Shown one piece after another: positions 1 through 64,000 of a DNA stretch of 64,000 nucleotides; position 1 is the first letter of the stretch; each line of letters begins with the position of its first letter. Where the stretch lies: positions 1 to 64,000 of the IMG/VR virus record IMGVR_UViG_3300020183_000039; one strand, given 5' to 3'. The DNA comes from a virus. The position numbers and the translations under genes are program-made. The notes beneath the pieces were generated by a model. It had not been told where the DNA came from. It saw nothing but the letters and a program-made list of their open reading frames with translations, and did not search any database.

Positions 1-78
1 CTTCCTGGCGCCCATGGTGGCGACGCCGATGATGATGCCCGCGAGGGCGGGGTAGAGGGGTTCTAGGAAAGTAGGCAT
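1..78 (-). CDS. N-terminal part of a small membrane protein, truncated by the window edge
   Basis: ATG at 78 preceded by AGGAGG; reads MPTFLEPLYPALAGIIIGVATMGARK with a hydrophobic stretch and runs off the window. Confidence 0.5.
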   Translation of the reverse strand, partial: MPTFLEPLYPALAGIIIGVATMGARK

Positions 79-94
79 GGCGCCCTCCTGCGTG

Positions 95-583
95 TTACTC
101 TGGGAGGCCGGACTTCCCGGCCCTCATACGGTCGCGCACGGTCTTCGGGAGGCCCTGCTCCCAGCCGTGCTCCTTCGCAATGCGGATGATTGCGCGCATC
201 ACCGCGTCCGGGTCCTTGGCGCGGCCCACGGAGGACCAGGCCGCCGACACGTCGCCGGGCGACGCGATCGGGAACGACATGTCCGGGCCGGCGAAACCGC
301 CCTTCATCTTGCCGTCCTGGAGGGCCTTGCGCATGTCGCCGGACCACTCGCGGTGGTTGACACCGTAGGCCTCCTCCTGGTAGTTGACCCGGTTCTGGCG
401 GGACTGCTCCATCCGGGCGCGCTTGCGGCCCATGATCTCGCGCATCACGTCGTCGCCGACGACGTAGTTGTCGCGGTCCTTGGGGATGAGGGCCTCGACC
501 CTCTCGCGGCGCTCCTTGTTCTTCTTGAGCAGGTCGCCGACGGGGATCACCTGCCCCACCAGCGTGTCAGTTAGGTTCATCAT
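95..583 (-). CDS. Putative head-associated protein with a DUF6582-like domain
   Basis: C-terminal SFPIASPGDVSAAWSSVGRAKDPDAVMRAIIRIAKEHG resembles a small domain found in phage head-morphogenesis proteins. Confidence 0.55.
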   Translation of the reverse strand: MMNLTDTLVGQVIPVGDLLKKNKERRERVEALIPKDRDNYVVGDDVMREIMGRKRARMEQSRQNRVNYQEEAYGVNHREWSGDMRKALQDGKMKGGFAGPDMSFPIASPGDVSAAWSSVGRAKDPDAVMRAIIRIAKEHGWEQGLPKTVRDRMRAGKSGLPE

Positions 584-1343
584 CAGAGGGGTCCTCCTCC
601 TCGGTTTCGTCTTCGGTTACGTCGGGCTCGGTTTCCTCCTCTTCGCCCTGGGTTTCCTCGGGCGCGTAGTCCTCGTCCTCCTCCTCCTCCTCCTCCTCTT
701 CCTCGCCGTCTTCGGTCAGCGCCGCCAGCTCGGCCTTGAGCTCGGCGATCCTGGCCGCGATGTCGTCGGCGTCGGGCTCGGGCTCCGGCTCGCCGTCGCC
801 ATCGGGTTCCTCGCTTTCGTCCTCTTCTTCCTCGTCGTCCGCGGGGCCGAGCAGCTCGTCGAGCATCGCGTCGATCTCCTCGTCGGTCGTGTCCTCGTCG
901 ATGCCCTCGAGCATCCGCTGGACCAGCGCGTCAAACTCCGGGTCGGCGTCGTCGTCCCCGTCATCGCCGGGGTCGGCTTCCCCCTCGCCGTCGATCTCGG
1001 CGAGCACCTCGTCGATCATGGCGTCGAGCTCCTCGTCGGACATGTCCGACAGCTCGAGTTCGTCGTCGTCGGCCGGGAGGTTGCCCTCGCTGTCGCGGAG
1101 CGCGGCCAGCAGGTCCTGCTGCTTCTGCTCGACGTCCTGCCTCTCGCCGCGCCCGTCGGGGTACTGCCAGAGGCCGGTCTTGTCGAGCCACGCGGACCGC
1201 ACCGGTGCGGTCTCGACGCCGAGCGTGTCGGAGCCGACCTTGACGCCCTGCTCCTCCGTCTCCTCGGCCTTCTGCAGCTGGGCGGCGTAGGCCTGCTGGA
1301 GCTGCTCGTAGGCCTCCTGGGAGAAGCTTCCGAATCCGGACAT
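567..1343 (-). CDS. Very acidic low-complexity protein with a GFGSFSQEA leader
   Basis: 258 aa, D/E-rich with poly-E tracts and repeated E(L/I/F)DA(M/L)xxExL helices; GGGTAA motif 30 nt upstream. Confidence 0.7.
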   Translation of the reverse strand: MSGFGSFSQEAYEQLQQAYAAQLQKAEETEEQGVKVGSDTLGVETAPVRSAWLDKTGLWQYPDGRGERQDVEQKQQDLLAALRDSEGNLPADDDELELSDMSDEELDAMIDEVLAEIDGEGEADPGDDGDDDADPEFDALVQRMLEGIDEDTTDEEIDAMLDELLGPADDEEEEDESEEPDGDGEPEPEPDADDIAARIAELKAELAALTEDGEEEEEEEEEDEDYAPEETQGEEEETEPDVTEDETEEEDPSDDEPN

Positions 1344-1373
1344 GTTGTTTCCGTGGGTTGGTACCCACGTGTC

Positions 1374-1997
1374 TTACCCGCCCAGCTCCTTGATCTGGTC
1401 CATGATAGCCTGGCGCCCGGCCTCGTTGACCTGGCCCTCGAGCGCCCTCTCCAGGCCCTCGATCCGGCTGGCGTTGCCGCCGCCGCCGGCGCGGGACCCG
1501 CCGCCGCGCCCCTGGCGTTTTGGCTTCGCGGGCTTAGGCCCTACCTTCTTCTCGCCGGCCACGGAGCCCCACTCGACCATGATCGGCTTGCCACCCTGGA
1601 TCGCCCAGCCGTATGCCTTACCGTCGATCACGACCTTCTTGTTGTTGGTCGGGTCGGAGCCCTGCGACTTGGCAGCCTTCTCGAGCTTCTCCTCCATGGG
1701 GGACTTGGGCTGCTCCTTCGGCTTCGGCTGCTGGCCTGCGGCCGCCGGCTGCCCGGGCTGCTGCGCCTGGGGCTGCGACGGCGCCGCGCCCTGCTGGGCG
1801 GGCTGTGCGGCCGGGGCCTCCCCGATCTTGCGGCAGACGCCGAAGGTCATCTTCTCCCCGGGCCCGCACTCGGCGAAGTCGCTCTGCGCCCACTCCTTCT
1901 CGACCATCGCCTCGAGGTAGCGGATGATCGCGTCCGGCCTATAGCCGTTCGACTCCAGGTAGTCGACGACGCGCTGCTCTGGTGCTCTGTCTGTCAT
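1374..1997 (-). CDS. Array member with a divergent paired-Cys leader, unknown C-terminal domain
   Basis: DFAECGPGEKMTFGVCRKIG followed by a Q/A/P-rich linker. Confidence 0.7.
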   Translation of the reverse strand: MTDRAPEQRVVDYLESNGYRPDAIIRYLEAMVEKEWAQSDFAECGPGEKMTFGVCRKIGEAPAAQPAQQGAAPSQPQAQQPGQPAAAGQQPKPKEQPKSPMEEKLEKAAKSQGSDPTNNKKVVIDGKAYGWAIQGGKPIMVEWGSVAGEKKVGPKPAKPKRQGRGGGSRAGGGGNASRIEGLERALEGQVNEAGRQAIMDQIKELGG

Positions 1998-2149
1998 AGG
2001 TAGGCTGCCGCCAAAAATTCGTCGTCGGATACCTTGCCGCGCTCTGCGAGCTGCTCGGCTAGTGTGAGGAGCCGCTCGGCCTCCGCCTCGTCGCCCTTGA
2101 ACAGGGCGGCCTTGCGCTTGGTCATCAGCTCCACGTACTTGCTGGCCAT
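1994..2149 (-). CDS. Small helical partner protein of kinase effector 1 (candidate inhibitor/immunity protein); not in the ORF track
   Basis: Hand-translated 51 aa MASKYVELMTKRKAALFKGDEAEAERLLTLAEQLAERGKVSDDEFLAAAYL; stop overlaps the next ATG (ATGA); paralogous to 5892..6044. Confidence 0.75.
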   Translation of the reverse strand: MASKYVELMTKRKAALFKGDEAEAERLLTLAEQLAERGKVSDDEFLAAAYL

Positions 2150-2179
2150 GGTGTGTGTGGTGTCGGTGCTCTTCGTGGT

Positions 2180-2207
2180 ATTATGCGGGCTAGACGCCGT
2201 CGTACAG
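2180..2207 (-). promoter_or_regulatory. Candidate early-type promoter in front of the small partner gene
   Basis: CTGTAC-N16-CATAAT, the same 16-nt spacing as the GTTTAC-N16-TATAAT promoters of the early region. Confidence 0.4.
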
Positions 2208-4550
2208 CATCTCGACGTACGCTTTGGCGGCCGTCTCCGACATGCCGTCGAGGACCCGGTCGATGTGCTCCGGCTTGTTCCGGATGCCCATGCCGCGCAT
2301 GCGGTTGGTGTCGATGTCGAGCTCCTCGAGCGCGCGGTTGACCCTCTCCTGGTTGCGGCGGAAGCGGTAGTAGGCCGGGGCCTCGCCGCCGCTCGCCTTG
2401 TAGCGGCCGATGAACCGCTCGGACTGCCAGTCGCCCTGGTTCGTGCCGAAGGCCTCCATGAGGGCGGCCTTGTAGCTGGGCTGCGCCAGGCCGAAGTCGA
2501 TCGCCTGCATGCGGCCGGTCGCCTTGTCGTAGAAGACGTTGTTGCCGTGCATGTCGTTGTGGGCGACGCCGGCCAGGTGGATGTCGCGGCGGGTCCGGAT
2601 GTACTCCTCGAGGACCTTGTTCTTCTCGGCGGCCGAGCGGGGGTTGTACTGGCCGACCGGGACGCCCTTGGCCTCGCCGATGCCGAGGTAGCCCTGGCCC
2701 TCCTTCACGTGGCCGCCATAGCCGGCGCCGACAACGCGCATGTTCGGACTGACGACTGCCCCGTGGAACTCGGGGACGCGGCCGGTGCTCTGGAGCTTCT
2801 GCCACACCTCGGCCTCGTGCTCTCCGATCTTGCCCTGCTTGATGACGCCGGGCGGCGGGCCGTCGGTGCGGTAGGCAGCGCCGAACGCTCCTTTGGCCAG
2901 CAGCCGATTGTTGGTCTGGCCGTAGGTAGCGATCGGATCGTAGTCTTTTACCGCCCGGTCGAGCTTCCAGCCGGCCTTCACGGCTGTGGCGGTCGTCATA
3001 CCAGCAGTGACCTTCACGGGGCCGGCGGGTGTCACCCCGCGGCCGCCGAGCTCCTCCTCGATCTTCCGGCGCTGGGCCGCGCCGAGGTCCCCGCGGCGGA
3101 GCACCGCCTGCAGCTTGTCGGTCGGCTGAGCGAGGAACTTCTGGTTGATTTGCTTTGGCTTGGCCGAGGCTATCTCGGGCTGGGCGGCGAGCTTTGCATT
3201 CTTCTCCCGTAGCTTCTGACCAAGCTCGCGCCGGGCCTCCCTGCCAGCCGACCCCGGCTGCGCCGCGCGCTTCATCAGGACGGCGGTGCTGGCGTCCTTC
3301 GCCCCCGCCTTGACTGGCGCGACGCCGGCCTCGATGTCCATGCGCTTGCGGATCAGGCCCTTCTCGAGGCTGTCGAGGAACGCCTTCTGGTCCGGCTTCT
3401 GGTACGCCGGCTCGTTGCGCCTGCGTCTGATTGCCTCAATCTGCCTGTTGACATCCTCGATGGCCGCCTTGCGCGCCTGCGCGTCGCGCGGCTTCGCGGC
3501 CGGTTTGGGCTCGGCGCCCCTGCCGCCCTGCTCGCGCCGTTTCAGCTCGGCCTCGATGGCCTTCCGCTGGTAGGCGTAGAGCTTGCGGTTGTCCAGGTAC
3601 TCCTGCAGCTTCTGCGTGGTCTCCTTCTTCAGGAACCGCTTGTTGACCTGCATCGAGGGCTTTTCCTGGGCCGCCTTCGCGGGCTTCTTGGTCTCCTTGA
3701 CCGGCGCGGCTGCCTCACCCTTGCGGCGCGCCATCTGCTCGCCCCTGGCCTCGCGATCCTTCCTGAAGCGGGACATGTCCTCGGCCCGTACCCTATCGAA
3801 GGCCTCCTGGGCCCGCTTGATCTGGTCCGGGTCGCGGCCGAGTTTGGCGCGCTCCAGCGCTTTGCGGGCGGCGTCGTAGCGCGGGCCCGCCAGGTAGCGC
3901 TCCTGCTCGAGCCCGCGGACGCGGCGGTCCAGCGTTTCGTTGCCCATGCCGCGGACGCGCCCGACCTCGCTGGCCCTCGCGGCCAGGGCCTCCTCGATCT
4001 TCTTCCTCTGGCCCGCGTTGAGCTGCCGCTCGTCGAGGATCTTCTGGAGTTCGCGCGCGTTGCGAACGTTGAGGAACTTCTCGTTGACGACGCCGGTGAG
4101 CTTCTCCTTCTTGGGCTCGGCGCCCTTGATGGCCTTTGCCGCCTGCTCCGGGGTCTTCACGCCCTTGACGTCGGCGGGCCTCTGCGTCACGCCCATCCGC
4201 TCGTTCAGCCTGCGGACCAGCGACTGTACAGCCTCTGGGCCCTTGACCATCTTGAGACCCTTCTCCTCGCGGAGGCGTTTGTTCTCGTCGAGGATCGACT
4301 CGACCCTCATGCCGGCCGCGCGGCCCTTGTTGTACACGTCGCCCTGGCGGTCGCCCGGGCGGTAGGAGATGGGCGTGCCCTTGCGGCACTGGCCCTGCGT
4401 CCCGTAGACGCTGCCGTCGGGCCGCTGGCAGACCTGCGCGAAGTCGAAGTCCCCGGCGCCGCCGCCCTCCGTGAACTCGGCGAGCAGCGCGTCGCGCACC
4501 TCGCTCTCGAGCGACGGGTCGAAGCCGCCGTGCTGCGTTAGCTTGTCCAT
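2190..4550 (-). CDS. Array effector 1: conserved leader, basic repeats and a C-terminal protein-kinase-like domain
   Basis: Leader DFAQVCQRPDGSVYGTQGQCRKG; kinase motifs LAKGAFGAAY, VIKQG, HEAEV, HNDMHGNN, IDFGLA. Confidence 0.85.
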   Translation of the reverse strand: MDKLTQHGGFDPSLESEVRDALLAEFTEGGGAGDFDFAQVCQRPDGSVYGTQGQCRKGTPISYRPGDRQGDVYNKGRAAGMRVESILDENKRLREEKGLKMVKGPEAVQSLVRRLNERMGVTQRPADVKGVKTPEQAAKAIKGAEPKKEKLTGVVNEKFLNVRNARELQKILDERQLNAGQRKKIEEALAARASEVGRVRGMGNETLDRRVRGLEQERYLAGPRYDAARKALERAKLGRDPDQIKRAQEAFDRVRAEDMSRFRKDREARGEQMARRKGEAAAPVKETKKPAKAAQEKPSMQVNKRFLKKETTQKLQEYLDNRKLYAYQRKAIEAELKRREQGGRGAEPKPAAKPRDAQARKAAIEDVNRQIEAIRRRRNEPAYQKPDQKAFLDSLEKGLIRKRMDIEAGVAPVKAGAKDASTAVLMKRAAQPGSAGREARRELGQKLREKNAKLAAQPEIASAKPKQINQKFLAQPTDKLQAVLRRGDLGAAQRRKIEEELGGRGVTPAGPVKVTAGMTTATAVKAGWKLDRAVKDYDPIATYGQTNNRLLAKGAFGAAYRTDGPPPGVIKQGKIGEHEAEVWQKLQSTGRVPEFHGAVVSPNMRVVGAGYGGHVKEGQGYLGIGEAKGVPVGQYNPRSAAEKNKVLEEYIRTRRDIHLAGVAHNDMHGNNVFYDKATGRMQAIDFGLAQPSYKAALMEAFGTNQGDWQSERFIGRYKASGGEAPAYYRFRRNQERVNRALEELDIDTNRMRGMGIRNKPEHIDRVLDGMSETAAKAYVEMLYDGV

Positions 4551-4551
4551 G

Positions 4552-5892
4552 TCAGCCCTCCCCTCCGGCCGCGTTCAGGATCGCCACCCGCTCCGCGGCC
4601 GTCAGGCCGCTGGTGGGGCCGAAGCGGGCCTCCACGTCCTTCAGGATCTCCGACCGCGGGCGCGAGTCGTTCTTGGAGCTCGCGATCGCCTGGCCGATGC
4701 TCTTGAGGTCGGACTCCTCGAGCTTGAAGCCCCAGCGCATGCGGACGAGCGCCCTGCCCTCGCCCACGGTCGGGTACGCCGTCTGGCCCCTCGACCCGCC
4801 CTTCTTGACCCACGCGGCCCCGGCGCTGCCCTGGACCGACGCCTGCAGCATGTCCTTGATCTCGCCCATCTTCGCCGTGGCCAGCATGTCGCCGATCTGC
4901 TTCTGCGTCATCAGCGGCATGTTCTCCTTGAGCGCCTGGCGGCGCTGGGCCTTCTCGGCCGCCGCCGCGCTGCCGGCGCCCTTGACCCTGGCCACCTCGT
5001 CCGCTGACATCGCGGCGTTCTCCCTGAGCTTCTTGAGCAGCTGCGTGTTGAGGTAGTCCTCCGCCGCCTTACCCGTGAGGCCCTTGGCGCGGACGCCGGC
5101 CTCGATGTTACCCTTCGTCTGGTTCGTGGCGGTGCTCACCCAGATCCAGTTGTTGGGCGAGTCCTTGCCGCCCATCGAGCCCGCCAGCCTGTGGTCGAGC
5201 TGCATGCCTGTGCTCCAGGGCAGGAACTTGCCGTTGACGTCCTTGAAGTCGTTGTCCATGAGAGACTTGAGGACGGCCTTGGCGCGGGCGTCCTTGGGCT
5301 GGTCGCCCCACGCCTCGGCGCGCATGCCGGCCTCGGGGGTCCCCTTGCCGTCGAGCTTGCCGCTCACCTTGCCCCAGGTCTTCTCGGCCTTCATCCTGTC
5401 GATGACAAAATTGACCTCGGCCTCAGAGGTGTCGTGGGGCGGCCTGTAGGTCCGGTCGCCGCCGCTCTCGTAGAACTTGACGTACTTCGCGGCCTCGCCC
5501 GGGTCCTGCAGGGTCACGCCGGCGGCCTGCCTGCCGCCCGAGACCGTCGCGGATAGCGTGTCGACGGTGTTGGATGCCCTCACGGCCTGCTCGACGCTGA
5601 GCTTCTTCTTGACGCCCTCGGCCACGCGGCTGAGCTGCTTGTCGTCGAGCTCCTCGAGCTTCTTCCTGGTCTCGCCGGAGGCGCCGAGGCTGTCGATCAG
5701 CCTCTTGCGCTCGCCGGCATCGAGCCTGCACTCCTTAGCGGACGAGATGAAGCTCTCGCCGCACGGGATACCTGTCCCGGCCTTGGCGAACTCGAGCGAG
5801 CCGGCCGGCTCGGAGTAGCGGAGCGCGAGTACCCCCCTGGCTCTCGTCTCGAGGCTCGGGTTCCAGCCGCCGTGCTGCTTCAGGCGCGCCAT
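4552..5892 (-). CDS. Array effector 2: variant leader and an HNH endonuclease domain
   Basis: N-terminus LKQHGGWNPSLE matches effector 1 (LTQHGGFDPSLE), then RYSE and EFAK-CGESFISSAKECR; HNH motif QLDHRLAGSMGGKDSPNNWIWVSTATNQTKGN. Confidence 0.8.
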   Translation of the reverse strand: MARLKQHGGWNPSLETRARGVLALRYSEPAGSLEFAKAGTGIPCGESFISSAKECRLDAGERKRLIDSLGASGETRKKLEELDDKQLSRVAEGVKKKLSVEQAVRASNTVDTLSATVSGGRQAAGVTLQDPGEAAKYVKFYESGGDRTYRPPHDTSEAEVNFVIDRMKAEKTWGKVSGKLDGKGTPEAGMRAEAWGDQPKDARAKAVLKSLMDNDFKDVNGKFLPWSTGMQLDHRLAGSMGGKDSPNNWIWVSTATNQTKGNIEAGVRAKGLTGKAAEDYLNTQLLKKLRENAAMSADEVARVKGAGSAAAAEKAQRRQALKENMPLMTQKQIGDMLATAKMGEIKDMLQASVQGSAGAAWVKKGGSRGQTAYPTVGEGRALVRMRWGFKLEESDLKSIGQAIASSKNDSRPRSEILKDVEARFGPTSGLTAAERVAILNAAGGEG

Positions 5893-6044
5893 CAGATGTA
5901 GGCCCCCGCGATCATCTCGTCTTCGGACACTTTCTTTGCTTTTACCATCTTGCGGGCCTTCTCGAGCAGCGCCCTGGCGTCGTCGTCGCGCCCGGCGCGG
6001 CGAGCGATCTTGTACTGCTCCATCACCTTGACGTAGTTGCTCAT
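5892..6044 (-). CDS. Small helical partner protein of kinase effector 3 (candidate inhibitor/immunity protein); not in the ORF track
   Basis: Hand-translated 50 aa MSNYVKVMEQYKIARRAGRDDDARALLEKARKMVKAKKVSEDEMIAGAYI; fills the gap between the flanking genes; paralogous to 1994..2149. Confidence 0.75.
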   Translation of the reverse strand: MSNYVKVMEQYKIARRAGRDDDARALLEKARKMVKAKKVSEDEMIAGAYI

Positions 6045-6045
6045 G

Positions 6046-7254
6046 TCACACTCCCTCGTAGAGGCTGTCGATGTACTTTTCGGCCTGCGAGCGCGAGATG
6101 CCCTGGCGGTCGAGCGGCTGGGCCGGGTCGAAGCCGTCGGCCTTCATCTGCTTGGCGACGGCCTCCTGATTCTGCTCGAACCTGGCGAGCATCGGGCCGG
6201 CGTTGGACCTGGGCCCGCTGCCGGACCTCGGGCCGGCCAGGTCCGACAGCATGCTGCCGCTCTTGAAGTCCCCGCTCGAGCCGAGGGTGAGGCCCTCCTG
6301 CAGCGCCGACACCGGCGACGTCTTGGCCATACCGAAGTCGATCAGGCCGCCCTTGCCCGTCGCGCTGTCGTAGAAGAAGTTGCCGTCGTGCTGGTCGCCG
6401 TGGCTCACGCCGCGCTTGTGCATGTCGCGGTTCAGCCGGACCAGCTCGTCCGCCGCCTTGGCTGACGCCTTGCTCGGGCCGTCATACAGCAGGTCGGTAT
6501 CCATGATCGCCCTGCCCCTGGCGAGTTCCATCTCGATGAGGTTGCCCTCGTTGCCCTTGATCTTGGGGACGCCGTCCACGCCCTCGAGCTTCTTCTGGGC
6601 CGCGACCTCCTCGGGCCCGAGCTCGCCCTTCTTGATGACGGTGCCGTCCTCCGTGCGGCGGACCTGCGCGAAGCCGCCCTCGCCCAGGGTCTTGGCGCTC
6701 TCGTACCGGCCGGCCAGCGACCTAGGGTCGCCCCCTCCCGGCTTGACGGCCACGCCCTTCAGGGCCGCCTCCTCGTAGATCTCCTTGGGGCTGTAGTCGA
6801 GGCCGCCGAGCGTCCCGTCGGCCTTCTTCCAGAAGTATTTCCCGTCCTTCTTGACGTAGGTATCGTCGCCGACCTGTACCTCCGAGCCGTCCGGCGCGCC
6901 CTTGAGGCCGTCCATGGACAGTTCGATCTTGGCGGGCTTCGCCGGCTCCTCCTTCTTGGGCGCCTCCTCCTTGGGGGCGGCTGGCGCCGCGGCCGGCTTG
7001 GCGTTGATGGCCCGGAGCTCCTTGATGGCGTCCTCCTTGCTCTTCCGCCCCTCGACCACCTCGAGAGCTATCTGGGCCTTCTTGTTGCCCTTGGCGGCGG
7101 CGTCCCTGAGGATCTTCATCTCGCGCGGGCCGACCTCCTTACCCTTCCTGCACTGGCCGCCGGTCCCGTAGTACGAGCCGTCCGCACGCTGGCACCGCGC
7201 GAAGTCGAGCACCGCGAGGGCGTCCTCCGAAAAGATTAGGTGGGTGCGCTTCAT
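6046..7254 (-). CDS. Array effector 3: conserved leader and a C-terminal protein-kinase-like domain
   Basis: Leader IFSEDALAVLDFARCQRADGSYYGTGGQCRKGK; kinase motifs LGEGGFAQV, VIKKG, EEVAA, HGDQHDGN, IDFGMA. Confidence 0.85.
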   Translation of the reverse strand: MKRTHLIFSEDALAVLDFARCQRADGSYYGTGGQCRKGKEVGPREMKILRDAAAKGNKKAQIALEVVEGRKSKEDAIKELRAINAKPAAAPAAPKEEAPKKEEPAKPAKIELSMDGLKGAPDGSEVQVGDDTYVKKDGKYFWKKADGTLGGLDYSPKEIYEEAALKGVAVKPGGGDPRSLAGRYESAKTLGEGGFAQVRRTEDGTVIKKGELGPEEVAAQKKLEGVDGVPKIKGNEGNLIEMELARGRAIMDTDLLYDGPSKASAKAADELVRLNRDMHKRGVSHGDQHDGNFFYDSATGKGGLIDFGMAKTSPVSALQEGLTLGSSGDFKSGSMLSDLAGPRSGSGPRSNAGPMLARFEQNQEAVAKQMKADGFDPAQPLDRQGISRSQAEKYIDSLYEGV

Positions 7255-7670
7255 TTTTCATCCGCACGGTCCATCTGCGCCTTGACCTTCTCGGCCCAGG
7301 CCCTGCCCGGGTCGCCGCCCCAGAGCAGCCAGGAGATGAGGCTGTTGGACGGGGGGCTCATCGTGTGGTTCTTCTTGTACGCGGAGTGGCGGGCGAAAAA
7401 GCTCACCATGCGCCCTATCGTAGCGGGGGACAGGCTCTGGCGGTTCTTCAGCGACGCGGCGCGCTGGACGCCGGAGCCGACGCCCTCCTCGGCCGCCTGC
7501 TTCGTGCTGAAGCCGCCGCGGCCGGTCTTCTTGCGCAGCTCGAGCCCGCGGGCCGCCGCGTCCGCGACGGACTGGGGCGGGCGGAAGTCGATGTCCCCGT
7601 ACTTCTCGGCCCACTCCGGGTTCTCGGCCCACTCGAGGGCCTCTGGGTTGATGCGTCCGAAGTTGTTCAT
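7251..7670 (-). CDS. Small head-associated-type protein, copy 2 (paralogue of 10176..10592)
   Basis: Likely start is MNNFGRI at 7670, not 8471; PPQSVADAAARGLELR...RMVSFFARH...SWLLWGGDPG.AWA resembles a module seen in phage head-morphogenesis proteins. Confidence 0.75.
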   Translation of the reverse strand: MNNFGRINPEALEWAENPEWAEKYGDIDFRPPQSVADAAARGLELRKKTGRGGFSTKQAAEEGVGSGVQRAASLKNRQSLSPATIGRMVSFFARHSAYKKNHTMSPPSNSLISWLLWGGDPGRAWAEKVKAQMDRADEK

Positions 7671-8578
7671 CAGCTCACGTAGTACTTGCCCTGGCCCTTG
7701 GTGCCGGTCAGCTCGTCGAGCCGCCCGCCGACCTGCTCGGCCTTCTTCCTGAGGCGCTTCATGGCCTCGTCGATCTGGTTCACGCGGCCGATCTGCAGGC
7801 GCATCTGGGCGACGTTGCGCTCGTTGGAGAGCCTCTTCATCGCGGCGCGGGCGCGGCCGATGAACTTCTCGCCGCGGGCGACCTCGCGCTCGCCGGCCTT
7901 GGCGTCGGCCATTGCGCCGCCCTTGGCCGCCCCTGGCTTGTTTGCGAACATCCGGGGATACCTGGCCGCGATGCGTGCCTTGATCTTGGCGTCCGCCCTG
8001 GCGGCTCGCTCGCGGGCCACGTCGTCGAACGTCCGGCCGGTGCGCCGGGCTTCGGCCTCGACCTTCGCGTTGCGTTGCAGGCCCTGGAGTTCGTTCCGTA
8101 GATCTTTCAGCTTCTTCTTGTCGCCGGACGCCTTGGCGGCGGCGATTCGCTCTTTGAGCACGGACATCCGGTCGGCCTTGGCGTCGGCCATTGCCCCGCC
8201 GCCGGAAAGATTGACGCCCCTGGCCTTGAGCTGGCCTTCGACGGCCGCGAGGGCTTGCATCAGGTTGTTGGTCTTGCCCAGATCGCCCGACTTCGCGGCG
8301 TCGCCGATCTGCTTGGTGAGGGAGGCGCGGAGCTTCATCGCCTGCTCGTTGCTCACCCCGCCGGACCTCGTCGCCTTGGCCCTCGTCTGCTCGGCCGGCT
8401 TGTCGCCCGCCTCCTTGCCCGTGCGGCACTGGCCGCTGGTGCCGTAGAACGAACCATCTGCTCGCTGGCAACGGGCAAAGTCGTACGACTCGCCCTGCTC
8501 CTCGGAGAAACGAAGGTGGAGGTCGTCGATGGCTTTGGCGGCGGACTCGCTGAAGTCGCCGAACTGCTTGAGTTTCAT
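7670..8578 (-). CDS. Array member: conserved leader and a basic helical C-terminus
   Basis: FGDFSES...RFSEE..YDFARCQRADGSFYGTSGQCRTGK; K/R/A-rich, internal GGAMADAKA duplicated. Confidence 0.8.
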   Translation of the reverse strand: MKLKQFGDFSESAAKAIDDLHLRFSEEQGESYDFARCQRADGSFYGTSGQCRTGKEAGDKPAEQTRAKATRSGGVSNEQAMKLRASLTKQIGDAAKSGDLGKTNNLMQALAAVEGQLKARGVNLSGGGAMADAKADRMSVLKERIAAAKASGDKKKLKDLRNELQGLQRNAKVEAEARRTGRTFDDVARERAARADAKIKARIAARYPRMFANKPGAAKGGAMADAKAGEREVARGEKFIGRARAAMKRLSNERNVAQMRLQIGRVNQIDEAMKRLRKKAEQVGGRLDELTGTKGQGKYYVS

Positions 8579-8605
8579 CAGTCTATTTTAATACAGGGAC
8601 TGCGT

Positions 8606-8803
8606 TCAGTCTTTGTTGTCGGCCGCTTCCATCTGGGCCTTGGCTCGAGCTGATTTAGCCAACTCTGCTGAATGCTTTCTTAACTCGTTGTTTCTCTGCA
8701 TGTTGCCCATCGCATAGGCGATATTGGATGCTCTGATGAAGTCTCCGTTCTCGAGGAGTTTCTTTACAGTCGGAAGCTTTTCAAATTCTTCTATAGTAAT
8801 CAT
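8606..8803 (-). CDS. Small partner protein of effector 4 (candidate immunity protein)
   Basis: 65 aa, start overlaps the stop of 8800..10179; shares the low GC of that gene's 3' domain. Confidence 0.6.
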   Translation of the reverse strand: MITIEEFEKLPTVKKLLENGDFIRASNIAYAMGNMQRNNELRKHSAELAKSARAKAQMEAADNKD

Positions 8804-10179
8804 TCTTCAAAGGGATCGGGATAGGTGGAGAGCTGAGAGGCAAAGTCTCCAAAGTCTTCTCTCTTAGACATGACTTCAAAGATTCTAGCGGCTTGACGGG
8901 CCGAACGGTCCCAGTTCCTATCTTCTTTAGAACCGGGTCGTATCTCTCCGCTTTCGATGAAAGCATCTTTCATAAACTTCGCATCTTCGAGCAAAGAAGA
9001 GCGGTCAGCAATCCGTTTGCCTCCGCCGCCACTTACATGTTGGTTCATATAGTTGACGAGGATCTCTTCCATGGGTGTAATCCCCTTAGTCCCAGACGCC
9101 TTGGCAAAGTCTTCTGATGATCTCCCGAGGTAGCTGTGAATAGCAGAGTGGTAGCGATCGTGCGATGCTGTAACATCATCAAGTCCGTTTCTCTTCTGCC
9201 AATCTTTCGTGTATGAATCAAGCTTTTCTTGGCTTTTCCAGGCATCCTTGCTTGGGGCTAATTTGCCTTTCTCGTATTCATTACTTACTAAGTACTTGCC
9301 AAACCTTTCTTCTCTTGAAGTCCCCAGAGATTTTACTCTGTCTTCTGCCTCGAGTTTTCTTTGTCTTGCATCTGCAAGAATACTCCCCCTATCCTCCCCA
9401 GCAGCCATGCGTCTCCCGTCTTCTTTCATAGCCGCATCGTAGGCAGCTTTGGCCTCTTTGAGCTCCTTGAGCGCCTTAGCAGTAGCTTTAGCGTCTGGAG
9501 AGTCTCTCAAAGCCTTAAGTGCGTCGTACCTTTCGTACTCTTTAAGGGTGTAGGTACCGTCCATGACCTTGCTTTTAAGAGCTTCGATCTGGGTTGAGAC
9601 TTTGGCCTTTTGAGCATCGTTCAACGGCTTTCCAGGCGGGGCGTCAAGAGCCCCATTTTCTAAGGCCTTCTTATCTTCAGCCAAGACTTTTAACGCTGCT
9701 TTAGCGTCGTCTAAGTCTAAACCTAGCCGATCATACTTACTGTCCCATTCGCTAGTGGTCTCAAGTTGCTTTTTGAGACCACTAATCTTTTCTTGGGTTT
9801 CTTTCTCTTCTCGGCTTAGGTTTTCTAGGGCCTTCTTTGTCTCTTCGCTCGGCCCCTTCTTTTCGGGCTCAAGAGGCTTCGCATCCTCAATCTTCTGTGC
9901 CTTGGCCTGCGGTTTCGGCTCAGCAAGAGGCTTAGGAGCAGCAGGCCCCTTGGGGCTGTCGGGATCCTCCACTTTGGACAGTTTTTGGAGTGCAACTTTG
10001 GCTTTAGCGTCTCCCGCTTGTGCCTTAGCCTGCAACGCTTGGATCTCCTTGGGGCCCACTTCTTTACCCTTACGGCATTGCCCTGAAGTTCCGTAGTAAC
10101 TTTCGTCTGGACGCTGGCAACGAACAAAGTCAAGGGTTTCCAGTGCTTGCTCTGAGAATGTTGAGTAGGTCCTTTTCAT
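8800..10179 (-). CDS. Array effector 4: conserved leader, coiled coil and a C-terminal HDxxH domain
   Basis: TFSEQALETLDFVRCQRPDESYYGTSGQCRKGKEVGP; C-terminal SHDRYHSAIHSY...PMEEILV; low GC. Confidence 0.8.
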   Translation of the reverse strand: MKRTYSTFSEQALETLDFVRCQRPDESYYGTSGQCRKGKEVGPKEIQALQAKAQAGDAKAKVALQKLSKVEDPDSPKGPAAPKPLAEPKPQAKAQKIEDAKPLEPEKKGPSEETKKALENLSREEKETQEKISGLKKQLETTSEWDSKYDRLGLDLDDAKAALKVLAEDKKALENGALDAPPGKPLNDAQKAKVSTQIEALKSKVMDGTYTLKEYERYDALKALRDSPDAKATAKALKELKEAKAAYDAAMKEDGRRMAAGEDRGSILADARQRKLEAEDRVKSLGTSREERFGKYLVSNEYEKGKLAPSKDAWKSQEKLDSYTKDWQKRNGLDDVTASHDRYHSAIHSYLGRSSEDFAKASGTKGITPMEEILVNYMNQHVSGGGGKRIADRSSLLEDAKFMKDAFIESGEIRPGSKEDRNWDRSARQAARIFEVMSKREDFGDFASQLSTYPDPFEE

Positions 10180-10592
10180 CGCTCGTCAGCTTTCTCCATC
10201 TGTGCTTTGACTCGCTTCGCCCAGGCCTCACCGGGATCCCCACCCCAGAGCAACCATGAGATGAGTGACGCGGAAGGCGGGTTGGTCGTGTGATTCTTTT
10301 TATAGGCCGAGTGGCGGGCGAAGAAGCTGACCATGCGGCCGATGGTATTTGGGTTAAGCGCTTGTCGATTCTTCAGCGAGGCTGCTCGAGCCACGCCGCT
10401 GCCGATCCCCTGCTTGCCCGCCTCCTCCGTGGAGAGCCCTCCACGCTTATGCTTCTTACGAAGCTCCAGGCCACGAGCGGCGGCATCCGCCACGGACTGA
10501 GGAGGGCGAAAGTCGATATGGCCGTAGCGTTCAGCCCACTCGGGGTTTTCTGCCCAGGCCAAAGCCTCTTCCGAGATGCCACCGCCGAACAT
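10176..10592 (-). CDS. Small head-associated-type protein, copy 1
   Basis: Highly similar to 7251..7670 (WAENPEWAE...RMVSFFARHSAYKKNHT...LLWGGDPG). Confidence 0.8.
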   Translation of the reverse strand: MFGGGISEEALAWAENPEWAERYGHIDFRPPQSVADAAARGLELRKKHKRGGLSTEEAGKQGIGSGVARAASLKNRQALNPNTIGRMVSFFARHSAYKKNHTTNPPSASLISWLLWGGDPGEAWAKRVKAQMEKADER

Positions 10593-10610
10593 CAGCCTCG
10601 CTCCTTAGCG

Positions 10611-11153
10611 CTACTTGGAACCACTTTTAGCCGCATTCTTATCATTCACGATAAGAGCCCGGAGGATCTCAGAGGATCTCCCGCGGTTATAGTCAACTGT
10701 GCCGCGCTTCCTCTCGTTATCTTGGTACTCTTTCAGCAGTCCTTTGACTTGCTGGAAGCCCGGCTTCTCGCCAAGTTGTTCCGACCGAGCAAGGAGACGC
10801 TTCCTGGCTTCGTAGAAGGCCTTGGTTCCCTTCTCCGTATCAAAGGCACGCCTATTCATGATGGCGCGTGCGTCGGACGCCACCTGCTTTTTCAGATCTT
10901 GGCCGCCGCCGGAAGGGGCCGCAGCGGCCTTAGGAGCACTAGGTTGCTTGGGCTTTTCCTGCTTAGCCCCGGCGTCCTTGCCCATGCGGCAGCTACCGGA
11001 TGTCCCGTAGAAAGACCCGTCGGCTCGTTGGCAGCGAGCGAAGTCGTAAGCTTCTGCAAAAGCCTGCTGGTCCTCGGGGTTTTCCGAGTATTTTAGAGCA
11101 ACCAGGGCCCTAGCTTTTGCTAGGGCCTCTTCGGTGAAATGATCTTTGCGCAT
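10611..11153 (-). CDS. First array member: conserved leader and a short basic domain
   Basis: Probable start MRKDHFTEE at 11153; AFAEAYDFARCQRADGSFYGTSGSCRMGK. Confidence 0.75.
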   Translation of the reverse strand: MRKDHFTEEALAKARALVALKYSENPEDQQAFAEAYDFARCQRADGSFYGTSGSCRMGKDAGAKQEKPKQPSAPKAAAAPSGGGQDLKKQVASDARAIMNRRAFDTEKGTKAFYEARKRLLARSEQLGEKPGFQQVKGLLKEYQDNERKRGTVDYNRGRSSEILRALIVNDKNAAKSGSK

Positions 11154-11184
11154 TGTCTTTAACTGGGTGGATAACCACAAGGAG

Positions 11185-11192
11185 TTTTACCC
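11185..11192 (-). promoter_or_regulatory. Putative late promoter motif GGGTAAAA heading the effector array
   Basis: Immediately after a terminator; the GGGTAA core lies 33 nt before the ATG; the motif recurs before many structural genes. Confidence 0.6.
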
Positions 11193-11194
11193 GC

Positions 11195-11224
11195 AAAAGA
11201 AAAGCCCGAGGATGTCCCCGGGCT
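11195..11224 (-). terminator. Rho-independent terminator after phoH
   Basis: AGCCCGGGG-ACAT-CCTCGGGCT hairpin followed by TTTCTTTT. Confidence 0.75.
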
Positions 11225-11240
11225 CGCGAGCATTAAGCTC

Positions 11241-12044
11241 TTAGTCGTCGTATCGGTCTAGAATGTGAGCGATCACAGAGTTTCGTACGATGTCCTCTTT
11301 TTCGAACTGCACGATCCCAACGTCCCGCATGTCCCGAAGCCGGTAGACTGCGTCAAGAAGGCCATTGTCCTTGCGGAACACCTCTAGATCAGACTGCTTC
11401 GTGTCACCCACGATCGCCATCTTGGAATCCTGACCCAAGCGAGTCAGGCACGTCTTCACGTGCGACGGGAGCATGTTCTGCGCCTCGTCGACCACAATGA
11501 AACAGTCGTTGAAGGAGCGCCCGCGGACGTCCTCCAGAAGTACGGGCTCGACGAGCCCTTTGTTGATCAGGTATTCGGCGGCGCCTTGGTTGCGCATCAT
11601 CACCGGTAGATTGTCGAGAACTGGCCCGATTAACGGGCGGACTTTCTCGTTGAAGTCACCAGGGAGAGCACCACGGCCTCTCTGGAACTCCACTCCAACA
11701 TCGCTGCGGATGTAGATGACTTTCTCGACCTCACCCCTGGTGACTTGGGTCATTCCGAACCAGAGGGCGAGGAGGGTCTTGCCAGTTCCTGCGTGGCCAT
11801 GAGCCAGCGTGACTGCATTGCGCTCCATCTGGTTCCAGAACTCGTCCTGCCTCCAGGTCATAGCCTTGAAGGGGAGGAGGTCCATGCCTCTTTCACGGTG
11901 GACGACGTCTTCGACTTGACGCCGTACTTTGCGCTTCTCTCGAGCGGTAGGCATTAGATTGCGGATAGCGAAGGTTTGAGTTTCGACGAGGACAAACTCT
12001 AGGTGATCACCGGACTCACCTCCTTCTTCTTTGCCACCATACAT
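11241..12044 (-). CDS. phoH: PhoH-family ATPase
   Basis: GHAGTGKT Walker A, RGRSF, IVVDEAQN, GDTKQSDL, DIVRN motifs; the start may be MPTAREK further downstream. Confidence 0.92.
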   Translation of the reverse strand: MYGGKEEGGESGDHLEFVLVETQTFAIRNLMPTAREKRKVRRQVEDVVHRERGMDLLPFKAMTWRQDEFWNQMERNAVTLAHGHAGTGKTLLALWFGMTQVTRGEVEKVIYIRSDVGVEFQRGRGALPGDFNEKVRPLIGPVLDNLPVMMRNQGAAEYLINKGLVEPVLLEDVRGRSFNDCFIVVDEAQNMLPSHVKTCLTRLGQDSKMAIVGDTKQSDLEVFRKDNGLLDAVYRLRDMRDVGIVQFEKEDIVRNSVIAHILDRYDD

Positions 12045-12126
12045 GGCTCTCCCTTGCGGGTGTCCGAGGCGGTCTTACCCGCTACACTTCATTGCGTGCG
12101 TGCTCAAGAGCGCGCTAGCTACACGC

Positions 12127-13836
12127 TTAGTCGATGCCGACGTCGTACTTCAGGTCTGACCGGCCTCGGTAGCCTCTCTGCCCAGTAAGCCCGTCACCGA
12201 AGGCCCAGGACGTCTCGTTTGGCGATAGGATCTGCCGACCCTTGCCGCTTTTAAGCTCCGTGAAGTCCCTCATCAAAGCCGCACGGTCCTCCGCTCGTCC
12301 GATGCCCGACTTCATCATGTCCATGGCGTTCGCGTGGCCCGAAGCGTCCAGATGGAAAGAATAGTACGTCAAACCCCAAACCACTGCGTCCGTCTTGTCA
12401 TCGTGAGGGACGAACGGGAATGCCGTAAGCTCCTTGACAAAATCGTCTACCCAGGCTCCCTCGACAAAATGCACTCGCTTAGCTTCGAACAGCGGGCACA
12501 CCGTCTGAAGCCGCACCGTCTTGGACTTCAGTGGCTTGAACTTGTGGATCTGGATCTTGCTCTCCCGTTCCAGCATCTGGATCAGGGACTGGCCAGACGC
12601 GGCCTGCTCGATGGTCATGAACCGAGCGTTGTAGTACTTCTGGGTCTGCTGGACCATCGCGAGAAGGTCAGGGAATCCCCAGCGCCCGTGGACCAGCTCC
12701 CGGATATAGATGTTGTCCGGGTCCTTCTTCGAGAACCCTACCACGGCGATGACACTCTCGTCCGCGCTCTGCTTCTCCGAGAACGCCGTGTCGAGCGACA
12801 TGTACGTGATGTCGAACTCCGGGCATTCGTCAGCCGGCTTCACGCTGATCCAGCCAGCCTTGACGATGGAGCCTTCCTGTGCGGCGGGAAGACCTTGGTA
12901 CAGAGCGGCGAACTTTGCGCTGCCCATGATCCTCTTCTGGGAGAGGAGCATCTCTGTCGTGAAGATCGGGTTGGACGGCCAGTGCGACTCTCCATTCTTG
13001 CGCCCGAGCGGATCGATCGCCTCGTTCTCGCAGAGACCTGGCACGTTCACCCAGCGCCACCCCATCGGGTTCTCGACCTCGTCGTAGAGCCCGTCGCCGT
13101 CCATCAGGATCCCGTGAAGATCTTTCTCGTGGAAACGAGTACCGATGAGAAGCTGAGCCCAGCGGTTGGTGCGACGAGTAGACGCTTGTTCACCCCACCA
13201 GTCTTCCAGGCCTTCCAACGCTGCACGCGAATCCGAACCTTTGAGCGGGTCGTCGATCACCATTGCCCCGACACCCGGGCTATCTTCCGCCGGTGTACCG
13301 GCCGTGAAACCGGTCATCACGCCGCCTACTGACGTAGCGAGGATGAAGCCTCCGCCCTTCATGTCGTACTTGGAGTCCGGGTGGAAACCCAGCCAGTTCG
13401 GGAACACCCGAGTGAACTGCTTATGGCGTAGGTACCCGTGGATGCCTCGGAGGAAGCGATTCGAGAGCTGTTGGCCGTACGAAGCGAGGATGTGCTGGGT
13501 TTGCTGGTCTCGCCCTAGCAGCCACGCCACGAACAACTGTGATAGCATCGACTTGCCCGAGCGCGGAGCGCAACTCACGATAAGACGAGAGTAACGCCAG
13601 TCCGCGATGTCCTCGAAGCCCGAGGCGATGATCTCGTGGAACGGCTCGACCTTGAGTTTTCCGTCAAGCATCAGGTCGGCGAACGCCAGAAAGCAAGAGC
13701 GCGCCGCGCGGAATTTGAAGTCCTGCAGCACGCTCTTCGGCGCTTCCATGAGTTCTAGCTCGCGGAGGCCTCTCTTGTAGACGCGCCAGCTCGAATGCTC
13801 CTCGAGCTGTGACGCGTGGGTGATGATCGGTCTCAT
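12127..13836 (-). CDS. terL: Terminase large subunit
   Basis: APRSGKS Walker A, MVIDDPLKG Walker B, GTRFHEKDL, SLDTAF and HDDKTDA nuclease motifs. Confidence 0.93.
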   Translation of the reverse strand: MRPIITHASQLEEHSSWRVYKRGLRELELMEAPKSVLQDFKFRAARSCFLAFADLMLDGKLKVEPFHEIIASGFEDIADWRYSRLIVSCAPRSGKSMLSQLFVAWLLGRDQQTQHILASYGQQLSNRFLRGIHGYLRHKQFTRVFPNWLGFHPDSKYDMKGGGFILATSVGGVMTGFTAGTPAEDSPGVGAMVIDDPLKGSDSRAALEGLEDWWGEQASTRRTNRWAQLLIGTRFHEKDLHGILMDGDGLYDEVENPMGWRWVNVPGLCENEAIDPLGRKNGESHWPSNPIFTTEMLLSQKRIMGSAKFAALYQGLPAAQEGSIVKAGWISVKPADECPEFDITYMSLDTAFSEKQSADESVIAVVGFSKKDPDNIYIRELVHGRWGFPDLLAMVQQTQKYYNARFMTIEQAASGQSLIQMLERESKIQIHKFKPLKSKTVRLQTVCPLFEAKRVHFVEGAWVDDFVKELTAFPFVPHDDKTDAVVWGLTYYSFHLDASGHANAMDMMKSGIGRAEDRAALMRDFTELKSGKGRQILSPNETSWAFGDGLTGQRGYRGRSDLKYDVGID

Positions 13837-14129
13837 TCCGACTTGTTCTGCCCGAGTTTCTTGAGGAGGTCGTCGACCTTGGACGTGTACTCGTGGCTCT
13901 TAGCCAACTCTTTCTCGGCTTTAGACTCCGACTCGTTGATCGCCACGATGTCCGCCATGAGATCGCGATGGGTCTTGATCGCGGAATTGAAGATGGAGAT
14001 CAGGTCGCGGATAGGAGCCTCACCCATCGACACTTCGATGTCGTCAAGAGCGGACTTGGCGACACGGAGGACGTCTTCGGCAAGCTTCTGCTTCTGCTCG
14101 ATGATCTTCTCGTTGCGGCTGTGTTCCAT
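13833..14129 (-). CDS. Small helical protein, possible terminase small subunit
   Basis: Overlaps the terL start; helical and charged; probable start MEHSRNE at 14129. Confidence 0.45.
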   Translation of the reverse strand: MEHSRNEKIIEQKQKLAEDVLRVAKSALDDIEVSMGEAPIRDLISIFNSAIKTHRDLMADIVAINESESKAEKELAKSHEYTSKVDDLLKKLGQNKSE

Positions 14130-14302
14130 GGGTTCAGAAGTTACGTCGACAGCGGGAGCACCCGTTACCGGCACGAGCGTCTAGACGCTGGCCTCCGGTG
14201 GGCGGCGTGTGAAGCGCTTTGATGATGCGTTGAGCAGCGGCCTTGTCACCGCGATGCATGGCTTTATAGTACTCTTTCCAGAGCTGCTCTCTGGACCTCG
14301 GA

Positions 14303-14515
14303 TCATACATCATCGTCGTCCTCCTGGTCCATCGTGCCGTAGATCGCGTCGAGCAATTCGGACAGAGCGGTCTCTTCGTCTTCGAACTTCTCCACGAAAG
14401 ACTCGGGGACCTGAGACGACAGGACCTTGATATGGGTCCTTCGCATCCGTTTGTACTTTGCCGAGTCGACGTTGGAGCTAAGATCCGAGAGATCCACTCC
14501 GTACCTTAATTGCAT
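14303..14515 (-). CDS. Hypothetical protein
   Basis: 70-aa ORF overlapping the end of the upstream gene. Confidence 0.55.
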   Translation of the reverse strand: MQLRYGVDLSDLSSNVDSAKYKRMRRTHIKVLSSQVPESFVEKFEDEETALSELLDAIYGTMDQEDDDDV

Positions 14516-15732
14516 GAGTCGATCTTACCCTCTTCCAGGGTGGTCTCATCGCAGTCGAGAAGTGGGATGTAGTCCTTCGGATTGAGAAGCGTGAGCTCCA
14601 GCTTCTTAACCCAGGCACGTCCGATAGGCGTGCTTCCGACAAGCTGGTAGACAACGTTGTTGTGGGTCATCTCGGTTCCGATAGCCGTCGGGAAGAGAGC
14701 GCCGTAACGGACTCTCAGTGTGCCCTTGCTCGGGTCGGTAGGGTCCACGTAGAGCAGAGACTGGAATTCGTTGATGTAGCCGTAACCGTTGACTGGAAGA
14801 TTAGTAGCGATGAAGTTCTCGGTGTTAGCGGCTGTCACGGGCGTGTAGGTCTCTCCGTTGATACGAACAAGGCCGCCTCCTGGTGCTTCGCCCACCAGAC
14901 TTAGAAGCTTGTTGCCGGTATCAGCTCCGAAGAATGACCTCACGAACTGCCCGCTAGGGCCGCACTCCGTCTTGATGTTGATGATCTCGAAGGTGTCGGT
15001 GTCGTCTTTGGTACCGGTGCACGCCAAGCAGTAGCCGAGACTGATCTCCTCTGCTGTCATGAAGACCTGGGCAGGATCCCACTTGTAAACCAGATCCCCG
15101 TTGTCGGCGTACTCCACACCAGCGTACTCCTCGGAGTACGGGATCGACGGGTTGGGCGGAGGAAGAACCGGAGCGTAGATAATGTTGCCGCAGACGGTCT
15201 CTCCTGGCCCAACGACCTGCTTGGTGTTCTGCGGGAAGAGTTTGGAGCAGTCTCCACGCTGCACGCATGGGTCGATGGCGATGGCTCGCTCGATGTCCTG
15301 CACTACAAGTTGCCACTGCTGGCTGTAGGTGTAGTGGGACGAGTCCGTGAGGCCCGTGAACTGCTCAGAGATCATGTAGAACGGCTGCACCACCTCGACT
15401 CCTGAGTTCGGAGGCACTGCGTTCGTGAGCGTCATCTTCGAGGCCGCGCAAAGCTGCACTGCGAAGTCGTGGCCGGACTGGCTTAGGTACGACTGGGACG
15501 CGATGTTCACCTCGAAGATCATCGTGTCCTCGGAGGTCAGAGGCGCCTGGCGGATGACGTTGCCGCTGGTCGACACGTAGCGAACGACGATAGAGTTCAC
15601 CATCTGGAGGATCCCCTCCTCGTCGATCACGTCCGCGAGTCGAACAACATTGACGCCCAGCGGCACCAAGGGCGATGAGAGGAGCATGTCAGTCATGAAC
15701 CTCTCGATCTTCGTGATCGAATCGAGTCTCAT
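14506..15732 (-). CDS. Putative tail-terminator/Mu gp37-like protein with a C-terminal extension
   Basis: N-terminal ~150 aa pattern (IVVRY...FEVNIASQSYLS...FYMISEQF...YTYSQQW) and structural-gene context. Confidence 0.45.
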   Translation of the reverse strand: MRLDSITKIERFMTDMLLSSPLVPLGVNVVRLADVIDEEGILQMVNSIVVRYVSTSGNVIRQAPLTSEDTMIFEVNIASQSYLSQSGHDFAVQLCAASKMTLTNAVPPNSGVEVVQPFYMISEQFTGLTDSSHYTYSQQWQLVVQDIERAIAIDPCVQRGDCSKLFPQNTKQVVGPGETVCGNIIYAPVLPPPNPSIPYSEEYAGVEYADNGDLVYKWDPAQVFMTAEEISLGYCLACTGTKDDTDTFEIINIKTECGPSGQFVRSFFGADTGNKLLSLVGEAPGGGLVRINGETYTPVTAANTENFIATNLPVNGYGYINEFQSLLYVDPTDPSKGTLRVRYGALFPTAIGTEMTHNNVVYQLVGSTPIGRAWVKKLELTLLNPKDYIPLLDCDETTLEEGKIDSCN

Positions 15733-17468
15733 CAGGCGTTGCGCTCCGTCATCATGATGTTGTAGATCTTACCGGTCTTGTTGTTGCGGAGAGTCAAAGC
15801 GTCCTCTTCTTCGATCATGGTCCAATCGCCGCGATCGTTCTTGAGGTGAAGGTCACCGGTGTAGACGTTCGCCCAGCGAAGCGAAGCGGAACCGAGGTTG
15901 TAGCTATTGTCGACACGCGGAACCACATTGCCGGTCGACTCGATGCGAACCTTCTCTGTGAGAGAGCCGCCAGCCGCTACAGTGTAGAAGCCGATAGCCC
16001 CATCTTCGGAGGTGCTAGTCGCGTCCGTAATGATACCAGCAATCTGCGCATACGACTGTGCATTACCAGCGCTATCTTCTCCCTGAAATAGAATACCGCC
16101 GATGATGTCACTAGCTGCTGGGCTAGCACTGTCTCGATAAAGGGTGATTAAGGGTTGAACTGTAGCCCCAGCATCAGTGGAAGTAAGAGTAATCCCCCCT
16201 GTTGCGCTATCGAAGGTGAAGTTAGCCGATCCCGCGATTAAGCCATTATTGTTATACTGCACTTGGGTATTTGAGCCACCAACAGATAAAACAGCCTCTG
16301 CTAACACAATTCCGCTAAATGTCGCGCCACTCGGAGGAGCGGACGTGAATGTGATAGTAGCTCCGCTTAGGGTGTAAGCAGTGCCAGGAGTTTGCACCAC
16401 ACCACCGATGGCAATGAGAAGCTGATAAGTTGATTGTGGAGTGTAGTTCGCGCCTCCAATTTTCAGTGTGAACGCAGTGGTTGACCCGTTGAACTGAGAC
16501 GCGATGCTGTCTAGCTGACGAATCGTAGATGCCGAGTCGTTGGGAGCTGCATCGACCCATTGAGACGAGTTAGTGTCTTCGTAGTAGACGAAAAGTCTGC
16601 CATTTGACGAGTTGTACCAGAGGTCTCCGTCAAGCGGGCTAGCCGGGGCGGTGTCGGACGTGACGATATTCGCGGTGCCGAACGAAAGAGCCGCTGACCC
16701 ATTCGTCTTCAGAGTGTATCCGGTAGTCGTAGACCCGTCAGAGCCGGGAAGCACGAAGACGAGATCGGATCCGACAGACGCCGGAGCTTCCAAGCCGATG
16801 TAGTTCGTGCCATTGGCGACAGCTTCGCGGAAACGAACCTCCCCGCGGTCCGCCATCGTGAAGTGTGGCGATGTCGTCAGGATACCGCCGGTGCCTGAGT
16901 TGACATTGATCGTCGTCGCGCCAGTAGTGTTGCCAAGAGTGATCGTCTTGGCGTTGGAGTTATTGCCGATGTTGACCGCACCGGTGGTCCCCGAGTCAAG
17001 GGTGACGGCACCGGTCGTACCAGAGTTAAGATTGAGAGCGGAGGCCGCGGCGGACGAGAGAGTCACAGCGGCGGTACCCGTGATGTCTCCGACCGAGGTG
17101 AGGCTGCCGGTGACATTAGCGGACCCGTCGAAGTTCTGGCCCCAGAGCGTGCGCGTTGTTGTGAGAGTGGCTACTGACGCTCTGGACTCTACGAAAGACG
17201 CGCCGGTCCAGATCTTGAGATTGCTGGTCCCGGTGTCGAACCAGAACTCCCCGACGCTGTTCCCGCTGGACCCGGCCGGGACTGAGTTCGGGGCCGTAGC
17301 GCTAACCTCTGCCGGCCCCACTTTGCGGACATTTCCGGCACTGTCCTCGAAGAAGAGGCCGGGGGTATTCGAGTCATAATTCAGGCCAAGCTCGCCTATC
17401 GCCAGGTTGGCGGCTGTAGGACGCTTGCTTGCAGTGCTGCTCCGTTTGAGCAAAAAATTGATCGCCAT
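15732..17468 (-). CDS. Tail fibre / adhesin-like protein
   Basis: N-terminal LKRS..KRP...L..GELGLN domain, GDLWYNS repeat, C-terminal YNLGSASLRWANVYTGDLHLKN...WTMIEEE typical of cyanophage fibres. Confidence 0.8.
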   Translation of the reverse strand: MAINFLLKRSSTASKRPTAANLAIGELGLNYDSNTPGLFFEDSAGNVRKVGPAEVSATAPNSVPAGSSGNSVGEFWFDTGTSNLKIWTGASFVESRASVATLTTTRTLWGQNFDGSANVTGSLTSVGDITGTAAVTLSSAAASALNLNSGTTGAVTLDSGTTGAVNIGNNSNAKTITLGNTTGATTINVNSGTGGILTTSPHFTMADRGEVRFREAVANGTNYIGLEAPASVGSDLVFVLPGSDGSTTTGYTLKTNGSAALSFGTANIVTSDTAPASPLDGDLWYNSSNGRLFVYYEDTNSSQWVDAAPNDSASTIRQLDSIASQFNGSTTAFTLKIGGANYTPQSTYQLLIAIGGVVQTPGTAYTLSGATITFTSAPPSGATFSGIVLAEAVLSVGGSNTQVQYNNNGLIAGSANFTFDSATGGITLTSTDAGATVQPLITLYRDSASPAASDIIGGILFQGEDSAGNAQSYAQIAGIITDATSTSEDGAIGFYTVAAGGSLTEKVRIESTGNVVPRVDNSYNLGSASLRWANVYTGDLHLKNDRGDWTMIEEEDALTLRNNKTGKIYNIMMTERNA

Positions 17469-17500
17469 GTCGCCTCAGACTGTCCAACGACGGGACTTAC

Positions 17501-17526
17501 AAAAAAGAGGAGGCTATCTAGCCTCC
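17501..17526 (-). terminator. Terminator-like hairpin between fibre genes
   Basis: GGAGGCT-AGAT-AGCCTCC followed by TCTTTTTT. Confidence 0.65.
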
Positions 17527-17624
17527 CCTGATCCTTACCCCTTTTTTTGCGTACCTCCATCCAGCGGGTAGCTCTTCTCCAGCTTTAAGCCACTTTCTCG
17601 TTTCCCCTACGATGCGGGACTTTT

Positions 17625-20018
17625 CTAAAATGTCCCGGCGTCGAAGCTCCCACCTGTGATCGGGGCGATGTCGCTGGTCAGGATCTCACGGAAACTGGCG
17701 TTGCCCGGGCCGCCGGTGTTGGGACCGATGAACGCGTAGTTCTGCGCAATGTTCGTGTTATTCGCGTTGGTGCCGCCGTAGGCCAGACCAATGATGTTGC
17801 CGTTCCAGGTACCGCTCGTGATCGTGCCGAGAGTCGTGATGCTACCCTGGCCGACGTAGGTCGATTTGATCTGGAGATTGTCAGCGACGATGTCCAGCGT
17901 GACATTGTCTACGTTAACATCCAGCGTGTTACCGGTCTTCGACAGACCATTGCCAGCAGTGATCTGACCGGCACCGGAGAACTGCGCAAAGTCGATGCTC
18001 GTTGTGCCGACGGTCACTGGGGCGTTGGTGGTGCACACGTAGCCGTTGTCGGCGTTGGCGGTGCCCTCCTCGATGAACGTGAAGGCGCCGGGGAACTCGG
18101 CCGCTTGGTTCATGTCCGCCGCGCGGGTCAGGATGAACGGGTTTGAACCGTCACCTGCTGCGGTAACAACATAGATGCCGTTGTAGGCCGCGTTGCCCGC
18201 CGTCTCGTTCTTGACGAGAACTCGATCGGCGGCAACCACAGCCACCGAAGTGTCGACAGTCAGAGCACCGTTCGCGTTGGCGGTGATGGTAGCACCTACA
18301 CCGAGAGCCCCGTTAGCGTAGGTGTATGCCGGCAAAGCCGCGTTGGTCGCCGCGCGACAGGAGTCCTTGACGATCAGGCCTTGAGCCGTGGCGTCGACGT
18401 ACGCTTTGGTCGCGGCGTCCTGAGCACTGACCGGGTCGGCAACGTTCGTGATCAGCTGGCTATTAAAGCTCACCGAGGCGGTCGGTGCCGCCATCTGATC
18501 GAGGCGGTTGGTTTGGACAGCAGTGTTGAAGTCTGAAACCTGGGACGCCGTGATGCTGATATTTGTTTCGGCAAGAGCAGTTAGACGACCCTGAGCGTCA
18601 ACTGTAGTAGTAAGAGTTTTATTAGCGGCGCCATACGCACCGGCGACAACCGAGGTATTGTCAAGGTTGATCGTAACGGTCTGGTTAGACGCGACCGAAG
18701 AAAGACCCGTACCGCCCGAAATCAGCAGGGACTGAGACGCGAGGGCGATCGAACCGGTACCAGAATCGCCGGCAGTGCTCAGTGTGGTCGAGATGTTCGC
18801 GGTCGAAGCTAAAGTGATCTGACCCTGTGCGTTGATCGCGAGGACCGGGATAGCGGTGGCGGAACCGTAGGTGTTAGCGGATACGCCCGTGTTGTCCAGA
18901 TTGACCGTGACAGTCGTACCGGCCGCAGTGGATGATAGGCCGGTACCACCCGAGATAGTGATCGACTGAGCGGTGGCGGTAGCCGAGCCGGAGTCACTAG
19001 CAAGTGACTTGAGAACCGTGACTTCCTGAATCGAGCCATAAAGGCTATTGCCTCGAACCTCACTCCAAACAAGACCGGCTGATCCAAGCTTGTGCGAGTT
19101 GTCGGTGATTGGGTTCAGATCGGAATCGACTCGACCATTAAACGTGATCGAGTCAGTGGCGGCATTGCCAAGATCGACATCGCCGTTGAACACGCCCGAG
19201 GTCTGAACCGTCAGGGTGTCGACGTAGACATTGCTAACTTCATTGCCGGCTGCACCGATGTTGTAGCTGGAGTCAGCACCGGGGAGGAAATGCCCCGTGC
19301 TGCTCATCGTCCACCGGGTCGCGGCGTCGGTGACGAAGGTGATCGTGCCGTTTGAGCCACTGTCAGTAACAGTGACCGAGCTATCGCCCTGAGAGATGTC
19401 GTTGGTGCGAGCTTCCTGCCAGCTCAGAACACCGGCACCATTGGTCGAGAGGACCTGGTCCGCAGTACCGTCCGCTGCAGGCAGAGTCCAAAGGACGTCG
19501 GATACGATGTTAGCAGGCGCCTGGAAGCCGACGTAGTTGGTGCCGTTCGCCGTAGCCTCGTAGAAACGCAGGTCCGCCTGGTTTTCCAGGTCGATATCGG
19601 ACGTCGCGTTAAAGCTTGCTGACGTGACAGCGGTCAGGCCGGTGATGCTAGTGGTAGCGGCGGCGCCCAGTTCGATGTTGGTGCTACCGATCGTGACCTT
19701 ACCGATGTAGGACCAACCGGAGCCGGTATAGACTTTCAGTGCGTCCTCACCGTTTCCGCTCGGGCCGGCATTGGCGGTATCAAACCAGAACTCACCAGCG
19801 CTATTGCCCGCGGAGCCGCCGGCCGCCGGAGTGGCGTTAGGAGCGGAACCTCCGACCTCGGCCGGACCGACTTTAACGATGACACCCGCGGCATCTTCAA
19901 AGTAGAGGCCCGAAGTGCCGGTATTAGTATTCAGCGCGATCTCGCCATCGAGCAGAGCGACGGCAGTAGGCCGCTTGCTCGCCGTGGTGGAGCGAAGATT
20001 CTGTACTTTAACTGCCAT
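17625..20018 (-). CDS. Tail fibre-like protein
   Basis: Paralogous N-terminal domain, QDAATKAYVD motif, G/T/A/S-rich, ends FDAGTF. Confidence 0.8.
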   Translation of the reverse strand: MAVKVQNLRSTTASKRPTAVALLDGEIALNTNTGTSGLYFEDAAGVIVKVGPAEVGGSAPNATPAAGGSAGNSAGEFWFDTANAGPSGNGEDALKVYTGSGWSYIGKVTIGSTNIELGAAATTSITGLTAVTSASFNATSDIDLENQADLRFYEATANGTNYVGFQAPANIVSDVLWTLPAADGTADQVLSTNGAGVLSWQEARTNDISQGDSSVTVTDSGSNGTITFVTDAATRWTMSSTGHFLPGADSSYNIGAAGNEVSNVYVDTLTVQTSGVFNGDVDLGNAATDSITFNGRVDSDLNPITDNSHKLGSAGLVWSEVRGNSLYGSIQEVTVLKSLASDSGSATATAQSITISGGTGLSSTAAGTTVTVNLDNTGVSANTYGSATAIPVLAINAQGQITLASTANISTTLSTAGDSGTGSIALASQSLLISGGTGLSSVASNQTVTINLDNTSVVAGAYGAANKTLTTTVDAQGRLTALAETNISITASQVSDFNTAVQTNRLDQMAAPTASVSFNSQLITNVADPVSAQDAATKAYVDATAQGLIVKDSCRAATNAALPAYTYANGALGVGATITANANGALTVDTSVAVVAADRVLVKNETAGNAAYNGIYVVTAAGDGSNPFILTRAADMNQAAEFPGAFTFIEEGTANADNGYVCTTNAPVTVGTTSIDFAQFSGAGQITAGNGLSKTGNTLDVNVDNVTLDIVADNLQIKSTYVGQGSITTLGTITSGTWNGNIIGLAYGGTNANNTNIAQNYAFIGPNTGGPGNASFREILTSDIAPITGGSFDAGTF

Positions 20019-20027
20019 GACGGTCTT

Positions 20028-20699
20028 TTAGAAGGGTCCTTGGTCGATGATGTCGATCTGATTCAAGCCATTGGCCGTGACCCCGTTGCCAGGCTGAAGA
20101 GCTGTAGCACCTGCACCGCTAGAAGCTAGCACCCAGGCTGCCGGTCCTACTGTCGGAACCACGTAGACATATAGATTAGGTGGGACCGTCGAGAACCAAA
20201 GATCCCCGTTGGACGGGTTGGCTGGGGCGGTAGACGAGATCGTGACTTTGCTCGTAGTATCCCACTTATTGCCATTCCATGCCTGGAAGATCGAAATGGC
20301 CGTGTTCCACCTTACCGATCCGACCGAGGTGCCGGATGCCGGAGTGTCAGAGGTTTTGGGGACTACGAGTTCGGCCTTCTCGGCGCCATTCGCTTCGACT
20401 TTCAGGATAGAGCCGGAGACATCGAAGTTTCCGTAGACCGTGTCGCCCTCTGGGCTCAGGTTTCTCAGGCGGTATCTTACCCAGCCCTTCCCGGGCACGC
20501 CTCCATCGACGAGCACTGTGCCGCCTTCGTCAAGGCGACGGTTAGAGCCATTACCCACGTAGAGGTAGATGTTACAGTCGTTCTGGTTCTCGTTGAAGTT
20601 CTCAGGCGACATGTTCAGGCCTATCTGGCCCGGCTCGAGATCGACCGGATGCTCGCCGAAATTGAAAGACCGTAGATGCTGAAGAGTGGCGAGTGTCAC
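20028..20699 (-). CDS. Fibre-associated structural protein
   Basis: LQHLRS...LEPGQIGLN N-terminus, NGDLWF motif, ends IDQGPF. Confidence 0.65.
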   Translation of the reverse strand: MTLATLQHLRSFNFGEHPVDLEPGQIGLNMSPENFNENQNDCNIYLYVGNGSNRRLDEGGTVLVDGGVPGKGWVRYRLRNLSPEGDTVYGNFDVSGSILKVEANGAEKAELVVPKTSDTPASGTSVGSVRWNTAISIFQAWNGNKWDTTSKVTISSTAPANPSNGDLWFSTVPPNLYVYVVPTVGPAAWVLASSGAGATALQPGNGVTANGLNQIDIIDQGPF

Positions 20700-20716
20700 T
20701 GGTTATCTCCGTTCCA

Positions 20717-21133
20717 TCAGGGGACGACTACGCGGATAGCCTCCGCGCCGGCGAAACCGGAAATCTTGAACAGACCTCCGATCGGGACTCCTCCCGCTTG
20801 AGCCCCGGCGATCGAGGAGTACTCGTCAAGAGCCTCCAGCAGAGCATTGACAACCGCCGACGAGGCCAATGTGGCGATCGGAGGAGGCACTACCGCGCTG
20901 ACCCACTGAGACCCGTCGGCGTCTTCGTAGCGAAGGAAGAGCTCTCCGTTATCCGAGTTCCACCAAAGATCGCCTTTCTGCGGCGACGAAGGGGGAAGCG
21001 ATCCGATGTAAACAGGGCCAGTAGACTCTTGCTCGGAGATAGCGACCCACGCTACTCCGTTCCACCGCCAGGACGAGTCTCCGACCGTGTAGATCTGATT
21101 GAGAGAAGGGCTCGAAGGGAAGTTGAGTGCCAT
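20717..21133 (-). CDS. Small fibre-associated structural protein
   Basis: MALNFPSSP...WRWNGVAW and GDLWWNSDNGEL modules common in cyanophage virion proteins. Confidence 0.65.
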   Translation of the reverse strand: MALNFPSSPSLNQIYTVGDSSWRWNGVAWVAISEQESTGPVYIGSLPPSSPQKGDLWWNSDNGELFLRYEDADGSQWVSAVVPPPIATLASSAVVNALLEALDEYSSIAGAQAGGVPIGGLFKISGFAGAEAIRVVVP

Positions 21134-21134
21134 G

Positions 21135-22187
21135 TCAGGAACTTACGGAGTTGCCAGAGTAGATGGTCGCGCCGTCGTCGGCCGGTTGCTGGGGTAGGTA
21201 CGCGTTACTAGCCTCGGTACCGAGATCGTCGTCCCAGTTCGGATCGTCGTTATTGTTCTCAGCGTTGTAGAAGTCGTAGCGCCAATCCTGAACACGATCC
21301 CCGGCAGAATCGGTCCACCAACCACTGAGGCCCTTGCCGCTTGCCCCGTTGTAGTATTGCGGGATACGCCATGTCCGAAGAAGGCCGGCTCTCGAGTTGA
21401 TAGCCATCTCGCCGTCCGGACGAACGGCTGGATTGTACGTCGTAGCGGCATCAAGCTCTTTGATCGCGCGTTCGTAGTCCTTGAGAACGTCCTCGCGCCG
21501 ACGCACCGTGTCAAGGTAGTAGCGCGCGAGAATCAACGAAGTGCGGCGACGATTGGAACTTACCAGAAGCTTCCCGGCTTTGGTCGACTGATTGATGTAA
21601 GAGTCGATCAGAGCGTTCGCGTCTTGGATCGCCATCCAGAGTCTATCGGTGTTCGGCTGAGTCGCGTCAGCATCATCGATGTTCGTGATCTGGATAGCCT
21701 CTTTCAGGCCGTAGGCTAACACGAAGTCGTCTGGGGTCGCCGAACGAGGATTGGTGCCTCGGTCACGGCGCGAGTAGCCTTGGCCACTGGCGTAACGACC
21801 AAGATTGGCCATCTGGTCCCAGCCAGCCGCCTTTTCGTTGATCTGAAGCTCGTTCTTTGCGGGAACTTTGAAGAAGGCCCTCACCACATTGCGCCGCAAG
21901 GTGGCCATGCTAGCGCCTTGCTTCACCGGGGAGCGGACGGCCAGATTGATATCGTCCGGCGGAATGTAGTTAACGAAGACCTTGTCCTTAGGCAAAAGAT
22001 TCTTCGAAAGCTTCAGCGAAATCGTAGCAGTATCCGGGTACGACCTCTCGATGACCGGAAACTTCCCGTAGTTAACGGAGAAAGACGTAAGAGGGACCTG
22101 AACAGTCGAATCCAAAGATTGATCGAAAGTCAGGTGGAGTTCCGTCTGGCCTTTGACCGTTACATCTAGCAGTTGAGGGGCAGCCAT
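21135..22187 (-). CDS. Head-tail connector (Mu gp36/DUF1320-like) with an N-terminal beta-rich (SwmB-like) domain
   Basis: YGLKEAIQIT...AIQDANALIDSYI...LARYYL...VLKDYERAI. Confidence 0.75.
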   Translation of the reverse strand: MAAPQLLDVTVKGQTELHLTFDQSLDSTVQVPLTSFSVNYGKFPVIERSYPDTATISLKLSKNLLPKDKVFVNYIPPDDINLAVRSPVKQGASMATLRRNVVRAFFKVPAKNELQINEKAAGWDQMANLGRYASGQGYSRRDRGTNPRSATPDDFVLAYGLKEAIQITNIDDADATQPNTDRLWMAIQDANALIDSYINQSTKAGKLLVSSNRRRTSLILARYYLDTVRRREDVLKDYERAIKELDAATTYNPAVRPDGEMAINSRAGLLRTWRIPQYYNGASGKGLSGWWTDSAGDRVQDWRYDFYNAENNNDDPNWDDDLGTEASNAYLPQQPADDGATIYSGNSVSS

Positions 22188-23186
22188 CTATCGGAACAAG
22201 CGGAGGTACGGATCGCCCTTGACTAGTTGCTTGAAGCCCAGTGAGGTCCAGAATGCCGTCGGGTCATCTTCGACAACGACCTCTACCACGCAGTCAGGAA
22301 GTTCGTTTATCAGAGCTTTGCAGGCTTTAAGAACTGGGGTGTCGTCCTCCCAGTTGTAGTGAGTCCACGAAGTGATCGTGGCGACCGAGCCGTAGATCTC
22401 GTACGAGACTTTCCCGAGAAGAGTTCCAGGCGGGCGATCGTCGTACTTATTGCTTGGCCGTGTGATCTCGATCTCCACACCGTCATAGTCGCCGTCGCCG
22501 ACGATCTCGGAGGACACTTCCGGAGGAGCATCGGTTTCGATGTCAGCAAAGTACGCCCCGGCCGTCTCCGCACCGAGAGCGGTGTCTCCCATAGACGCGG
22601 GATCCGCAAGCACCAGCGCGGCATTAGCCGATGAGGGCTCCGTAGCCAGAGTCCCGAGCGGCTGAGGGATTGTAGGCAAAGCTCCCGGATACGACGCCAA
22701 GGAGTCGTAAACGGAAACTTCAGCGAAGGTTCTCCTCACTCTGATTCCCCTCTCGCCATACTCGTTGTACTCAGCCTCGTCGAGTGTGAGTGCGGGACGC
22801 GGAGCATTGAAAGCTCCGTTGTCAAATACGAGTTCTTCGACGACAACGTTGAAGTACCAATCGTCGTAGACGACGAACTCCTCGGCCGCTACGACCTGAA
22901 ACTCGAAGATGTAGTCGTACTCCTGGTGATACGTCCAGGAGGCCGTGGCGTACGGGTAGAGAGTACCACCAAGGGTTTCCCACCACTCAGGCAGCTCTAC
23001 ACTGCACTCGATAGAACCATCGGGCTCTTCCTCGCAGGAGTCCTCCTCGATTACTACCGTTTGAGTGTATGTCCAAGCAGCCGTCTCGTACGGCGAGGGC
23101 TTTTGGCTCCCGCCTATCGTTTGCCACCACTTAGGTCGCGGATCGCTAGGCGAAGCGTCTGGGTCTCGACTGTAGTCCCTTCCCAT
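22188..23186 (-). CDS. Acidic virion-region protein with a GNAT-like C-terminal end
   Basis: Duplicated WWxTxGG..PYxTAxWTY motif; C-terminal AFWTSLGF. Confidence 0.55.
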   Translation of the reverse strand: MGRDYSRDPDASPSDPRPKWWQTIGGSQKPSPYETAAWTYTQTVVIEEDSCEEEPDGSIECSVELPEWWETLGGTLYPYATASWTYHQEYDYIFEFQVVAAEEFVVYDDWYFNVVVEELVFDNGAFNAPRPALTLDEAEYNEYGERGIRVRRTFAEVSVYDSLASYPGALPTIPQPLGTLATEPSSANAALVLADPASMGDTALGAETAGAYFADIETDAPPEVSSEIVGDGDYDGVEIEITRPSNKYDDRPPGTLLGKVSYEIYGSVATITSWTHYNWEDDTPVLKACKALINELPDCVVEVVVEDDPTAFWTSLGFKQLVKGDPYLRLFR

Positions 23187-23230
23187 CCACGCGATCCGGG
23201 CGTCGTTAGGAAGGATTTACCCTGATGAAG

Positions 23231-23878
23231 TTAAGTCGTGGCTTCGACATCGTCATTGACCTTGCCCTCGCTATCACCATCGCTATCCGCCGCCTGCGAC
23301 TGGTGGATGTGCTTCAAGTCGATATGACGAACCCATTTGTAGCCGCCTCGATTGAGGCAAACGCATAGCCAGTCATATCCTTGAGGCCCACCCTCCTCTA
23401 CTATCATGCACCCGATATTGTCCTTGCTAGCCGGAGGGAGCTGGCCGGACGGGTAGACAGGGAGGCGTGTCATAGCGGAGTTCTGAGGCTGCTTAGCCTT
23501 GTTGAACTCATTGGGGTCGTAGACCGGATCGCCGAAGTTCAGTCGGTTGGGATCTCCGTCGCGGGGCGTGATAGGGACCCGAGCCTTCTTGTCGACAAGA
23601 GCTTTGGGCTGCTTCCCTTTGAAAGGCACGACCGGGTAGATCCAGTCTGTCTCCGTCGGTTTTCCGCTCTGGTCAAATCCCTTGCCCTTGAGATAGTCCG
23701 GGTTGACCTGATCCAGGACTACTCGCACTCTGCCCTCTTGTTTGGGATCTTCTACGTCGATCACGGTGCCGTAGGTGCTTTGCATCTGGCCGCTAAGGCT
23801 AGCGGCCTGTTGGGCCCCACGGAAAGATCGAAGAAGTATACCGGCCAGCTGGTCGATGTTTGAGCTAGTATTGGCCAT
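23231..23878 (-). CDS. Baseplate spike (gpV/gp5 OB-fold-like)
   Basis: YGTVIDVEDPKQEGRVRV...TDW; C-terminal HIH metal-tip motif. Confidence 0.7.
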   Translation of the reverse strand: MANTSSNIDQLAGILLRSFRGAQQAASLSGQMQSTYGTVIDVEDPKQEGRVRVVLDQVNPDYLKGKGFDQSGKPTETDWIYPVVPFKGKQPKALVDKKARVPITPRDGDPNRLNFGDPVYDPNEFNKAKQPQNSAMTRLPVYPSGQLPPASKDNIGCMIVEEGGPQGYDWLCVCLNRGGYKWVRHIDLKHIHQSQAADSDGDSEGKVNDDVEATT

Positions 23879-24177
23879 CAGCGAGTGATGCTTCTAACGG
23901 CAGCTTTTACCCGGCGCTGTGGCACCGCTTTCTTCGGAGTGAGCGGACGAGGCTCTTCGTGATGACGCTTGACCTCAGGCGCCACAGTCGGTTCTTCAGA
24001 AGCCTCAGTGGCCTGAGCAGAGCTTTTCTTCTTGCGAGCACGCTTAGCTTGAGGCTCGCTTCCAAACCCTTGGGCCGACTCAAAACCGGCTTCGGATTGC
24101 TCTTCCGGAAACTCGTTAGTAAGAACTTCCGGTTGCGGTTCGATCACGCTTTCAGCGATGAAGTCGTCCATGGTCAT
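23878..24177 (-). CDS. Hypothetical low-complexity protein
   Basis: Probable start MTMDDF overlapping the upstream stop; acidic N-half, basic C-half. Confidence 0.5.
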   Translation of the reverse strand: MTMDDFIAESVIEPQPEVLTNEFPEEQSEAGFESAQGFGSEPQAKRARKKKSSAQATEASEEPTVAPEVKRHHEEPRPLTPKKAVPQRRVKAAVRSITR

Positions 24178-27100
24178 TGTACTGTGATAGATGCTTGATT
24201 CGAGGTAGCCTGAGACGCCGGAGTACCATTGGAACTGATAAGGCAACGGAAGAGATAGCCATTTGCCAAAGTCGAGAATGGTCTCACGACGAGGAACGAA
24301 GTGTCTGGATAAGTAGCTATGATGACATCATAGCCCTGGTCCGCCACTGTAGCCGTGGGTAGAGGACCATCGTACGTGCCGGAATCCAGGGTGGGCTCAG
24401 GAGTATTGCCCGTGTCATTGGTGCTGATCAAGCGGCCGAAGTCGTCGATCAGTTCCAGGAGAGACTCAGTGAGGACCTCCTCAGGAACGAATGTGAATCC
24501 GAACTCGTCATTGTCGATCAGAGGCCCGTCACTGATTGTAGTCCAGCCGCCGCCACTGTTAGTGTTCATCTGCCACTGGTACGTCAGCGTGCCGCTGTCG
24601 TCAGAGTAGGCCTGGATGAAGAAGCTCGCGAGCTCTCTGAGGCCGATAGGGCCGAGATTTTGCGGCTGCTGAGTGATGTAAATGCCGATGCCGTAGATGA
24701 CCAAGCGGCCGGGGCCAGTCGAAGTGGCCGGAGGCGCCGTATTGCTCGAGGTAACGATGCAACGGACTTTGTAGTTGAGCGCGGCAGTCGAAAGAGCAAC
24801 CACGCGCAGGTTTGGTCCTTCTGGATAGAAGGAAACCAGGCCGTCCCAGGGATCGTCTGTGACGGTGGTCGGGTAGGGAGCCCCGTCCATGTCTCCGTCA
24901 TCAAGCGTCTGAGTAGCGGGAGCGGCGATGTCTTCGACAAGTTCGAAACCGTCTTCCGTCTCGAGAATCAACAGAGATTCTGTTGCGATGTCATCGCCGG
25001 AAACGGACGCTCCGATAAGCCCGTTGTCATAGCTTTGGCCGGTGATTGTGACAAAGCCAGACCCGGTGTCTAGTTGCCACTCGTAGGACAGAGTGCCACC
25101 ATCGTCGGTGGTAGCATTGACCGAGAAGTAGCCTTCTTCGCGCGTGAAGAGATACAGGTCACTCGGACCTGTAATCGTGATAGTGCCAGGAAGAACAGTA
25201 AGCTGTGCGCTGCTGCTGAACACCGTCGGAGCCCCGCCAGTGCTATTGACAGCGGCACGGTAGAGGCTTCCGTCGAGAGCAAGGCCAGCCGGCGTGACAC
25301 CGAGAACCGGAGTCGTGACGCCGGAGAATTGACCTCCATTCGTGAGGTTGATCCAATTCGTACCATTCCACTGTTGCCACTGGTACGAGACAACTCCGTT
25401 ATCGTTCGTCGTTGCGGCGACAGAGAACTGCGCGAGGTTCGTGGAAACGACAGTGGAGTCACCAGGCTGACTCGTGATCGTGATCTCCTTGGGAATCACC
25501 GTGAGCAAGCAAGGCTCGGAGGTGACGTACGTGAATCCGAGATCAGATTCGACCGCTACTCTGAATTGAGCCTGATTGTAGAAGTTGTCCTGAGGGGTGA
25601 TCGTCAGCTTGTAAGTAGTCGCGCCATCGAACGTGGCATTATCGTTGATGTCAACCCACGGAGAAGTCGGGGTGAGACGAACTTGCCAACGGAAGAAGAA
25701 CGGCTCGACGACCCCGTTGAGAATGGTGATCTCAACGTCGCCGCTGTCACCAACGAGAAGCGAAAGCGAGAGTGGCTTGATAGCCACGAACGCGCTTGAC
25801 CTAGAGCGAGTACCAAGCGGACGGGGAGGACGGGGGAGGAACTCTTTGCGCTCGTGAAGAAGGTAAGCAGTCTCGGTCTCGACGCAGATGTCGTCGATGA
25901 CATCCTCCTCATCGATCAGGATCTCGCCGGCCTCTGTGGTGATCTCAAGATCATTCTCCGTGGTGATGGCAGGGGTGGCGTCCTCTTTGCCGAACAGGCA
26001 CTCGGTGCGGAAACTGTAGAGCGCCTTGGGATCGAAGACAGGATCATCGCTCGCGGACAGGTCTGCCACAAAGTACGCATAGCACACCGCGTAGTTCGAG
26101 AAAGACGCGCGATCAACATCGTCCGGGAACTCGACATTAGGAGCGATGAACTCACTGGAATCTCCGAGTTCAGCTTCGGGGCCGATTGCGTACGTCAGGA
26201 TGCCCTCGTCCACGTCGGTCTGGAGGAAGCCCGTGAGGAACCGTCTCCGACTGGAGTACTGGAGGTAACGGCCAGCGCGAGAGCCATCTGGAAGCAACCG
26301 ACGATACGCGTAAGCATCGTAGTCTACGATCGTGGATGGGTTGAAAGGCTTCGAGTTGGCGGGGTTCTCGAAACTGATGATCGCCTGCTGAAATCCAGAC
26401 TGGTTATCTAGGTCCGTATCGCGGACTTGAGAAACGAGATAGTCCTCCACGTAGAACGTGGTGTAGTCCGGCAGAGCGGTTCCATCTAGATAGTAGTCCT
26501 CGTCATAGAGTCTCGGTCGAAGGCTCGAAGGAGTAGTTTGAGTCTCCGAAGGAGGCAGGAGCCGCGAGAAGTAGCTCTGGTTCGCAAGTACTGCCTCGGT
26601 GCGGTTCCAGAATCTTGCGTTCCGGGGGTACTCGAGAGGCAGTCGAGCAAAATGACGGTACTGAGCCGGATCTTCCGGGCCTGTGTTCTTGTCCGCGATC
26701 AGCGTGTTAGTGTACGCGGCGTCGTAGCCTACGTCGGCCACATTGAGCACACGATGCTTCCAGAGACGCAGAGGCGTCTTGGAGTTCATCACCGTCGGAC
26801 GCATGCGCCAAGCGGGAGACTGGAAGATGATCTGATCCAGACGGACTCGGATGGGCAGAGGAGGGCAAGGCTCCGGCGGAGGATTTTCCGGATCGCAAGG
26901 CTGGCAGAGAAGCTCACCCTTGTCGTAGAAGCCTTCGTCCGCGTCGGAAGTCGGGACTGTGAAGTCGATGACCCCGTTGTCGAGATAGCATTGAGGAGGA
27001 GGAAGAGGCTTACCGCAGGGCGTGCAAACCGTGGGAAGATACGTATCCGTGTACTCGCCCTGATCAACCACTGTCTCAGCGGAATCGTCGCCGAACTCCT

Positions 27101-29444
27101 CGTCGTTCAGAGTGCAAGTGATCTCCGATGCTACGCCAATGAAACCGTCGTCATAGCCGATGCAGGCGATCTCGGGACTAACTACTCTGTCATATTCCTC
27201 GCCGTCGTACAGCACGCAGTCGTCATCGATATCCGCAGAGCCGAGGCCATCGATCCCGGGAGGACCGAGGAACGGGAGTTGCCCGTAGACGTAAGGACCA
27301 TTGTCGATGGTGCCGCACTCCTCGCCACAGACCGTGTTGACTAGCGGCGGCGGCAGCGGGTTGCCCACCGTATAGATCCCGCCATCAGCGTTCTCGCAGA
27401 GAGTCGTGGGAGCAAAGTTGCAGAACGGTTGGATCAGCTCGTCGAACTCTCCGTCATCGAACGACAGGAATCCAGAGATGAACTTGGCATTGAGGCATCC
27501 GACATCGGATTGCTCAGCGTAGAGCACAGCATCGAGTTCTGGTCTGCGATCGAATTCGCCGTCATCGGCCGTCATCCAGGCGGCTTCGGCCGGGATCGGG
27601 AAGTAGGTCTCGTTGTCTAGAGTCGGGTCAAAGACCCACTCCACGCAGGGGAACTCGACTTCGCCGAACGTCGTCTTAGCGTTGTACTCGAACGACACCG
27701 CACTGAGCTCGAGCCCGTCGAACGCTAGAGCAAAGCCATCGTACTCGCCATCCGAGTCGCTAGCGACAAGCACGATCTCGTTGAACTGGCCCGGATCAGA
27801 CATGAGGACAGGACCCGGTTGCCCGTCGACATCGATGATCAAATCATCGTAGTCAATGATACGCTCGAAATCCTCTTGAGTGACGTTTCCGTCAAAGGGG
27901 CTACGATCGTAGATTCCCTCGTCGACCACGTTCGTGGGCGGGATGGCATCATCGAAGTCCCCATCGTCCAGGTAGAACTGCCCCAGTGGCTGCTCATACT
28001 CCCCATTGTTGATATCTCCGTCGATAGGTCCCAAGAACAGCACGCCATTGCAGCCTATGGCAAAGCTAGTATCTGGCCCGGGATCCGTAGCGATCTCATC
28101 TGGCTCCGGGTCATAAAACTGTCGGAGCGTCATCGTGAAGTTCGGAGTATCGCAGATACCGAACTCGGGGTCAGGAGGCAGATAGCAAGGCTTGGTATAG
28201 ATGCTCGCGTCGTCGATGCAGATCTCGAACCCGTTTTCCGTTGCCAGCTCAGTGGGCTCGTCTGTGAAGAACCCGTCGTCATCCAGACTAGACGTCGGAA
28301 CGGATGTCAGCGGGTACTCACCATTGCTAACGGTCTCCAGGGGCGGGATCGGATCTTCGAATGTCCCGTTGTCGGTAATACTAGCACTGCCCTGCGGAGC
28401 ATTGATGAGAAGTTTGATCGGAGGCTCGGTCTCGACATTGCAAGCCGGGTCTTCGATGGCCAGAAGTTCGCCGTTGTCCGTCTCCAGATCTTTCAGATCC
28501 TGAGTCTGCAGGACAGTCGTTTTCGTCTCGAGAGACACCGTAGGATTATAGACGTCGTCACAGCCTTCGACTGAGAAGTTGTAGTGAGACGTGAGGTATG
28601 CCGTGGCTGGCCCTGGCTTGAGACCGATAAGCTCAAGAAGTTCGGCAATGGAGATCTCCTTGAGGATGTCGTCCAGAGACAGCCCTTCTTCTTCGTTGAA
28701 CCCGTGGACGTCAAGGGCGTCGAAGAGGAAATGACTCGAGATCCAGTTGCCTTTGTTGCCCCAAAGGCCGAGGAACTGGTTCCTGATCTGCTCAGATCCC
28801 CAGTCATTGATGTCTTCCCAGTCTTCGATGAAGAAGAGGAATGGCTCGGCGAGAGAGCCTTCTACAGAGATATTGACGCCAGTGCTATCGGAGTTAAGGA
28901 TCCGGACAGACGTGAGCCGTTGAGATATGTCCTGAGTAACATAGAAAGTCTCGTCGGGACCGCCGGCTGCCGTGACATCGACAAGCTCATTGAACACGTA
29001 CTCGCCGCCTACAATCAGGCGAGGAGTGCTTTCGTACAGGACGTCACGAGGCTGGCCAAACGGCACAACATGGGTCTTGCCGTCCTGCGCGAAGACGTCG
29101 AAGGCCAGGTCAGCTGAGGCCCCGACTTTAGAGCGGTTGAAAGGGGCCGGACGCTCGGAGTAGTCCCTGTCTTTATTGTAGACACCGTAAGAGCCGACCT
29201 GTACGGCTCGCTTCTCGGATACAGTACGAGGAAGCCCTTCCCACTCGTACGACCCATCGATCGTGGGGATCCTTTTCCCCCAGTACGAAGGCCCGTTAAA
29301 GCCAAGCAGCTGAGCGTTCCAATCGATCTGGCCGTTAACACGCGCCAGAACCTGACTCAGAGCCTGCTTCTGCTCTTCGGTGTAAACCGTGGGAAGATGG
29401 CCACGGAGCTCGTATTGTTCCCGGTCGAATACGGGGCTCGGCAT
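24174..29444 (-). CDS. Giant acidic virion protein with many DxGx(F/Y) repeats, Cys/Pro segments and C-terminal Ig-like domains
   Basis: 1756 aa; repeats such as DNGTF, DDGEF, DEGFY; Ig-like units ITxQP...YQWQ...YRxxV. Confidence 0.75.
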   Translation of the reverse strand: MPSPVFDREQYELRGHLPTVYTEEQKQALSQVLARVNGQIDWNAQLLGFNGPSYWGKRIPTIDGSYEWEGLPRTVSEKRAVQVGSYGVYNKDRDYSERPAPFNRSKVGASADLAFDVFAQDGKTHVVPFGQPRDVLYESTPRLIVGGEYVFNELVDVTAAGGPDETFYVTQDISQRLTSVRILNSDSTGVNISVEGSLAEPFLFFIEDWEDINDWGSEQIRNQFLGLWGNKGNWISSHFLFDALDVHGFNEEEGLSLDDILKEISIAELLELIGLKPGPATAYLTSHYNFSVEGCDDVYNPTVSLETKTTVLQTQDLKDLETDNGELLAIEDPACNVETEPPIKLLINAPQGSASITDNGTFEDPIPPLETVSNGEYPLTSVPTSSLDDDGFFTDEPTELATENGFEICIDDASIYTKPCYLPPDPEFGICDTPNFTMTLRQFYDPEPDEIATDPGPDTSFAIGCNGVLFLGPIDGDINNGEYEQPLGQFYLDDGDFDDAIPPTNVVDEGIYDRSPFDGNVTQEDFERIIDYDDLIIDVDGQPGPVLMSDPGQFNEIVLVASDSDGEYDGFALAFDGLELSAVSFEYNAKTTFGEVEFPCVEWVFDPTLDNETYFPIPAEAAWMTADDGEFDRRPELDAVLYAEQSDVGCLNAKFISGFLSFDDGEFDELIQPFCNFAPTTLCENADGGIYTVGNPLPPPLVNTVCGEECGTIDNGPYVYGQLPFLGPPGIDGLGSADIDDDCVLYDGEEYDRVVSPEIACIGYDDGFIGVASEITCTLNDEEFGDDSAETVVDQGEYTDTYLPTVCTPCGKPLPPPQCYLDNGVIDFTVPTSDADEGFYDKGELLCQPCDPENPPPEPCPPLPIRVRLDQIIFQSPAWRMRPTVMNSKTPLRLWKHRVLNVADVGYDAAYTNTLIADKNTGPEDPAQYRHFARLPLEYPRNARFWNRTEAVLANQSYFSRLLPPSETQTTPSSLRPRLYDEDYYLDGTALPDYTTFYVEDYLVSQVRDTDLDNQSGFQQAIISFENPANSKPFNPSTIVDYDAYAYRRLLPDGSRAGRYLQYSSRRRFLTGFLQTDVDEGILTYAIGPEAELGDSSEFIAPNVEFPDDVDRASFSNYAVCYAYFVADLSASDDPVFDPKALYSFRTECLFGKEDATPAITTENDLEITTEAGEILIDEEDVIDDICVETETAYLLHERKEFLPRPPRPLGTRSRSSAFVAIKPLSLSLLVGDSGDVEITILNGVVEPFFFRWQVRLTPTSPWVDINDNATFDGATTYKLTITPQDNFYNQAQFRVAVESDLGFTYVTSEPCLLTVIPKEITITSQPGDSTVVSTNLAQFSVAATTNDNGVVSYQWQQWNGTNWINLTNGGQFSGVTTPVLGVTPAGLALDGSLYRAAVNSTGGAPTVFSSSAQLTVLPGTITITGPSDLYLFTREEGYFSVNATTDDGGTLSYEWQLDTGSGFVTITGQSYDNGLIGASVSGDDIATESLLILETEDGFELVEDIAAPATQTLDDGDMDGAPYPTTVTDDPWDGLVSFYPEGPNLRVVALSTAALNYKVRCIVTSSNTAPPATSTGPGRLVIYGIGIYITQQPQNLGPIGLRELASFFIQAYSDDSGTLTYQWQMNTNSGGGWTTISDGPLIDNDEFGFTFVPEEVLTESLLELIDDFGRLISTNDTGNTPEPTLDSGTYDGPLPTATVADQGYDVIIATYPDTSFLVVRPFSTLANGYLFRCLISSNGTPASQATSNQASITVQ

Positions 29445-29447
29445 GGC

Positions 29448-29651
29448 TTAGAAAGTCCCGTTGTTGACGAGAGTCGGAAGAGCCGCTTCTATAGCGGCCT
29501 TCTGCGCGTCCACGTAAGCCTTGGTAGCTCCTTCGTCGGGGACAAGGGGATAGACATTAACATCGGTCTCGAGTCCCGTGATGCGATTGCCACGCATATC
29601 AAGAACTCCGGTTATCTGAACGTCCGCACCAGAAACCCTAGAAGAAGCCAT
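29448..29651 (-). CDS. Small fibre-type protein
   Basis: LDMRGNRITGL...ATKAYVD, ends NNGTF. Confidence 0.65.
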   Translation of the reverse strand: MASSRVSGADVQITGVLDMRGNRITGLETDVNVYPLVPDEGATKAYVDAQKAAIEAALPTLVNNGTF

Positions 29652-31134
29652 CGTCCAACGCTGTCGTGAATGTTATGTCGACGTATGCCTTTGTCGACAG
29701 ATCAGACTGCTCAACAGGTGCTCCCAAGTTGATCACTTGCTGTGGAGTTACTGTTGAAGTCTGAACTATAGAGACGATATTCTCAGCCAGGACCAGAAAT
29801 CCAGCTGGGTCCGTGGCTACGTTATCTCGAAGTGGATCAGAAAGAAGATCCGCGTCTCCGACGATCTGAGTCGGAGGCCTGAGTTCGATAGCTACCGGCT
29901 GATCGAATGTCGGAGCTTCGGTGTCCGAGCCGAACTTGAAATTCCCGCGGTCGAGAAGGTCATCATAGAGTTTGACAGCGCCGGTGACCGGCGACATGTA
30001 CTCAGCGGAGTACTTCTCTATGGAAGTGAAGAGTTCTCGTAGTGAATTGTCTTGGAAGTCCGTGAGCCATTTAGCTACTGGCTCGTATTTGACGGACGTG
30101 AAATTACGCTCGTCCGTCGTCTCCACTACGGCTTGTTCCTTGACCTCCAGCGTAGCAAGTACGATGTAAGGCCGCGGTTCCAGTTGATCAAACTTACCCT
30201 CAAGGAAGGGTTGTACTATAGTAACAGAGCCTACTGGCCGCTGATTCGGGTAGACCGCTTGGCCGGTGTAGAGGACCGAGGTGACTTCGGCGGTGCCGTC
30301 CCAGAAGAACAACTTCCAGTAACGCCGGCCCCCGTCGGAATTGCCTCTAACGGTCCAACCAAGATCCTCTGGCTCCCGGCTATCTTCTATGTGCCAGACG
30401 ATCGCGTCGATGGAACTGTAGAGCGCGCATTTGGCCGTCCCAAGCAGTGGTTCGGCGACCGAGAGCTTGAACTCTCTGGCCACGACCGGCACCGTGAAGT
30501 CGATGTCGACATACGAAGCGTCTGGGTACTTGCCAGCTACGGCGTATTCAGTAGGACTCCATGATCCGTCCTCGAAGCTCGAGAACATCGCCGAGACCGG
30601 GCGGTACGGAGCGGTCCTATTCGCCTCGTAAAGCGAGGCGCTGCCCCCAAGAGAGTAGTTCTCGACGTCGAAAACACCGTCAGGCGGGTCTTCAGGCCGA
30701 GCGTAGTCTATGTAGTATCCAGCCTGATAGACTCCGTCCTGAACCCCGCCGTCTACGATCGTTCTAAGATCGATGGCGAGAGTATCGGTCTGGATCTGGC
30801 CATGCTGCCAGGTGATCGTCCCGCTCTCGAAGAGCAAGATATGTTGGTCCTCAGTCCATGCCCCAACTTCTAGCGAGCCGGGACCACGAGTTGTACCAAA
30901 CTGCGGGTCGACGTAGACCAGGCCATTGTCCTTCTCCCCAAAGTACTCGAGTTGGAACCCCTGAGAGATGCCGGGAAGGCGATTGTAGATCGGAAGACCG
31001 TCAGCTCGCCCCCAAACCGTAGGGACCGGAGCGATCCGCTTAATCCTAGCGGCTTCCTCATTGAGAACCTGGACTTTAGCAAATCCGTCTACAAGAGGCT
31101 TCGTTACGATCTTGCTAGGTGGAGCTTTCGTCAT
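29638..31134 (-). CDS. Baseplate/tail structural protein with a discoidin-like central region
   Basis: IDFTVPV...LYSSIDAIVW...RYWKL; STKAYVD; ends DDGFF. Confidence 0.6.
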   Translation of the reverse strand: MTKAPPSKIVTKPLVDGFAKVQVLNEEAARIKRIAPVPTVWGRADGLPIYNRLPGISQGFQLEYFGEKDNGLVYVDPQFGTTRGPGSLEVGAWTEDQHILLFESGTITWQHGQIQTDTLAIDLRTIVDGGVQDGVYQAGYYIDYARPEDPPDGVFDVENYSLGGSASLYEANRTAPYRPVSAMFSSFEDGSWSPTEYAVAGKYPDASYVDIDFTVPVVAREFKLSVAEPLLGTAKCALYSSIDAIVWHIEDSREPEDLGWTVRGNSDGGRRYWKLFFWDGTAEVTSVLYTGQAVYPNQRPVGSVTIVQPFLEGKFDQLEPRPYIVLATLEVKEQAVVETTDERNFTSVKYEPVAKWLTDFQDNSLRELFTSIEKYSAEYMSPVTGAVKLYDDLLDRGNFKFGSDTEAPTFDQPVAIELRPPTQIVGDADLLSDPLRDNVATDPAGFLVLAENIVSIVQTSTVTPQQVINLGAPVEQSDLSTKAYVDITFTTALDDGFF

Positions 31135-34100
31135 AGAGCAAGCGTCCCGTCACCGTAGTTCACTGGCTTGTACGGGAACGCGGTGCCCGTATAGAAAGAT
31201 AGCTGAGAAGGCTGAGAGCGCGTGTTGGTGTTCTCCCAGACGAATGTCTTGGACGCCAGAGTGTTAGCCTTGGAGGTCACAGTGATCGTCGCCGTTCCGA
31301 GCTTATTAGTTGACACTTGCACACCAAGACGTGACAACAGTCGCTCGGAACCGACCGAAGCTACCACGAACTTCAGAAGATTTCCGAAGACCTCTTCGAT
31401 CCTGGGAGTGTTGATGACCTCTCCAGCCCACGACGTAACTAGGTCCGGCGGAGTGAATGATCGGATGGCCCGGTAGAACTTCTGAGAGTAGTCGTTCTGA
31501 TCGATGATCACATCCTCGTAACGATATGTCGGATCGTAGTACTTGACCGTTTCAGCTTTGTCGGTACGAACGAAAATCCCGTTATCGAAGTAAACCTCCA
31601 AGTCAGTAAGAGGAGTCACATGCTTCGTAGCTTCGTACTGACGGAAGATCGTGCCATTGCGGAACAGAGCCGCGTCTCCAGGAGCGAACCTAAAGATGTC
31701 TCGGAAGACCGGAATGCCACGGGTCTCCACTTGCCAGCCAGAACTGGACCAGAAATAGGATCCCAGCGTCTCCCCTACTGGCCCGATGACCTGAACTGTC
31801 TGACCGAAGATCAAGTCCGTCGGCACTCGGATAGACCCTTGCTCGATCAGCAACTGAGTGATGTCTTGCGGAGAGAAGAACGAAGGCAGAACGCTCTGAT
31901 TCAGAGTGTAGTTGTATCGGAAAGTGCTTGCCGGAACTTCGATCATGAACCCGTCTTCGACAAGCTTGTCCGGATCATCAATACTCGGCGTGAAGTCGAC
32001 AATCGCCTGGAAGTATCGCGGCAGCGGCAGATTAGCCTCGATCAACCGTTTGCACGAAGGAGTCAGCACGTCGCATTGCTCAGCGAGAACAGTACAGTTC
32101 TCAAGTTCCGTAGCGTTAAAGCCACCGCGAGCTCTGTAACGAAGGTACTCGCCCAAAGCGAACCGAGCTTTGTAGCGGAACGGGCTGTCCGAAAAGAGAG
32201 GACGGCCAGCGCAGTCGAGATAACTTACTACTTCGATGACCTGCAGGATGCCGTCTGCGACAAGCTGATCGACAAGCTCTGAGTAGGTGCCGATAGTGTT
32301 GTTGCAGAAGGTAAAGTCCTGAAGAGCTTTGACATAGAGCTGGACAACGCCTTTGAGCTCACTGATGTAGCAGGAGTCCTCAAGAACCGAGCCAGCAAGA
32401 AACTGCTCCTGGGACGGAGTCACGAGGATCTGTCCGGCCGTGTAGACTTGGTCTTCGGCAAGAAGCTGCACCGACACGGTGTCAGTTCCAACATAGCCCT
32501 GAGCTTGAGCGGTACCAAGGTCAGCGAGGTTGCTCGTGATCGTGAAGTCTTTCTTTGCGACCCATACTGGGTAGCCAGGACGCAGCGAAAGCGGCACGTA
32601 GCTAGGCACGCGAGGCTCGTAGACCTCGTTGTTGAGATCGCTTCTCACGAACTCGACGATCTGCGGGTTGTATTCGTTTGCGTCGTTGAATGCCTCGATC
32701 TCTAAACCAGCGTTCCAATCTGAGAAGCTCTTAGCTGCGGACAACGTGCCATCAAGAACAAGCTCCTGAGTCGTCTTCTTGCCGGTGTACGTGAAGCTAG
32801 CAAGTACCACATGGAGAGTGGCCTGAGCCGCAGTCACCACGCTGATGACCTGGCCGGTAGAGTACTCGCCAGGAGATAGAGCGCGGATGATTTGGAACGA
32901 GAGGTCGTCGATATTAGCATGATACGACTTGTCGCCCGTGATCGGAGTGAACCCGTTAAGCACCTCGTAGTAGAGGGGCACAAGGCCAGTACGATTGACG
33001 ACCAGATCGCCTTCTTGAAGAGTATTGCCCGTGCGGAACGACTTCGGAGACACCACTCCGAACGAAGGACCAGAGATACTCCTCGGAGTGTAGTATGCTA
33101 CCAGAGAACCGATGTCCGGATCGATATACTGAGTCTCAGTACCCAGAGTCAGAGACAGAGCCGTTGCTAACGCGCCTTCTACGTCTGAGATGTTCGGTTC
33201 GTAGCTGACCGGGAACACCGCGTTCGGAGTCAGGATTCCGAACAGAGAGTCACGAACAGTCTGCGTGAGGTTACGAAGATCCTGAGCGTAAGGCTTGTTC
33301 GGATCGTAGCTCAACTGTAACGAGATATCTGCATCGTCCACTTCCATGGAGTAGACCGTGCCAGTGAACTCGGTCGGAAGGGAGAAACGAACCAGATTCT
33401 GCAGGCTTCTCCGTTGAGCCGAAGTCAGCGGAGTGCCGTCCGGATTGATGACGAAGAACGAGACTGCTGGGGCGCTGTCGACAAAGTTCTCGTCATAACG
33501 ATAGAAGTCTTTCTCAGACCGCCTGGGCAGCACATTGACGCCAGTTCCCGGACCAAGTGCGTCAGAGAAGAAGTCAACCCAGTCCTCAGCAGAGACCGGA
33601 TTGCGACGTCGAATAAGCGTGAAGAAACGTTCTTTGACCTGAGCTAGCAACTCCGGGTCCGAGCCACCACGAGCGGGCTCTGGATTAGTGACACCAAGAA
33701 CGCCAGCAAGTGACGTTACGGCTGACGTGATGGTATTAGCGTCTACGTTCGTGTTCGATCCACGAAGAAGCGAGACGGCAGTGATGCGGCCTGTCTCCTC
33801 TCCTGCAGGGATCCTGAGATTAGCATTGGTGACGAAAGCGATCGACTGACCGCCGGTCAGATTGGAGTCGGTGGCGAGTTCGAAGCCTTCGAAAACAACA
33901 AACTCCTGGTCTCGCGGCTCGATCGTGAACTTGACCTCTACTACCGAGCCGGCCCCGGTACGCCGTTGCGCACCAAGAAAGGGTCCGATCCACTCGACAA
34001 GTACGGACTCTGGGAACGAGTTAGCGAACGCGAGGAGCTCGGATTGAGCGAAGGCCTGACCCTCGAGCAGCGCCATGATCGGCGAGCCGCTAGAGAAGTC

Positions 34101-34211
34101 ATTAAGAGTTTCCCCAGAAGCCTCGTAGACCCTCTGGGCTGCCGCCGCGACCAGCTCCGATTCGTTTCTCGGATCGAGCTCGATCGGGGGCAAGGGCGCG
34201 TAATTCGGCAT
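31131..34211 (-). CDS. Baseplate wedge protein (J-like/gp6-like)
   Basis: LDPRNESELV...DFSSGSP..ALLE...VTNPEPARGGSDPE...VSAEDW. Confidence 0.85.
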   Translation of the reverse strand: MPNYAPLPPIELDPRNESELVAAAAQRVYEASGETLNDFSSGSPIMALLEGQAFAQSELLAFANSFPESVLVEWIGPFLGAQRRTGAGSVVEVKFTIEPRDQEFVVFEGFELATDSNLTGGQSIAFVTNANLRIPAGEETGRITAVSLLRGSNTNVDANTITSAVTSLAGVLGVTNPEPARGGSDPELLAQVKERFFTLIRRRNPVSAEDWVDFFSDALGPGTGVNVLPRRSEKDFYRYDENFVDSAPAVSFFVINPDGTPLTSAQRRSLQNLVRFSLPTEFTGTVYSMEVDDADISLQLSYDPNKPYAQDLRNLTQTVRDSLFGILTPNAVFPVSYEPNISDVEGALATALSLTLGTETQYIDPDIGSLVAYYTPRSISGPSFGVVSPKSFRTGNTLQEGDLVVNRTGLVPLYYEVLNGFTPITGDKSYHANIDDLSFQIIRALSPGEYSTGQVISVVTAAQATLHVVLASFTYTGKKTTQELVLDGTLSAAKSFSDWNAGLEIEAFNDANEYNPQIVEFVRSDLNNEVYEPRVPSYVPLSLRPGYPVWVAKKDFTITSNLADLGTAQAQGYVGTDTVSVQLLAEDQVYTAGQILVTPSQEQFLAGSVLEDSCYISELKGVVQLYVKALQDFTFCNNTIGTYSELVDQLVADGILQVIEVVSYLDCAGRPLFSDSPFRYKARFALGEYLRYRARGGFNATELENCTVLAEQCDVLTPSCKRLIEANLPLPRYFQAIVDFTPSIDDPDKLVEDGFMIEVPASTFRYNYTLNQSVLPSFFSPQDITQLLIEQGSIRVPTDLIFGQTVQVIGPVGETLGSYFWSSSGWQVETRGIPVFRDIFRFAPGDAALFRNGTIFRQYEATKHVTPLTDLEVYFDNGIFVRTDKAETVKYYDPTYRYEDVIIDQNDYSQKFYRAIRSFTPPDLVTSWAGEVINTPRIEEVFGNLLKFVVASVGSERLLSRLGVQVSTNKLGTATITVTSKANTLASKTFVWENTNTRSQPSQLSFYTGTAFPYKPVNYGDGTLAL

Positions 34212-34642
34212 CAGAAGAACCCTTCGTCGACTACTGGGAAGTTATTGATCCGCTCGTTGAGGATCTCTTTGGTGATAGCGTCTGAGTTATCAAGCTGCGC
34301 GAACTTGGCCAGGAAGTTCTGCCCGGAACCGCCCTGGTTATACTTAGCGTTGGTGTTCCAGAACTGAGGGGCGTAGTTCGGGTTGGCGTTAGTCTGGTCG
34401 CCGAATTGTACCTGCCCCATGAAGCTCTTGCTTCCGGTGATTGGGGCAACCCCGTAACTCTGGTCCGTGTCAAGCGTGACGTAGACGCGATCTAACCCGC
34501 TATCGCCGCCGCGCTGGATATCATTTCGATTGATTGGGGCATAATGCCAATCCGTGTCAGCGCCATCAAACTTGATCTCGCGTGCTCCGTTGAGCCATTG
34601 AGACGTGACGATGACTCCTGGCCCGAACAGTGTTTTCGCCAT
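34211..34642 (-). CDS. Structural protein
   Basis: MAKTLFGPGVIVTSQWLN start, ends DEGFF; GGGTAA motif 30 nt upstream. Confidence 0.65.
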   Translation of the reverse strand: MAKTLFGPGVIVTSQWLNGAREIKFDGADTDWHYAPINRNDIQRGGDSGLDRVYVTLDTDQSYGVAPITGSKSFMGQVQFGDQTNANPNYAPQFWNTNAKYNQGGSGQNFLAKFAQLDNSDAITKEILNERINNFPVVDEGFF

Positions 34643-34681
34643 TCGATCTGGCACTAGACTTCTCGGAGAGTTTTACCCCGC

Positions 34682-34709
34682 AAAGAAAAAGCCTCCCCGA
34701 AGGGAGGCT
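34682..34709 (-). terminator. Rho-independent terminator after the tail tube gene
   Basis: AGCCTCCC-TTCG-GGGAGGCT followed by TTTTCTTT, directly followed by GGGGTAAAA. Confidence 0.85.
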
Positions 34710-34729
34710 AGTGTCATCTGATCGGAAGA

Positions 34730-35152
34730 TCAGGCGTAGGTCCAGGAGTTCACAGTAAAGACCAGCTCGATGGTCCCTACGTCGCCGCTTTCGCGGTCCA
34801 TCTCGGCGACGGTCAGCTGTTGCAGCTGGCAGCCATTGAGAATGTAGGGAGTGCTATTGCTGGTGTCACCATTACAGGTAGTAGGCTGGATGGTAATGGT
34901 GATGAACTCGCAGTTGTAGTTTGCCCAGACTTGTTCGATCGCGTGTGCGAGAGCAGGATCGTACGGGGCCGTGATGGTGACATCGTCTACGGAACGGGGT
35001 CCCACAACTTTGTAGATGCGGTTCCCGGTTCCGTTGGCGTACTGACCACTTTCAGCCGTATCCGAGACCCCTGAGAATTGCGTCCAGATCGTCTCCAAAC
35101 CAGAGATGGTGACGATAAACGCTGACTTGGGAATTGGCGTGATGACGGGCAT
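34730..35152 (-). CDS. Tail tube protein
   Basis: 140 aa; FSGVSD...VDDVTIT...YILNGC...DRESGDVGTIELVF pattern of contractile-tail tubes; GGAGG RBS. Confidence 0.75.
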   Translation of the reverse strand: MPVITPIPKSAFIVTISGLETIWTQFSGVSDTAESGQYANGTGNRIYKVVGPRSVDDVTITAPYDPALAHAIEQVWANYNCEFITITIQPTTCNGDTSNSTPYILNGCQLQQLTVAEMDRESGDVGTIELVFTVNSWTYA

Positions 35153-35187
35153 TGGAGGTCCTCCTTATGTATGAGTACTAAGAAGGA

Positions 35188-36243
35188 TCAAGCGAACACG
35201 TCGTCGATATAGAAGCCGGAACCGAAGGCACCAGTCGCGCCGAGACCGGTGATGTTGATCACACGCTCCACGGTGATTTCAGCGCGGACCACACGACGCT
35301 CGCGAATGTAGTACTCAGGACGAACGGCGGGAGTGCCGGTCAGCTGGTAGGTGTAAGCGTATGCGGGAGTAGCGGCGTTAGCACCACCAGCGGGCATCAC
35401 GGAATCGGAAGCGCTCAGCGGGCTGTAGAACAGCAGGACGGCGTTCTCGGGGAACACGGGTTGCAGTTCGCCGTTGTCGGTCAGACGGCGGCCTTCAGCC
35501 ACGCGGATGCCGCGCTCGAGACCGAAGTAGCGAGCCAGCACGTCCACGTCGATCGAGTCGGCCGTGGTGAACTGGATGCGCTCCAGGATCGCGGGGTTGG
35601 TCAGCAGGCTGTCGAACACAGCGGTGCCGATCACAGCGCTGTTGGGGCGGATACCGATCTGGTTGGACACGGCGCGCTTCCAGTTGAGCACGTCGACGAT
35701 CGGGTTGTTGGTGGCAGTACCCCAGGGGTTACCACCGGTGGCGATACCGATGGTGGTAGCGTCGGTGTCGTAAGCGGTCCAGTCGGCGTAACCGAGGCCC
35801 AGCGAGCCGCCAGCAACGATATTACCGGGCTCATAATCGGCCACGGTGCTCACGGCGGTGGCGACTTCCACCTCGTAGCTGTTCATGAGGCGGCTCATGG
35901 CGTTGCGCGTCTCGATGGCGCGCAGGTCAACCTGAGCAGGACCCTCGCCGGCGTTCTCGATCACTTCTTCGGGAAGTTCCCAAGCGATCACTTCCTGCTG
36001 CAGAGCGTATGCAGAGGTGTCGAACCGGCTTTGAACGGCGGGGATATTGGCGCCGTAAGCACGACGGTAGTCCTGAATAGCAAAGGCTTCTTTGCCAAAG
36101 CGCAGGATCTTACCGGCCCGGGTGGGGGTGTCCACCACGGGAGCAATGAAGTTAGCGATGCTGGTCTCGGGCAGCATGAAGCCCTGGGCCAGCGTGGTCA
36201 GAATAGGATCGACACCACCGTAGGTGTCCCTTAGATTCATCAT
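35188..36243 (-). CDS. Major capsid protein
   Basis: VDPILTTLAQGF...FGKEAF...GIRPNSAVIG...PAYAYTYQL; strong codon bias; AAGGAG RBS; downstream of protease and decoration genes. Confidence 0.88.
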   Translation of the reverse strand: MMNLRDTYGGVDPILTTLAQGFMLPETSIANFIAPVVDTPTRAGKILRFGKEAFAIQDYRRAYGANIPAVQSRFDTSAYALQQEVIAWELPEEVIENAGEGPAQVDLRAIETRNAMSRLMNSYEVEVATAVSTVADYEPGNIVAGGSLGLGYADWTAYDTDATTIGIATGGNPWGTATNNPIVDVLNWKRAVSNQIGIRPNSAVIGTAVFDSLLTNPAILERIQFTTADSIDVDVLARYFGLERGIRVAEGRRLTDNGELQPVFPENAVLLFYSPLSASDSVMPAGGANAATPAYAYTYQLTGTPAVRPEYYIRERRVVRAEITVERVINITGLGATGAFGSGFYIDDVFA

Positions 36244-36331
36244 GGACTTTAAGTCTCCTTCTGCAGAAGGTTAGAGACGGACTTGGGCTTACACGGAAAC
36301 CCGATGCCAAGGCCTGGAATAATGTTAGCGT

Positions 36332-36778
36332 TCAGCTGAAGCTGACGAGAGCGTACTGGTCGCCGCCGATATCCAGCACGTCGCGGATGATCGGGGTCGT
36401 GCCGTTCACGGTCACGGCCGTGGAGCCGGCTGTGGCGGCGTCGGAGGCGATGCCGCCGGCGATTACTTCGAGGGCGGTACCGATGTCGTTGGCGGCCAGG
36501 GTGCCATCAGCCTCGACCAGCAGCAGACCGCTGGTGGCCACGGTCAGCATGCGCACGCGATCGGTAGCGAAGCCGGTAGGAGGAACGTTGTCGTTCACTT
36601 CGTACTGGCTCACGCCCACGGCGGCGCCGCCGTTGGATTGCTCCACCAGGAGGGGAGGGTGAGAGCCGGGGGCGGCGGTCAGTTCCACAACTCGGAACTC
36701 GTTCACCGCGGTGCCGTCGGCGACGCGGAAGGACTCAGCGAAGCGGATGTACTGCTTGCCGTATACAGGAGCTGCCAT
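36332..36778 (-). CDS. Capsid decoration/cement protein (DUF2190-like)
   Basis: Small G/A/V-rich protein directly upstream of the capsid gene (AVGVSQY...VATSGLLLVEA). Confidence 0.7.
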   Translation of the reverse strand: MAAPVYGKQYIRFAESFRVADGTAVNEFRVVELTAAPGSHPPLLVEQSNGGAAVGVSQYEVNDNVPPTGFATDRVRMLTVATSGLLLVEADGTLAANDIGTALEVIAGGIASDAATAGSTAVTVNGTTPIIRDVLDIGGDQYALVSFS

Positions 36779-36853
36779 TATCTTAAATGATGGAGGTTGG
36801 ATTCAACCACTCTATGAGTGGGTCTACACATGGGTCTTTTACCCATCCGGAAC

Positions 36854-37777
36854 CTATCGGTATTCGATGACACAACGGCATCGGTCGTGACATTGGCACC
36901 GCACGCCTGGCATCGGAAGACTGCCGATAGGCACCCAGCCAAGAGTCTCGTAGTAGCGACAGTCGAGGCAGACCTTGCGGTCTTTGCGAGTGATGCGCCG
37001 CATCTCACGGTACCCTTGATTCTCGCTTTCGTTAAAACGTCCTGTTTGGAACCATCGGTAAAGCGGGGTTACCAGAAAGCGTTTCAGACGACTCAGGAGC
37101 CCGGACCATGTAGCGGGTCCGGCTTGTCGATTACTCGGTCTAGCTGCTCTCTCGGCCGTGGCTAATGCCGCTTCCGGGTTCGAGAGCTCGCTTCTTGAGA
37201 GCGAGGTAGAACGCTGCTCTGTTTCGGATCTTGATGTTTTTGCCGCGTTCATCGCAGCGGTCAGGCTTTTGGCTCCCTGTACTGGGACAGTGAGACTAGC
37301 AGGTTGGGAACTTGCCGCCGTACCGATGCTTTCAATAGCGCTGTCACCGGGGAAACTCGGCCCGGCCAGAGACTCTTCTATCTCTCCTTCGTCATCCTCC
37401 TCAGCGAACTCCTCTTCCTCTTCGCCATACTTGAGGCGGCCCGAACGGAGTGACATCTGGATCTCGTTGAAGAAGACCCAGAGGTACTGCATCTGGCCCA
37501 TCGCCTCGGAGTACTCGTTGTCCGTGGCCCTACGGCCCTTAGTTCCGAGCGTGAGAGCTGCCAAAGACGCGATGAGACTATCCTCAGCCGTGGCACGCTG
37601 GAACTCCGAGAAGGAGATCTTCTCGAGCTTAAGTCTCTTTTGCAGCCCTGCGGCCCTGGAGTCCATCTCCTCTTCCAGCGCTTCCAGAGAGGAGAAGGAT
37701 TCGGCCAGACGCTCGGCTCTATCGATGTAGTCTTCCCTGCGCCTGGCCGCCTGACCGATGAAGGACAGAAGCTCCAC
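36854..37777 (-). CDS. Head morphogenesis (MuF/minor capsid-like) protein
   Basis: C-terminal CLDC...PIGSLPMPG.RCQCHDRCRC motif; position in the head module. Confidence 0.65.
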   Translation of the reverse strand: MELLSFIGQAARRREDYIDRAERLAESFSSLEALEEEMDSRAAGLQKRLKLEKISFSEFQRATAEDSLIASLAALTLGTKGRRATDNEYSEAMGQMQYLWVFFNEIQMSLRSGRLKYGEEEEEFAEEDDEGEIEESLAGPSFPGDSAIESIGTAASSQPASLTVPVQGAKSLTAAMNAAKTSRSETEQRSTSLSRSELSNPEAALATAERAARPSNRQAGPATWSGLLSRLKRFLVTPLYRWFQTGRFNESENQGYREMRRITRKDRKVCLDCRYYETLGWVPIGSLPMPGVRCQCHDRCRCVIEYR

Positions 37778-37781
37778 GGGA

Positions 37782-39857
37782 TCAGCCCATCGAGTCGGAG
37801 AAGAGGACCGCCTTCAGAGCTTCGGCGTAGTCGATACCCTCTTCTTTAGAGAGCTTCACGGCTCGCTCGTGGGGATCAAGATCCTCGTCACGGATCACTG
37901 GCTCACCGCCGGCGATCTCAGAATAGCAAACCTGGGAGGGAAGATTCTCCAGGATGCGCATCAGAGGGGTAGCGGCCGTCTCACCTTCCGAGAACTCGAG
38001 AGTGCCGTACTCGAGACCTTCCATGTAGCTCACCAGCTCGTCCTGACCGACGATAGCTTCGGTCAGCTTGCCAGCCTCGTACAGGCTTTCGGCAAACTGC
38101 TCCAGGCGCATGCGATTGGCCTGACGCTCAGCAAACTCAGCCTGCTCACGCAGTTTAGCGTTAGCGGCTTCCAGCTCTTCGAGGCGCGCCATCATGGCGG
38201 CCAGAGGATCGGCTTCGGAGTGGTTGATCTCCATCACCCGAACTTTGCCGTTCTTGATCTGCTTACCGGCACCTTTAGGACCGCCGGTGGCCATGTACTT
38301 GCTGGGGTAGCCGGCGGGCTCGGGGCCTTTGCCGGTCATACCGCGCTCTTCAGCCATCTGCGAGGACTTACCGGTGTAATCGCCCTTGTAGTTCTTGGCC
38401 ATCTCACCACCGTCAGAGCCTTTGGCCATGCGGTTCTCTTCTTTGCCAGTACCCTTCATGCCGCGCTGGGTTTCGCCTTCTACGCCGGCTTTGCCGACTT
38501 CGCCACGACCAGACTGGTCGTTGTAAGGATCTTGAGCCTTGCGGCCCTTCATCCCGTCCTGGCCACGCTTAGGCTGAGTAGTCTTATTGACGTACTTGTT
38601 GTTGTCCGTCTCGACGTGCTGTTCGTCGTCGTCCTCGAGCTCGTCTTCGTCCGGCTCTTCGAAGCCGAGGTTGACGCCCTTAGAGGTCGAGCGAGTGCGG
38701 ACCAGGCCACCGGGACCACCTTCGGTCTCCTTGGTACCAGAGTCGGTGGCGTTCATGTGGTCGGTACCACGCTTCTTCTTCGAAGCCTCGAGAGTAGGCT
38801 CTTGGTACTTGTCTTCGTCCTCTTCGACCTGAGGCTCTGCGGCGCCGGACTTAGGATTCTTCTTGACTTTGGAGGCTTCGGGGCCTTCGCCATCAGACTC
38901 CTCAGCTTCAAGGCCAGACATTCCCTTCGGAGCAGGGGATTTAAGACCTTTGACCTTGCCGTCATGCTCAGCCGTGGCTTCGCCATGCTTCATGTCATCT
39001 TCGGCCATAGCTTCGTCCATGGACTTACCGGTAGCTTCAGCTTTCTTCTTAGCAGCCTGCTTCTTCAGCGGCTCGGGGAGGTCTTTACCTTCCATCTCCT
39101 TGGACATCACCTCGTCGTCGTCCTCTTCGTCTTCTTCGGACTTGCCCTCGGTGCCCATCTTACCGCCTTTCATGGACTTGCCCTTCTTGTGGGCCATGCC
39201 GCTCATGTGCTCAGCGTACTCGCCAGCATCCTCACCCTCGGCGGGGGCGTTTTCTTCAACTTGCGGCGCCTCAAGCTGTTGCTCGGCGCCCAGTTCTTCT
39301 GCAGTCATCTGAGAGCGTGCCTCATCGAGTTTTTCTTTAAGGAGTTCGAGGGGTCCGAGGTCCCTCTTAAGAGTGGGGCCAAGCTCCTTGTCGAACACGT
39401 CGTCCGGCATGAGAGTAATGGCCGCGGCGAATTCTAGGACCCCATCGGCGTTTTCCTCGTAAGCGAAGCCCTTGAGGCCTTTGACGGCCGGAGGCTGAGC
39501 ACCGAGAAGAGCCACGTGGCGCAATGACCACTTGCCTGGCTCTGGATTGATCTTAGAATCTGGCGAGTAGAACGAAGCACTCACCTTCTTGTACAGACCA
39601 TTGTTGATGTAGTCTGCAGCGAGAGGCGAAAAGTCGATCTCGGCGAAGAGCTCATCGCCTTTCACCTTCACGTCTTTAACCCAGCCCCAGGCCGGTACTT
39701 TGTCGTTGTCCTCGTGCCCGATGCGGATCGGGGCCTCATGAACATCGGGCTTGTAGGAGTCGGCGATCTGCTTTAGATCATTGACCGAGAACTCCCTAGT
39801 CACGCCCTGGGCCGAAGTCTGCGTCCCGGCCTTGAAGATGTGAACTTCTTTGATCAT
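37782..39857 (-). CDS. Prohead protease/scaffold (Mu I-like) with a long disordered insert
   Basis: IHIFKAG-like start (VHIFKAG), APIRIGHE...AWGWV, YKKVSASFY, LRHVALLGAQPPAVKGL; scaffold C-terminus LEFSEG...DYAEALKAV. Confidence 0.88.
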   Translation of the reverse strand: MIKEVHIFKAGTQTSAQGVTREFSVNDLKQIADSYKPDVHEAPIRIGHEDNDKVPAWGWVKDVKVKGDELFAEIDFSPLAADYINNGLYKKVSASFYSPDSKINPEPGKWSLRHVALLGAQPPAVKGLKGFAYEENADGVLEFAAAITLMPDDVFDKELGPTLKRDLGPLELLKEKLDEARSQMTAEELGAEQQLEAPQVEENAPAEGEDAGEYAEHMSGMAHKKGKSMKGGKMGTEGKSEEDEEDDDEVMSKEMEGKDLPEPLKKQAAKKKAEATGKSMDEAMAEDDMKHGEATAEHDGKVKGLKSPAPKGMSGLEAEESDGEGPEASKVKKNPKSGAAEPQVEEDEDKYQEPTLEASKKKRGTDHMNATDSGTKETEGGPGGLVRTRSTSKGVNLGFEEPDEDELEDDDEQHVETDNNKYVNKTTQPKRGQDGMKGRKAQDPYNDQSGRGEVGKAGVEGETQRGMKGTGKEENRMAKGSDGGEMAKNYKGDYTGKSSQMAEERGMTGKGPEPAGYPSKYMATGGPKGAGKQIKNGKVRVMEINHSEADPLAAMMARLEELEAANAKLREQAEFAERQANRMRLEQFAESLYEAGKLTEAIVGQDELVSYMEGLEYGTLEFSEGETAATPLMRILENLPSQVCYSEIAGGEPVIRDEDLDPHERAVKLSKEEGIDYAEALKAVLFSDSMG

Positions 39858-39894
39858 CGTATGTGATAGAAGCTGGGAACAGCCTCAGAGTGTT

Positions 39895-41283
39895 TTACCC
39901 GAGAATGTCGTTGATCAGAGCGTCAAATTCTGGATCAGTCGATTCTTCTTGGGCTTGGTCTTCTGTAGCTTCTGGGACGTCTTCTGCTACCTCTTCCGCG
40001 CCTGGAGCATCTTCTGGAGCGATCTCCTGAAGTGGGCCTTCGGCCTTGGTCTCTTCGGGTTCCTCGAGCTCAACCTTATAGGTCGTTTCGATCCATTCTT
40101 TCGTCGGACGATAACCGACTTTCTCGATCATAGTAGCGACGTCCGTCATGGTAAGCTGGCTACCTTCCTCGACCTTGAAATCGCGTCGGACCCTTGGCGA
40201 GACCACGTTGGTACCGTAGTTGAGATCAACCACCCAGCGGACGAGAGTCTCATTCAAGGTTTCGCAGAGAAGCTCAGCAAGCTCTTTAGACCGCACTTCG
40301 CGGACCTGCAGAGCAACTTCGGAGGACGCTCTAGATCCAGCATCAGCGTTGCCGGTCTCGTCTTCGCCAGTGATGAGCATGTTGATCTCTTTGATCAACG
40401 AGTCCCTGAGTTGAGTGAAAGTTTCCGGGGAGCCCTGAGGATTGATGAAGTCGAGATCGTATCCCTCGGGAAGGATCAGCGCCGTCTCCTGAGACAGGTT
40501 AGTCAGGTGGTTGTACAGCGCGTCGATCTCCTGCGTAGTAGCGGCTAGAGGAGCCTTAGCTACAGCGGTAGGGTTCGCGAAGCGGTCAGAGTAGAGTAGC
40601 TGGGACTCCAGAGCACGCCGCTTGAACTTCACGATCGGGTAGAGGATCCGTCCGAGGCCGCAACCGTACGGATCTCCATTGGCCTGAGTCCAGTAACGGA
40701 AAACCATGAACTTCCGGGCCGGAAGATCTTCGCCTACGAATGTGTTGGAGTAGGTCACCATCTTCATCGAGAAGCCCATGTCGGCCTCGTCATCGATGGC
40801 GAACAGGAATCGACGCTGGTCTCGTGGCCGAATATCGTAAGGCTTCACGCCCTGCTTGGTCCTACGCCACATGATCTCTCCCACGGAGAAGCCGACAACG
40901 TAGGCCTCCAGCATATTGCGGAAGATCTCGTCCATCGGGAGTTCGTTCAAGATCTCCTCGACGTACTCTTTCACAGCCATGTCGCCTGGAGAGTCCGAGG
41001 CCGGCTCGACAACAAGCTCTCGCGACGTGATCTCCTGGACGACTTTCATCCACGCGGCCTGTACGTTGGAATCGAACAGAAGCCGCTGGTAGACGATGAG
41101 GGCCGAAATGCCACCCTTCTGGATTAGAAGATCGTCATTGGGACGAACGACCAGATTTCCAGGGGTCTGACCATTGAAAAGCCCTGGATAGTACCCGTAG
41201 ATCGTCTGACGAGCATACGGGTTGGTGGCGTACTGGGCTATGTCTCCCTTTGGGATCGGCGGAATGTCGAAACGTTTTGCCAT
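39895..41283 (-). CDS. Portal protein (Mu gp29/DUF935-like)
   Basis: GFSVGEIMW, PARKF, DPYGCGLGRILY, GSRASSEV motifs. Confidence 0.88.
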   Translation of the reverse strand: MAKRFDIPPIPKGDIAQYATNPYARQTIYGYYPGLFNGQTPGNLVVRPNDDLLIQKGGISALIVYQRLLFDSNVQAAWMKVVQEITSRELVVEPASDSPGDMAVKEYVEEILNELPMDEIFRNMLEAYVVGFSVGEIMWRRTKQGVKPYDIRPRDQRRFLFAIDDEADMGFSMKMVTYSNTFVGEDLPARKFMVFRYWTQANGDPYGCGLGRILYPIVKFKRRALESQLLYSDRFANPTAVAKAPLAATTQEIDALYNHLTNLSQETALILPEGYDLDFINPQGSPETFTQLRDSLIKEINMLITGEDETGNADAGSRASSEVALQVREVRSKELAELLCETLNETLVRWVVDLNYGTNVVSPRVRRDFKVEEGSQLTMTDVATMIEKVGYRPTKEWIETTYKVELEEPEETKAEGPLQEIAPEDAPGAEEVAEDVPEATEDQAQEESTDPEFDALINDILG

Positions 41284-41636
41284 CAGATCACGAGAGACAA
41301 TGTAAGCGGCGGCTGCGGCACGCCATTCGTGGAGTAAGTGACCGTCACCACATAGACTCCGTGCTCTCCATTATCCCAATTCCCTTTGACCGAAAGGTCA
41401 TCTAATCCCCCGACTTGGGTCGAGATAGCTTCTGAGATCTTGGAGTCGATAGCAGCAGGATTCACGGTCTCGAACGTGTCTTCCATGAGACCGTAATCGG
41501 CTCGCATGATACGTTCGAATGGTCGGGTCTCCAGAACCGACACAATTTGCTGCTCTAATATAGCAAAGTCTTCAGCAAGTGCGAGCTTGCCATTCTGGGC
41601 TTGAAGAGGATACGAGAGCCCTCGGATGCTTGTCAT
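41283..41636 (-). CDS. Baseplate gp25/GPW-like protein
   Basis: GLSYPL...ILEQQIVSVLETRPFERIMRADYG. Confidence 0.8.
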   Translation of the reverse strand: MTSIRGLSYPLQAQNGKLALAEDFAILEQQIVSVLETRPFERIMRADYGLMEDTFETVNPAAIDSKISEAISTQVGGLDDLSVKGNWDNGEHGVYVVTVTYSTNGVPQPPLTLSLVI

Positions 41637-41932
41637 CTAGCGACGTACCTCTTGACAATTTCCGAATTGATCTTTCTCATCGAGACTTCCCAGCCTTTGG
41701 GACGCTCGGTCCCAAGCCGGGTGACCTCGTTTCGAAGCTTGTCCAAAGGCAAGCTAGGATAGAGTTCGGGGTCGATTTCAACCGAGCTTTTTATGCTCGC
41801 TACTCCATCGAGTCCTGTTTCCAGAAGGGAGGAGCAGAGGGCCCCAAGAGGGACCCCGAGCTCCGCCGCTTTCTGCTTGAGACTCGAGTGGAGATCATCC
41901 TCGACGTCGAACGCCAGGCGTTTCTTAGCCAT
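41633..41932 (-). CDS. Ribbon-helix-helix DNA-binding protein
   Basis: KKRLAFDVEDDLHSSLKQKAAELGVPLGAL. Confidence 0.65.
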   Translation of the reverse strand: MAKKRLAFDVEDDLHSSLKQKAAELGVPLGALCSSLLETGLDGVASIKSSVEIDPELYPSLPLDKLRNEVTRLGTERPKGWEVSMRKINSEIVKRYVAR

Positions 41933-41953
41933 GTTCGATCTCCTAGGCTAGGA

Positions 41954-44900
41954 TCAGGTAGCCGAGATGCCGGATGCCTCGAGAGCGGCCGGGATGCCAC
42001 CGATACCGACGCGGACCAGATCCACCTCGATGCGCTCGAGGGTGGGAACTGGCACCACGAACACCTTCACGTTCACGTAGCCATTCTCCAGAGCACCGCC
42101 GAGGTTGTTCCGCTCGTCGCAGACCACCTGGTAGGCTTCGGAAGGAGTAGCACCGAACAGAGCACCGGGCACGTAGAAGAACTCGTACAGGGTGTTGTCG
42201 GCGATGGCACGGATCTGGTTGAAGGTCACGGCGCGACCGTCGATCACGCTGAAGATCTGGCCATCGAAGGCCTGACGCAGCGTGCCGTAGATCACGTTGA
42301 GGATCACACGAGTGTTCACGAACTGGTACAGGGCCTGTTCGGAATTGCCACGGTTCACGCGAGTACGGGAACCCCAGACAAACACGGGGCCGAACACCTC
42401 ACCGGTGTCTGCATCTACCGTGCTGTAGCCAGGCAGCTGACGCAGGGCATTGAGGCCTTGCGGGTTGCTGATCTCCTGCTGAGCGTTGGTGATGGCGATC
42501 TCGCAACCACGTGCTCCGGCCAAGTTGTACTTCGCACCAGCGGGAGGCAGGCGGAAGCCAGCGGCGGAATCGCGGTAGCGGCGAATTGCCAGGCCAGTGA
42601 CGAACGAAGAGGGCTGGATGAAGAGACCAACGTCGTTCTTGATGTATGGAGCGTAGTAGGCCAGGAAGCCCTGAGTCGTGCTGTAGGAGGTGGCCTCGTT
42701 GAGCAGTCGAGCGTGGTTGTTGATACCAGCTTCGATGACCCGCATCTGAGGAGTGCCGCCGTTGTTCACGCCACGCAGAGCCTCGTTCACCAGATCACCA
42801 GCGGTGATGGCGTCGAAGTTCCACAGGTTGTTGGGGACGTCAACTTCAGGCTCGAGGAACTCGATGTCCACGTAGCCGCCGTACAGGGTGGTGTAGCCTT
42901 GGCCGATCTGAAGCACGGGATGAGCATACACGCCGGTAGCCGAGGTGTTGGCCTGATCACCATAGCTTAGAGGCACGCAGTAGAAGTTGTTCTCGCCAGC
43001 GAAGTCCTGAGCAGGGTTGAGAGGACGAGCAAAGTCGTCTTCGGTGTACTGCCAGGTGTAGGGGTTGGAGATGCTCGTCACGAGGAACTCCACACCGCCA
43101 GCGTTGTTCACACCAGCGCTGATGATGTCGATCTCTGTACCAGCAACCGCGTCTGCGGCGGTCTCGGCGAACTGGATGGTGTTGGGGTCGACCACGATCA
43201 CGAAGTAGATCCCCGTATCTTCCAGACCACCGGCCAGAGTGGCGTTGGTAGCGGTGTTGACGCTCACCTCGTCGCCGGTCAGGTAACCGTGAGAAGCGAT
43301 GGTCACCTCATTGGTCACCACGTCCACGTCAGCGGCTGCGACCTGCCAGACAGGAACGCCAACCGGAGCAGAACCGTAGGACAGGCGCAGGTCGGTGCTG
43401 ATGTCAGCGGTGTAGGCAACGCCGTAAGGGTCGTTCACACCGTTCTGGATGGCAACGTTAGCCTCGTCGCGCACGCCGGCCACCGCGAGAGTCACGTCCA
43501 GCTGGTACTTGCGGCCACGGATGTAGCGCAGCACGCCGGAGTCACTGAACTGGCCGCCGTCCACTGCAGTCGAGAGCTTCTTGTAGAAGCGACGAGCAGC
43601 TGTGGTGATGATCGCGGAAGTTGGGAAGTCAGCGAAGGCGTTAGAAGCCAGGTCGGAAGCCGAACGAGCGAGACGGAAGAAGTTCCGGTCCACCTTCTGA
43701 GCGAAGTACACAGTGGTGGAGGTCGGGGTCGTGCCGCGGAAGATCGTCTCGGTGGCGGTCACAATGCTGCCATCGAAGTACAGCTTGTCAGCGGTAACAA
43801 CGGGGTGCTCGGAGGAGAACACCATGCAGTCGCGGCCGGTCGTCAGAATAGACTGAGCGGGAGCGCCCTGAGGGTTCAGCACAGTGGCAGAGTCGGTACC
43901 AGCGCCGGGGATGGAGATGTTCGTACCGGAGTTGGCATTGGCCAGCGAGGTGGCCAGCTGGATCGTGTTATCGTCGATCCGGATAACAAAGTACTGCGTG
44001 CCGGACGTCAGGTTAGTCGGGCTAGCAGCGCCGTCAGAAGGCAGCAGGTAGTAATTGATCGCGTCGCCGGTGCTATAACCGTGACCGATAACCGTGATCT
44101 CGTCGGTGCCAGTGTTGACGTCGGAAGCATTGAAGTACTTCAGAGTCAGGCCGCCGCTCAGGATTGCCAGAGAGGGGTCAGACAGCTGACGGACCAGACC
44201 CTTATAGTCGTGCTGGGTCGTAGGCTTCTGCAGGGTGCCGGGCAGGTGCAGAGTGTTGAAGGACACGGTGTTCACGCCACCGTTGGCCTCCAGCAGGCTC
44301 GAGATCTTGCCCTTGATCTCTACGTTGAACTCCCAAGCAGGAGTGGAATAGTAGAGAACCAGCATGCCACCGCCTTGAGGGGTGCCAGCGGTGGTGAAGT
44401 TCACGGCTTCGTTGATAGAAGCGCGAGAAGTGCTGGTAGCCAGGCGGATCTGGTTAGGAGCCAGAGTGTTGTCGATGTCGCTCGCGATCACATAGAACGA
44501 ACCGAGAAGGGGCTCGTTAGTGATGCCGGTAGCGGTATCGCTGTAGAGAGGAGCGGTGGGCAGCGGATCGTTCTCGAACAGCTCCACGCTCACGATGGTG
44601 CCGGAAGGCAGGGCATCCACGGGCCACTCTTCGGCCAGAGTCATCACGTCAGTCGCCGTGTTCAGACCGACATCCACGCGGATGCGCTGGTCGTCCTTCA
44701 TGGCAAGACGCTCACCGTCGTTCAGAGCGACGTTAGCCGAGTTAGCGGCGTTGGTGGCGTCGTAGTTGGCGGACGTGAAGAGCAGAGGAGTCGTATCGGT
44801 CCACTCGTAGATCACGTTGTCCACGAGATACAGCTCGCCGGGCTCGAAGCCGTTGGAGGGATTCGCGGGCGTGAAGTCGCGGTAGATCACGATGTCCGTC

Positions 44901-45871
44901 ACGTTGAACGGACCGCAGTCCACCAGAGCCATCCACTTGTGGTTCTGATCGGAGCAAACCTCTTCCATCGTCTGGCCGAGGTTCACGCGGCTTGACTTAC
45001 CGAACTTGCGGAAAGCCGGAGGAGCGATCATGTAGCCCTGGGGCAGGCGAGGCTCTTCGAAAGCGGTGCGAACGCACTGGATGTAGTCGAAGACAGTCTC
45101 GTCGCTCTCGGTGACGTTGGCGATTGCGTAGCCAGCGGCAGCAAGGATGTACAGGGAACCAACGATCTCGTTGGAGTTCACCACCTCGACAGGTGCGTTG
45201 AACACGCGGCCGGTCAGGTAGAGGTATGCGCACTCATCGCAACCAGCGGTACCAACACCTTCCTGGCGGACGTACACGCCAGCGGTGATGTCGCTATTAG
45301 CGTTGATCGCGTCGGACACCGCATCGCGGATGGCCTCAGAGATCTTGACGTTGTTCGTCAGGTCACCGGACACGTAGTCCACGGGGATCTCGACGGGAAC
45401 ACCCAGCCACACGCCGGAAGAGTTCTTCACGCCGAGAGGGATGCCGTTGATCTCCAGCTTGATGTAGACGCGATCGCCTGTCTGGAGAGGGCTAGGAGCG
45501 GTGACGCCGTTGTCCTTGTTGGCCGACGGATCGAAGGCCACCTGGACGATATTGGAGGGAGTACCAACGCGCACAACGCGGAGGTCGCCCACAGTGCACT
45601 GCTGGAAGAAGGCCTTCACAGCATAGTACGAGTCGAGTTCGGCACGGCCTTCGGAAGGCGCGCCACCGATCAGGTTCTCATACTCGTTCAGGCTGCCCAC
45701 AAAGATGGGGCGGTTGAACGGGAAGACGGCCACGGAAGCGGATTGAGGGGCCTCAACCAGCATGTAGACCGTGTTGAAGCTAGCTACCGAGGCGCGAGAA
45801 GCAATCGCGGACTCGTAGATGAAAGTACCCGGAGCACCGCCACGGGCGCCACCAAGCGAGATAGTAGCCAT
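41954..45871 (-). CDS. Tail sheath protein with inserted repeat domains
   Basis: N-terminal APGTFIYE; C-terminal YYAPYI, PPAGAKY, VWGSRT, FVNTRVI, CDERNN, VPTLERI. Confidence 0.9.
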   Translation of the reverse strand: MATISLGGARGGAPGTFIYESAIASRASVASFNTVYMLVEAPQSASVAVFPFNRPIFVGSLNEYENLIGGAPSEGRAELDSYYAVKAFFQQCTVGDLRVVRVGTPSNIVQVAFDPSANKDNGVTAPSPLQTGDRVYIKLEINGIPLGVKNSSGVWLGVPVEIPVDYVSGDLTNNVKISEAIRDAVSDAINANSDITAGVYVRQEGVGTAGCDECAYLYLTGRVFNAPVEVVNSNEIVGSLYILAAAGYAIANVTESDETVFDYIQCVRTAFEEPRLPQGYMIAPPAFRKFGKSSRVNLGQTMEEVCSDQNHKWMALVDCGPFNVTDIVIYRDFTPANPSNGFEPGELYLVDNVIYEWTDTTPLLFTSANYDATNAANSANVALNDGERLAMKDDQRIRVDVGLNTATDVMTLAEEWPVDALPSGTIVSVELFENDPLPTAPLYSDTATGITNEPLLGSFYVIASDIDNTLAPNQIRLATSTSRASINEAVNFTTAGTPQGGGMLVLYYSTPAWEFNVEIKGKISSLLEANGGVNTVSFNTLHLPGTLQKPTTQHDYKGLVRQLSDPSLAILSGGLTLKYFNASDVNTGTDEITVIGHGYSTGDAINYYLLPSDGAASPTNLTSGTQYFVIRIDDNTIQLATSLANANSGTNISIPGAGTDSATVLNPQGAPAQSILTTGRDCMVFSSEHPVVTADKLYFDGSIVTATETIFRGTTPTSTTVYFAQKVDRNFFRLARSASDLASNAFADFPTSAIITTAARRFYKKLSTAVDGGQFSDSGVLRYIRGRKYQLDVTLAVAGVRDEANVAIQNGVNDPYGVAYTADISTDLRLSYGSAPVGVPVWQVAAADVDVVTNEVTIASHGYLTGDEVSVNTATNATLAGGLEDTGIYFVIVVDPNTIQFAETAADAVAGTEIDIISAGVNNAGGVEFLVTSISNPYTWQYTEDDFARPLNPAQDFAGENNFYCVPLSYGDQANTSATGVYAHPVLQIGQGYTTLYGGYVDIEFLEPEVDVPNNLWNFDAITAGDLVNEALRGVNNGGTPQMRVIEAGINNHARLLNEATSYSTTQGFLAYYAPYIKNDVGLFIQPSSFVTGLAIRRYRDSAAGFRLPPAGAKYNLAGARGCEIAITNAQQEISNPQGLNALRQLPGYSTVDADTGEVFGPVFVWGSRTRVNRGNSEQALYQFVNTRVILNVIYGTLRQAFDGQIFSVIDGRAVTFNQIRAIADNTLYEFFYVPGALFGATPSEAYQVVCDERNNLGGALENGYVNVKVFVVPVPTLERIEVDLVRVGIGGIPAALEASGISAT

Positions 45872-45949
45872 TTAGAGTTTAACTCCTTCTTTGATGTTGA
45901 TGGGACTAGCAGCTTCGGACAATCTGCTCGTGGTCCCCGTAGGGGCCCA

Positions 45950-46381
45950 TCAACCACGTTGTGAGTCGGAACTTGCCTGAGGCGAGTCCAGACTGAACCC
46001 GTTGAACCGGTTCTTTTCTAGAAGAGCACCGGCGTTGTACCTCGAAAGCCTCTGAGTAAAGGCATCCAGGGTCTCCCACGGGAAGATAGCGCTTGCAATG
46101 TCCTGGATTTCCGGGTTCGGGTTAGCTCCATTCAGGTTGAGAGCAGTACTCAACTGATTGAGAGTGCCCGGAGTACCGGTAGAAGCGCTCGATGGTGTCT
46201 TACCCAGAACCCCGTCGGGCCCGGACACGAAGATAGCGACACCTTGTGCGGGCGTCGTTCGAATATCATAGCTCTCGTTGAGCTCAAGCAGAGTGCGAAA
46301 CTCCCGAGAGTCTCCGTAGTAAGCGTAACCGAGCTTGTTCCAGCTGTCGCCAGTTTTCCAAACTCTTGTCTTTCCGGCCAT
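45950..46381 (-). CDS. Tail X/LysM-like baseplate protein
   Basis: KTGDSWNKLGYAYYGDSREFRTLLELN. Confidence 0.65.
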   Translation of the reverse strand: MAGKTRVWKTGDSWNKLGYAYYGDSREFRTLLELNESYDIRTTPAQGVAIFVSGPDGVLGKTPSSASTGTPGTLNQLSTALNLNGANPNPEIQDIASAIFPWETLDAFTQRLSRYNAGALLEKNRFNGFSLDSPQASSDSQRG

Positions 46382-46803
46382 TAGAACCTCTGAATCAATC
46401 CCCGGTTGATGGCCTTAGCAGCGGCCTCAGTTATCCTCGGCATAGACATCATCGGGACTCCGAGCCATGGCCTAGCGGGCATCTTAGAAGTTCCGAACAT
46501 GTGGTAGCGACCGTAGTTCGCGCCCATTGTCGCGTTGAAGAGCCCAGGTGCCCCGGCCGGGCGGATACGAGTGTTGTCTTGCATCCGTCCGGTGAGACGA
46601 AGGATCGGCATGCCAGGAGCGCGCCTGGACTTCCACTGCGCGTAGTTAGGTGACAGAGGAGACCACTTCGTACCCTCCTGCGGATCTTGCTCTTGGGTCC
46701 AAGCAAGACGGTTGTCCTGGAGAAGAATCTGCGCCATCTCGTTCTTGGAGTTGGCCCACCAGTTCTCGTTGAAAGTAGAGAATGAACCTCGGAACGAGAT
46801 CAT
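46381..46803 (-). CDS. Virion morphogenesis/tail completion protein (Mu gpG-like)
   Basis: DPQEGTKWSPLSPNY...ILRLTGRM...YGRYHMFGTSKMPARPWLG. Confidence 0.85.
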   Translation of the reverse strand: MISFRGSFSTFNENWWANSKNEMAQILLQDNRLAWTQEQDPQEGTKWSPLSPNYAQWKSRRAPGMPILRLTGRMQDNTRIRPAGAPGLFNATMGANYGRYHMFGTSKMPARPWLGVPMMSMPRITEAAAKAINRGLIQRF

Positions 46804-47254
46804 TTCTTTCTCCGCGCTGCGCGCTTATTCTCCTCGTTCTGCTTTTCTACGAAGTCCGAAAGGATCTTCGCCATGAGGAGGATCTTGGATACCGGTTGTT
46901 CTTCCAACCAGTCGATCGAAGCATCCCATCGTTGTTTGCAGAAGTGAAAAGCCATCTCGAGCCACTGCTCGACTTTCATGACTTTCTCTTCCAAGATGTT
47001 CGGCCCCAACCAACTGGCTAGAGGCTCGACGTATCTAGACGGTATCTTCTCTAGGTCGCTCTCGGTCAGGCCACTAAGCCTCATGATGATGAGGATCACG
47101 AGGTGGTTAGTGGTTATGTCCGGGAAGTCGTTTTCTACGAGGCTGAAGAAGTAGAAGTCCTTCGGAGTCAGCTCTCTGAGGGTGATCGTCGTGCCATTCG
47201 CGAAGGTGATCTCGTAGGTGAAATCCTCTCGCGGGACGACGGTCAGTCGTTTGG
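46800..47254 (-). CDS. -1 frameshift extension of the tail assembly chaperone (GT-like)
   Basis: The frame of 46800..47099 stays open back to the slippery site at 47249-47255: KRLTVVPREDFTYEITFANGTTITLRELTPKDF... Confidence 0.7.
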
Positions 47255-47602
47255 GTCCTCGTTCTCGTCAGTGCCGCCGGCTTTGGCAAGCAGGTCGGTC
47301 ACCTTGCGGAGATCACGCATCTTGAGCTTCTGCAGCTCGTCGAAGGTGATCTTGCCGCTGCCGGTAGAGAGCCGTGCAGCAAGCTTCAGAGAGCGCTCCA
47401 TGTCGCCAGCGCTATTGAGCTTCTCTACGAAGAGCAGATCGCTAGCGGTCATCTCGCGAAGGACAACGTCGCGGCCATCCGAAAGAGTGGCGTAGAACGT
47501 GTTGTCGGCCGCTTGGTAGGAAGATTGGACTTCCATCCCTTGAGCCAATTCTTCTGGAGATTTCCGCATCACGCGGACGCCGGGCTTCGAAGTTTCTTCC
47601 AT
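47243..47602 (-). CDS. Tail assembly chaperone (G-like)
   Basis: LSDGRDVVLREMTASDL...ITFDELQKLKMRDL; ends on a C CCA AAC slippery site. Confidence 0.75.
   Translation of the reverse strand: MEETSKPGVRVMRKSPEELAQGMEVQSSYQAADNTFYATLSDGRDVVLREMTASDLLFVEKLNSAGDMERSLKLAARLSTGSGKITFDELQKLKMRDLRKVTDLLAKAGGTDENEDPND
47249..47255 (-). other. Programmed -1 ribosomal frameshift heptamer C CCA AAC
   Basis: X XXY YYZ pattern in frame, one codon before the TGA of 47243..47602. Confidence 0.7.
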
Positions 47603-47640
47603 GATTGTTTTGAGGTTGCTTCTCGTAGTAACTTTTTACC

Positions 47641-48531
47641 CTAGTTCACACTGACCTTGATGGCCGGGTGCGGGTTGTAATCGTGGAGCTCAAGATCATC
47701 AATCGTGAGACTTTTCGGGTTCAGCCGTTTCAACCACTCAGCGGACAAGGCCATGTTGCACTCGTCGCGATGCGGGAGCAAGATCATGTCCCTGACGGTA
47801 TCATAGCAGTTCTTGTAGATGTGCGAATTGGCACTTGGCATGTAGACATACCGAGCGGTCTTACCAGTGGCTGCCGCTACGACCTTCAGGATGATCGAGT
47901 AGCGCGCGATATCGAGCGGGAAGCCCACGACCATGTCGTTGGACCGAGCGGGAACCATGACGTCGAGCCAGTTGTCCTTGGCGGGACTGAACTGCATCGC
48001 GATGTGGCACGGAGGGCATGCGGGATTGACAGCTGTCGGGTTGTGCGTGATAATCGTAGCCTGCCTGGAGTTCGGGCTTTCGATAAGCCGAACGATCACG
48101 TCGAGAAACTGGTCGACAGAACGGTCGGTGACGAGAGTCTCGTTGGGCATCTCCATTCCAGGAGCAGACGGCGGCCACTGTCGCCACTGGCGGCAATACG
48201 CGGACGCGCCGAGTTCTCCGTTCTCGTCGGCAAGGAAGTCCCAGAAGTGCTTGGCGGGACCGAGAGCCTCGACATTGGTGCTGAACCCAATGTCGAACAG
48301 GAACTCGCGGCAGATGTTCTTCCAGGGAAGCTTCCGAAGGCGGGTGAGAGGGAAACCGACTCGCAAGTCGGCCCGAACAGAACAGCCGAAAGCGGAACGG
48401 GTCTCCCCGTTGCGGCCCTCAAAAATATCCCCATGATCCAGAAGCAGTTCCAGGTACTGCGAGTAGATCGAATCCCAATTGGACGAAAGAAGGGCTCGGT
48501 CTTCGAAGTTCAGAACGTGACCGCGGGTCAT
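47641..48531 (-). CDS. Thymidylate-synthase-family enzyme, predicted dCMP (hydroxy)methyltransferase
   Basis: PPCH catalytic motif, RSND, HIY; RSNDMVVGFPLDIARY has Asp where ThyA has Asn (PFNIA). Confidence 0.8.
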   Translation of the reverse strand: MTRGHVLNFEDRALLSSNWDSIYSQYLELLLDHGDIFEGRNGETRSAFGCSVRADLRVGFPLTRLRKLPWKNICREFLFDIGFSTNVEALGPAKHFWDFLADENGELGASAYCRQWRQWPPSAPGMEMPNETLVTDRSVDQFLDVIVRLIESPNSRQATIITHNPTAVNPACPPCHIAMQFSPAKDNWLDVMVPARSNDMVVGFPLDIARYSIILKVVAAATGKTARYVYMPSANSHIYKNCYDTVRDMILLPHRDECNMALSAEWLKRLNPKSLTIDDLELHDYNPHPAIKVSVN

Positions 48532-48773
48532 ACTCCTCCGTAGATTTTCTTGTTGGTTTTCTCGTAGAGTTCTTCGAACTCAGGGCTATTGTAGCCCTGC
48601 GGCATCTGCACGTAGATCTGAGCGGCTGATCTCAGACTCTCGGCGGCTTGAGACCTGTGGCCCATGTCCCACCGATCGTTGGCGTCATGGAGCCAATCCA
48701 TAGCGTACGCTAGCATAGCGTCCGGGTCTCTCATCATTGGGAACGGCATGTGCGTTTGAGAGCTTGAAGGCAA
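48528..48773 (-). CDS. Hypothetical protein
   Basis: Short helical ORF coupled between the kinase and the TS homologue. Confidence 0.55.
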   Translation of the reverse strand: MPSSSQTHMPFPMMRDPDAMLAYAMDWLHDANDRWDMGHRSQAAESLRSAAQIYVQMPQGYNSPEFEELYEKTNKKIYGGV

Positions 48774-49309
48774 AGAGCCAGTGCGGCTCGAGCGTTTGTC
48801 TGCTTATCGTGAAGCTGTACGTTGGGGAACATCGTGATGTTCTCGTAGAAGTTCAGCAGTTGCTGGGTGTACAGCTCGTGCTCCTGCATCCGCGCGATGT
48901 ACTCGTCGCGGATGAACCAGGGAGAAGCGTCTGGGAAGAGCTCTCGAAGTTCTTGCACATGGAGAGGAGCCGACCAGTGCCAGGGGCGGAGAACCGCGAG
49001 GTGAACCACGTTCTCGACCTGATCCGCTAGCTCGATCTCGAAGTCGATAACGTCTTCAAAGTGGCCAGCGTTGTGCCGGCGATGCTGCTCTAAAATGTAG
49101 CTGCAGGGATAGGCCCGATCGAAGATCGCGTGGGTCTCTCGAAGGCCCCACTTGGCGATGTCTTCGCGGTAGAAATCGAAGATGTTTTTCTGGTTGCTCG
49201 GCGGCGGGCCGTGGTGTGCCACGTAGCAATCGCCATCGAGTTCCTTCATCATGGCATCGATCAGAGTAGACTTGCCGACGCGGTCCGGGCCAGAGACGAT
49301 GATGAGCAT
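48734..49309 (-). CDS. Deoxynucleoside monophosphate kinase-like P-loop protein
   Basis: IIVSGPDRVGKST, HHGPP, IFDR; probable start MLIIVSG at 49309. Confidence 0.75.
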   Translation of the reverse strand: MLIIVSGPDRVGKSTLIDAMMKELDGDCYVAHHGPPPSNQKNIFDFYREDIAKWGLRETHAIFDRAYPCSYILEQHRRHNAGHFEDVIDFEIELADQVENVVHLAVLRPWHWSAPLHVQELRELFPDASPWFIRDEYIARMQEHELYTQQLLNFYENITMFPNVQLHDKQTNARAALALCLQALKRTCRSQ

Positions 49310-49330
49310 GTTGGGATTCTTCACGGTTCC

Positions 49331-49358
49331 ATTATAGCGGTCGGTTGGCATGGTAGTC
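49331..49358 (-). promoter_or_regulatory. Early-type promoter before the dNMP kinase/TS operon
   Basis: GACTAC-N16-TATAAT. Confidence 0.5.
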
Positions 49359-49535
49359 CTATCTGGATGTGACGAAAGCCCAGACGGAGTCCTCGTCGTA
49401 GTACTCCAGATTTAGTACCACGTCCACGGAGCTGAGCATGCGCCGCTCCTTGTGGTCAAAAAAGTTGATCGTTGCGTAAGGCCTGCTCCTCGACAGGAGA
49501 TCGAGATTGTAGAACTGGGCTTTCTTTTTGCTCAT
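49359..49535 (-). CDS. Hypothetical protein (58 aa, not in the ORF track)
   Basis: Hand-translated MSKKKAQFYNLDLLSRSRPYATINFFDHKERR...; GAGG upstream. Confidence 0.45.
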   Translation of the reverse strand: MSKKKAQFYNLDLLSRSRPYATINFFDHKERRMLSSVDVVLNLEYYDEDSVWAFVTSR

Positions 49536-49564
49536 CGGTGGTGTCCTCGGAGGTCAAGGGTGAG

Positions 49565-49708
49565 TTAGATAAGGTGGGACGGGGTACATCGTACTTTGTC
49601 CAGAAGTAGTCGTTTCATCGGGTCCTGGTCAATCTCCGCAAGATTGCAGGCCTGAACCAGGTTGCATCGTCCTCGGTACAGGGCATCGAGGGCTCGTTCT
49701 AATTTCAT
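49565..49708 (-). CDS. Small hypothetical protein, possibly HTH
   Basis: MKLERALDALYRGRCNLVQACNLAEI, coupled to the polymerase stop. Confidence 0.45.
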   Translation of the reverse strand: MKLERALDALYRGRCNLVQACNLAEIDQDPMKRLLLDKVRCTPSHLI

Positions 49709-52605
49709 CAAAGCAGTCCTCGCTGCACCATAGAGTACCTTGTCTCGAGCTTCTTCACCCAGCCGAGCTCGGCCATCTGCTTCATCGAGAACTCCTCGCC
49801 ATCTGGCTCGTCGTCCCACTGGGACGGGGTCTTGGTGCTCTCGTGGACAGACTTGCGGAGCCGGTCGTCGATCGCCACGGAGGAGAAGAACGCTCGGCTC
49901 AGGGGCACGTCGCACATGCCGACGCCCGCTTGGAACCTCGCCCACGAGTACAGGTGGGCCATCTGGAACGCCACCGAGAAAGCTTCAGCCTGCTTCTCGG
50001 GGACCATGAACCACGTCTCGTCGTGGATCGACAGGATGAACTGCGCGGAGATCTTGAACCGACGAGCCAGCCAGTGGGACGCCGTCAGGATCACAGCGAG
50101 CATCTCGGCGCCGGAGGACTGGATGGTCCAGTTGATGCGGCCGGTGTGGAAGTCGTCGCCAACAGCCGCTGGGCGAAGCGCTGTGGAGATCTTCGTTCCG
50201 AGACAGGGGAGCTGCGGCACCTTAGTTCGAAGTGCGATGCCCTCCATGTAGTTGTAGCAGCCGCTGTCGCTGCCGCCCTCGTAGTAGCCATCCGGGCTCT
50301 TCTGGCCCTTCTTGAAGGCCAAAGCTCGGTTACCATACTGGCGAAGCTCGTTTGTGCCGCGGTCCTTGAACTTTTTCTGGATCGTCCCGGCGATGGTCCG
50401 GACCCCTGCGCCATAGAGCATAGCGAAACCGACACCCTTGGCCGTGTCGCGGTCGATGTTGATCGCCTTAGCGAGCTTGGTGTGAGCATCGGTGCCCTTC
50501 TCTTTTGAGCCGGAAAGCACCGTGTGCGCCATCGGAGATGCCCCGATGAACCCGCCCTCCCAAGCGTCCGCATAGATGCTGGCGATCTGAAGCTCCTGGC
50601 CGTCGAAGTCAGCCCCGACGATTTTCCAGCCCGGCGGACATTGGATCCTGGACTTCAGCTCGGTGCCGATGCGATGGGACTTCGTGGAGCACATGGTGAC
50701 CATCAACGACTCGACAGTTCGCCGAGTCACGGTCCCATGAGCGATGATCTCGGGCATCATCATGTTCCAGTGGTTGCCATACGGGTTGTCAACCTCCAGG
50801 AAGATGCGGTCCATGACACGCTTGCGCACAGACGTCCAGTAAGAGGCGGCATTCGCGATCTCCAGAGCGCGCTTAGCGTCTGGCAATTCGCTGCTAAGCC
50901 GCCCTACTTCCATGTCCATGGTAAAGTCTTTCGACAGCAGTTGGCCCACGTTATTGCCATTGCCCTTGGGATGAGGGATCCGCTGGACCTTGCCGTCCTC
51001 GTCTGTGAAGCACCAGCCAAGCTCTTTGGTGTTGATCACCGGGCTGCCCTCCCACTTGAGCTTGAGGAGCAGATTGGAAAGCTTTGACTTAGTGGTGATT
51101 CTCTCGTCAGGGCTAGTGAGAAGCTCGGAGGCCCACTTCGGCTTGAATGCGTACTTGCCGGTGTAACCACGAGGAGTCCAGCTGAGCTGTGAGAGCCACG
51201 GGTCAGCGGCTACCCAGGCGTCGGAGTTGTGCCTCCAGGCATGACCCTGCTTATCGAAGCCACGAAGAACGTCAGTGAACTTCACGGTCTTCTTGCCGCC
51301 AAGGCCAGCCAGAGCGATAGCGGTCTCAGGGTCCGTATCGAAGAGCTTCTGCGCCTCGAGAAGATCCTTATCAAACTCCTTGTTCCACTCGGCGACGTAC
51401 CGCTCGACCAGCTTGTGGCAGATGTCGGTCATCTCGCGGTTGTGGTTCTCGAAGACCTTCTCGACCTGCGCGATCCACTTGGTCCAGTCGGTCGAGACAG
51501 GAATGCGCGAGCCATTGAGGAAGTAGTGGCCGGCAAGCCCGACCTTCGAGGGAGTAGCGTCGAGGTACTTCGGCCAGAGAGCTTGGAACAACTCGGTGGT
51601 GTAGAACGCGTCTTTCATCGCGTAGTCGAGTAGGTCGCGCCGCTGAGCCAACTGGTGGATCTCCGTCGCCTTCACGAAGACGTCTCGGATCTCTTTGTCG
51701 GCGTCCCGCATGCGGTGGACCTCCTTGCCGAAATACTCTCGAACCGCCGCAACGTGGAAGTTGTAGACGTTGACCAGAGCGTTGGTCGAGCCTTCGTCGG
51801 CCCAGCGCGGGCGGAAGCGGAGCTTCTTCTTCTCCTCTTCGGTCAGATCCTCTGGGTCCTTGCCCGAGAGCACGTAGAGCCAGCGTTGCCCTGATGCCAG
51901 GCCAGACACGGCGATGTGCGCCGAGAGCGTGTCGAAGTAGAAGTTCTCGGGCTCAGTTCGCTCCAGAGTGTAGCCATCGCGAGCGCGCACTCGGTCGTAG
52001 GAGATGTTGTGGCCGACCACGAAGTTGTCGTCACCGAGCGGGATGAGCCCGTACTGAGTCCACTTGTCATGCGGAATGAGCGGATCGCACATCTCAGCGG
52101 CCAGCCAGACATACGCTGCTTCAGACGAAAGGCAGGTGCCGATGACCGGAAAGGCTCCGTTGACCACGAAGGTCTCGGTATCGTACGTGAAGGCGCTCTC
52201 AAGCGGGTGAGGCACCGACTCAGTCACCCAGTTGTTGCCCTGCTTGGTGTAGCGGGTCCAGCCAGGTTGGAACACGAAGTCGTCGTAGCTTGGAACAGCT
52301 GGAAGACTGGCTTGAGAGAACTCATTCGCTAGCTCGATGTAGCGATCAACAAATTCCCCGGCCATGAGTTCGAAGTGCCCTTCGATGCCATCGCCCTGCA
52401 GTTCCGGAAAGGGCAGGTCTCCGTCGTAGAGATTGTCCGGGTAGTCTACCGGGACAGGGATCTCGAACCTACTAAGAAGCCGCCTCGACCGTTCGAGCGT
52501 GGAGCTCTTGGGCGCGGGGCGGCTTGCGGAACCGAAGAGCTTTTTGTGGAGGTCACCCTCGAGTACAGGATAGCCTTGCTCGTTCAGCTTCATAGACGTT
52601 GCCAT
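49708..52605 (-). CDS. Family A DNA polymerase, mitochondrial Pol-gamma-like
   Basis: Exo motifs YDTET, VVGHNISYDR, DTLSAH; GTVTRR, VGADFDGQEL, GTDAH, YGAG, RINWTIQSSG, SIHDE, AFFSSVAIDDRLRK. Confidence 0.93.
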   Translation of the reverse strand: MATSMKLNEQGYPVLEGDLHKKLFGSASRPAPKSSTLERSRRLLSRFEIPVPVDYPDNLYDGDLPFPELQGDGIEGHFELMAGEFVDRYIELANEFSQASLPAVPSYDDFVFQPGWTRYTKQGNNWVTESVPHPLESAFTYDTETFVVNGAFPVIGTCLSSEAAYVWLAAEMCDPLIPHDKWTQYGLIPLGDDNFVVGHNISYDRVRARDGYTLERTEPENFYFDTLSAHIAVSGLASGQRWLYVLSGKDPEDLTEEEKKKLRFRPRWADEGSTNALVNVYNFHVAAVREYFGKEVHRMRDADKEIRDVFVKATEIHQLAQRRDLLDYAMKDAFYTTELFQALWPKYLDATPSKVGLAGHYFLNGSRIPVSTDWTKWIAQVEKVFENHNREMTDICHKLVERYVAEWNKEFDKDLLEAQKLFDTDPETAIALAGLGGKKTVKFTDVLRGFDKQGHAWRHNSDAWVAADPWLSQLSWTPRGYTGKYAFKPKWASELLTSPDERITTKSKLSNLLLKLKWEGSPVINTKELGWCFTDEDGKVQRIPHPKGNGNNVGQLLSKDFTMDMEVGRLSSELPDAKRALEIANAASYWTSVRKRVMDRIFLEVDNPYGNHWNMMMPEIIAHGTVTRRTVESLMVTMCSTKSHRIGTELKSRIQCPPGWKIVGADFDGQELQIASIYADAWEGGFIGASPMAHTVLSGSKEKGTDAHTKLAKAINIDRDTAKGVGFAMLYGAGVRTIAGTIQKKFKDRGTNELRQYGNRALAFKKGQKSPDGYYEGGSDSGCYNYMEGIALRTKVPQLPCLGTKISTALRPAAVGDDFHTGRINWTIQSSGAEMLAVILTASHWLARRFKISAQFILSIHDETWFMVPEKQAEAFSVAFQMAHLYSWARFQAGVGMCDVPLSRAFFSSVAIDDRLRKSVHESTKTPSQWDDEPDGEEFSMKQMAELGWVKKLETRYSMVQRGLL

Positions 52606-52627
52606 CTGATAGGTTGTGTTTGCCTTG

Positions 52628-52655
52628 ATTATAGCCTCGACGGTCAGTTGTAAAC
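52628..52655 (-). promoter_or_regulatory. Early promoter of the DNA polymerase
   Basis: GTTTAC-N16-TATAAT. Confidence 0.7.
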
Positions 52656-52820
52656 CGTGAGGAGCCCGTAGGACCCTTTGCCCTCGCGGAGCTCTTCCGC
52701 GATCTCGAAAGCCTGCTCAAGAAGAATCTCGCCTTCGATCTCCATCGAATTAGCAAAAAGCTCGTCGGCACGGCTCACAAGGTAGTGAATGCGGTCGACG
52801 GCTGAGTCGCGGTAGTCCAT
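52644..52820 (-). CDS. Hypothetical protein (58 aa, not in the ORF track)
   Basis: Hand-translated MDYRDSAVDRIHYLVSRADELFANSMEIEGE... Confidence 0.45.
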   Translation of the reverse strand: MDYRDSAVDRIHYLVSRADELFANSMEIEGEILLEQAFEIAEELREGKGSYGLLTVYN

Positions 52821-52859
52821 GGAAGGGGTCCTGTCTGAGGTATTATGCCTCGAGGAGAG

Positions 52860-53060
52860 CTAGTGAATACTTCGGCTCTTCTCAAAGATTCCTCGGCAGA
52901 TGTCGATGTCTCTCATCGCTTGCTCGAGAGACTCTGCATTGCCGGCGAAGATTTCGTCCACCGCAGCACCGCAATTGAGGACCCAGCGGTACTGGGAGAC
53001 ATGCTCACTGAACCAGATCTGGCAAATCGGATGGCTCACGGCGTCGTCCTTTAAGCGCAT
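52860..53060 (-). CDS. Hypothetical protein
   Basis: 66-aa ORF in the minus-strand gene run. Confidence 0.45.
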   Translation of the reverse strand: MRLKDDAVSHPICQIWFSEHVSQYRWVLNCGAAVDEIFAGNAESLEQAMRDIDICRGIFEKSRSIH

Positions 53061-53409
53061 TTCCGGAGTCGCGTCTCCAGTTGTAGCCAGATGACAGGTT
53101 GACCTTGTCTTCAGGTGGGATGTCCCAGAGGGTTTTACCTATGTCGCCATCGAACAACCCGATATCAAAGTTGTCGTCAAGCTCTTCGAGGAACTCTCGA
53201 CGCTCGTTCCACTTCCGGTGTAATCGAAGCCTCCACTTCATGTACTCGTCTCTGGCTCGTCGACTCTTAGTCGCTTTCCACTGAGAGTACCAGTTCTCGA
53301 GCGCGCTCACGATGCCGATTCCGGCTTTCATCTTGAGCTGCCCCAGTTTCTTCTGGTTGGAGTTGGTCTCTTCAGCCCACTCCTCGAGTCCCCGGATGTT
53401 GCTAGTCAA
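53005..53409 (-). CDS. Hypothetical protein
   Basis: W-rich helical ORF overlapping the upstream stop. Confidence 0.5.
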   Translation of the reverse strand: MTSNIRGLEEWAEETNSNQKKLGQLKMKAGIGIVSALENWYSQWKATKSRRARDEYMKWRLRLHRKWNERREFLEELDDNFDIGLFDGDIGKTLWDIPPEDKVNLSSGYNWRRDSGNALKGRRREPSDLPDLVQ

Positions 53410-54250
53410 GGTCCGCCTCCAGACGAGTAGTTATGGCCTGTTTGTTGAGCTCTGGGATGCCACTTCCCTCCCTGACGTCATCTCTGTACCTCTCGATGTT
53501 CTCCATTGCGTCGAACACCAGAGGGAAGCTGAGAGCCCGGTTAGCAGGGAAGTCCCGCCAGGCTATCATTTCAGCAAGAGTGTAAGGTGAATCTTCTTCC
53601 CAAGCCTCGTCTCTGGCACCATACAGGAGCGGGAGGCCGTCATTGACCCACCACTCCCGAACGATGGGGACGTACTTGTCCCAAGTACCAGGTTCGACAA
53701 GCGATAGTTTGCACTCCTCGCGGAACGCTTTGACGTAGTGGCGCCCGCGCTTGACGACTTCTACCGCGCTCGGAGGTACCTCCTCGAGGATATAGGCCTC
53801 CTCGCCGCTCATGACCCTTTCGTAGACAGACGGGAAGAGGATCGCCTGAGATATCAACTCGAAGTCGGGAGCAGTATCGCCCTGCTTCGACCAGTTAGAT
53901 ATGTTGAAGAGGATCGAATCGAAGATCGCCACTGTGCGGGCTTTCTTCACGGCCTCGGTCGTCACCGTGGTCTTGGCTGCCGTGGCATTGGCCTTCTCGA
54001 GCTCGGCCTCTAGCTCCTGGATGCGCCTCTGGAGCTTTCGATTCTCAGTCGTCGCAGCCCGCTCGACTTTGGCTTTGTAGGCGTCTAGACCTTGCCCGAT
54101 CTTGTCGGCCGCGATCGTCATCTTGCCCATGTGCTCTTCGAGCTTCTGCACCCAGAGGTTGAACGAGTTCTCGAGCTTCTTGATGTCCGCCACCATCTCA
54201 TCCTTCTGAGTGTTGAGGCGGTTAAGCTCGTAGTCGATCCAGTGGTGCAT
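53402..54250 (-). CDS. Hypothetical protein with an N-terminal coiled coil
   Basis: 282 aa; CATAAT box upstream. Confidence 0.65.
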   Translation of the reverse strand: MHHWIDYELNRLNTQKDEMVADIKKLENSFNLWVQKLEEHMGKMTIAADKIGQGLDAYKAKVERAATTENRKLQRRIQELEAELEKANATAAKTTVTTEAVKKARTVAIFDSILFNISNWSKQGDTAPDFELISQAILFPSVYERVMSGEEAYILEEVPPSAVEVVKRGRHYVKAFREECKLSLVEPGTWDKYVPIVREWWVNDGLPLLYGARDEAWEEDSPYTLAEMIAWRDFPANRALSFPLVFDAMENIERYRDDVREGSGIPELNKQAITTRLEADLD

Positions 54251-54274
54251 CAGAGTTGGTTCCTGTTTGGTGTA

Positions 54275-54880
54275 TTATGCTACCAAGGACGCCCCGGTAG
54301 ATTTAGATTCCAAGCCGCAACCTCTATCGCTTCGCGTCGACAAAGCCCCTGCTGACGAGCTACGCGGTAACGGGTCTCGTACTGCCTCTCTTTTCCTAAG
54401 CTTCTGGCTGTCTCCCAGAACGCTCGGCAACGGTTGTCCAATTCGCCATCCATGGCGGTGGTACCTGACAAGAAAGCCTTTGAGGGCTCCGTCGTTGACC
54501 TCGTCGGGAAGTGGCCTGTGCCCCTTAACGAAAATCCTCCACGAGTCGAAGGCGTATTGCCCACAACCGTAGAGGCTTCGGGGATCTTTTCGATCCCATT
54601 CAATGTACTGCTCCGACATCTTTCTGAGCCGCTTGGCCTTGACGTTCGAGAAACCGTGAGGCTTCAGTAGTTCCTCAAGCGAGGAATCTGAAGACGCGAG
54701 CTCTGCGGCGATCGGCCATCTTTCGAACAAACTTTCTAAGCAGATGTCCCAGGCCTCTGTCCTGCGGCTCTGATTTAGCAGGATGGCTGAGACAAGGATG
54801 TGCCATTCGGTCGGGAGAGACTCTTGGATGAGCCACTCTCTTGCGTAGGAACTCGAGAGGGGCGGGTTGGTTTCCGACAT
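54275..54880 (-). CDS. MBD4-like HhH DNA glycosylase (G:T mismatch type)
   Basis: WHILVSAILLNQS...LFERWP...LKPHGFSNVKAKRLRKMS...LYGCGQYAFDSWRIF...VNDGAL. Confidence 0.8.
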   Translation of the reverse strand: MSETNPPLSSSYAREWLIQESLPTEWHILVSAILLNQSRRTEAWDICLESLFERWPIAAELASSDSSLEELLKPHGFSNVKAKRLRKMSEQYIEWDRKDPRSLYGCGQYAFDSWRIFVKGHRPLPDEVNDGALKGFLVRYHRHGWRIGQPLPSVLGDSQKLRKREAVRDPLPRSSSAGALSTRSDRGCGLESKSTGASLVA

Positions 54881-54895
54881 CGAATTTGCTTCGTT

Positions 54896-55459
54896 TCACT
54901 TCACGCGTCGTACTGATGCTTTGAGCTGGTCCGCGTTGAGGTCTACCACTTCGACCCTGAAATCGAAAAGCTTCTCGGGATCCGAGAGGAGGTGGAACTG
55001 GCCGGAGAAGCAGTCGTTCTCTGAGTCGCGGAGGAACTCGTTAGCGGGAGTCGGAGGCTCGCAGAGCGCGATGTCTCCAGCAACCTCGGGAGCGGCCTCC
55101 TCGATCGCGCGGATCAGGCGAGCGTTGATCGTCGAGGTGATCGCGAACTCTTCCTCAGTCTTGATCGAGGAGTAGTATTGCTCGTCCTCACTTGGGTGAA
55201 GCTCGATGGCATTGCCATTCTGGAGGATCACCTGGACCACCCGCTCGTCCTCGGGCTTCAATCGAAAGCACACCTCGGGAGATCCGAACTCGGCATCTTC
55301 CTCGCAGTCCGCTTCGAGAATGCGAATCTCGATCAGGTCGTAGAAGGCGCCAGCAAGAGTCTCCCAGTCCGGACCATCAAGGATCTTGGCGATAGCCATG
55401 AAGATCTTCGGGTTGGCCAGCAGTCGCTCCGTGGGGTAGATGATCTGCGTTGTATCCAT
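54896..55459 (-). CDS. Acidic hypothetical protein
   Basis: Probable start MDTTQ at 55459, 30 nt after a TGGTAA motif. Confidence 0.6.
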   Translation of the reverse strand: MDTTQIIYPTERLLANPKIFMAIAKILDGPDWETLAGAFYDLIEIRILEADCEEDAEFGSPEVCFRLKPEDERVVQVILQNGNAIELHPSEDEQYYSSIKTEEEFAITSTINARLIRAIEEAAPEVAGDIALCEPPTPANEFLRDSENDCFSGQFHLLSDPEKLFDFRVEVVDLNADQLKASVRRVK

Positions 55460-55502
55460 GAACTCCACAGGAGGCTTCACGGATTGATTTTACCAATCTA
55501 GA

Positions 55503-56201
55503 TCAGAAGTAGATCAACTGCCGGTCTTCGATTCTGTAGACAGGCAGGCGCCCGCCCTCGTTGCCGCAAGAGCCATCGAGTACGATCGAAGAGTCGCTGA
55601 TGTGTACGCAGTGGTAGTGGCCAGCAACGCGTGTCCACGGGAAAGTCTTGTCGGTTTCCCACCAACGAACGCGCTGCCCGGTCGCGTGGTCGATCTTGCC
55701 GTAGAGCATCATGCCGCGAGCCTTGGAGTTAGTGTCCTCGTAGAGCACAGGTCGTGCCATGGCTTCGTTGATCTCCCCGCCGATCCAGCTAGGGAAATAG
55801 GCGTGAGCCGCTCTGTACTCTCTCAAGCGAGAATCTTTGAAGATGTAGCCGTAGTAAGCTTTGGACAGCCAGGTCCGGATCTCCTCGCGGTCGATGTTCG
55901 TATCGTCGAACTCCTTGATCGTGCGTGCCAGCCCTGGCGTCTTAACCAGATCGACCGGGTTGCCCTTGTAGAACCGGAGGAGCTTGTCCTGGTGGTTCGA
56001 ATGGATGACCACGGCCCCGAACGCGTCCTGGAAGGTGCGCACTAGGCCGTAGACCTCAGCGGTCTCGGACGTGTTACAGCGTGAGTCGAACAGGTCACCG
56101 AGGAGGATGACGAGGCAGTCCGGGATCTGAGCCGCGTACTCTAGAGCTTTCTCCAGCGGGCGCGCTTGCGAGTGCACGTCGCCGATGATCAAAGTTTCCA
56201 T
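55503..56201 (-). CDS. Calcineurin-like metallophosphoesterase (Pnkp phosphatase-like)
   Basis: IIGDVH, LGDLFD, SNHQ, AAHA, AGHYH, LDGSC; start METLII coupled to the kinase stop. Confidence 0.8.
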   Translation of the reverse strand: METLIIGDVHSQARPLEKALEYAAQIPDCLVILLGDLFDSRCNTSETAEVYGLVRTFQDAFGAVVIHSNHQDKLLRFYKGNPVDLVKTPGLARTIKEFDDTNIDREEIRTWLSKAYYGYIFKDSRLREYRAAHAYFPSWIGGEINEAMARPVLYEDTNSKARGMMLYGKIDHATGQRVRWWETDKTFPWTRVAGHYHCVHISDSSIVLDGSCGNEGGRLPVYRIEDRQLIYF

Positions 56202-56650
56202 CAGATGCGTATCGTGGCGGTGAAGCCCTCTTTGTCGATAGACGAGAGCTGGGATTTCAGGATGCACCACATGTTCTCCACCACGTGGTCTGGCACCTCG
56301 CGGTCCCGAGCCGAGTTGCGGGCCAAGCACTCTTCAAGAGTGGCGTCGACGACCACCCCGATCACGGTCTCGTACCCGGAGCGTCGTAACAGGTTGATCG
56401 CCTCGCGGCGGTAGGAGGTCCTGTAGTGGGTCGCGTCTAAGATAACGGGGTTACCTACGTTAGTGCTGACCTTGCGTTCTAGGACCTTCTTGATCTCCGC
56501 CCAGTCGCCCTGGATCCTCTCCGACCCGTAGAGCTCCTCTCGGATCGTGTCGGTCGAAACGACAAGAGCCCCGACTACGTCAGCCAGGACTCTAGCACGT
56601 GTGGTCTTGCCAGAGCCCGGGGCCCCGATCATGACATACGCGGCGGTCAT
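56201..56650 (-). CDS. Polynucleotide kinase-like P-loop protein (AAA_33)
   Basis: GAPGSGKTT, STDTIR, ILDAT, CLARNSARDREVP. Confidence 0.85.
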   Translation of the reverse strand: MTAAYVMIGAPGSGKTTRARVLADVVGALVVSTDTIREELYGSERIQGDWAEIKKVLERKVSTNVGNPVILDATHYRTSYRREAINLLRRSGYETVIGVVVDATLEECLARNSARDREVPDHVVENMWCILKSQLSSIDKEGFTATIRI

Positions 56651-56672
56651 CTTGTTCCTTTATGCCATTCCA

Positions 56673-56700
56673 ATTCTATCCGAGTCTGACTTAAGCAAAC
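56673..56700 (-). promoter_or_regulatory. Early promoter
   Basis: GTTTGC-N16-TAGAAT. Confidence 0.6.
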
Positions 56701-56718
56701 CTGGCTTGTACCGGCTGA

Positions 56719-57501
56719 TCAAGTGGTTTCTCTGAGAGCGATACCGGTGATGATGCCAGTGAAGAAAGAGCCCGTATCGATCCTTAGCACGTCTCCGGTC
56801 TTCGTCTCGTAGACCACTGGCTCTCCGTTGCGGCAGATCGTGTGCCCGTGCACTGTCAGATAGTCTTTGCCGTAGCCTTCGACATGGCGATCCCAGATCA
56901 GAACCTCTGGATCTTGCTCGTCAAGCGGGACCCCGGACTCGACCGAAGCGTGGCTCACGAGAAGCTTTCGAGGCTCGTCGTGCTCCCACTCGATCTCAGA
57001 AGGATGCTCGTAGTAGAGCGGAAGAGTCTCCAGCCATGACCACATGTCGGTATCGGTCATGAAGTCGAAGTTCTCCTTCGTGCCGCCATTCTGCTTCCAG
57101 AGCTGGTATTTGCCTTTGGCCAGCCGGAACGGATTGCCCTGGACGTGTTCGTCTTTGGACTCCTTGTAAGCGTCCAGTGCCATCTGCTCGTGGTTGCCGC
57201 GGACTACGTGCACAGCTTTGAGCCCGTACGACTTGGGCTTCTCGTGGATAGCGCGCACCGTGCGAAGCACAACGTCACTGTCGTCACCTCGGTCGATCAA
57301 GTCGCCAGTGAAGACCAGCGTGCATCTAGTACCATAAACCTGGGCTAGTATCTGACGAAGAGCGTCAGCGCAACCATGGATGTCACCGATGACCACGACG
57401 GATTTGTCGTCGAGCTTGTGATCGGCTAGAAGGACACCTTGCTGTTGGAGTTGGTTTTCCATGGGTCCATCATAAACTATAAAGGAGCCATTAAGGAGCA
57501 A
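56719..57501 (-). CDS. Ser/Thr protein phosphatase-like metallophosphoesterase
   Basis: GDIHG, GDLIDRG, RGNHE, HGHT, IDTG; the true start is probably MENQL near 57462. Confidence 0.88.
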   Translation of the reverse strand: MLLNGSFIVYDGPMENQLQQQGVLLADHKLDDKSVVVIGDIHGCADALRQILAQVYGTRCTLVFTGDLIDRGDDSDVVLRTVRAIHEKPKSYGLKAVHVVRGNHEQMALDAYKESKDEHVQGNPFRLAKGKYQLWKQNGGTKENFDFMTDTDMWSWLETLPLYYEHPSEIEWEHDEPRKLLVSHASVESGVPLDEQDPEVLIWDRHVEGYGKDYLTVHGHTICRNGEPVVYETKTGDVLRIDTGSFFTGIITGIALRETT

Positions 57502-57668
57502 AGTGAATCAATCCGGGAACTGGTCACCTTTGCCACTTAGACTTTTGGCAAAGAGTTCGGTCCACTCCTCGAGCTCTTCGGTTCGCATGACCGTGAGACC
57601 ATTGTCTTGGATCAGGTCGTGGAGCTGCTGGACTCTGTCCAGCTCTTCTTGAGTGATCATAATGTCTC

Positions 57669-57878
57669 TCATGCGCACAGTCCGTGGTCGGTCGCGTAGC
57701 GCCCCTTGTCTCCCTTCTTCAGTCGAAGAGCAAGCATCAGGGAGTCTTCGGCCGAAAGGCTTCTTACCTCCCCGATGTACTCACCGAAAGGATCCCTAAC
57801 GCGGACGACGTGGACCGAGCGGCCGCCTGAGCCGCCCAGAGTCCCGTCTTCGTAGAGCTCGAAGATGTAGCCTGTCAT
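57669..57878 (-). CDS. Hypothetical protein
   Basis: AGGAGG RBS and an upstream promoter. Confidence 0.6.
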   Translation of the reverse strand: MTGYIFELYEDGTLGGSGGRSVHVVRVRDPFGEYIGEVRSLSAEDSLMLALRLKKGDKGRYATDHGLCA

Positions 57879-57907
57879 TGACCTCCTTTGTGGTCCTATA
57901 TGTTCAT

Positions 57908-57935
57908 TCTATACCCGAGCCGAGCAACCGTAAAC
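57908..57935 (-). promoter_or_regulatory. Early promoter
   Basis: GTTTAC-N16-TATAGA(AT). Confidence 0.6.
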
Positions 57936-57939
57936 AACT

Positions 57940-58149
57940 CTACTGCAATGTGGTCGCCATCTCGAGGGCGATGCGGCGAAGATCGTCGGACGTCATGTGC
58001 TCGAGCCCAGCTTCGTCCATGATGTCCGCGGTCTTCTTCAGGTACGAGATGAGCGAATCGAGGATAGCGTTGCTCAGGTGCTGCTCGAGCAGTTTCTCGA
58101 GCTCCTGCTGAGTGTAGCCAGGTGGAGCGATGATTTGAACTTCGCTCAT
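57940..58149 (-). CDS. Hypothetical protein
   Basis: 69 aa, overlaps the upstream stop. Confidence 0.55.
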   Translation of the reverse strand: MSEVQIIAPPGYTQQELEKLLEQHLSNAILDSLISYLKKTADIMDEAGLEHMTSDDLRRIALEMATTLQ

Positions 58150-58544
58150 TTGTCTACGTTGAAGACTGGAGCAGGGATGCTTCCTTGGCTTGGGATCATG
58201 TACACGGTCTTGTTACCATTCTTGTTACCCTCTTCAAGGCCCGTGATCCAAAGATATGACAGGTAGTCGCGGTTGCCCTTGAGGCTATCGCCGATGATCT
58301 GGTTGGCCTGAGCGACACCTTTGGCACGTTCGACCTCGGCCTGAGCAAGCTCTTTGGCAGAGTCGAGCTTGGCCTTGGCCTCGAGCACGGCCACTTGACG
58401 GGTGAACTCGGCCTCCTGGAGCTGAGCTTTACCGCTGAGGGTCTTGGTGTACACGCCGTACTGTGGCAAGCCGAAAGCCAAGCCGCCGACGACGATGGCA
58501 CCAAGCAGGCCGATGATGATCGCGCTAGACTCGTCGTTTCGCAT
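58146..58544 (-). CDS. Membrane protein, SPFH/band-7-like fragment
   Basis: N-terminal TM, PQYGVY...GKAQL..AE...AEVERAKGVAQANQIIGDSL. Confidence 0.7.
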   Translation of the reverse strand: MRNDESSAIIIGLLGAIVVGGLAFGLPQYGVYTKTLSGKAQLQEAEFTRQVAVLEAKAKLDSAKELAQAEVERAKGVAQANQIIGDSLKGNRDYLSYLWITGLEEGNKNGNKTVYMIPSQGSIPAPVFNVDK

Positions 58545-58626
58545 TAGTCTTGTGGGTTGTTGTGGACTAGCAGGTGGTTGAGGAATGCAGCCGAGAAGGC
58601 CGAAGCAATCCAAAGAAGGAAGAAGC

Positions 58627-58809
58627 TCATTCCCAGAACCGATCTCCTAAGCCAAGGGCCATAACCATTGTAGCATAATCACCCTCAGAAGTAAACCCGG
58701 AAGCCGCCCATCGATCGTAGGCGCACTTGTAGACGAAACCCCAGAGCTGCTGCTTCTTGGTCATCTGGTACCTCTCAGCCGCGATGCGGGCCTTGTTGAT
58801 CGTGTCCAT
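58627..58809 (-). CDS. Hypothetical protein
   Basis: 60 aa, coupled to the upstream stop. Confidence 0.5.
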   Translation of the reverse strand: MDTINKARIAAERYQMTKKQQLWGFVYKCAYDRWAASGFTSEGDYATMVMALGLGDRFWE

Positions 58810-59450
58810 CAGATGTCGAGGTCGACGTAGGATAGCTCTCCGAGGCCGATGAACTCGACCCCGTCGAACACGGTGTGGTGATCGAAGTGCCAGTGCCCGT
58901 GGATCCAGAGCTCTGGCTTGTGCACGTAGAGCAGGTTGTCGAAGAACTGCCGTGTGACGCTGGGGATGTCGTACTTGTACTTGTTCTTCACGCTAAGGAC
59001 GTGGTTCACCATGGTCTCGGGGCACTCGTGGGAGACAACGACCTTCGGACGAGCCTCCTCGTAAGCGTCCATGAGCGTGAGAAACTCCGAGTAGCTGAGC
59101 TCTTCGTCGGCCCACCAGTCCCAGCCCTCCGTGCGAAGATGCTTGTCAATCGACAGAGCACCGCCAACACAGAACACGGAATCGTCAACCAACGCACCGT
59201 CAGGGATCCAACACTGATGAGAACGGCACTGCGAGGGGTTATCATGGTTGCCTCGGATGAACTTGTGGTCGCCCTTGGACATGGCGTCAAAAGGCGGGCG
59301 GGAGTAGATTTCGGTACGAGGGTTGTAGAACCCTATGCCGAGGTCGCCCACTTGGATCGAGCGAGGGACATCCTTGATGAGCTTCTTGTAGCGAGTCCAC
59401 TTGCCGTGGACATCACCGATGAAGCGGATAGTGGTCATGTGTCCATCCAC
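58809..59450 (-). CDS. Metallophosphoesterase
   Basis: IGDVHG, QVGDLG, RGNHD, GGALSID, SHECP, HGHWH. Confidence 0.85.
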   Translation of the reverse strand: MDGHMTTIRFIGDVHGKWTRYKKLIKDVPRSIQVGDLGIGFYNPRTEIYSRPPFDAMSKGDHKFIRGNHDNPSQCRSHQCWIPDGALVDDSVFCVGGALSIDKHLRTEGWDWWADEELSYSEFLTLMDAYEEARPKVVVSHECPETMVNHVLSVKNKYKYDIPSVTRQFFDNLLYVHKPELWIHGHWHFDHHTVFDGVEFIGLGELSYVDLDI

Positions 59451-59680
59451 TCCCAGCCAAGCAAGAATCTGGTCATCAGGCGGCTGAGGCGATTAGGGCG
59501 CTTAGCCACGTGGACGTGAAAGTTCCCGTTGATCCTCCAGCAACCGGCGGTCTTCGGAATTTCGATTTGAGATCCCGCGATCGTGAACGTATTCGGGCAA
59601 GTCAATTTAAGCGGCTCCCCGATATTGTTCTCGGTAACTGTCACGCCCCACGGGTCAGGCACGTTAATCTCGTTGTTCAT
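59435..59680 (-). CDS. Hypothetical protein
   Basis: Probable start MNNEIN overlapping the ligase stop; ends RFLLGWEW. Confidence 0.5.
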   Translation of the reverse strand: MNNEINVPDPWGVTVTENNIGEPLKLTCPNTFTIAGSQIEIPKTAGCWRINGNFHVHVAKRPNRLSRLMTRFLLGWEWMDT

Positions 59681-60759
59681 AGGACTGCGATCTCCTGGTA
59701 CTTCTTCTCTGTCTGCTCGGAGAGCCACTCGGAGAAGCTCGAGTATTTGCCAGCTCTGATACCGAACATGGCGCCGCTCACAGCTTTATGGTGCTCCATG
59801 ACCTGCATAGCGAACTCCTTCTGGTTCAGCTCTCGGTAGAGCCGCACGAAGTCTTCGACCCAGTGGCCGATCACGGCGATCTGAGAGACCCGCAGGTCGA
59901 ACTCCTTGCGATACTCCGGAAAGTAAGTCAAGAACTCTTCGAGATCATCGGCCTTCCAAAGCTCGAAGAAACTCGGGTCGCCATTGCCCTTGACCTGGTG
60001 CATGCGGACGTACGACTCGCCCTTGACCTTCAGTCGGCTACCGTGCTTGTCCACGATGACAAAGCCTTCGTGCTCTGAGCCCTTGAGTGTGGACGCGCAC
60101 TCGAGGATCTTGTCCAGAGATCGGAGGTAGGTCCAGGGTTGCGCGACTTGGAATGTCCCGCTGAAGCCTTCCAAAGGCATCTCGGCCATGGTCGCTTTGT
60201 CGCGCACGGCCAGAAGCGGAAGAGTGTCAAACTTGTGGTTGACGACGACCTTGTTGCGCGACGAGCAGAGCTCGAAGATGTAGACGAGACTCGGTTCCAG
60301 ATCGTCCTTGGAGTACCCGACCTTGCCGAACACCTGCCAGAAGAGCTGCTCGAATGTCATCGGCATCTCGCCGAACCGAATGTCCGCTCCGACGGTCCCG
60401 GACGTGGAGACCACCCAGGTCCCGTAGTGATTGAAGAGCTTGATGAGAGACCCGTCGTACTTCTCGTAGACCCGAGCCGACTTCCAGTCGATCTCAGCGG
60501 CCCACGGCTCTCCCGGGTTGAAGAACCGGTCGAACGCGTACGCCACGGTCTGCCACGTGCCGAACCAGTCCTCGACAACCGCACCACGGCACACTTGCAC
60601 GATGCGGGAGGACTTGTCAGCTATCGGCCCGTACTTCAAGCAGTAGAGGCCGGTGTGGCGCTGGTCGTTCGTGATACGGATGCCTTGCTCCTTGAGCGAC
60701 TCGAGACCATGCTCGGAGATCCACTCTTCGAGGAAGACGACAGATGGGTTCCTTTCCAT
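59677..60759 (-). CDS. RNA ligase (T4 Rnl1-like)
   Basis: CRGAV, FDRFFN, YEKYDGSLI (KxDG), FELC, EGFVI, RLKVK. Confidence 0.85.
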   Translation of the reverse strand: MERNPSVVFLEEWISEHGLESLKEQGIRITNDQRHTGLYCLKYGPIADKSSRIVQVCRGAVVEDWFGTWQTVAYAFDRFFNPGEPWAAEIDWKSARVYEKYDGSLIKLFNHYGTWVVSTSGTVGADIRFGEMPMTFEQLFWQVFGKVGYSKDDLEPSLVYIFELCSSRNKVVVNHKFDTLPLLAVRDKATMAEMPLEGFSGTFQVAQPWTYLRSLDKILECASTLKGSEHEGFVIVDKHGSRLKVKGESYVRMHQVKGNGDPSFFELWKADDLEEFLTYFPEYRKEFDLRVSQIAVIGHWVEDFVRLYRELNQKEFAMQVMEHHKAVSGAMFGIRAGKYSSFSEWLSEQTEKKYQEIAVL

Positions 60760-60770
60760 GAGTTGATCAT

Positions 60771-60800
60771 AAAGAAAGGGCGACCGAGTTAGCCGCCCTT
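60771..60800 (-). terminator. Rho-independent terminator
   Basis: AAGGGCGGC...GTCGCCCTT followed by TCTTT. Confidence 0.6.
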
Positions 60801-60902
60801 GTACCAGTTCATTCGTTGGTCGCTTCGATGATGATCGCAGCTATGACGCCGATGACCCATAGCAGACCGATACCGATGAAGATGTTGAGGCTCCAGACTG
60901 GG

Positions 60903-61220
60903 TCAGTCATCGTTCTCGAGGAACCAGTTGTCAGGTTTGGTGAACCAACATGCCAGGTCGGTAGGATCTTGCGGGCCGATGAGGTGGTTCCGAGGGTCCG
61001 GGTCTCCGAGGTCGAGGTCGTTGAGGAACTCGTTCATGGAGCCCGGCTCAGGCTTTCCCTGGATGGCTTCTCGACGCGCTTGGTTGATGATACGAGCCGC
61101 GGACCGATTGTGGTCTGCCCACTTCTGTGCCCAGGTCATCTCCTCGAAAGAGACGGCGATGCCGCCCGCGATGCGGGCCGCGATGTCCTCGAGGCGAAGG
61201 CGCGTCTCGGTGGAAAGCAT
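60903..61220 (-). CDS. Cyanophage-type hypothetical protein
   Basis: MLST..RLRLE.I...I..G..VS.EEM.WAQK...LDLGDPDP pattern recalled from cyanophage proteins. Confidence 0.65.
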   Translation of the reverse strand: MLSTETRLRLEDIAARIAGGIAVSFEEMTWAQKWADHNRSAARIINQARREAIQGKPEPGSMNEFLNDLDLGDPDPRNHLIGPQDPTDLACWFTKPDNWFLENDD

Positions 61221-61254
61221 GTTGATCTCTCGGCCTGAGGGATCTTACCTCGAA

Positions 61255-61326
61255 AGCCTTCGACTGGATTTGAACCAGCGACCTGCTGTTTACGAAACAG
61301 CTGCACTACCACTGTGCTACGAAGGC
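61255..61326 (-). tRNA. tRNA-Thr(CGT)
   Basis: GCCTTCG/CGAAGGC acceptor stem, GCTGT-TTCGTAA-ACAGC anticodon arm, GGTTCAAATCC T-arm; no encoded CCA. Confidence 0.92.
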
Positions 61327-61327
61327 G

Positions 61328-61467
61328 AAGGCCCCGTTTAACACGTGAGACGCCTCAAGGGCGCACAGAGGTGGGGGCACGAGCGGGGGAGGCCATCCCC
61401 CCGACCTACCGAAGTAGGATTTAGTGCCACCGGCATTCCGGTTTATCTTTCCGGCGCAAAGTGGCAA
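61328..61467 (-). ncRNA. Candidate structured RNA between the two tRNAs
   Basis: TGCCAC/GTGGCA stem enclosing CCGG-AAAGATAAA-CCGG; CCTAC-TTCG-GTAGG; CGGGGG..CCCCCG hairpin; no plausible minus-strand ORF. Confidence 0.55.
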
Positions 61468-61539
61468 CTGGCGTGGCAGGGCTCGAACCTGCGGCCAGCC
61501 GATTAACAGTCGGCGGCTCTACCACTGAGCTACACGCCA
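61468..61539 (-). tRNA. tRNA-Asn(GTT)
   Basis: TGGCGTG/CACGCCA acceptor stem, GCCGA-CTGTTAA-TCGGC anticodon arm, GGTTCGAGCCC T-arm. Confidence 0.92.
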
Positions 61540-61542
61540 ATG

Positions 61543-61568
61543 AAGAAAGGGAGCCCTCTCGAGCTCCC
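61543..61568 (-). terminator. Terminator after the lysozyme-like gene
   Basis: GGGAGCTC-GAGA-GGGCTCCC followed by TTTCTT. Confidence 0.65.
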
Positions 61569-61581
61569 AGTCATCATAGAC

Positions 61582-62214
61582 TCAGCTCTCGAGGGTAAAC
61601 TTACGAGCGTACTCGTAAGCGAAGTGAGTCCGTGCACCGTGATGGCCCCACCCGATCCACTTGTAAGCGGTTCGCATGTAGTCGTCGATGGTGCGGCCTG
61701 GCTTCAGCATCTTGTCCTCGATGGTTTTCCACTGGGGCTCCTCGAAGATGTAGCTGAGCTGGGCGTGAATGGAAGAGGGGTCATGCCCGAGCTTCCGAGC
61801 GTGGGTCCCAAGCCCGCGGAAGCGGTTCTCGGATGTCCACTGGATGAGGCCGAAGCCTCCCGAGCGGCAACCGTGGTAGCCCGCGCGCGCGCCGCCTTCG
61901 CAGACGTTGGGAACGAATGTCGACTCTTGTCGAATGTTCCCCATGATGGTGGCAAGCGCGTTGCGGTCTTTGATTCCGCGGTCTTGAAGCGTCTGGAGCG
62001 CAATCTGTTCGTTTGCGTTGCAGCCCTTACAGATCAGTCGTGGTTCCTTGATTGGTTCTGGAGCGGCCTCTCGGATGGCTACCTTCGTGTCCGGCTCTTC
62101 TCGAATGATCGAGTAGGGGATAGTGGCCGAAGCCACTGGCGAAGGCAGTAGAGCCAATGACGTCGCAGCAGTACCCACCAGGGACACGGCCGCAATCGTG
62201 AGGGACGAAAGCAT
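61582..62214 (-). CDS. Signal-peptide-bearing lysozyme-like cell wall hydrolase (Phage_lysozyme2 type)
   Basis: Hydrophobic N-terminus; ALATIMGNIRQES, GFGLIQWT, AQLSYI. Confidence 0.8.
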   Translation of the reverse strand: MLSSLTIAAVSLVGTAATSLALLPSPVASATIPYSIIREEPDTKVAIREAAPEPIKEPRLICKGCNANEQIALQTLQDRGIKDRNALATIMGNIRQESTFVPNVCEGGARAGYHGCRSGGFGLIQWTSENRFRGLGTHARKLGHDPSSIHAQLSYIFEEPQWKTIEDKMLKPGRTIDDYMRTAYKWIGWGHHGARTHFAYEYARKFTLES

Positions 62215-62388
62215 TAGATAGGATAGAACTCAGCATCCGTATAGAGGACGGTCACTCGCCCGTCTCAGGGCGCATTCCTCCACGGCACAGGAAGTTTAAG
62301 GGACGTTGCATCCCCGAGTCTCGCCTCGGGTAGGTTCCGAGAAACCCCTCATAAAGATCGCCGTCGTTGATACGACCGAGACCTTGTG

Positions 62389-62416
62389 ATTATACACCAA
62401 TCATTAAACTGTGAAC
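62389..62416 (-). promoter_or_regulatory. Early promoter
   Basis: GTTCAC-N16-TATAAT. Confidence 0.65.
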
Positions 62417-62574
62417 TTGTCTCTCTGCAATTTGATCGACTGGAGGAGCGAATCCACCTGGCAAATCTTCTCGGTGAGAGCCTCGTCTTCAGCGTAGTCG
62501 TGGATGAGTCGTTGGATCCAGAACTCTAAGGCTTCGATGGCCAGGTCGTGGTCGTGAAGGGACAGCAAAGACAT
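62404..62574 (-). CDS. Small hypothetical protein (not in the ORF track)
   Basis: Hand-translated MSLLSLHDHDLAIEALEFWIQRL..., starting 1 nt after the upstream stop. Confidence 0.45.
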   Translation of the reverse strand: MSLLSLHDHDLAIEALEFWIQRLIHDYAEDEALTEKICQVDSLLQSIKLQRDKFTV

Positions 62575-62575
62575 G

Positions 62576-62779
62576 TCAGTCGCGGTCGGAGATGTCCCAA
62601 GTCGTCATCTCGGGAGCCAGGCTCATGCGGCCAGCGCGGATCTCGTTGCGGCGCCACTCCTCGCGCTCTAGTTGCTTGAGGTACTGCTCCATGACGAGCT
62701 GGCAGGCCGGGTCATTCTTGGCGGTCTCGTTGACGAGGAAGGCGCCGTTGTGGACGCGTTGTAGAGGTTGTTTGTCCAT
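62576..62779 (-). CDS. Hypothetical protein
   Basis: 67-aa ORF. Confidence 0.55.
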   Translation of the reverse strand: MDKQPLQRVHNGAFLVNETAKNDPACQLVMEQYLKQLEREEWRRNEIRAGRMSLAPEMTTWDISDRD

Positions 62780-62792
62780 GGTGTTTGCAGAT

Positions 62793-62819
62793 AAGAAGAA
62801 AGCCCCGCCGAAGCGGGGC
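62793..62819 (-). terminator. Rho-independent terminator
   Basis: GCCCCGC-TTCG-GCGGGGC followed by TTTCTTCTT. Confidence 0.8.
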
Positions 62820-62827
62820 CGAAGAAG

Positions 62828-63082
62828 TCAGGCAGGCTTAGAGTTGAGAGCCAGAGTGCGCATGCCGGGTCCGGTAACCACCCAGCCGTTCACCTGCTCC
62901 CAGCGGATGAGCCCGATCTCGCGGAGCTCGTTGATGCGATGCTCGCGAGTGTGGTGGGAGGTCCAGACTCTGTGGAGCTCGCCGGTCTGGTAGCCACGGC
63001 GGAGGTCTTCACGGAGACCCGTGGAAGCGATGATCGCGAGGAGCGCTTTCTTCTGGAACCTGGAGAGCTTGATGAAGTTCAT
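62828..63082 (-). CDS. Hypothetical protein, possible winged helix
   Basis: INELREIGLIRW...WVVTGPG; own promoter. Confidence 0.55.
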   Translation of the reverse strand: MNFIKLSRFQKKALLAIIASTGLREDLRRGYQTGELHRVWTSHHTREHRINELREIGLIRWEQVNGWVVTGPGMRTLALNSKPA

Positions 63083-63105
63083 TGGCCTTCCTTTGACAGA
63101 TCAAT

Positions 63106-63133
63106 CATATACCATTGACCTGAGAAAGTAAAC
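63106..63133 (-). promoter_or_regulatory. Early promoter
   Basis: GTTTAC-N16-TATATG(AT). Confidence 0.6.
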
Positions 63134-63135
63134 CC

Positions 63136-63651
63136 CTAGTCCCAGAACCTGTCCATGGTCTCCACCACGCGGCGGAAGTGACACCACGCTACGAATCGCC
63201 CGTTGTAGAGCCTCTCGTTCAACTGCAGCATGCGGATCTCATGCGCGCAGGCGTGAGTGATCGCATTCGACTCGGTGTAGCCCCACGCGCGGAAACAGTC
63301 GAACTTCTCAATGTAGACTACAAACGGAAACTGCCGTTGATAGGCTCTGTGAAACACCGCGTCCCGTCTCAACCCGTCCTTCTGTTTGATCTCGACCTTG
63401 CCGTACCCGAACTGGTTGTCGATCTCGTCGATGCTGAAGTCCAGCCCGTCGATGTACTCCTCGGCCAGCTGCGTGTCGAAGACCACTTCTGTGCGCTGCC
63501 AGTCCTCGGTCAGCCCGATGCAATAGTCCTTGAACTCCTTGTCGTGCGCTCGCCACACGATGTTGTGGACGAAGAAGGGGTACTGCATCACGGCCTTTGG
63601 GTACCGGATGGAGAAGTGCAGGATCTCGAACGAGCGATCGGTGTCGGTCAT
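63136..63651 (-). CDS. Hypothetical protein
   Basis: 171-aa ORF with normal codon usage. Confidence 0.6.
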   Translation of the reverse strand: MTDTDRSFEILHFSIRYPKAVMQYPFFVHNIVWRAHDKEFKDYCIGLTEDWQRTEVVFDTQLAEEYIDGLDFSIDEIDNQFGYGKVEIKQKDGLRRDAVFHRAYQRQFPFVVYIEKFDCFRAWGYTESNAITHACAHEIRMLQLNERLYNGRFVAWCHFRRVVETMDRFWD

Positions 63652-64000
63652 GGCCTCAGAGAGTGGCGGAGCCCTAGCAGTAGGAACACACAGGCGAAGC
63701 CCACGTAGATGTAGAACGTGGCGGCCGGAGCCAAGAGCGTGAGGCCCAGCGAGGCCATCGCCAGGAGGAAGAAGATCGTAGCTGGTAGTTTCGATGCCCG
63801 CATGGTGTCCTCAGTAGTCGGAGCCGTCCGGCCAGTCTTCCTCTTCGGCCCTGTCAGGGTCCCAGAGGAGGCAATTGAGCATGTCCGATAGATACCTAAT
63901 CTCCTCCAGTTCGAGGCCCTCCAGGGTCATCAGGGGACCGTCTCCGAAACAGATGGAGATCGAGTAGCCGAAGTCTGGGCTATAGCCGGAAGTGGCTTGG

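What the first reader, a model, noticed from the sequence alone, without database searches (positions are those of the whole stretch)
1374..11153. Array of polymorphic effector proteins sharing an N-terminal paired-Cys leader
Seen: five genes (2190, 6046, 7670, 8800, 10611) begin with a short leader ending in DF(A/V)xCQR(P/A)D(G/E)S(Y/F/V)YGTxG(Q/S)CRxG. Two more (4552: EFAK..CGESFISSAKECR; 1374: DFAECGPGEKMTFGVCR) have divergent paired-Cys versions. After a K/A/P-rich linker the C-termini differ: two kinase-like domains, an HNH nuclease, an HDxxH domain and basic helical domains. The array follows terL/phoH and opens with the late-type GGGTAA motif. Known: a conserved N-terminus plus a variable toxic C-terminus plus a small downstream gene is the architecture of polymorphic toxin systems, including phage MuF toxins, and T4 internal proteins use an N-terminal capsid-targeting sequence. 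Inference: the leader is a packaging tag that loads interchangeable enzymes into the capsid for co-injection, for host takeover, anti-defence or phage competition. I do not recognise this leader as a described family.
Basis: partly seen in the sequence, partly recalled or inferred. Interest (0 to 1): 0.92.

Follow-up and report, generated by a model that had tools for sequence, protein, structure and literature searches.

The report
Shared two-cysteine leader on cyanophage accessory enzymes
A freshwater cyanophage carries a row of genes that all begin with the same tiny two-cysteine module but end in different enzymes, and the module probably marks proteins that the phage loads into its particle and delivers with its DNA.

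Summary
Five minus-strand genes after terL/phoH share a near-invariant 25-residue two-Cys module. One more gene (1374-1997) has a conserved short-loop variant. The gene at 4552-5892 carries a degenerate copy of a different, four-Cys module. Pfam, PHROGs and NCBIfam do not know the module, and its strings occur in no searchable paper. A profile finds 975 protein clusters among 1.84 billion. These lie almost only on phage contigs of the S-CBWM1-like cyanomyovirus clade, at 2-10 copies per record. Cargo varies: kinases, ADP-ribosyltransferases, NMNAT-like enzymes, DUF6496 and many basic helical proteins. Some relatives fuse two or three leader-plus-cargo units into one protein. Leader genes share a GGGTAAA(A) box about 30 nt upstream with head, portal and lysis genes. 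Two papers report that the S-CBWM1 NMNAT is in the virion proteome. I show that this NMNAT carries the leader and that two S-CBWM1 kinases carry the four-Cys module; one of the papers reports the kinases in virions too. A virion-address role is therefore the best reading (about 0.55) but is untested. The toxin-immunity analogy is not supported. Caveat: metagenome contigs do not bridge 8391-8434, and depth changes 3.5-5 fold there, so the left 8.4 kb may come from a co-occurring relative.

The parts
11185..11192 (-). GGGTAAAA promoter-like box, 31 nt before the first array gene and just after a hairpin-plus-T-run behind phoH
   Evidence: GGTAAAA occurs 16 times on the coding strand against 1 on the other. 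GGGTAAAA also precedes the starts at 39857 (protease-scaffold), 36778, 34654 and 23878. Upstream sequence read.
10611..11153 (-). leader protein of 180 aa (ATG start); module core at 10986-11033; basic helical cargo with no family
   Evidence: N-terminal type conserved as the first array gene in L002, L003, L004 and L017.
10176..10592 (-). 138-aa protein without leader, phrog_2859-like domain; its stop overlaps the next start (ATGA)
   Evidence: E 1.1e-11; 614 longer proteins carry the domain, fused to Mu-like protease, XkdF-like protease, portal, 2H/LigT, InPase and ART domains.
8800..10179 (-). leader protein of 459 aa; module core at 10072-10119; helical middle part; C-terminal domain with an HDxxH motif and no family
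   Evidence: Its first 65 aa are 63% identical to those of 6046-7254, and nothing is alike beyond them.
8606..8803 (-). 65-aa ORF of unknown function; last gene of the lower-GC3 part
   Evidence: GC3 0.55; no paralogue in the genome.
7670..8578 (-). leader protein of 302 aa; module core at 8423-8470; basic helical cargo; first gene of the high-GC3 part
   Evidence: Its C-terminal part is 93% identical to an L003 gene. The contig and depth break at 8391-8434 lies inside its leader-coding DNA.
7251..7670 (-). second copy of the phrog_2859-like domain protein (about 139 aa; 79% identical to 10176-10592)
   Evidence: 96% identical to the L003 copy.
6046..7254 (-). leader protein of 402 aa; module core at 7147-7194; APH/ABC1/Bud32-like kinase cargo
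5892..6044 (-). 50-aa ORF directly behind the kinase gene; paralogue of 1994-2149
   Evidence: 39% identity, E 1e-9 in the pairwise comparison.
4552..5892 (-). 446-aa protein with a degenerate four-Cys-type module (5725-5793) and HNH-like cargo
   Evidence: (HNH_4 E 0.011). Homologous cargo in L003 and L007, P0011 and P0012 (sequences read); it carries the canonical two-Cys leader in L007, P0011 and P0012 and a variant of it in L003.
2190..4550 (-). leader protein of 786 aa; module core at 4383-4430; long basic repeat region; C-terminal kinase
   Evidence: 82% identical to an L003 gene over residues 296-786.
1994..2149 (-). 51-aa ORF directly behind the second kinase gene
   Evidence: found elsewhere only in the L003 contig.
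1374..1997 (-). 207-aa protein with a conserved C-x10-C variant of the leader (1830-1880)
567..1343 (-). 258-aa hyper-acidic protein (40% Asp+Glu, pI 4.1) that closes the array; preceded by GCGGGTAAGAC
   Evidence: homologues in the same place in L003 and L007.

Best explanation
The array encodes modular accessory proteins of an S-CBWM1-like freshwater cyanomyovirus. Each protein starts with a three-part leader. First comes a short acidic helix. Then comes a nearly invariant 25-residue core, E-x-[YL]-D-F-[AT]-R-C-[QV]-R-P-[DN]-G-[ST]-x-Y-G-T-x-G-x-C-[RK]-K-G, predicted to form a small beta-sheet. Last comes a Lys/Ala/Pro/Glu-rich linker. Behind the leader sits unrelated cargo. I read the leader as an address module. 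It would bring late-made enzymes into the virion so that they enter the host with the DNA, as the capsid-targeting sequence does for the T4 internal proteins. Shown: the family, its conservation, its restriction to one phage clade, the swapping of cargo and of leader type, and the shared promoter-like box. Reported by others: the S-CBWM1 NMNAT and kinases are in virion preparations. Inferred: that the leader causes encapsidation, that the proteins are ejected, and what the two cysteines do (disulfide, shared metal site or contact with a partner).
For: The family is real and large: 975 representative clusters at E<=1e-3 and 683 at E<=1e-10 among 1.84 billion proteins. In 308 distinct instances ten positions are conserved at 98% or more. 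The module is N-terminal in most proteins: the first Cys lies within 60 residues of the start in 195 of 225. Cargo is interchangeable. Pfam on 128 members found CTP_transf_like in 12, ADPrib_exo_Tox in 9, DUF6496 in 7, ART in 6, Pkinase in 5 and APH in 5. The 321 cargo segments fall into 78-176 clusters. Genes 8800-10179 and 6046-7254 are 63% identical for 65 residues and unrelated after that. The family is phage-borne and clade-restricted. It gave 25 IMG/VR loci, only 4 loci in 185,579 species genomes, and only S-CBWM1 among 50,697 phage records. Where head genes are seen, terL is 57-79% and portal 55% identical to the window's. There are 2-10 copies per record. Late-type control: GGGTAAA(A) lies about 30 nt upstream of the first array gene and of head genes in the window. 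In S-CBWM1 it precedes both leader genes, portal, protease, a virion structural protein and the endolysin, but not psbA or sHSP. It precedes 14 of 35 leader genes in the loci against 35 of 295 background ORFs. Virion evidence: the S-CBWM1 NMNAT carries the canonical leader and is reported in the virion proteome (PMC10665884 and PMC9602691, passages read). The APH and ChoK kinases reported in those virions (PMC10665884) carry the four-Cys module. A neighbouring gene carries a domain that elsewhere is fused to prohead proteases and portals.
Against: Nothing tests whether the leader is needed or sufficient for packaging. The virion data are second-hand, because the primary paper (Xu et al. 2018) is not held. 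Both citing papers warn that abundant proteins can co-purify through CsCl. I could not learn whether gp165, the other S-CBWM1 leader protein, was detected; it is annotated only as hypothetical. The third S-CBWM1 kinase, probably the 'Rio2' kinase reported in virions, has no Cys module, so virion association does not require one. In 48 of 228 listed proteins the module recurs internally, which a simple N-terminal propeptide model does not need. The head protease here is Mu-like (phrog_976, no T4 gp21-type hit), and no cleavage site is known. The upstream aromatic-x-Glu (278 of 308) and downstream [AGPS][KR]E (153 of 308) are weak signals in Glu-rich sequence. The model of the leader is only moderately confident (pLDDT 75) and matches no solved fold.
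Confidence: 0.55

Rival explanations
1. The module acts inside the infected cell and not in the particle. It would be a common docking or switching device that brings different enzymes to one shared target such as nucleic acid, RNA polymerase or the ribosome, or a redox- or metal-sensitive switch.
For: The core is flanked by conserved basic residues (R-1, R2, R/K15, K16) and followed by a Lys-rich tail. A Cys pair this conserved suggests metal or redox chemistry. The S-CBWM1 NMNAT gene lies among non-structural genes. In larger relatives the copies are dispersed far from head genes.
Against: The leader genes share the box found before head, portal and lysis genes and not the signals before psbA and sHSP. 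The leader-bearing NMNAT is reported in virions. Cargo such as an NMNAT-like enzyme or an HNH-like nuclease has no evident need for one common macromolecular target.
Confidence: 0.22
2. The module is processing punctuation. It would mark the boundaries at which a protease cuts polyproteins into single effectors, and the single-gene arrays would be split versions of such polyproteins.
For: 48 of 228 listed proteins carry 2 or 3 modules, each in front of a separate cargo, for example P0012, P0013 and P0005. The four-Cys module recurs in proteins of 1000-1900 aa with LPD1, kinase plus ART, or Zeta toxin. Glu is common on both sides of the core. The scaffold-like end of the 691-aa protease protein holds a similar LEFSEGE stretch.
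Against: Most members are single-cargo proteins with the module at the very N-terminus, where no cut is needed to separate domains. The fusions may be trivial, because the array genes abut or overlap by 1-4 nt. There are no cleavage data. This reading is compatible with the best explanation and is not exclusive of it.
Confidence: 0.1
3. A polymorphic toxin-immunity system for competition between phages or bacteria: conserved N-terminus, variable toxin, small immunity gene downstream.
For: The N-terminus is conserved and the C-terminus varies. Paralogous 50- and 51-aa genes lie directly behind both kinases.
Against: The small genes were found only behind these two kinases and in one other contig. 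Most leader genes have no such partner. No secretion, MuF or PT-HINT domain is present in the array proteins. Cargo includes NMNAT-like enzymes and non-enzymatic basic proteins. Only 4 loci were found in 185,579 cellular genomes.
Confidence: 0.03

Closest known systems
Capsid-targeting sequence (CTS) of the T4 internal proteins IPI, IPII, IPIII (and Alt)
   Same: A short conserved N-terminal element stands in front of otherwise unrelated proteins. There are several copies per genome, some outside the structural clusters. Cargo includes an ADP-ribosyltransferase. The proteins are basic and Lys-rich. The described role is loading into the scaffolding core and delivery with the DNA (PMC3012670 and PMC9026906, passages read).
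   Different: The T4 CTS is about 10 residues, has no cysteine pair, and is removed by the gp21 protease after L/I-x-E. Here the conserved core is 25 residues with two invariant Cys, sits behind a helix of variable length, can be internal, and the phage has a Mu-type portal and a Mu-like protease-scaffold. Neither packaging nor cleavage is shown.
Polyvalent proteins of phages and conjugative elements (Iyer et al. 2017, PMC5512222)
   Same: Effector domains (kinase, ART, 2H, NTase) are encoded next to the terminase/portal late genes and are predicted to be packaged. Cassette-like small ORFs lie nearby. Some relatives here are true multi-module proteins, and the four-Cys module occurs with LPD1.
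   Different: In the window each protein has one cargo. The unifying feature is a small Cys module that the paper does not mention ('cysteine' occurs 0 times). That paper notes a paucity of polyvalent proteins in cyanobacteria.
MuF-type polymorphic toxins of prophages
   Same: A conserved head-associated N-terminus with a variable enzymatic C-terminus.
   Different: No MuF domain is present in any array protein. The phage's MuF-like candidate (36854-37777) is a separate gene, named only from a C-terminal Cys/His motif that I recall. There is no general immunity gene.
Virion-associated kinases and NMNAT-like proteins of cyanophages (S-CBWM1, S-CRM01, S-TIM5, S-SCSM1, S-CREM2)
   Same: The same classes of enzyme are reported in virion proteomes (PMC10665884 and PMC9602691, passages read). 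The S-CBWM1 proteins are members of the families described here.
   Different: The passages I read treat them as single observations and mention no shared N-terminal module. No close homologue of the S-CBWM1 NMNAT was found in other phage records.

Membership tests
T4-type CTS internal proteins | Unrelated mature proteins behind one conserved N-terminal element | tested here: met
T4-type CTS internal proteins | The element is removed by a gp21-type prohead protease after L/I-x-E | tested here: inconclusive
   The protease here is phrog_976/Mu-like, with no Pfam hit. Glu-containing motifs flank the core, but there are no cleavage data.
T4-type CTS internal proteins | The proteins are present inside the virion and the element is sufficient for loading | not testable with these tools
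   Only second-hand reports exist that the leader-bearing S-CBWM1 NMNAT is in the virion proteome.
T4-type CTS internal proteins | Sequence likeness to the T4 CTS | not tested
   No T4 sequence was fetched. Length and composition clearly differ from the description in PMC9026906.
MuF polymorphic toxins | N-terminal MuF (Phage_Mu_F) domain | tested here: not met
   No such Pfam hit in any of the 10 array proteins at E<=0.1.
Polymorphic toxin systems | Cognate immunity gene directly downstream of each toxin | tested here: not met
   Small ORFs lie only behind the two kinases and 8800-10179. The 50/51-aa family was found in only one other contig.
Polymorphic toxin systems | N-terminal secretion or trafficking domain of a known export system | tested here: not met
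   no known domain in the leaders.
Polyvalent proteins (Iyer 2017) | Two to fifteen effector domains in one polypeptide | tested here: not met
   The window has one cargo per protein. Among relatives, 48 of 228 listed have 2 or more modules.
Polyvalent proteins (Iyer 2017) | Encoded with the terminase/portal late genes and sharing the effector repertoire | tested here: met
   The array lies directly after terL/phoH in the window and in 10 of 25 loci (the rows of L008 were cut from the output). Kinase and ART cargo. LPD1 occurs with the four-Cys module.
Protein-kinase-like fold (APH/ABC1/Bud32) | Family profile above cut-off; catalytic H-x-D-x4-N and DFG motifs | tested here: met
   6046-7254: APH 27.3 against 23.2 and ABC1 26.3 against 22.9. 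2190-4550 is below the cut-offs but homologous (E 4e-21). HGDQHDGN/IDFG and HNDMHGNN/IDFG are read.
HNH endonuclease | HNH profile above cut-off | tested here: inconclusive
   4552-5892: HNH_4 16.2 bits against 22. Its homologues give no hit. It shows no significant likeness to the HNH_4-positive P0397 (E 0.081).

The most novel reading that the evidence does not exclude
The two-Cys module, with its four-Cys counterpart, is a new sequence-recognisable capsid-loading and ejection tag, the first outside the T4 group. A simple profile would then list the injected effectors of a whole clade of freshwater and estuarine cyanophages: ADP-ribosyltransferases, kinases, NAD-synthesis enzymes and nucleases. 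The cysteine pair could act as a lock that is oxidised or metal-bound in the particle and released in the reducing host cytoplasm. The conserved leader DNA could serve as the crossover point for exchanging cargo between co-infecting phages.
Probability: 0.35. Interest if true: 0.85.

Novelty: new variant of a known kind. Interest (0 to 1): 0.68.

Why it matters
If the module is a loading tag, injected phage proteins could be predicted from sequence alone in uncultured cyanophages. At present only T4-like and MuF-type cases allow this. It would explain why kinases and NMNAT-like enzymes keep turning up in cyanophage virion proteomes. It would point to host takeover by ADP-ribosylation, phosphorylation and NAD supply at the moment of entry. 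It would also give a handle for loading foreign proteins into cyanophage capsids. A cultured member, S-CBWM1 on Synechococcus CBW1002, makes the idea directly testable. Even if the packaging role is wrong, a family of about 1000 clusters with ten near-invariant positions and no annotation deserves a name and a structure.

Tried and rejected
The fold of the leader was predicted with AlphaFold2 on 46 sequences: helix 2-11, strands 22-26, 32-36 and 43-45, pLDDT 74.9. Foldseek against the PDB gave no match at E<=0.001, so no fold name can be given.

PDB sequence searches with 4552-5892, 8800-10179 and 10176-10592 gave nothing meaningful. The ESM Atlas gave no usable hit for the 180-aa protein. NCBIfam has no family for the leader.

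I considered the 138-aa neighbour as an obligatory partner or adaptor of the leader and rejected the idea. It is absent from the complete S-CBWM1 genome and was not found in three partial records that do hold leader genes.

I considered an N-terminal aromatic-x-Glu signal shared with the structural proteins. Only 8 of 182 minus-strand ORFs have it, and 5 of those are the array genes themselves, so nothing links it to known head proteins.

Cargo clustering by single linkage over-merged through low-complexity linkers. The stricter count is given beside it.

The homology of 4552-5892 to the HNH_4-positive family behind phoH was not confirmed.

A test of leader dimerisation with Zn could not be run, and a fold of the 138-aa domain could not be made (see below).

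Literature searches that found nothing: five motif strings (0 papers) and 'Aokuangvirus' (0 papers). PMC10854222 held nothing on kinases or proteomes. The S-CBWM1 virion protein list in Xu et al. 2018 and its supplements could decide whether gp165 is in the particle.

Full report
WHAT THE WINDOW IS. The window is bases 1-64000 of a single 86,569-bp virus record. Its genes run on the minus strand. They include a DNA polymerase, a 1305-aa sheath-like protein, a Mu-type portal, a protease-scaffold protein, a lambda-E-type capsid protein, baseplate and fibre proteins, and TerL. The nearest cultured phage is Synechococcus phage S-CBWM1 (Aokuangvirus), with 51% TerL identity. Twenty-four lake or freshwater metagenome runs hold part of the region.

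THE OBSERVATION. Behind terL (12127-13836) and phoH (11241-12044) lie 14 tightly packed minus-strand ORFs. Five of them carry the strict pattern C[QE]R.D.S.[YF]G..G.CR. These are the only five hits in six frames of the whole record. The leader-coding DNA copies are 69-80% alike, and the window holds no long exact repeat at the leaders. The likeness is therefore kept at the protein level and is not a fresh duplication.

Gene 1374-1997 has a shorter C-x10-C version that four orthologues conserve. The 'divergent' leader of 4552-5892 is something else. It aligns without gaps to a four-Cys module, C-x2-G-x2-CG-x2-C-[IV]-x5-C, with the first and third Cys replaced.

One kinase assignment is above the Pfam cut-offs. 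The other follows by homology. The HNH assignment is below the cut-off. The HDxxH motif has no family.

THE FAMILY. Pfam, PHROGs and NCBIfam do not cover the leader. Five motif strings occur in no searchable paper. A pattern scan of IMG/VR gave 25 loci holding 46 distinct leaders including the window's.

A profile of these leaders found 975 representative clusters at E<=1e-3 and 683 at E<=1e-10 among 1.84 billion proteins. A word-indexed search found 876 proteins among the 8000 candidates scored.

From 308 distinct instances the core reads E(-7), [YL], D, F, [AT], R, C, [QV], R, P, [DN], G, [ST], x, Y, G, T, x, G, x, C, [RK], K, G. Ten positions are conserved at 98-100%. A K/A/E/P-rich stretch follows.

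AlphaFold2 gives a helix followed by a three-stranded mini-sheet at pLDDT 75. No solved fold matches it.

WHERE THE FAMILY OCCURS. Among 50,697 phage records only S-CBWM1 holds it. That phage has two copies: gp165, just before the sheath gene, and the annotated NMNAT. Among 185,579 species genomes only four loci were found; three are MAG contigs and one is a weak match.

Other records hold 4-10 copies each. In 10 of the 25 loci the leader genes lie directly behind or between terL and phoH, as in the window (the rows of L008 were cut from the output). In two larger records with the same TerL (62-63% identical) and portal (55%) most copies lie far from terL, apart from one copy about 1.6 kb past a TerL-like match in G002.

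MODULARITY. Of 128 members of 230 aa or more, Pfam named CTP_transf_like in 12, ADPrib_exo_Tox in 9, DUF6496 in 7, ART in 6, Pkinase in 5 and APH in 5. Five further families were each named once, and most members matched nothing. The 321 cargo segments form 78 clusters by single linkage and 176 by strict criteria.

In the window, 8800-10179 and 6046-7254 share 63% identity over 65 residues and nothing after that. The HNH-like cargo carries a canonical leader in L007, P0011 and P0012, a long-loop variant in L003, and the degenerate four-Cys type in the window. Leaders and cargo are therefore exchanged in both directions.

Of 228 listed proteins, 48 hold two or three leader-plus-cargo units in one chain. 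This list is biased towards high scores, so the true share is smaller.

The four-Cys module behaves in the same way. It heads both S-CBWM1 kinases next to gp165. It heads a roughly 600-aa HNH_4-positive protein behind phoH in four loci, and five ORFs in L024. It also recurs in proteins of 1000-1900 aa with LPD1, kinase plus ART, or Zeta toxin.

TIMING AND VIRION LINKS. GGTAAAA occurs 16 times on the coding strand and once on the other. GGGTAAAA lies 16-58 nt before the protease-scaffold gene, three other structural-region starts and the first array gene.

In S-CBWM1 the same box lies 29-34 nt before gp165, the NMNAT, the APH kinase, gp168, portal, protease, a virion structural protein and the endolysin. 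It is absent before psbA and sHSP. A longer upstream box is shared by the NMNAT, gp168 and the structural protein.

In the loci, 14 of 35 leader genes have the box within 60 nt, against 35 of 295 background ORFs. Most of those without it are internal array genes.

Two papers state that the S-CBWM1 NMNAT was detected in the virion proteome, and one adds the APH, ChoK and Rio2 kinases (passages read in PMC10665884 and PMC9602691). Both papers caution about co-purification. The primary paper is not held.

The third S-CBWM1 kinase has no Cys module.

The 138-aa neighbour gene is present twice in the window. Its domain is fused in 614 longer proteins to Mu-like and XkdF-like prohead proteases, portals, 2H/LigT, InPase, ART and other enzymes. 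It is absent from S-CBWM1, so it is context and not a required partner.

INTERPRETATION. The best reading is an address module for virion loading, analogous to the T4 capsid-targeting sequence, which is described as the only conserved part of a diverse set of internal proteins (PMC3012670, PMC9026906). I put this at about 0.55.

The rivals are an intracellular docking or switch module (0.22), processing punctuation of polyproteins (0.10, and compatible with loading) and a toxin-immunity system (0.03). The last is weakened because the 50/51-aa genes are confined to two kinases and one other contig.

The system is not a member of the T4 CTS, MuF-toxin or polymorphic-toxin families by their defining features. 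It overlaps in repertoire and context with the polyvalent proteins of Iyer et al. That paper does not mention any cysteine module and notes few such proteins in cyanobacteria.

ASSEMBLY CAVEAT. GC3 is 0.49-0.68 for genes 10611-8606 and 0.83-0.96 for genes from 7670 down to 95. The left part is closest to the L003 contig (96%, 93%, 82%, 89%, 75% and 82% identity for six genes). The right part is closest to L004.

Contigs from three runs cross the GC step at 8579-8605 without a difference, so the mosaic exists in nature. No contig in four runs crosses 8391-8434, which lies inside the leader-coding part of 7670-8578. Depth is 23, 30, 88 and 10.6 to the left against 6.1, 6.2, 17.1 and about 3 to the right. 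Loose ends cluster at the leader-coding stretches near 7179-7213 and 8425-8434.

Either a more abundant relative shares the left module, or the record is joined from two phages at the conserved leader. Arrays of 6-10 leader genes in other single contigs show that the phenomenon does not depend on this join.

TOOLS NOT AVAILABLE.

Noticed in passing
window 8391-8605: A GC3 step (about 0.55 to about 0.9) lies at 8579-8605, and a 3.5-5 fold depth step with contig breaks lies at 8391-8434 in four lake metagenome runs. The left 8.4 kb resembles contig L003 and the right part resembles L004. This is either a natural mosaic or a chimeric join at the conserved leader-coding DNA.
   Followed up: partly
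window 10176-10592 and 7251-7670: A strongly conserved domain of about 120 residues (phrog_2859-like, no Pfam family) is present twice here. In 614 longer proteins it is fused to prohead proteases, portals, 2H/LigT, InPase, ART, PolyA_pol-type NTase and SOD. It looks like a widespread head-delivered domain of unknown function.
   Followed up: partly
L015 2893-3000 and 3811-3915; L024 (five ORFs); L011, L016, L019, L022 behind phoH; window 5725-5793: A second small module, C-x2-G-x2-CG-x2-C-[IV]-x5-C, is used like the two-Cys leader, at N-termini and between domains of kinases, ARTs, Zeta toxin, and HNH and LPD1 proteins. It gave 76 hits in the word-indexed search.
   Followed up: partly
L001 8911-8955 (S-CBWM1): The reading frame of the ChoK-like kinase extends upstream of its annotated start and there encodes the four-Cys module. 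The annotated start is probably too far downstream.
   Followed up: no
window 567-1343: A hyper-acidic 258-aa protein (40% Asp+Glu, pI 4.1) closes the array, is conserved in L003 and L007, and has its own GGGTAAG box. It could be a charge partner for the basic leader proteins or a DNA mimic.
   Followed up: no
window 5892-6044 and 1994-2149: Paralogous 50- and 51-aa genes (39% identical) lie directly behind each kinase gene. They were found elsewhere only in the L003 contig.
   Followed up: partly
S-CBWM1: L001 17650-17737 and 23354-23443; L029 8604-8693: An extended upstream box, TGTAGATGTGAAAGATT..CACTGTCCC.T.GGTAAAA, is shared by gp168, a virion structural protein and the leader-bearing NMNAT. 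It is a candidate late promoter with an upstream element.
   Followed up: partly
window 36854-37777 and 37782-39857: The 307-aa protein ends in CxxC...CQCHDRCRC, which I recall as typical of MuF/SPP1 gp7-type head proteins, though Pfam gave no hit. The 691-aa protein is a Mu-like protease, a long charged low-complexity region and a coiled-coil scaffold-like end in one chain.
   Followed up: no
window 2190-2210 and 6046-6066; P0012 C-terminus: Both kinases and a metagenomic homologue end in the same LY[DE]GV tail.
   Followed up: no

Follow-up and report, generated by a model that had tools for sequence, protein, structure and literature searches.

A ThyA homologue of a freshwater cyanophage that probably acts on dCMP and feeds 5-modified cytosine into phage DNA

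We analysed the first 64,000 nucleotides of the IMG/VR virus record IMGVR_UViG_3300020183_000039 (this whole stretch is called the window), where a group of minus-strand genes surrounds a homologue of thymidylate synthase (TS). The gene at 47641..48531 encodes a full-length ThyA-family enzyme of 296 aa, predicted to be a dCMP C5 one-carbon transferase. Its start codon is overlapped by four bases by the stop of an 81-aa ORF (48528..48773), which lies between it and a gene for a P-loop nucleotide-kinase-fold protein (48734..49351; 205 aa as ORF, 191 aa from the Met at 49309, the likely start, which is the one used by relatives). A 58-aa ORF (49359..49535) fills the gap between the kinase and a family-A DNA polymerase (49708..52605) with a mitochondrial Pol-gamma-type exonuclease domain (PF18136, 3.5e-56; PF00476, 1.3e-10), which is 48.7% identical to the 'DNA polymerase gamma' of S-CBWM1. 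Farther on, 5.7 kb from the TS gene, lies an MBD4-like HhH-GPD DNA glycosylase of 201 aa (54275..54880; PF00730, 2.4e-7). ORFs were called by the longest-ORF rule, which, in DNA this rich in G+C, also yields false ORFs on the antisense strand. The 81-aa ORF has homologues at the same place in 9 of 16 related loci and no Pfam, PHROG or PADLOC matches; the 58-aa ORF is kept in 13 of the 16, and family searches with it matched nothing. Megablast of positions 40000-60000 against a phage collection likewise returned no matches.

The TS and kinase genes sit in the replication (polymerase) module, which ends exactly at the first late motif. This motif, GGGTAAAA (47634..47641, minus strand), overlaps the TS stop codon and opens the late (tail) module. 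Motifs of its type occur six times where 0.52 would be expected, every time in minus orientation, and none of 100 shuffles reaches six. A preliminary description of this DNA had placed the kinase-like gene upstream of the TS homologue, next to the polymerase and under an early promoter. The gene arrangement stands; the promoter was not found, a sigma-70-type scan of 47000-53200 giving two sites against 1.7 expected, neither of them upstream of the kinase.

Membership of the 47641..48531 protein in the ThyA family is evident. It matches PF00303 (Thymidylat_synt) with E 5.1e-50 and 170.5 bits (cut-off 24.3), the match running from profile position 2 to 264 of 266, and shares 31-37% identity with phage and bacterial TS. 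PDB sequences matching it at E <= 0.001 number 120, and the 60 listed are all TS or DHFR-TS; the best 50 PDB matches of its AlphaFold2 model, found by Foldseek, are thymidylate synthases without exception. The model has a mean pLDDT of 73.8 and is poor in loops 93-138 and 162-176, so its geometry was left unused. Among NCBIfam models, the cut-off of TIGR03284 is exceeded (124.2 vs 108.35 bits), while the protein scores under cut-off with seven of the eight TS equivalog models. JGI labels its homologues thymidylate synthase, and automatic annotation calls the genes of its clade plain thymidylate synthase throughout. PADLOC matched neither the TS, the 81-aa ORF and the glycosylase, nor the HMUDK homologue of relatives described below.

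The active site tells a different story from these names. Residues 196-211 of the protein, RSNDMVVGFPLDIARY, align in HMMER with the RS(A/C)DxFLGxPFNIASY segment of solved thymidylate synthases, Asp207 falling under Asn. Alignment with E. coli K-12 ThyA (reference sequence from NC_000913) likewise equates Asp207 with Asn177, Cys175-His176 with Cys146-His147, Arg196 with Arg166 and Asp199 with Asp169, and puts Cys172 in the position of Leu143. Both the Asp at Asn177 and the intact catalytic Pro-Cys-His, read earlier from the sequence, are thus confirmed. Arg21, Glu58, Tyr94, Arg126, Cys146, Arg166, Ser167, His207 and Tyr209 of E. coli ThyA are all kept; Arg127 is replaced by Gln, and Gln165 by Ala; the dCMP enzymes T4 gp42 (Met), Xp12 TS (Leu) and RB69 gp48 (Met) have likewise lost Gln165. 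Gln165 orients Asn177 in real thymidylate synthases. Of the canonical set, Asn177 held by Gln165 together with Leu143, nothing is left: Asp, Ala and Cys stand instead. Asp207, Cys172 and Asp199 are each present in 120 of 120 homologues (57-100% identity), and such conservation of Asp207 is more than chance would give. Mutagenesis cited in section 11 of PMC8670742 has Asn177-to-Asp turning TS to dCMP with 5mdCMP as the product, and the same section describes modified-cytosine contigs as enriched in Asp177 homologues.

In E. coli numbering the signature of the protein is Trp80/Cys143/His147/Asp169/Asp177, which matches none of the aligned enzymes of known product. According to section 24 of PMC13326640, a 5-hydroxymethyl-dCMP synthase combines Asp177 with Asp or Glu at 143, and all five aligned hydroxymethylases or hydroxylases (T4 gp42, SPO1 gp29, M6, PhiW-14, RB69 gp48) have an acidic residue at 143 and a residue other than His at 147. 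T4 gp42, the dCMP hydroxymethylase, does have Asp in the Asn177 column, as the preliminary description had stated, and our protein shares this Asp, but has Cys at 143 and His rather than Thr at 147. The pattern of Xp12-type enzymes, with Asp177, a non-acidic 143 and Asp169 kept, is found here as Asp, Cys and Asp. Trp80, His147 and Asp169 are TS-like, and the C-terminal tail (...PAIKVSVN) resembles that of E. coli ThyA (...PGIKAPVAI); together with the non-acidic 143, these features argue for methyl transfer.

In an IQ-TREE phylogeny the protein falls in a separate clade, all of whose members have Asp177 and which includes the 'ThyA' of S-TIM5. None of the 71 rows that combine Leu143 with Asn177 belongs to this clade. 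The tree was a quick run, from which 54 of the 150 best representatives were dropped for lengths outside 240-340 aa. Judged by these sequences, the clade is set apart from Xp12-type enzymes, and none of its members is among the aligned enzymes of known product. The S-TIM5 protein (AEZ65733, annotated simply as ThyA) is 35.9% identical to ours and has the same five-residue signature plus Ala165, Leu176 and Gln127. S-TIM5 also holds the kinase, a Pol-gamma-like polymerase and ThyX; unlike in the window, some 36 kb separate its kinase and ThyA genes. S-TIM54, likewise an isolate, shares both the signature and the kinase. A literature search found no paper on the bases of S-TIM5 DNA.

The kinase is a constant companion of the ThyA homologue. 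All 16 related contigs that extend upstream of the ThyA homologue have it there, among them a lineage whose gene order differs, and both genes are present in S-TIM5 and both missing from S-CBWM1. Its motifs are SGPDRVGKST, FDRAYPCSY and HRRxNAGH, and its AlphaFold2 model (mean pLDDT 87.9) has a P-loop nucleotide-kinase fold. In Foldseek, the best 12 PDB matches are chains of polyphosphate kinase 2 (PPK2), followed by thymidylate and deoxynucleoside kinases; E values over all three kinds range from 8e-6 to 4e-4, and the TM-scores are low (0.5-0.6). The closest viral structure is S-TIM5 H6WFX4 (TM 0.74), and the profile finds the S-TIM5 homologue with E 7e-28. Against PDB, the same profile matches PPK2 at 1.9e-5 over residues 2-70 only, and one further chain over residues 2-170 at 0.0032. 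The P-loop with Asp (SGPDRVGKST) and the FDRxY motif align with PPK2, but the protein is shorter (191 aa vs about 240-300). Pfam PPK2 and thymidylate-kinase models gave nothing at E <= 0.1, and PADLOC gave weak P-loop noise only. With the profile (14 sequences) the T4 genome, gp1 included, gave no match at E <= 1, and no kinase homologue was found in Xp12. Identity with 5-hmdU DNA kinase was considered and rejected (E 0.16 for PhiW-14 and 0.48 for M6, all filters off).

The glycosylase points to modified cytosine from another side. Among its PDB matches, 15 of 17 are MBD4 (3e-12 to 2e-11), with endonuclease III only at 6.6e-4; its FDSWRIF aligns to NDSYRIF, and the catalytic Asp of the ...DS(Y/W)RIF segment is present. 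It may serve to repair 5-methyl- or 5-hydroxymethylcytosine after deamination, acting on T:G or 5hmU:G. A homologue adjoins the 5-methyl-dCMP synthase TS in Xp12, and the 13 records with the Xp12 glycosylase are all Xp12-like phages also listed as holders of Xp12-type TS. The MBD4-like gene was not found in S-TIM5, G002 (a related ThyA-bearing genome) or PaMx74, nor was a glycosylase homologue found in M6 and PhiW-14.

Next, we consider what other pathway genes accompany the ThyA homologue in relatives. ThyX was found in all three related ThyA-bearing genomes searched (G001, G002 and S-TIM5), so that dTMP is already covered there and the ThyA homologue is not needed for it; ThyX was not found on the 86.6 kb of the source contig itself. 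Neither DHFR nor MazG was detected in any of five records, which for DHFR include DTR-bounded G001 and complete S-TIM5. A dCTPase was not found either, and since neither it nor MazG turned up, full replacement of cytosine is not assured. The Pfam scan of G001 covered part of its genes (28 protein queries, one repeated), so a missing dCTPase or glycosyltransferase is weak evidence. G001 and S-TIM5 each have a gene of the dCMP-deaminase family, as does S-CBWM1, although that phage is without the TS. Finally, G001 and the contig of loci L020 and L073 carry homologues of PF18723 (HMUDK_hel; E 8.2e-21 and 2.7e-22, 78% identical to each other), a family that matches the thymidine-hypermodifying phages M6 and PhiW-14 and not SPO1, PaMx74 or RL38J1. 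Its absence from the source contig, G002, G003 and complete S-TIM5 places it outside the core gene set.

Taken together, these observations suggest that the ThyA homologue of this freshwater cyanophage probably acts on dCMP, not dUMP, and feeds 5-modified cytosine into the phage DNA. The preliminary description had proposed some modified-cytosine pathway, with either 5-methyl- or 5-hydroxymethyl-dCTP as its product, and we give such a pathway a probability of roughly three in four, in view of the invariant Asp177, the loss of Gln165, ThyX in relatives, the kinase partner and the place in the replication module. As to the product, we tentatively favour 5-methyl-dCMP, with cytosine largely replaced by 5-methylcytosine in phage DNA, at a little under even odds. 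The folate-dependent ThyA-fold enzyme would take dCMP and put a one-carbon unit on C5, and reductive thymidylate-synthase chemistry would leave it as methyl. The upstream kinase would phosphorylate the modified monophosphate. One more phosphorylation would give the modified dNTP, presumably used by the Pol-gamma-like polymerase, which would incorporate the base until most cytosine is 5-methylcytosine. The MBD4-like glycosylase would then excise thymine from T:G mispairs left by deaminated 5-methylcytosine. We infer substrate, product, kinase substrate, incorporation and glycosylase role from what can be read directly, namely family, active-site residues, gene pairing, co-occurrences and module position.

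For the 5-methyl product speak the invariant Asp177 and the loss of Gln165, the TS-like residues and tail already described, the best 50 Foldseek matches, all of them TS, ThyX in relatives with the ThyA-type gene, the kinase that is upstream in all 16 contigs and present or absent together with it in S-TIM5 and S-CBWM1, the glycosylase shared with the Xp12 TS neighbourhood and the end of the module at the first late motif. A close parallel is the 5-methyl-dCMP synthase of the Xp12 and PaMx74 type, from phages with 5mC instead of C in their DNA, likewise a ThyA fold with Asp177, Gln165 lost, Asp169 and Trp80 kept and 143 non-acidic; Xp12-like phages also have the MBD4-like glycosylase in the TS module. 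In bioRxiv 2024.12.05.627091, Xp12 DNA is described as fully 5mC and Xp12 TS as making 5mdC. The likeness has limits. Where these enzymes have Pro147 and Asn143, our protein has His and Cys (for PaMx74 a first alignment gave Leu, and a second, with counting back from the catalytic Cys, gave the Asn used). The clade is different, PaMx74 being a long branch outside it. Xp12 TS is flanked by a HAD hydrolase, dCMP deaminase and DHFR, none of which flanks 47641..48531, and DHFR is next to TS in PaMx74 too, unlike in our five records.

Several points count against the 5-methyl product: the separate clade, the lack of the MBD4-like gene in S-TIM5, G002 and PaMx74, the Cys at 143, the PF18723 homologues of two relatives, the failure to find a dCTPase or MazG, and the failure to find DHFR, since methylating every cytosine reductively would need much recycling of DHF by the host. 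A rival reading is a dCMP hydroxymethylase, in which water instead of hydride would quench the exocyclic methylene to yield 5-hydroxymethyl-dCMP, which kinase and polymerase would place in DNA as 5hmC; in some relatives the 5-hmdU-DNA-kinase homologue would activate the hydroxymethyl for decoration. A hydroxymethylase releases THF and needs no DHFR, which agrees with the five records. The small Cys172, invariant at the position where TS has Leu143 and Xp12 has Asn, might admit water, and the PF18723 homologues of two relatives belong to a family acting on hydroxymethyl. The module here holds an HhH-fold protein too, and according to PMC5889632 the core genes common to hmU hypermodification are 5-HMUDK and an HhH-glycosylase-fold protein. 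The T4 pair gp42 and gp1 is organised alike, an Asp177 ThyA homologue and a phage kinase supplying modified dCTP to the polymerase before replication. We nevertheless regard hydroxymethylation as possible but unlikely. Our protein has neither the acidic 143 nor the non-His 147 of all five aligned enzymes. In the tree, gp42 (Asp143, Thr147, 246 aa, no TS-like tail) stands farther off than any other row. The likeness of the glycosylase is to MBD4 and to the Xp12 protein, and no homologue of it was found in M6 or PhiW-14. Four records are devoid of the PF18723 homologue, and in G001 it adjoins a 2OG-Fe(II) oxygenase (PDB matches to two uncharacterised proteins only), which might itself produce 5hmC out of 5mC in DNA.

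A bolder version is rather unlikely still: the Cys143/Asp177 clade would make 5-hydroxymethyl-dCMP, which a kinase of its own, perhaps a shortened polyphosphate kinase 2 using cyanobacterial polyphosphate, would feed into DNA, and in G001 and the L020/L073 contig 5hmC would be phosphorylated in DNA and decorated, as a cytosine counterpart of thymidine hypermodification among cyanophages that are widespread.

It is improbable that the enzyme is an ordinary thymidylate synthase converting dUMP to dTMP and tolerating Asp. The full-length similarity, the TIGR03284 score, the retention of most catalytic residues and the JGI name would suit this, but not the invariant Asp177, the loss of Gln165 and Leu143, the seven equivalog models missed, ThyX in relatives with the gene and the position of all Leu143/Asn177 rows outside the clade; the Asn-to-Asp mutagenesis cited in PMC8670742 also speaks for a switched specificity. 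At least as improbable is that 5-methyl-dCMP serves mainly as a route to dTTP via deamination, as proposed for Xp12, leaving DNA cytosine mostly canonical. The deaminase-family genes of G001 and S-TIM5 and the failure to find a dCTPase or MazG to exclude dCTP agree with it, and bioRxiv 2024.12.05.627091 links 5mdCTP deaminases to Asp177 TS genes. With ThyX in the same genomes, however, a second dTMP route is unneeded, the deaminase of G001 is distant from TS (131 kb vs 53 kb) and that of S-CBWM1 occurs without it, and a dedicated kinase and an MBD4-like glycosylase fit better a base that ends up in DNA. Very improbable is a 5-hydroxy-dCMP synthase that depends on flavin, like RB69 gp48 or DLP3 gp80, a kind that shares Asp177 and, according to section 24 of PMC13326640, is a ThyA homologue with a cognate dNMP kinase: the Asp169-to-Asn change, diagnostic in section 28 of that paper, is absent (Asp199 is invariant), 143 is not Glu, Trp80 is kept where RB69 gp48 has Ala, and no glycosyltransferase was found among the proteins scanned, which for G001 were part of its genes.

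The principle of a dCMP-specific ThyA homologue is known already; what is new is this clade together with its kinase partner, although a clade member may be among the tested enzymes in Fig. 6A of PMC13326640 or Supplementary Fig. 1E of bioRxiv 2024.12.05.627091. Should the prediction be true, a group of freshwater and marine cyanophages, the cultured S-TIM5 and S-TIM54 included, would substitute a modified base for cytosine, and a literature search found no paper reporting cytosine replacement for cyanophages. Their DNA would respond differently to restriction, CRISPR and further host defences, and would behave differently when viromes of lakes and oceans are sequenced or surveyed for methylation. 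A third state at 143 would be added to the residue rules that predict products of ThyA homologues, a new small kinase family would join the modified-dNMP kinases, and MBD4-type glycosylases would be tied to genomes of 5-methylcytosine. The sequencing runs that hold the stretch, kept as contigs, are lake-water metagenomes of 2018 and one freshwater run of 2021.

The gene at 47641-48531 (minus strand) encodes a 296-residue protein matching the Pfam thymidylate synthase (TS) family end to end (5.1e-50, positions 2-264 of 266). It matched 120 solved structures, and all of the 60 listed are thymidylate synthases or DHFR-TS. Residues were numbered by alignment with E. coli ThyA from NC_000913. Arg21, Glu58, Trp80, Tyr94, Arg166, Asp169, His207 and Tyr209 of the E. 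coli enzyme correspond to Arg40, Glu76, Trp97, Tyr112, Arg196, Asp199, His237 and Tyr239, and Cys146-His147 to Cys175-His176; Leu143 is represented by Cys172 and Asn177 by Asp207. The preliminary description, which placed Asp at the Asn177 position and considered the catalytic PCH intact, was thus right on both points. In public-metagenome homologues (57-100% identity), Asp207, Cys172, Cys175, His176 and Asp199 are each invariant (120/120). Asp207 is under selection.

We compared this protein with ThyA homologues of phages with published DNA chemistry at columns 80/143/147/165/169/177 (E. coli numbering). Products and residue rules follow the accessible parts of PMC13326640, bioRxiv 2024.12.05.627091 and PMC8670742, in which the principle of reading such residues is published and already in use for screening. 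The dTMP-forming E. coli ThyA and RB69 td both read W L H Q D N, the 5mdCMP-forming TS of Xp12 and PaMx74 W N P L D D, T4 gp42 (5hmdCMP) W D T M D D and RB69 gp48 (5hodCMP) A E T M N D. Among 5hmdUMP enzymes, SPO1 gp29 and the M6 TS homologue read M D N N D N and the PhiW-14 TS homologue A D N Q D N. The window protein and the 'ThyA' of the cultured cyanophage S-TIM5 share the pattern W C H A D D. According to the accessible part of PMC13326640, Asp177 goes with dCMP as substrate, and at position 143 an acidic residue is associated with hydroxymethyl and Leu with methyl transfer. By these rules the TS homologue is a dCMP enzyme. All aligned hydroxymethylases have an acidic residue at 143, which the window protein lacks, and its Trp80, His147 and C-terminal tail are TS-like; the residue pattern leans towards methyl transfer. 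Cys143 itself is a state outside the published rules, and the product is not readable from them. We put the probability of 5-methyl-dCMP as the product at roughly 45%.

5-Hydroxymethyl-dCMP is a possible but rather doubtful product, and gene content speaks on both sides. DHFR was found in none of the five records searched (0/5); since Xp12 and PaMx74 keep this gene beside TS, the negative result counts against a reductive methylase. The tilt in the other direction comes from the HhH-GPD protein encoded at 54275-54880 (minus strand). Of its 17 PDB matches, 15 are to the glycosylase domain of MBD4 (3e-12 to 2e-11), endonuclease III reaching only 6.6e-4, and the catalytic-Asp segment is preserved. 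Two genes upstream of its TS, Xp12 encodes a homologue (QNN97216, at 2244-2726 of extracted locus L033; 31% identity, 3e-12), annotated as hypothetical, whose best 15 PDB matches are likewise MBD4 (about 5e-14). When a phage collection of 50,697 records was searched, the Xp12 protein retrieved 13 records, all of them (13/13) Xp12-like phages listed as holders of the Xp12-type TS, and the window protein retrieved a single one, the cultured cyanophage S-TIM54, also with an Asp177 ThyA homologue. An MBD4-like gene was not found in S-CBWM1, S-TIM5, the related virus genome G002, the first 50 kb of PaMx74, T4, SPO1, M6 and PhiW-14. MBD4 excises T or 5hmU opposite G, the deamination product of 5mC or 5hmC. 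Recurrence of MBD4-like genes, within the phage collection, solely in Asp177-ThyA phages is consistent with DNA rich in 5-(hydroxy)methylcytosine, and because the gene occurs in 5mC phages it tilts towards the methyl product. A literature search on MBD4, bacteriophage and Xp12 returned nothing beyond one methods paper.

Two relatives carry a homologue of PF18723 ('5-hmdU DNA kinase, helical domain'), located in the related genome G001 at 38282-39202 (18282-19199 of locus L047; 8.2e-21) and on the contig of loci L020 and L073 at L073 10001-10915 (2.7e-22); the two are 78% identical. Together with a 220-aa ORF the gene forms an insertion flanked by the genes for lysozyme and RNA ligase; a 2OG-Fe(II) oxygenase is also encoded there in G001, of which the other contig has only a remnant. 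In the window contig this site is occupied by tRNA-Thr (CGT, 61255-61326) and tRNA-Asn (GTT, 61467-61540), both on the minus strand. No PF18723 match was found in the window contig, G002, the third related genome G003 or S-TIM5, and the gene is accessory. The family has matches in M6 and PhiW-14, which hypermodify thymidine via 5hmU according to the accessible part of PMC5889632, and none in SPO1, PaMx74 and RL38J1. The gene nevertheless suggests that at least G001 and the L020/L073 phage carry a hydroxymethyl-pyrimidine in their DNA, a hint away from the methyl product.

An ordinary thymidylate synthase is quite improbable. Against 1.84 billion representatives, searched exhaustively, the TS homologue had 6,729 matches, of which just 22 have E <= 1e-30, and identity drops from 60% to 44% past the first match. 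A tree of 102 rows (96 of the best 150 representatives, 240-340 aa, five references and the query) was built with IQ-TREE in a quick run, branches being assessed by SH-aLRT. The query falls into a clade of 20 rows (support 98) including the S-TIM5 ThyA. Position 177 is Asp in 19 of these rows, the remaining one being a fragment gapped there; at 143 Cys predominates (13 rows), with Gln in three, Ile in two, and Val and Leu in one each. No row combining Leu143 with Asn177 falls into this clade: of the 71 such rows, 68 belong to a group of 77 (support 99) that also includes scattered Leu143/Asp177 rows; T4 gp42 and PaMx74 form long branches outside both. The clade is new, the kind of enzyme already known. 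ThyX was found in G001, G002, S-TIM5 and S-CBWM1, and G001, G002, G003 and S-TIM5 each possess one ThyA-family gene, of the Asp177 type. Since ThyX is present and the sole ThyA-family gene is of this type, dTMP is supplied by ThyX. That the TS homologue is a route to dTTP only is about as improbable as an ordinary thymidylate synthase. The S-TIM5 'ThyA' (JQ245707 140905-141741; 4010-4846 of locus L027) has the Cys143/His147/Asp177 signature of the window protein, and because S-TIM5 also encodes ThyX, its annotation as plain thymidylate synthase is doubtful. A dCMP-deaminase-family gene is present in G001, S-TIM5 and S-CBWM1; MazG was not found in the five records searched.

5-Hydroxy-dCMP is extremely improbable, because Asn169, the mark of its synthases in the accessible part of PMC13326640, is Asp here. 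The remaining odds belong to something unknown beyond these five readings. Overall, the modified-cytosine interpretation proposed in the preliminary description gains support. In the main texts of the open literature, neither cytosine modification in cyanophages nor the Cys143/Asp177 clade was found to be described, and the accessible passages on S-TIM5 mention only its deaminase.

The kinase-like gene reported upstream of TS is borne out. In the ORF at 48734-49351 (minus strand), relatives start at a Met giving 191 aa. Pfam gives weak P-loop matches only, and a PHROG named thymidylate kinase matches at 6.6e-8. With the AlphaFold2 model (mean pLDDT 87.9), Foldseek places PPK2 chains in the first 12 positions among PDB matches (7.8e-6 to 6.3e-5) and thymidylate and deoxynucleoside kinases after them (TM 0.5-0.6); a 14-sequence profile matches PPK2 chains at 1.9e-5, across the P-loop to FDRxY stretch. 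The ORF product has a nucleotide-kinase fold. Among 19 related IMG/VR loci, the kinase lies upstream of TS in all 16 contigs with upstream DNA, including four where the pair is placed differently relative to the polymerase; the gap is at most ~350 bases in 15 and 1.7 kb in one. The other three loci begin within TS itself: in two cases the contig ends there, and the third is L006, whose upstream half is L023 (IMGVR_UViG_3300033604_000028). There the ThyA match is split into residues 1-62 and 62-296 on loci ~10 bases apart, which may reflect a locus boundary or a small gene break.

The best viral structural match of the kinase is an uncharacterised S-TIM5 protein (TM 0.74, 29% identity); the S-TIM5 homologue (E 7e-28) is encoded ~36 kb from its ThyA. 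In S-CBWM1 neither ThyA homologue nor kinase was found, and relative to this phage the two genes are an addition. Shared synteny, with both genes present in S-TIM5 and neither found in S-CBWM1, therefore indicates that TS homologue and kinase travel together across distant cyanophages. The kinase partner is new: its profile had no match in T4, Xp12, SPO1, M6, PaMx74 and RL38J1, and in RB69 only a 13.3-bit P-loop match (E 0.003 for that genome). The latter lies at NC_004928 24323-24589 (minus strand), in a 186-aa open frame separated by ~1 kb from gp48, which encodes the 5-hydroxy-dCMP synthase.

The minus-strand gene order is polymerase, 58-aa ORF, kinase, 81-aa ORF and TS, the stop of the 81-aa ORF overlapping the TS start. 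A search upstream of the kinase, where an early promoter had been proposed, revealed no sigma-70-like promoter. The TS stop codon overlaps GGGTAAAA, present in six copies in the window, all on the minus (coding) strand (11185, 23905, 34671, 36837, 39893 and 47634), versus 0.52 expected. The copy at 47634 is ~30 bases ahead of the ATG of a tail-chaperone-like gene, and by ORF coordinates those at 23905, 34671, 36837 and 39893 are just upstream of minus-strand ORF starts. It is likely a late promoter or transcript-start motif. Since it overlaps the TS stop and precedes the tail-chaperone-like gene, TS closes the replication module, a position that would fit modified-nucleotide synthesis alongside replication.

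The polymerase (49708-52605, minus strand) contains the mitochondrial Pol-gamma-type exonuclease domain PF18136 (3.5e-56) and shares 48.7% identity with its counterpart in Synechococcus phage S-CBWM1; with the polymerases of the S-TIM5 group the identity is 36-37%. The window covers the initial 64 kb of an IMG/VR contig 86,569 bases long (CheckV completeness estimate 39%), a relative of which, G001, has 149,878 bases and direct terminal repeats. Stretches of S-CBWM1 and S-TIM5 match G001 142481-145767 at 88-93% identity; we take them to be psbA/psbD, the start of the same gene lying at the far end of the window contig (near 86568). The runs containing the window are lake-water metagenomes, and the virus is a freshwater cyanophage. 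Past the window end, the contig encodes a GyrA-like protein, an ATP-dependent DNA ligase and a flap endonuclease. Among the genes of the early module are three on the minus strand (55503-56330, 56719-57501, 59677-60759), for two metallophosphoesterases of the calcineurin-like kind and an RNA ligase resembling T4 Rnl1, the tRNA genes lying between the latter and the lysozyme gene. G+C content is 0.68 in the first 8,000 bases (1-8000) and 0.55-0.60 over the remaining window.
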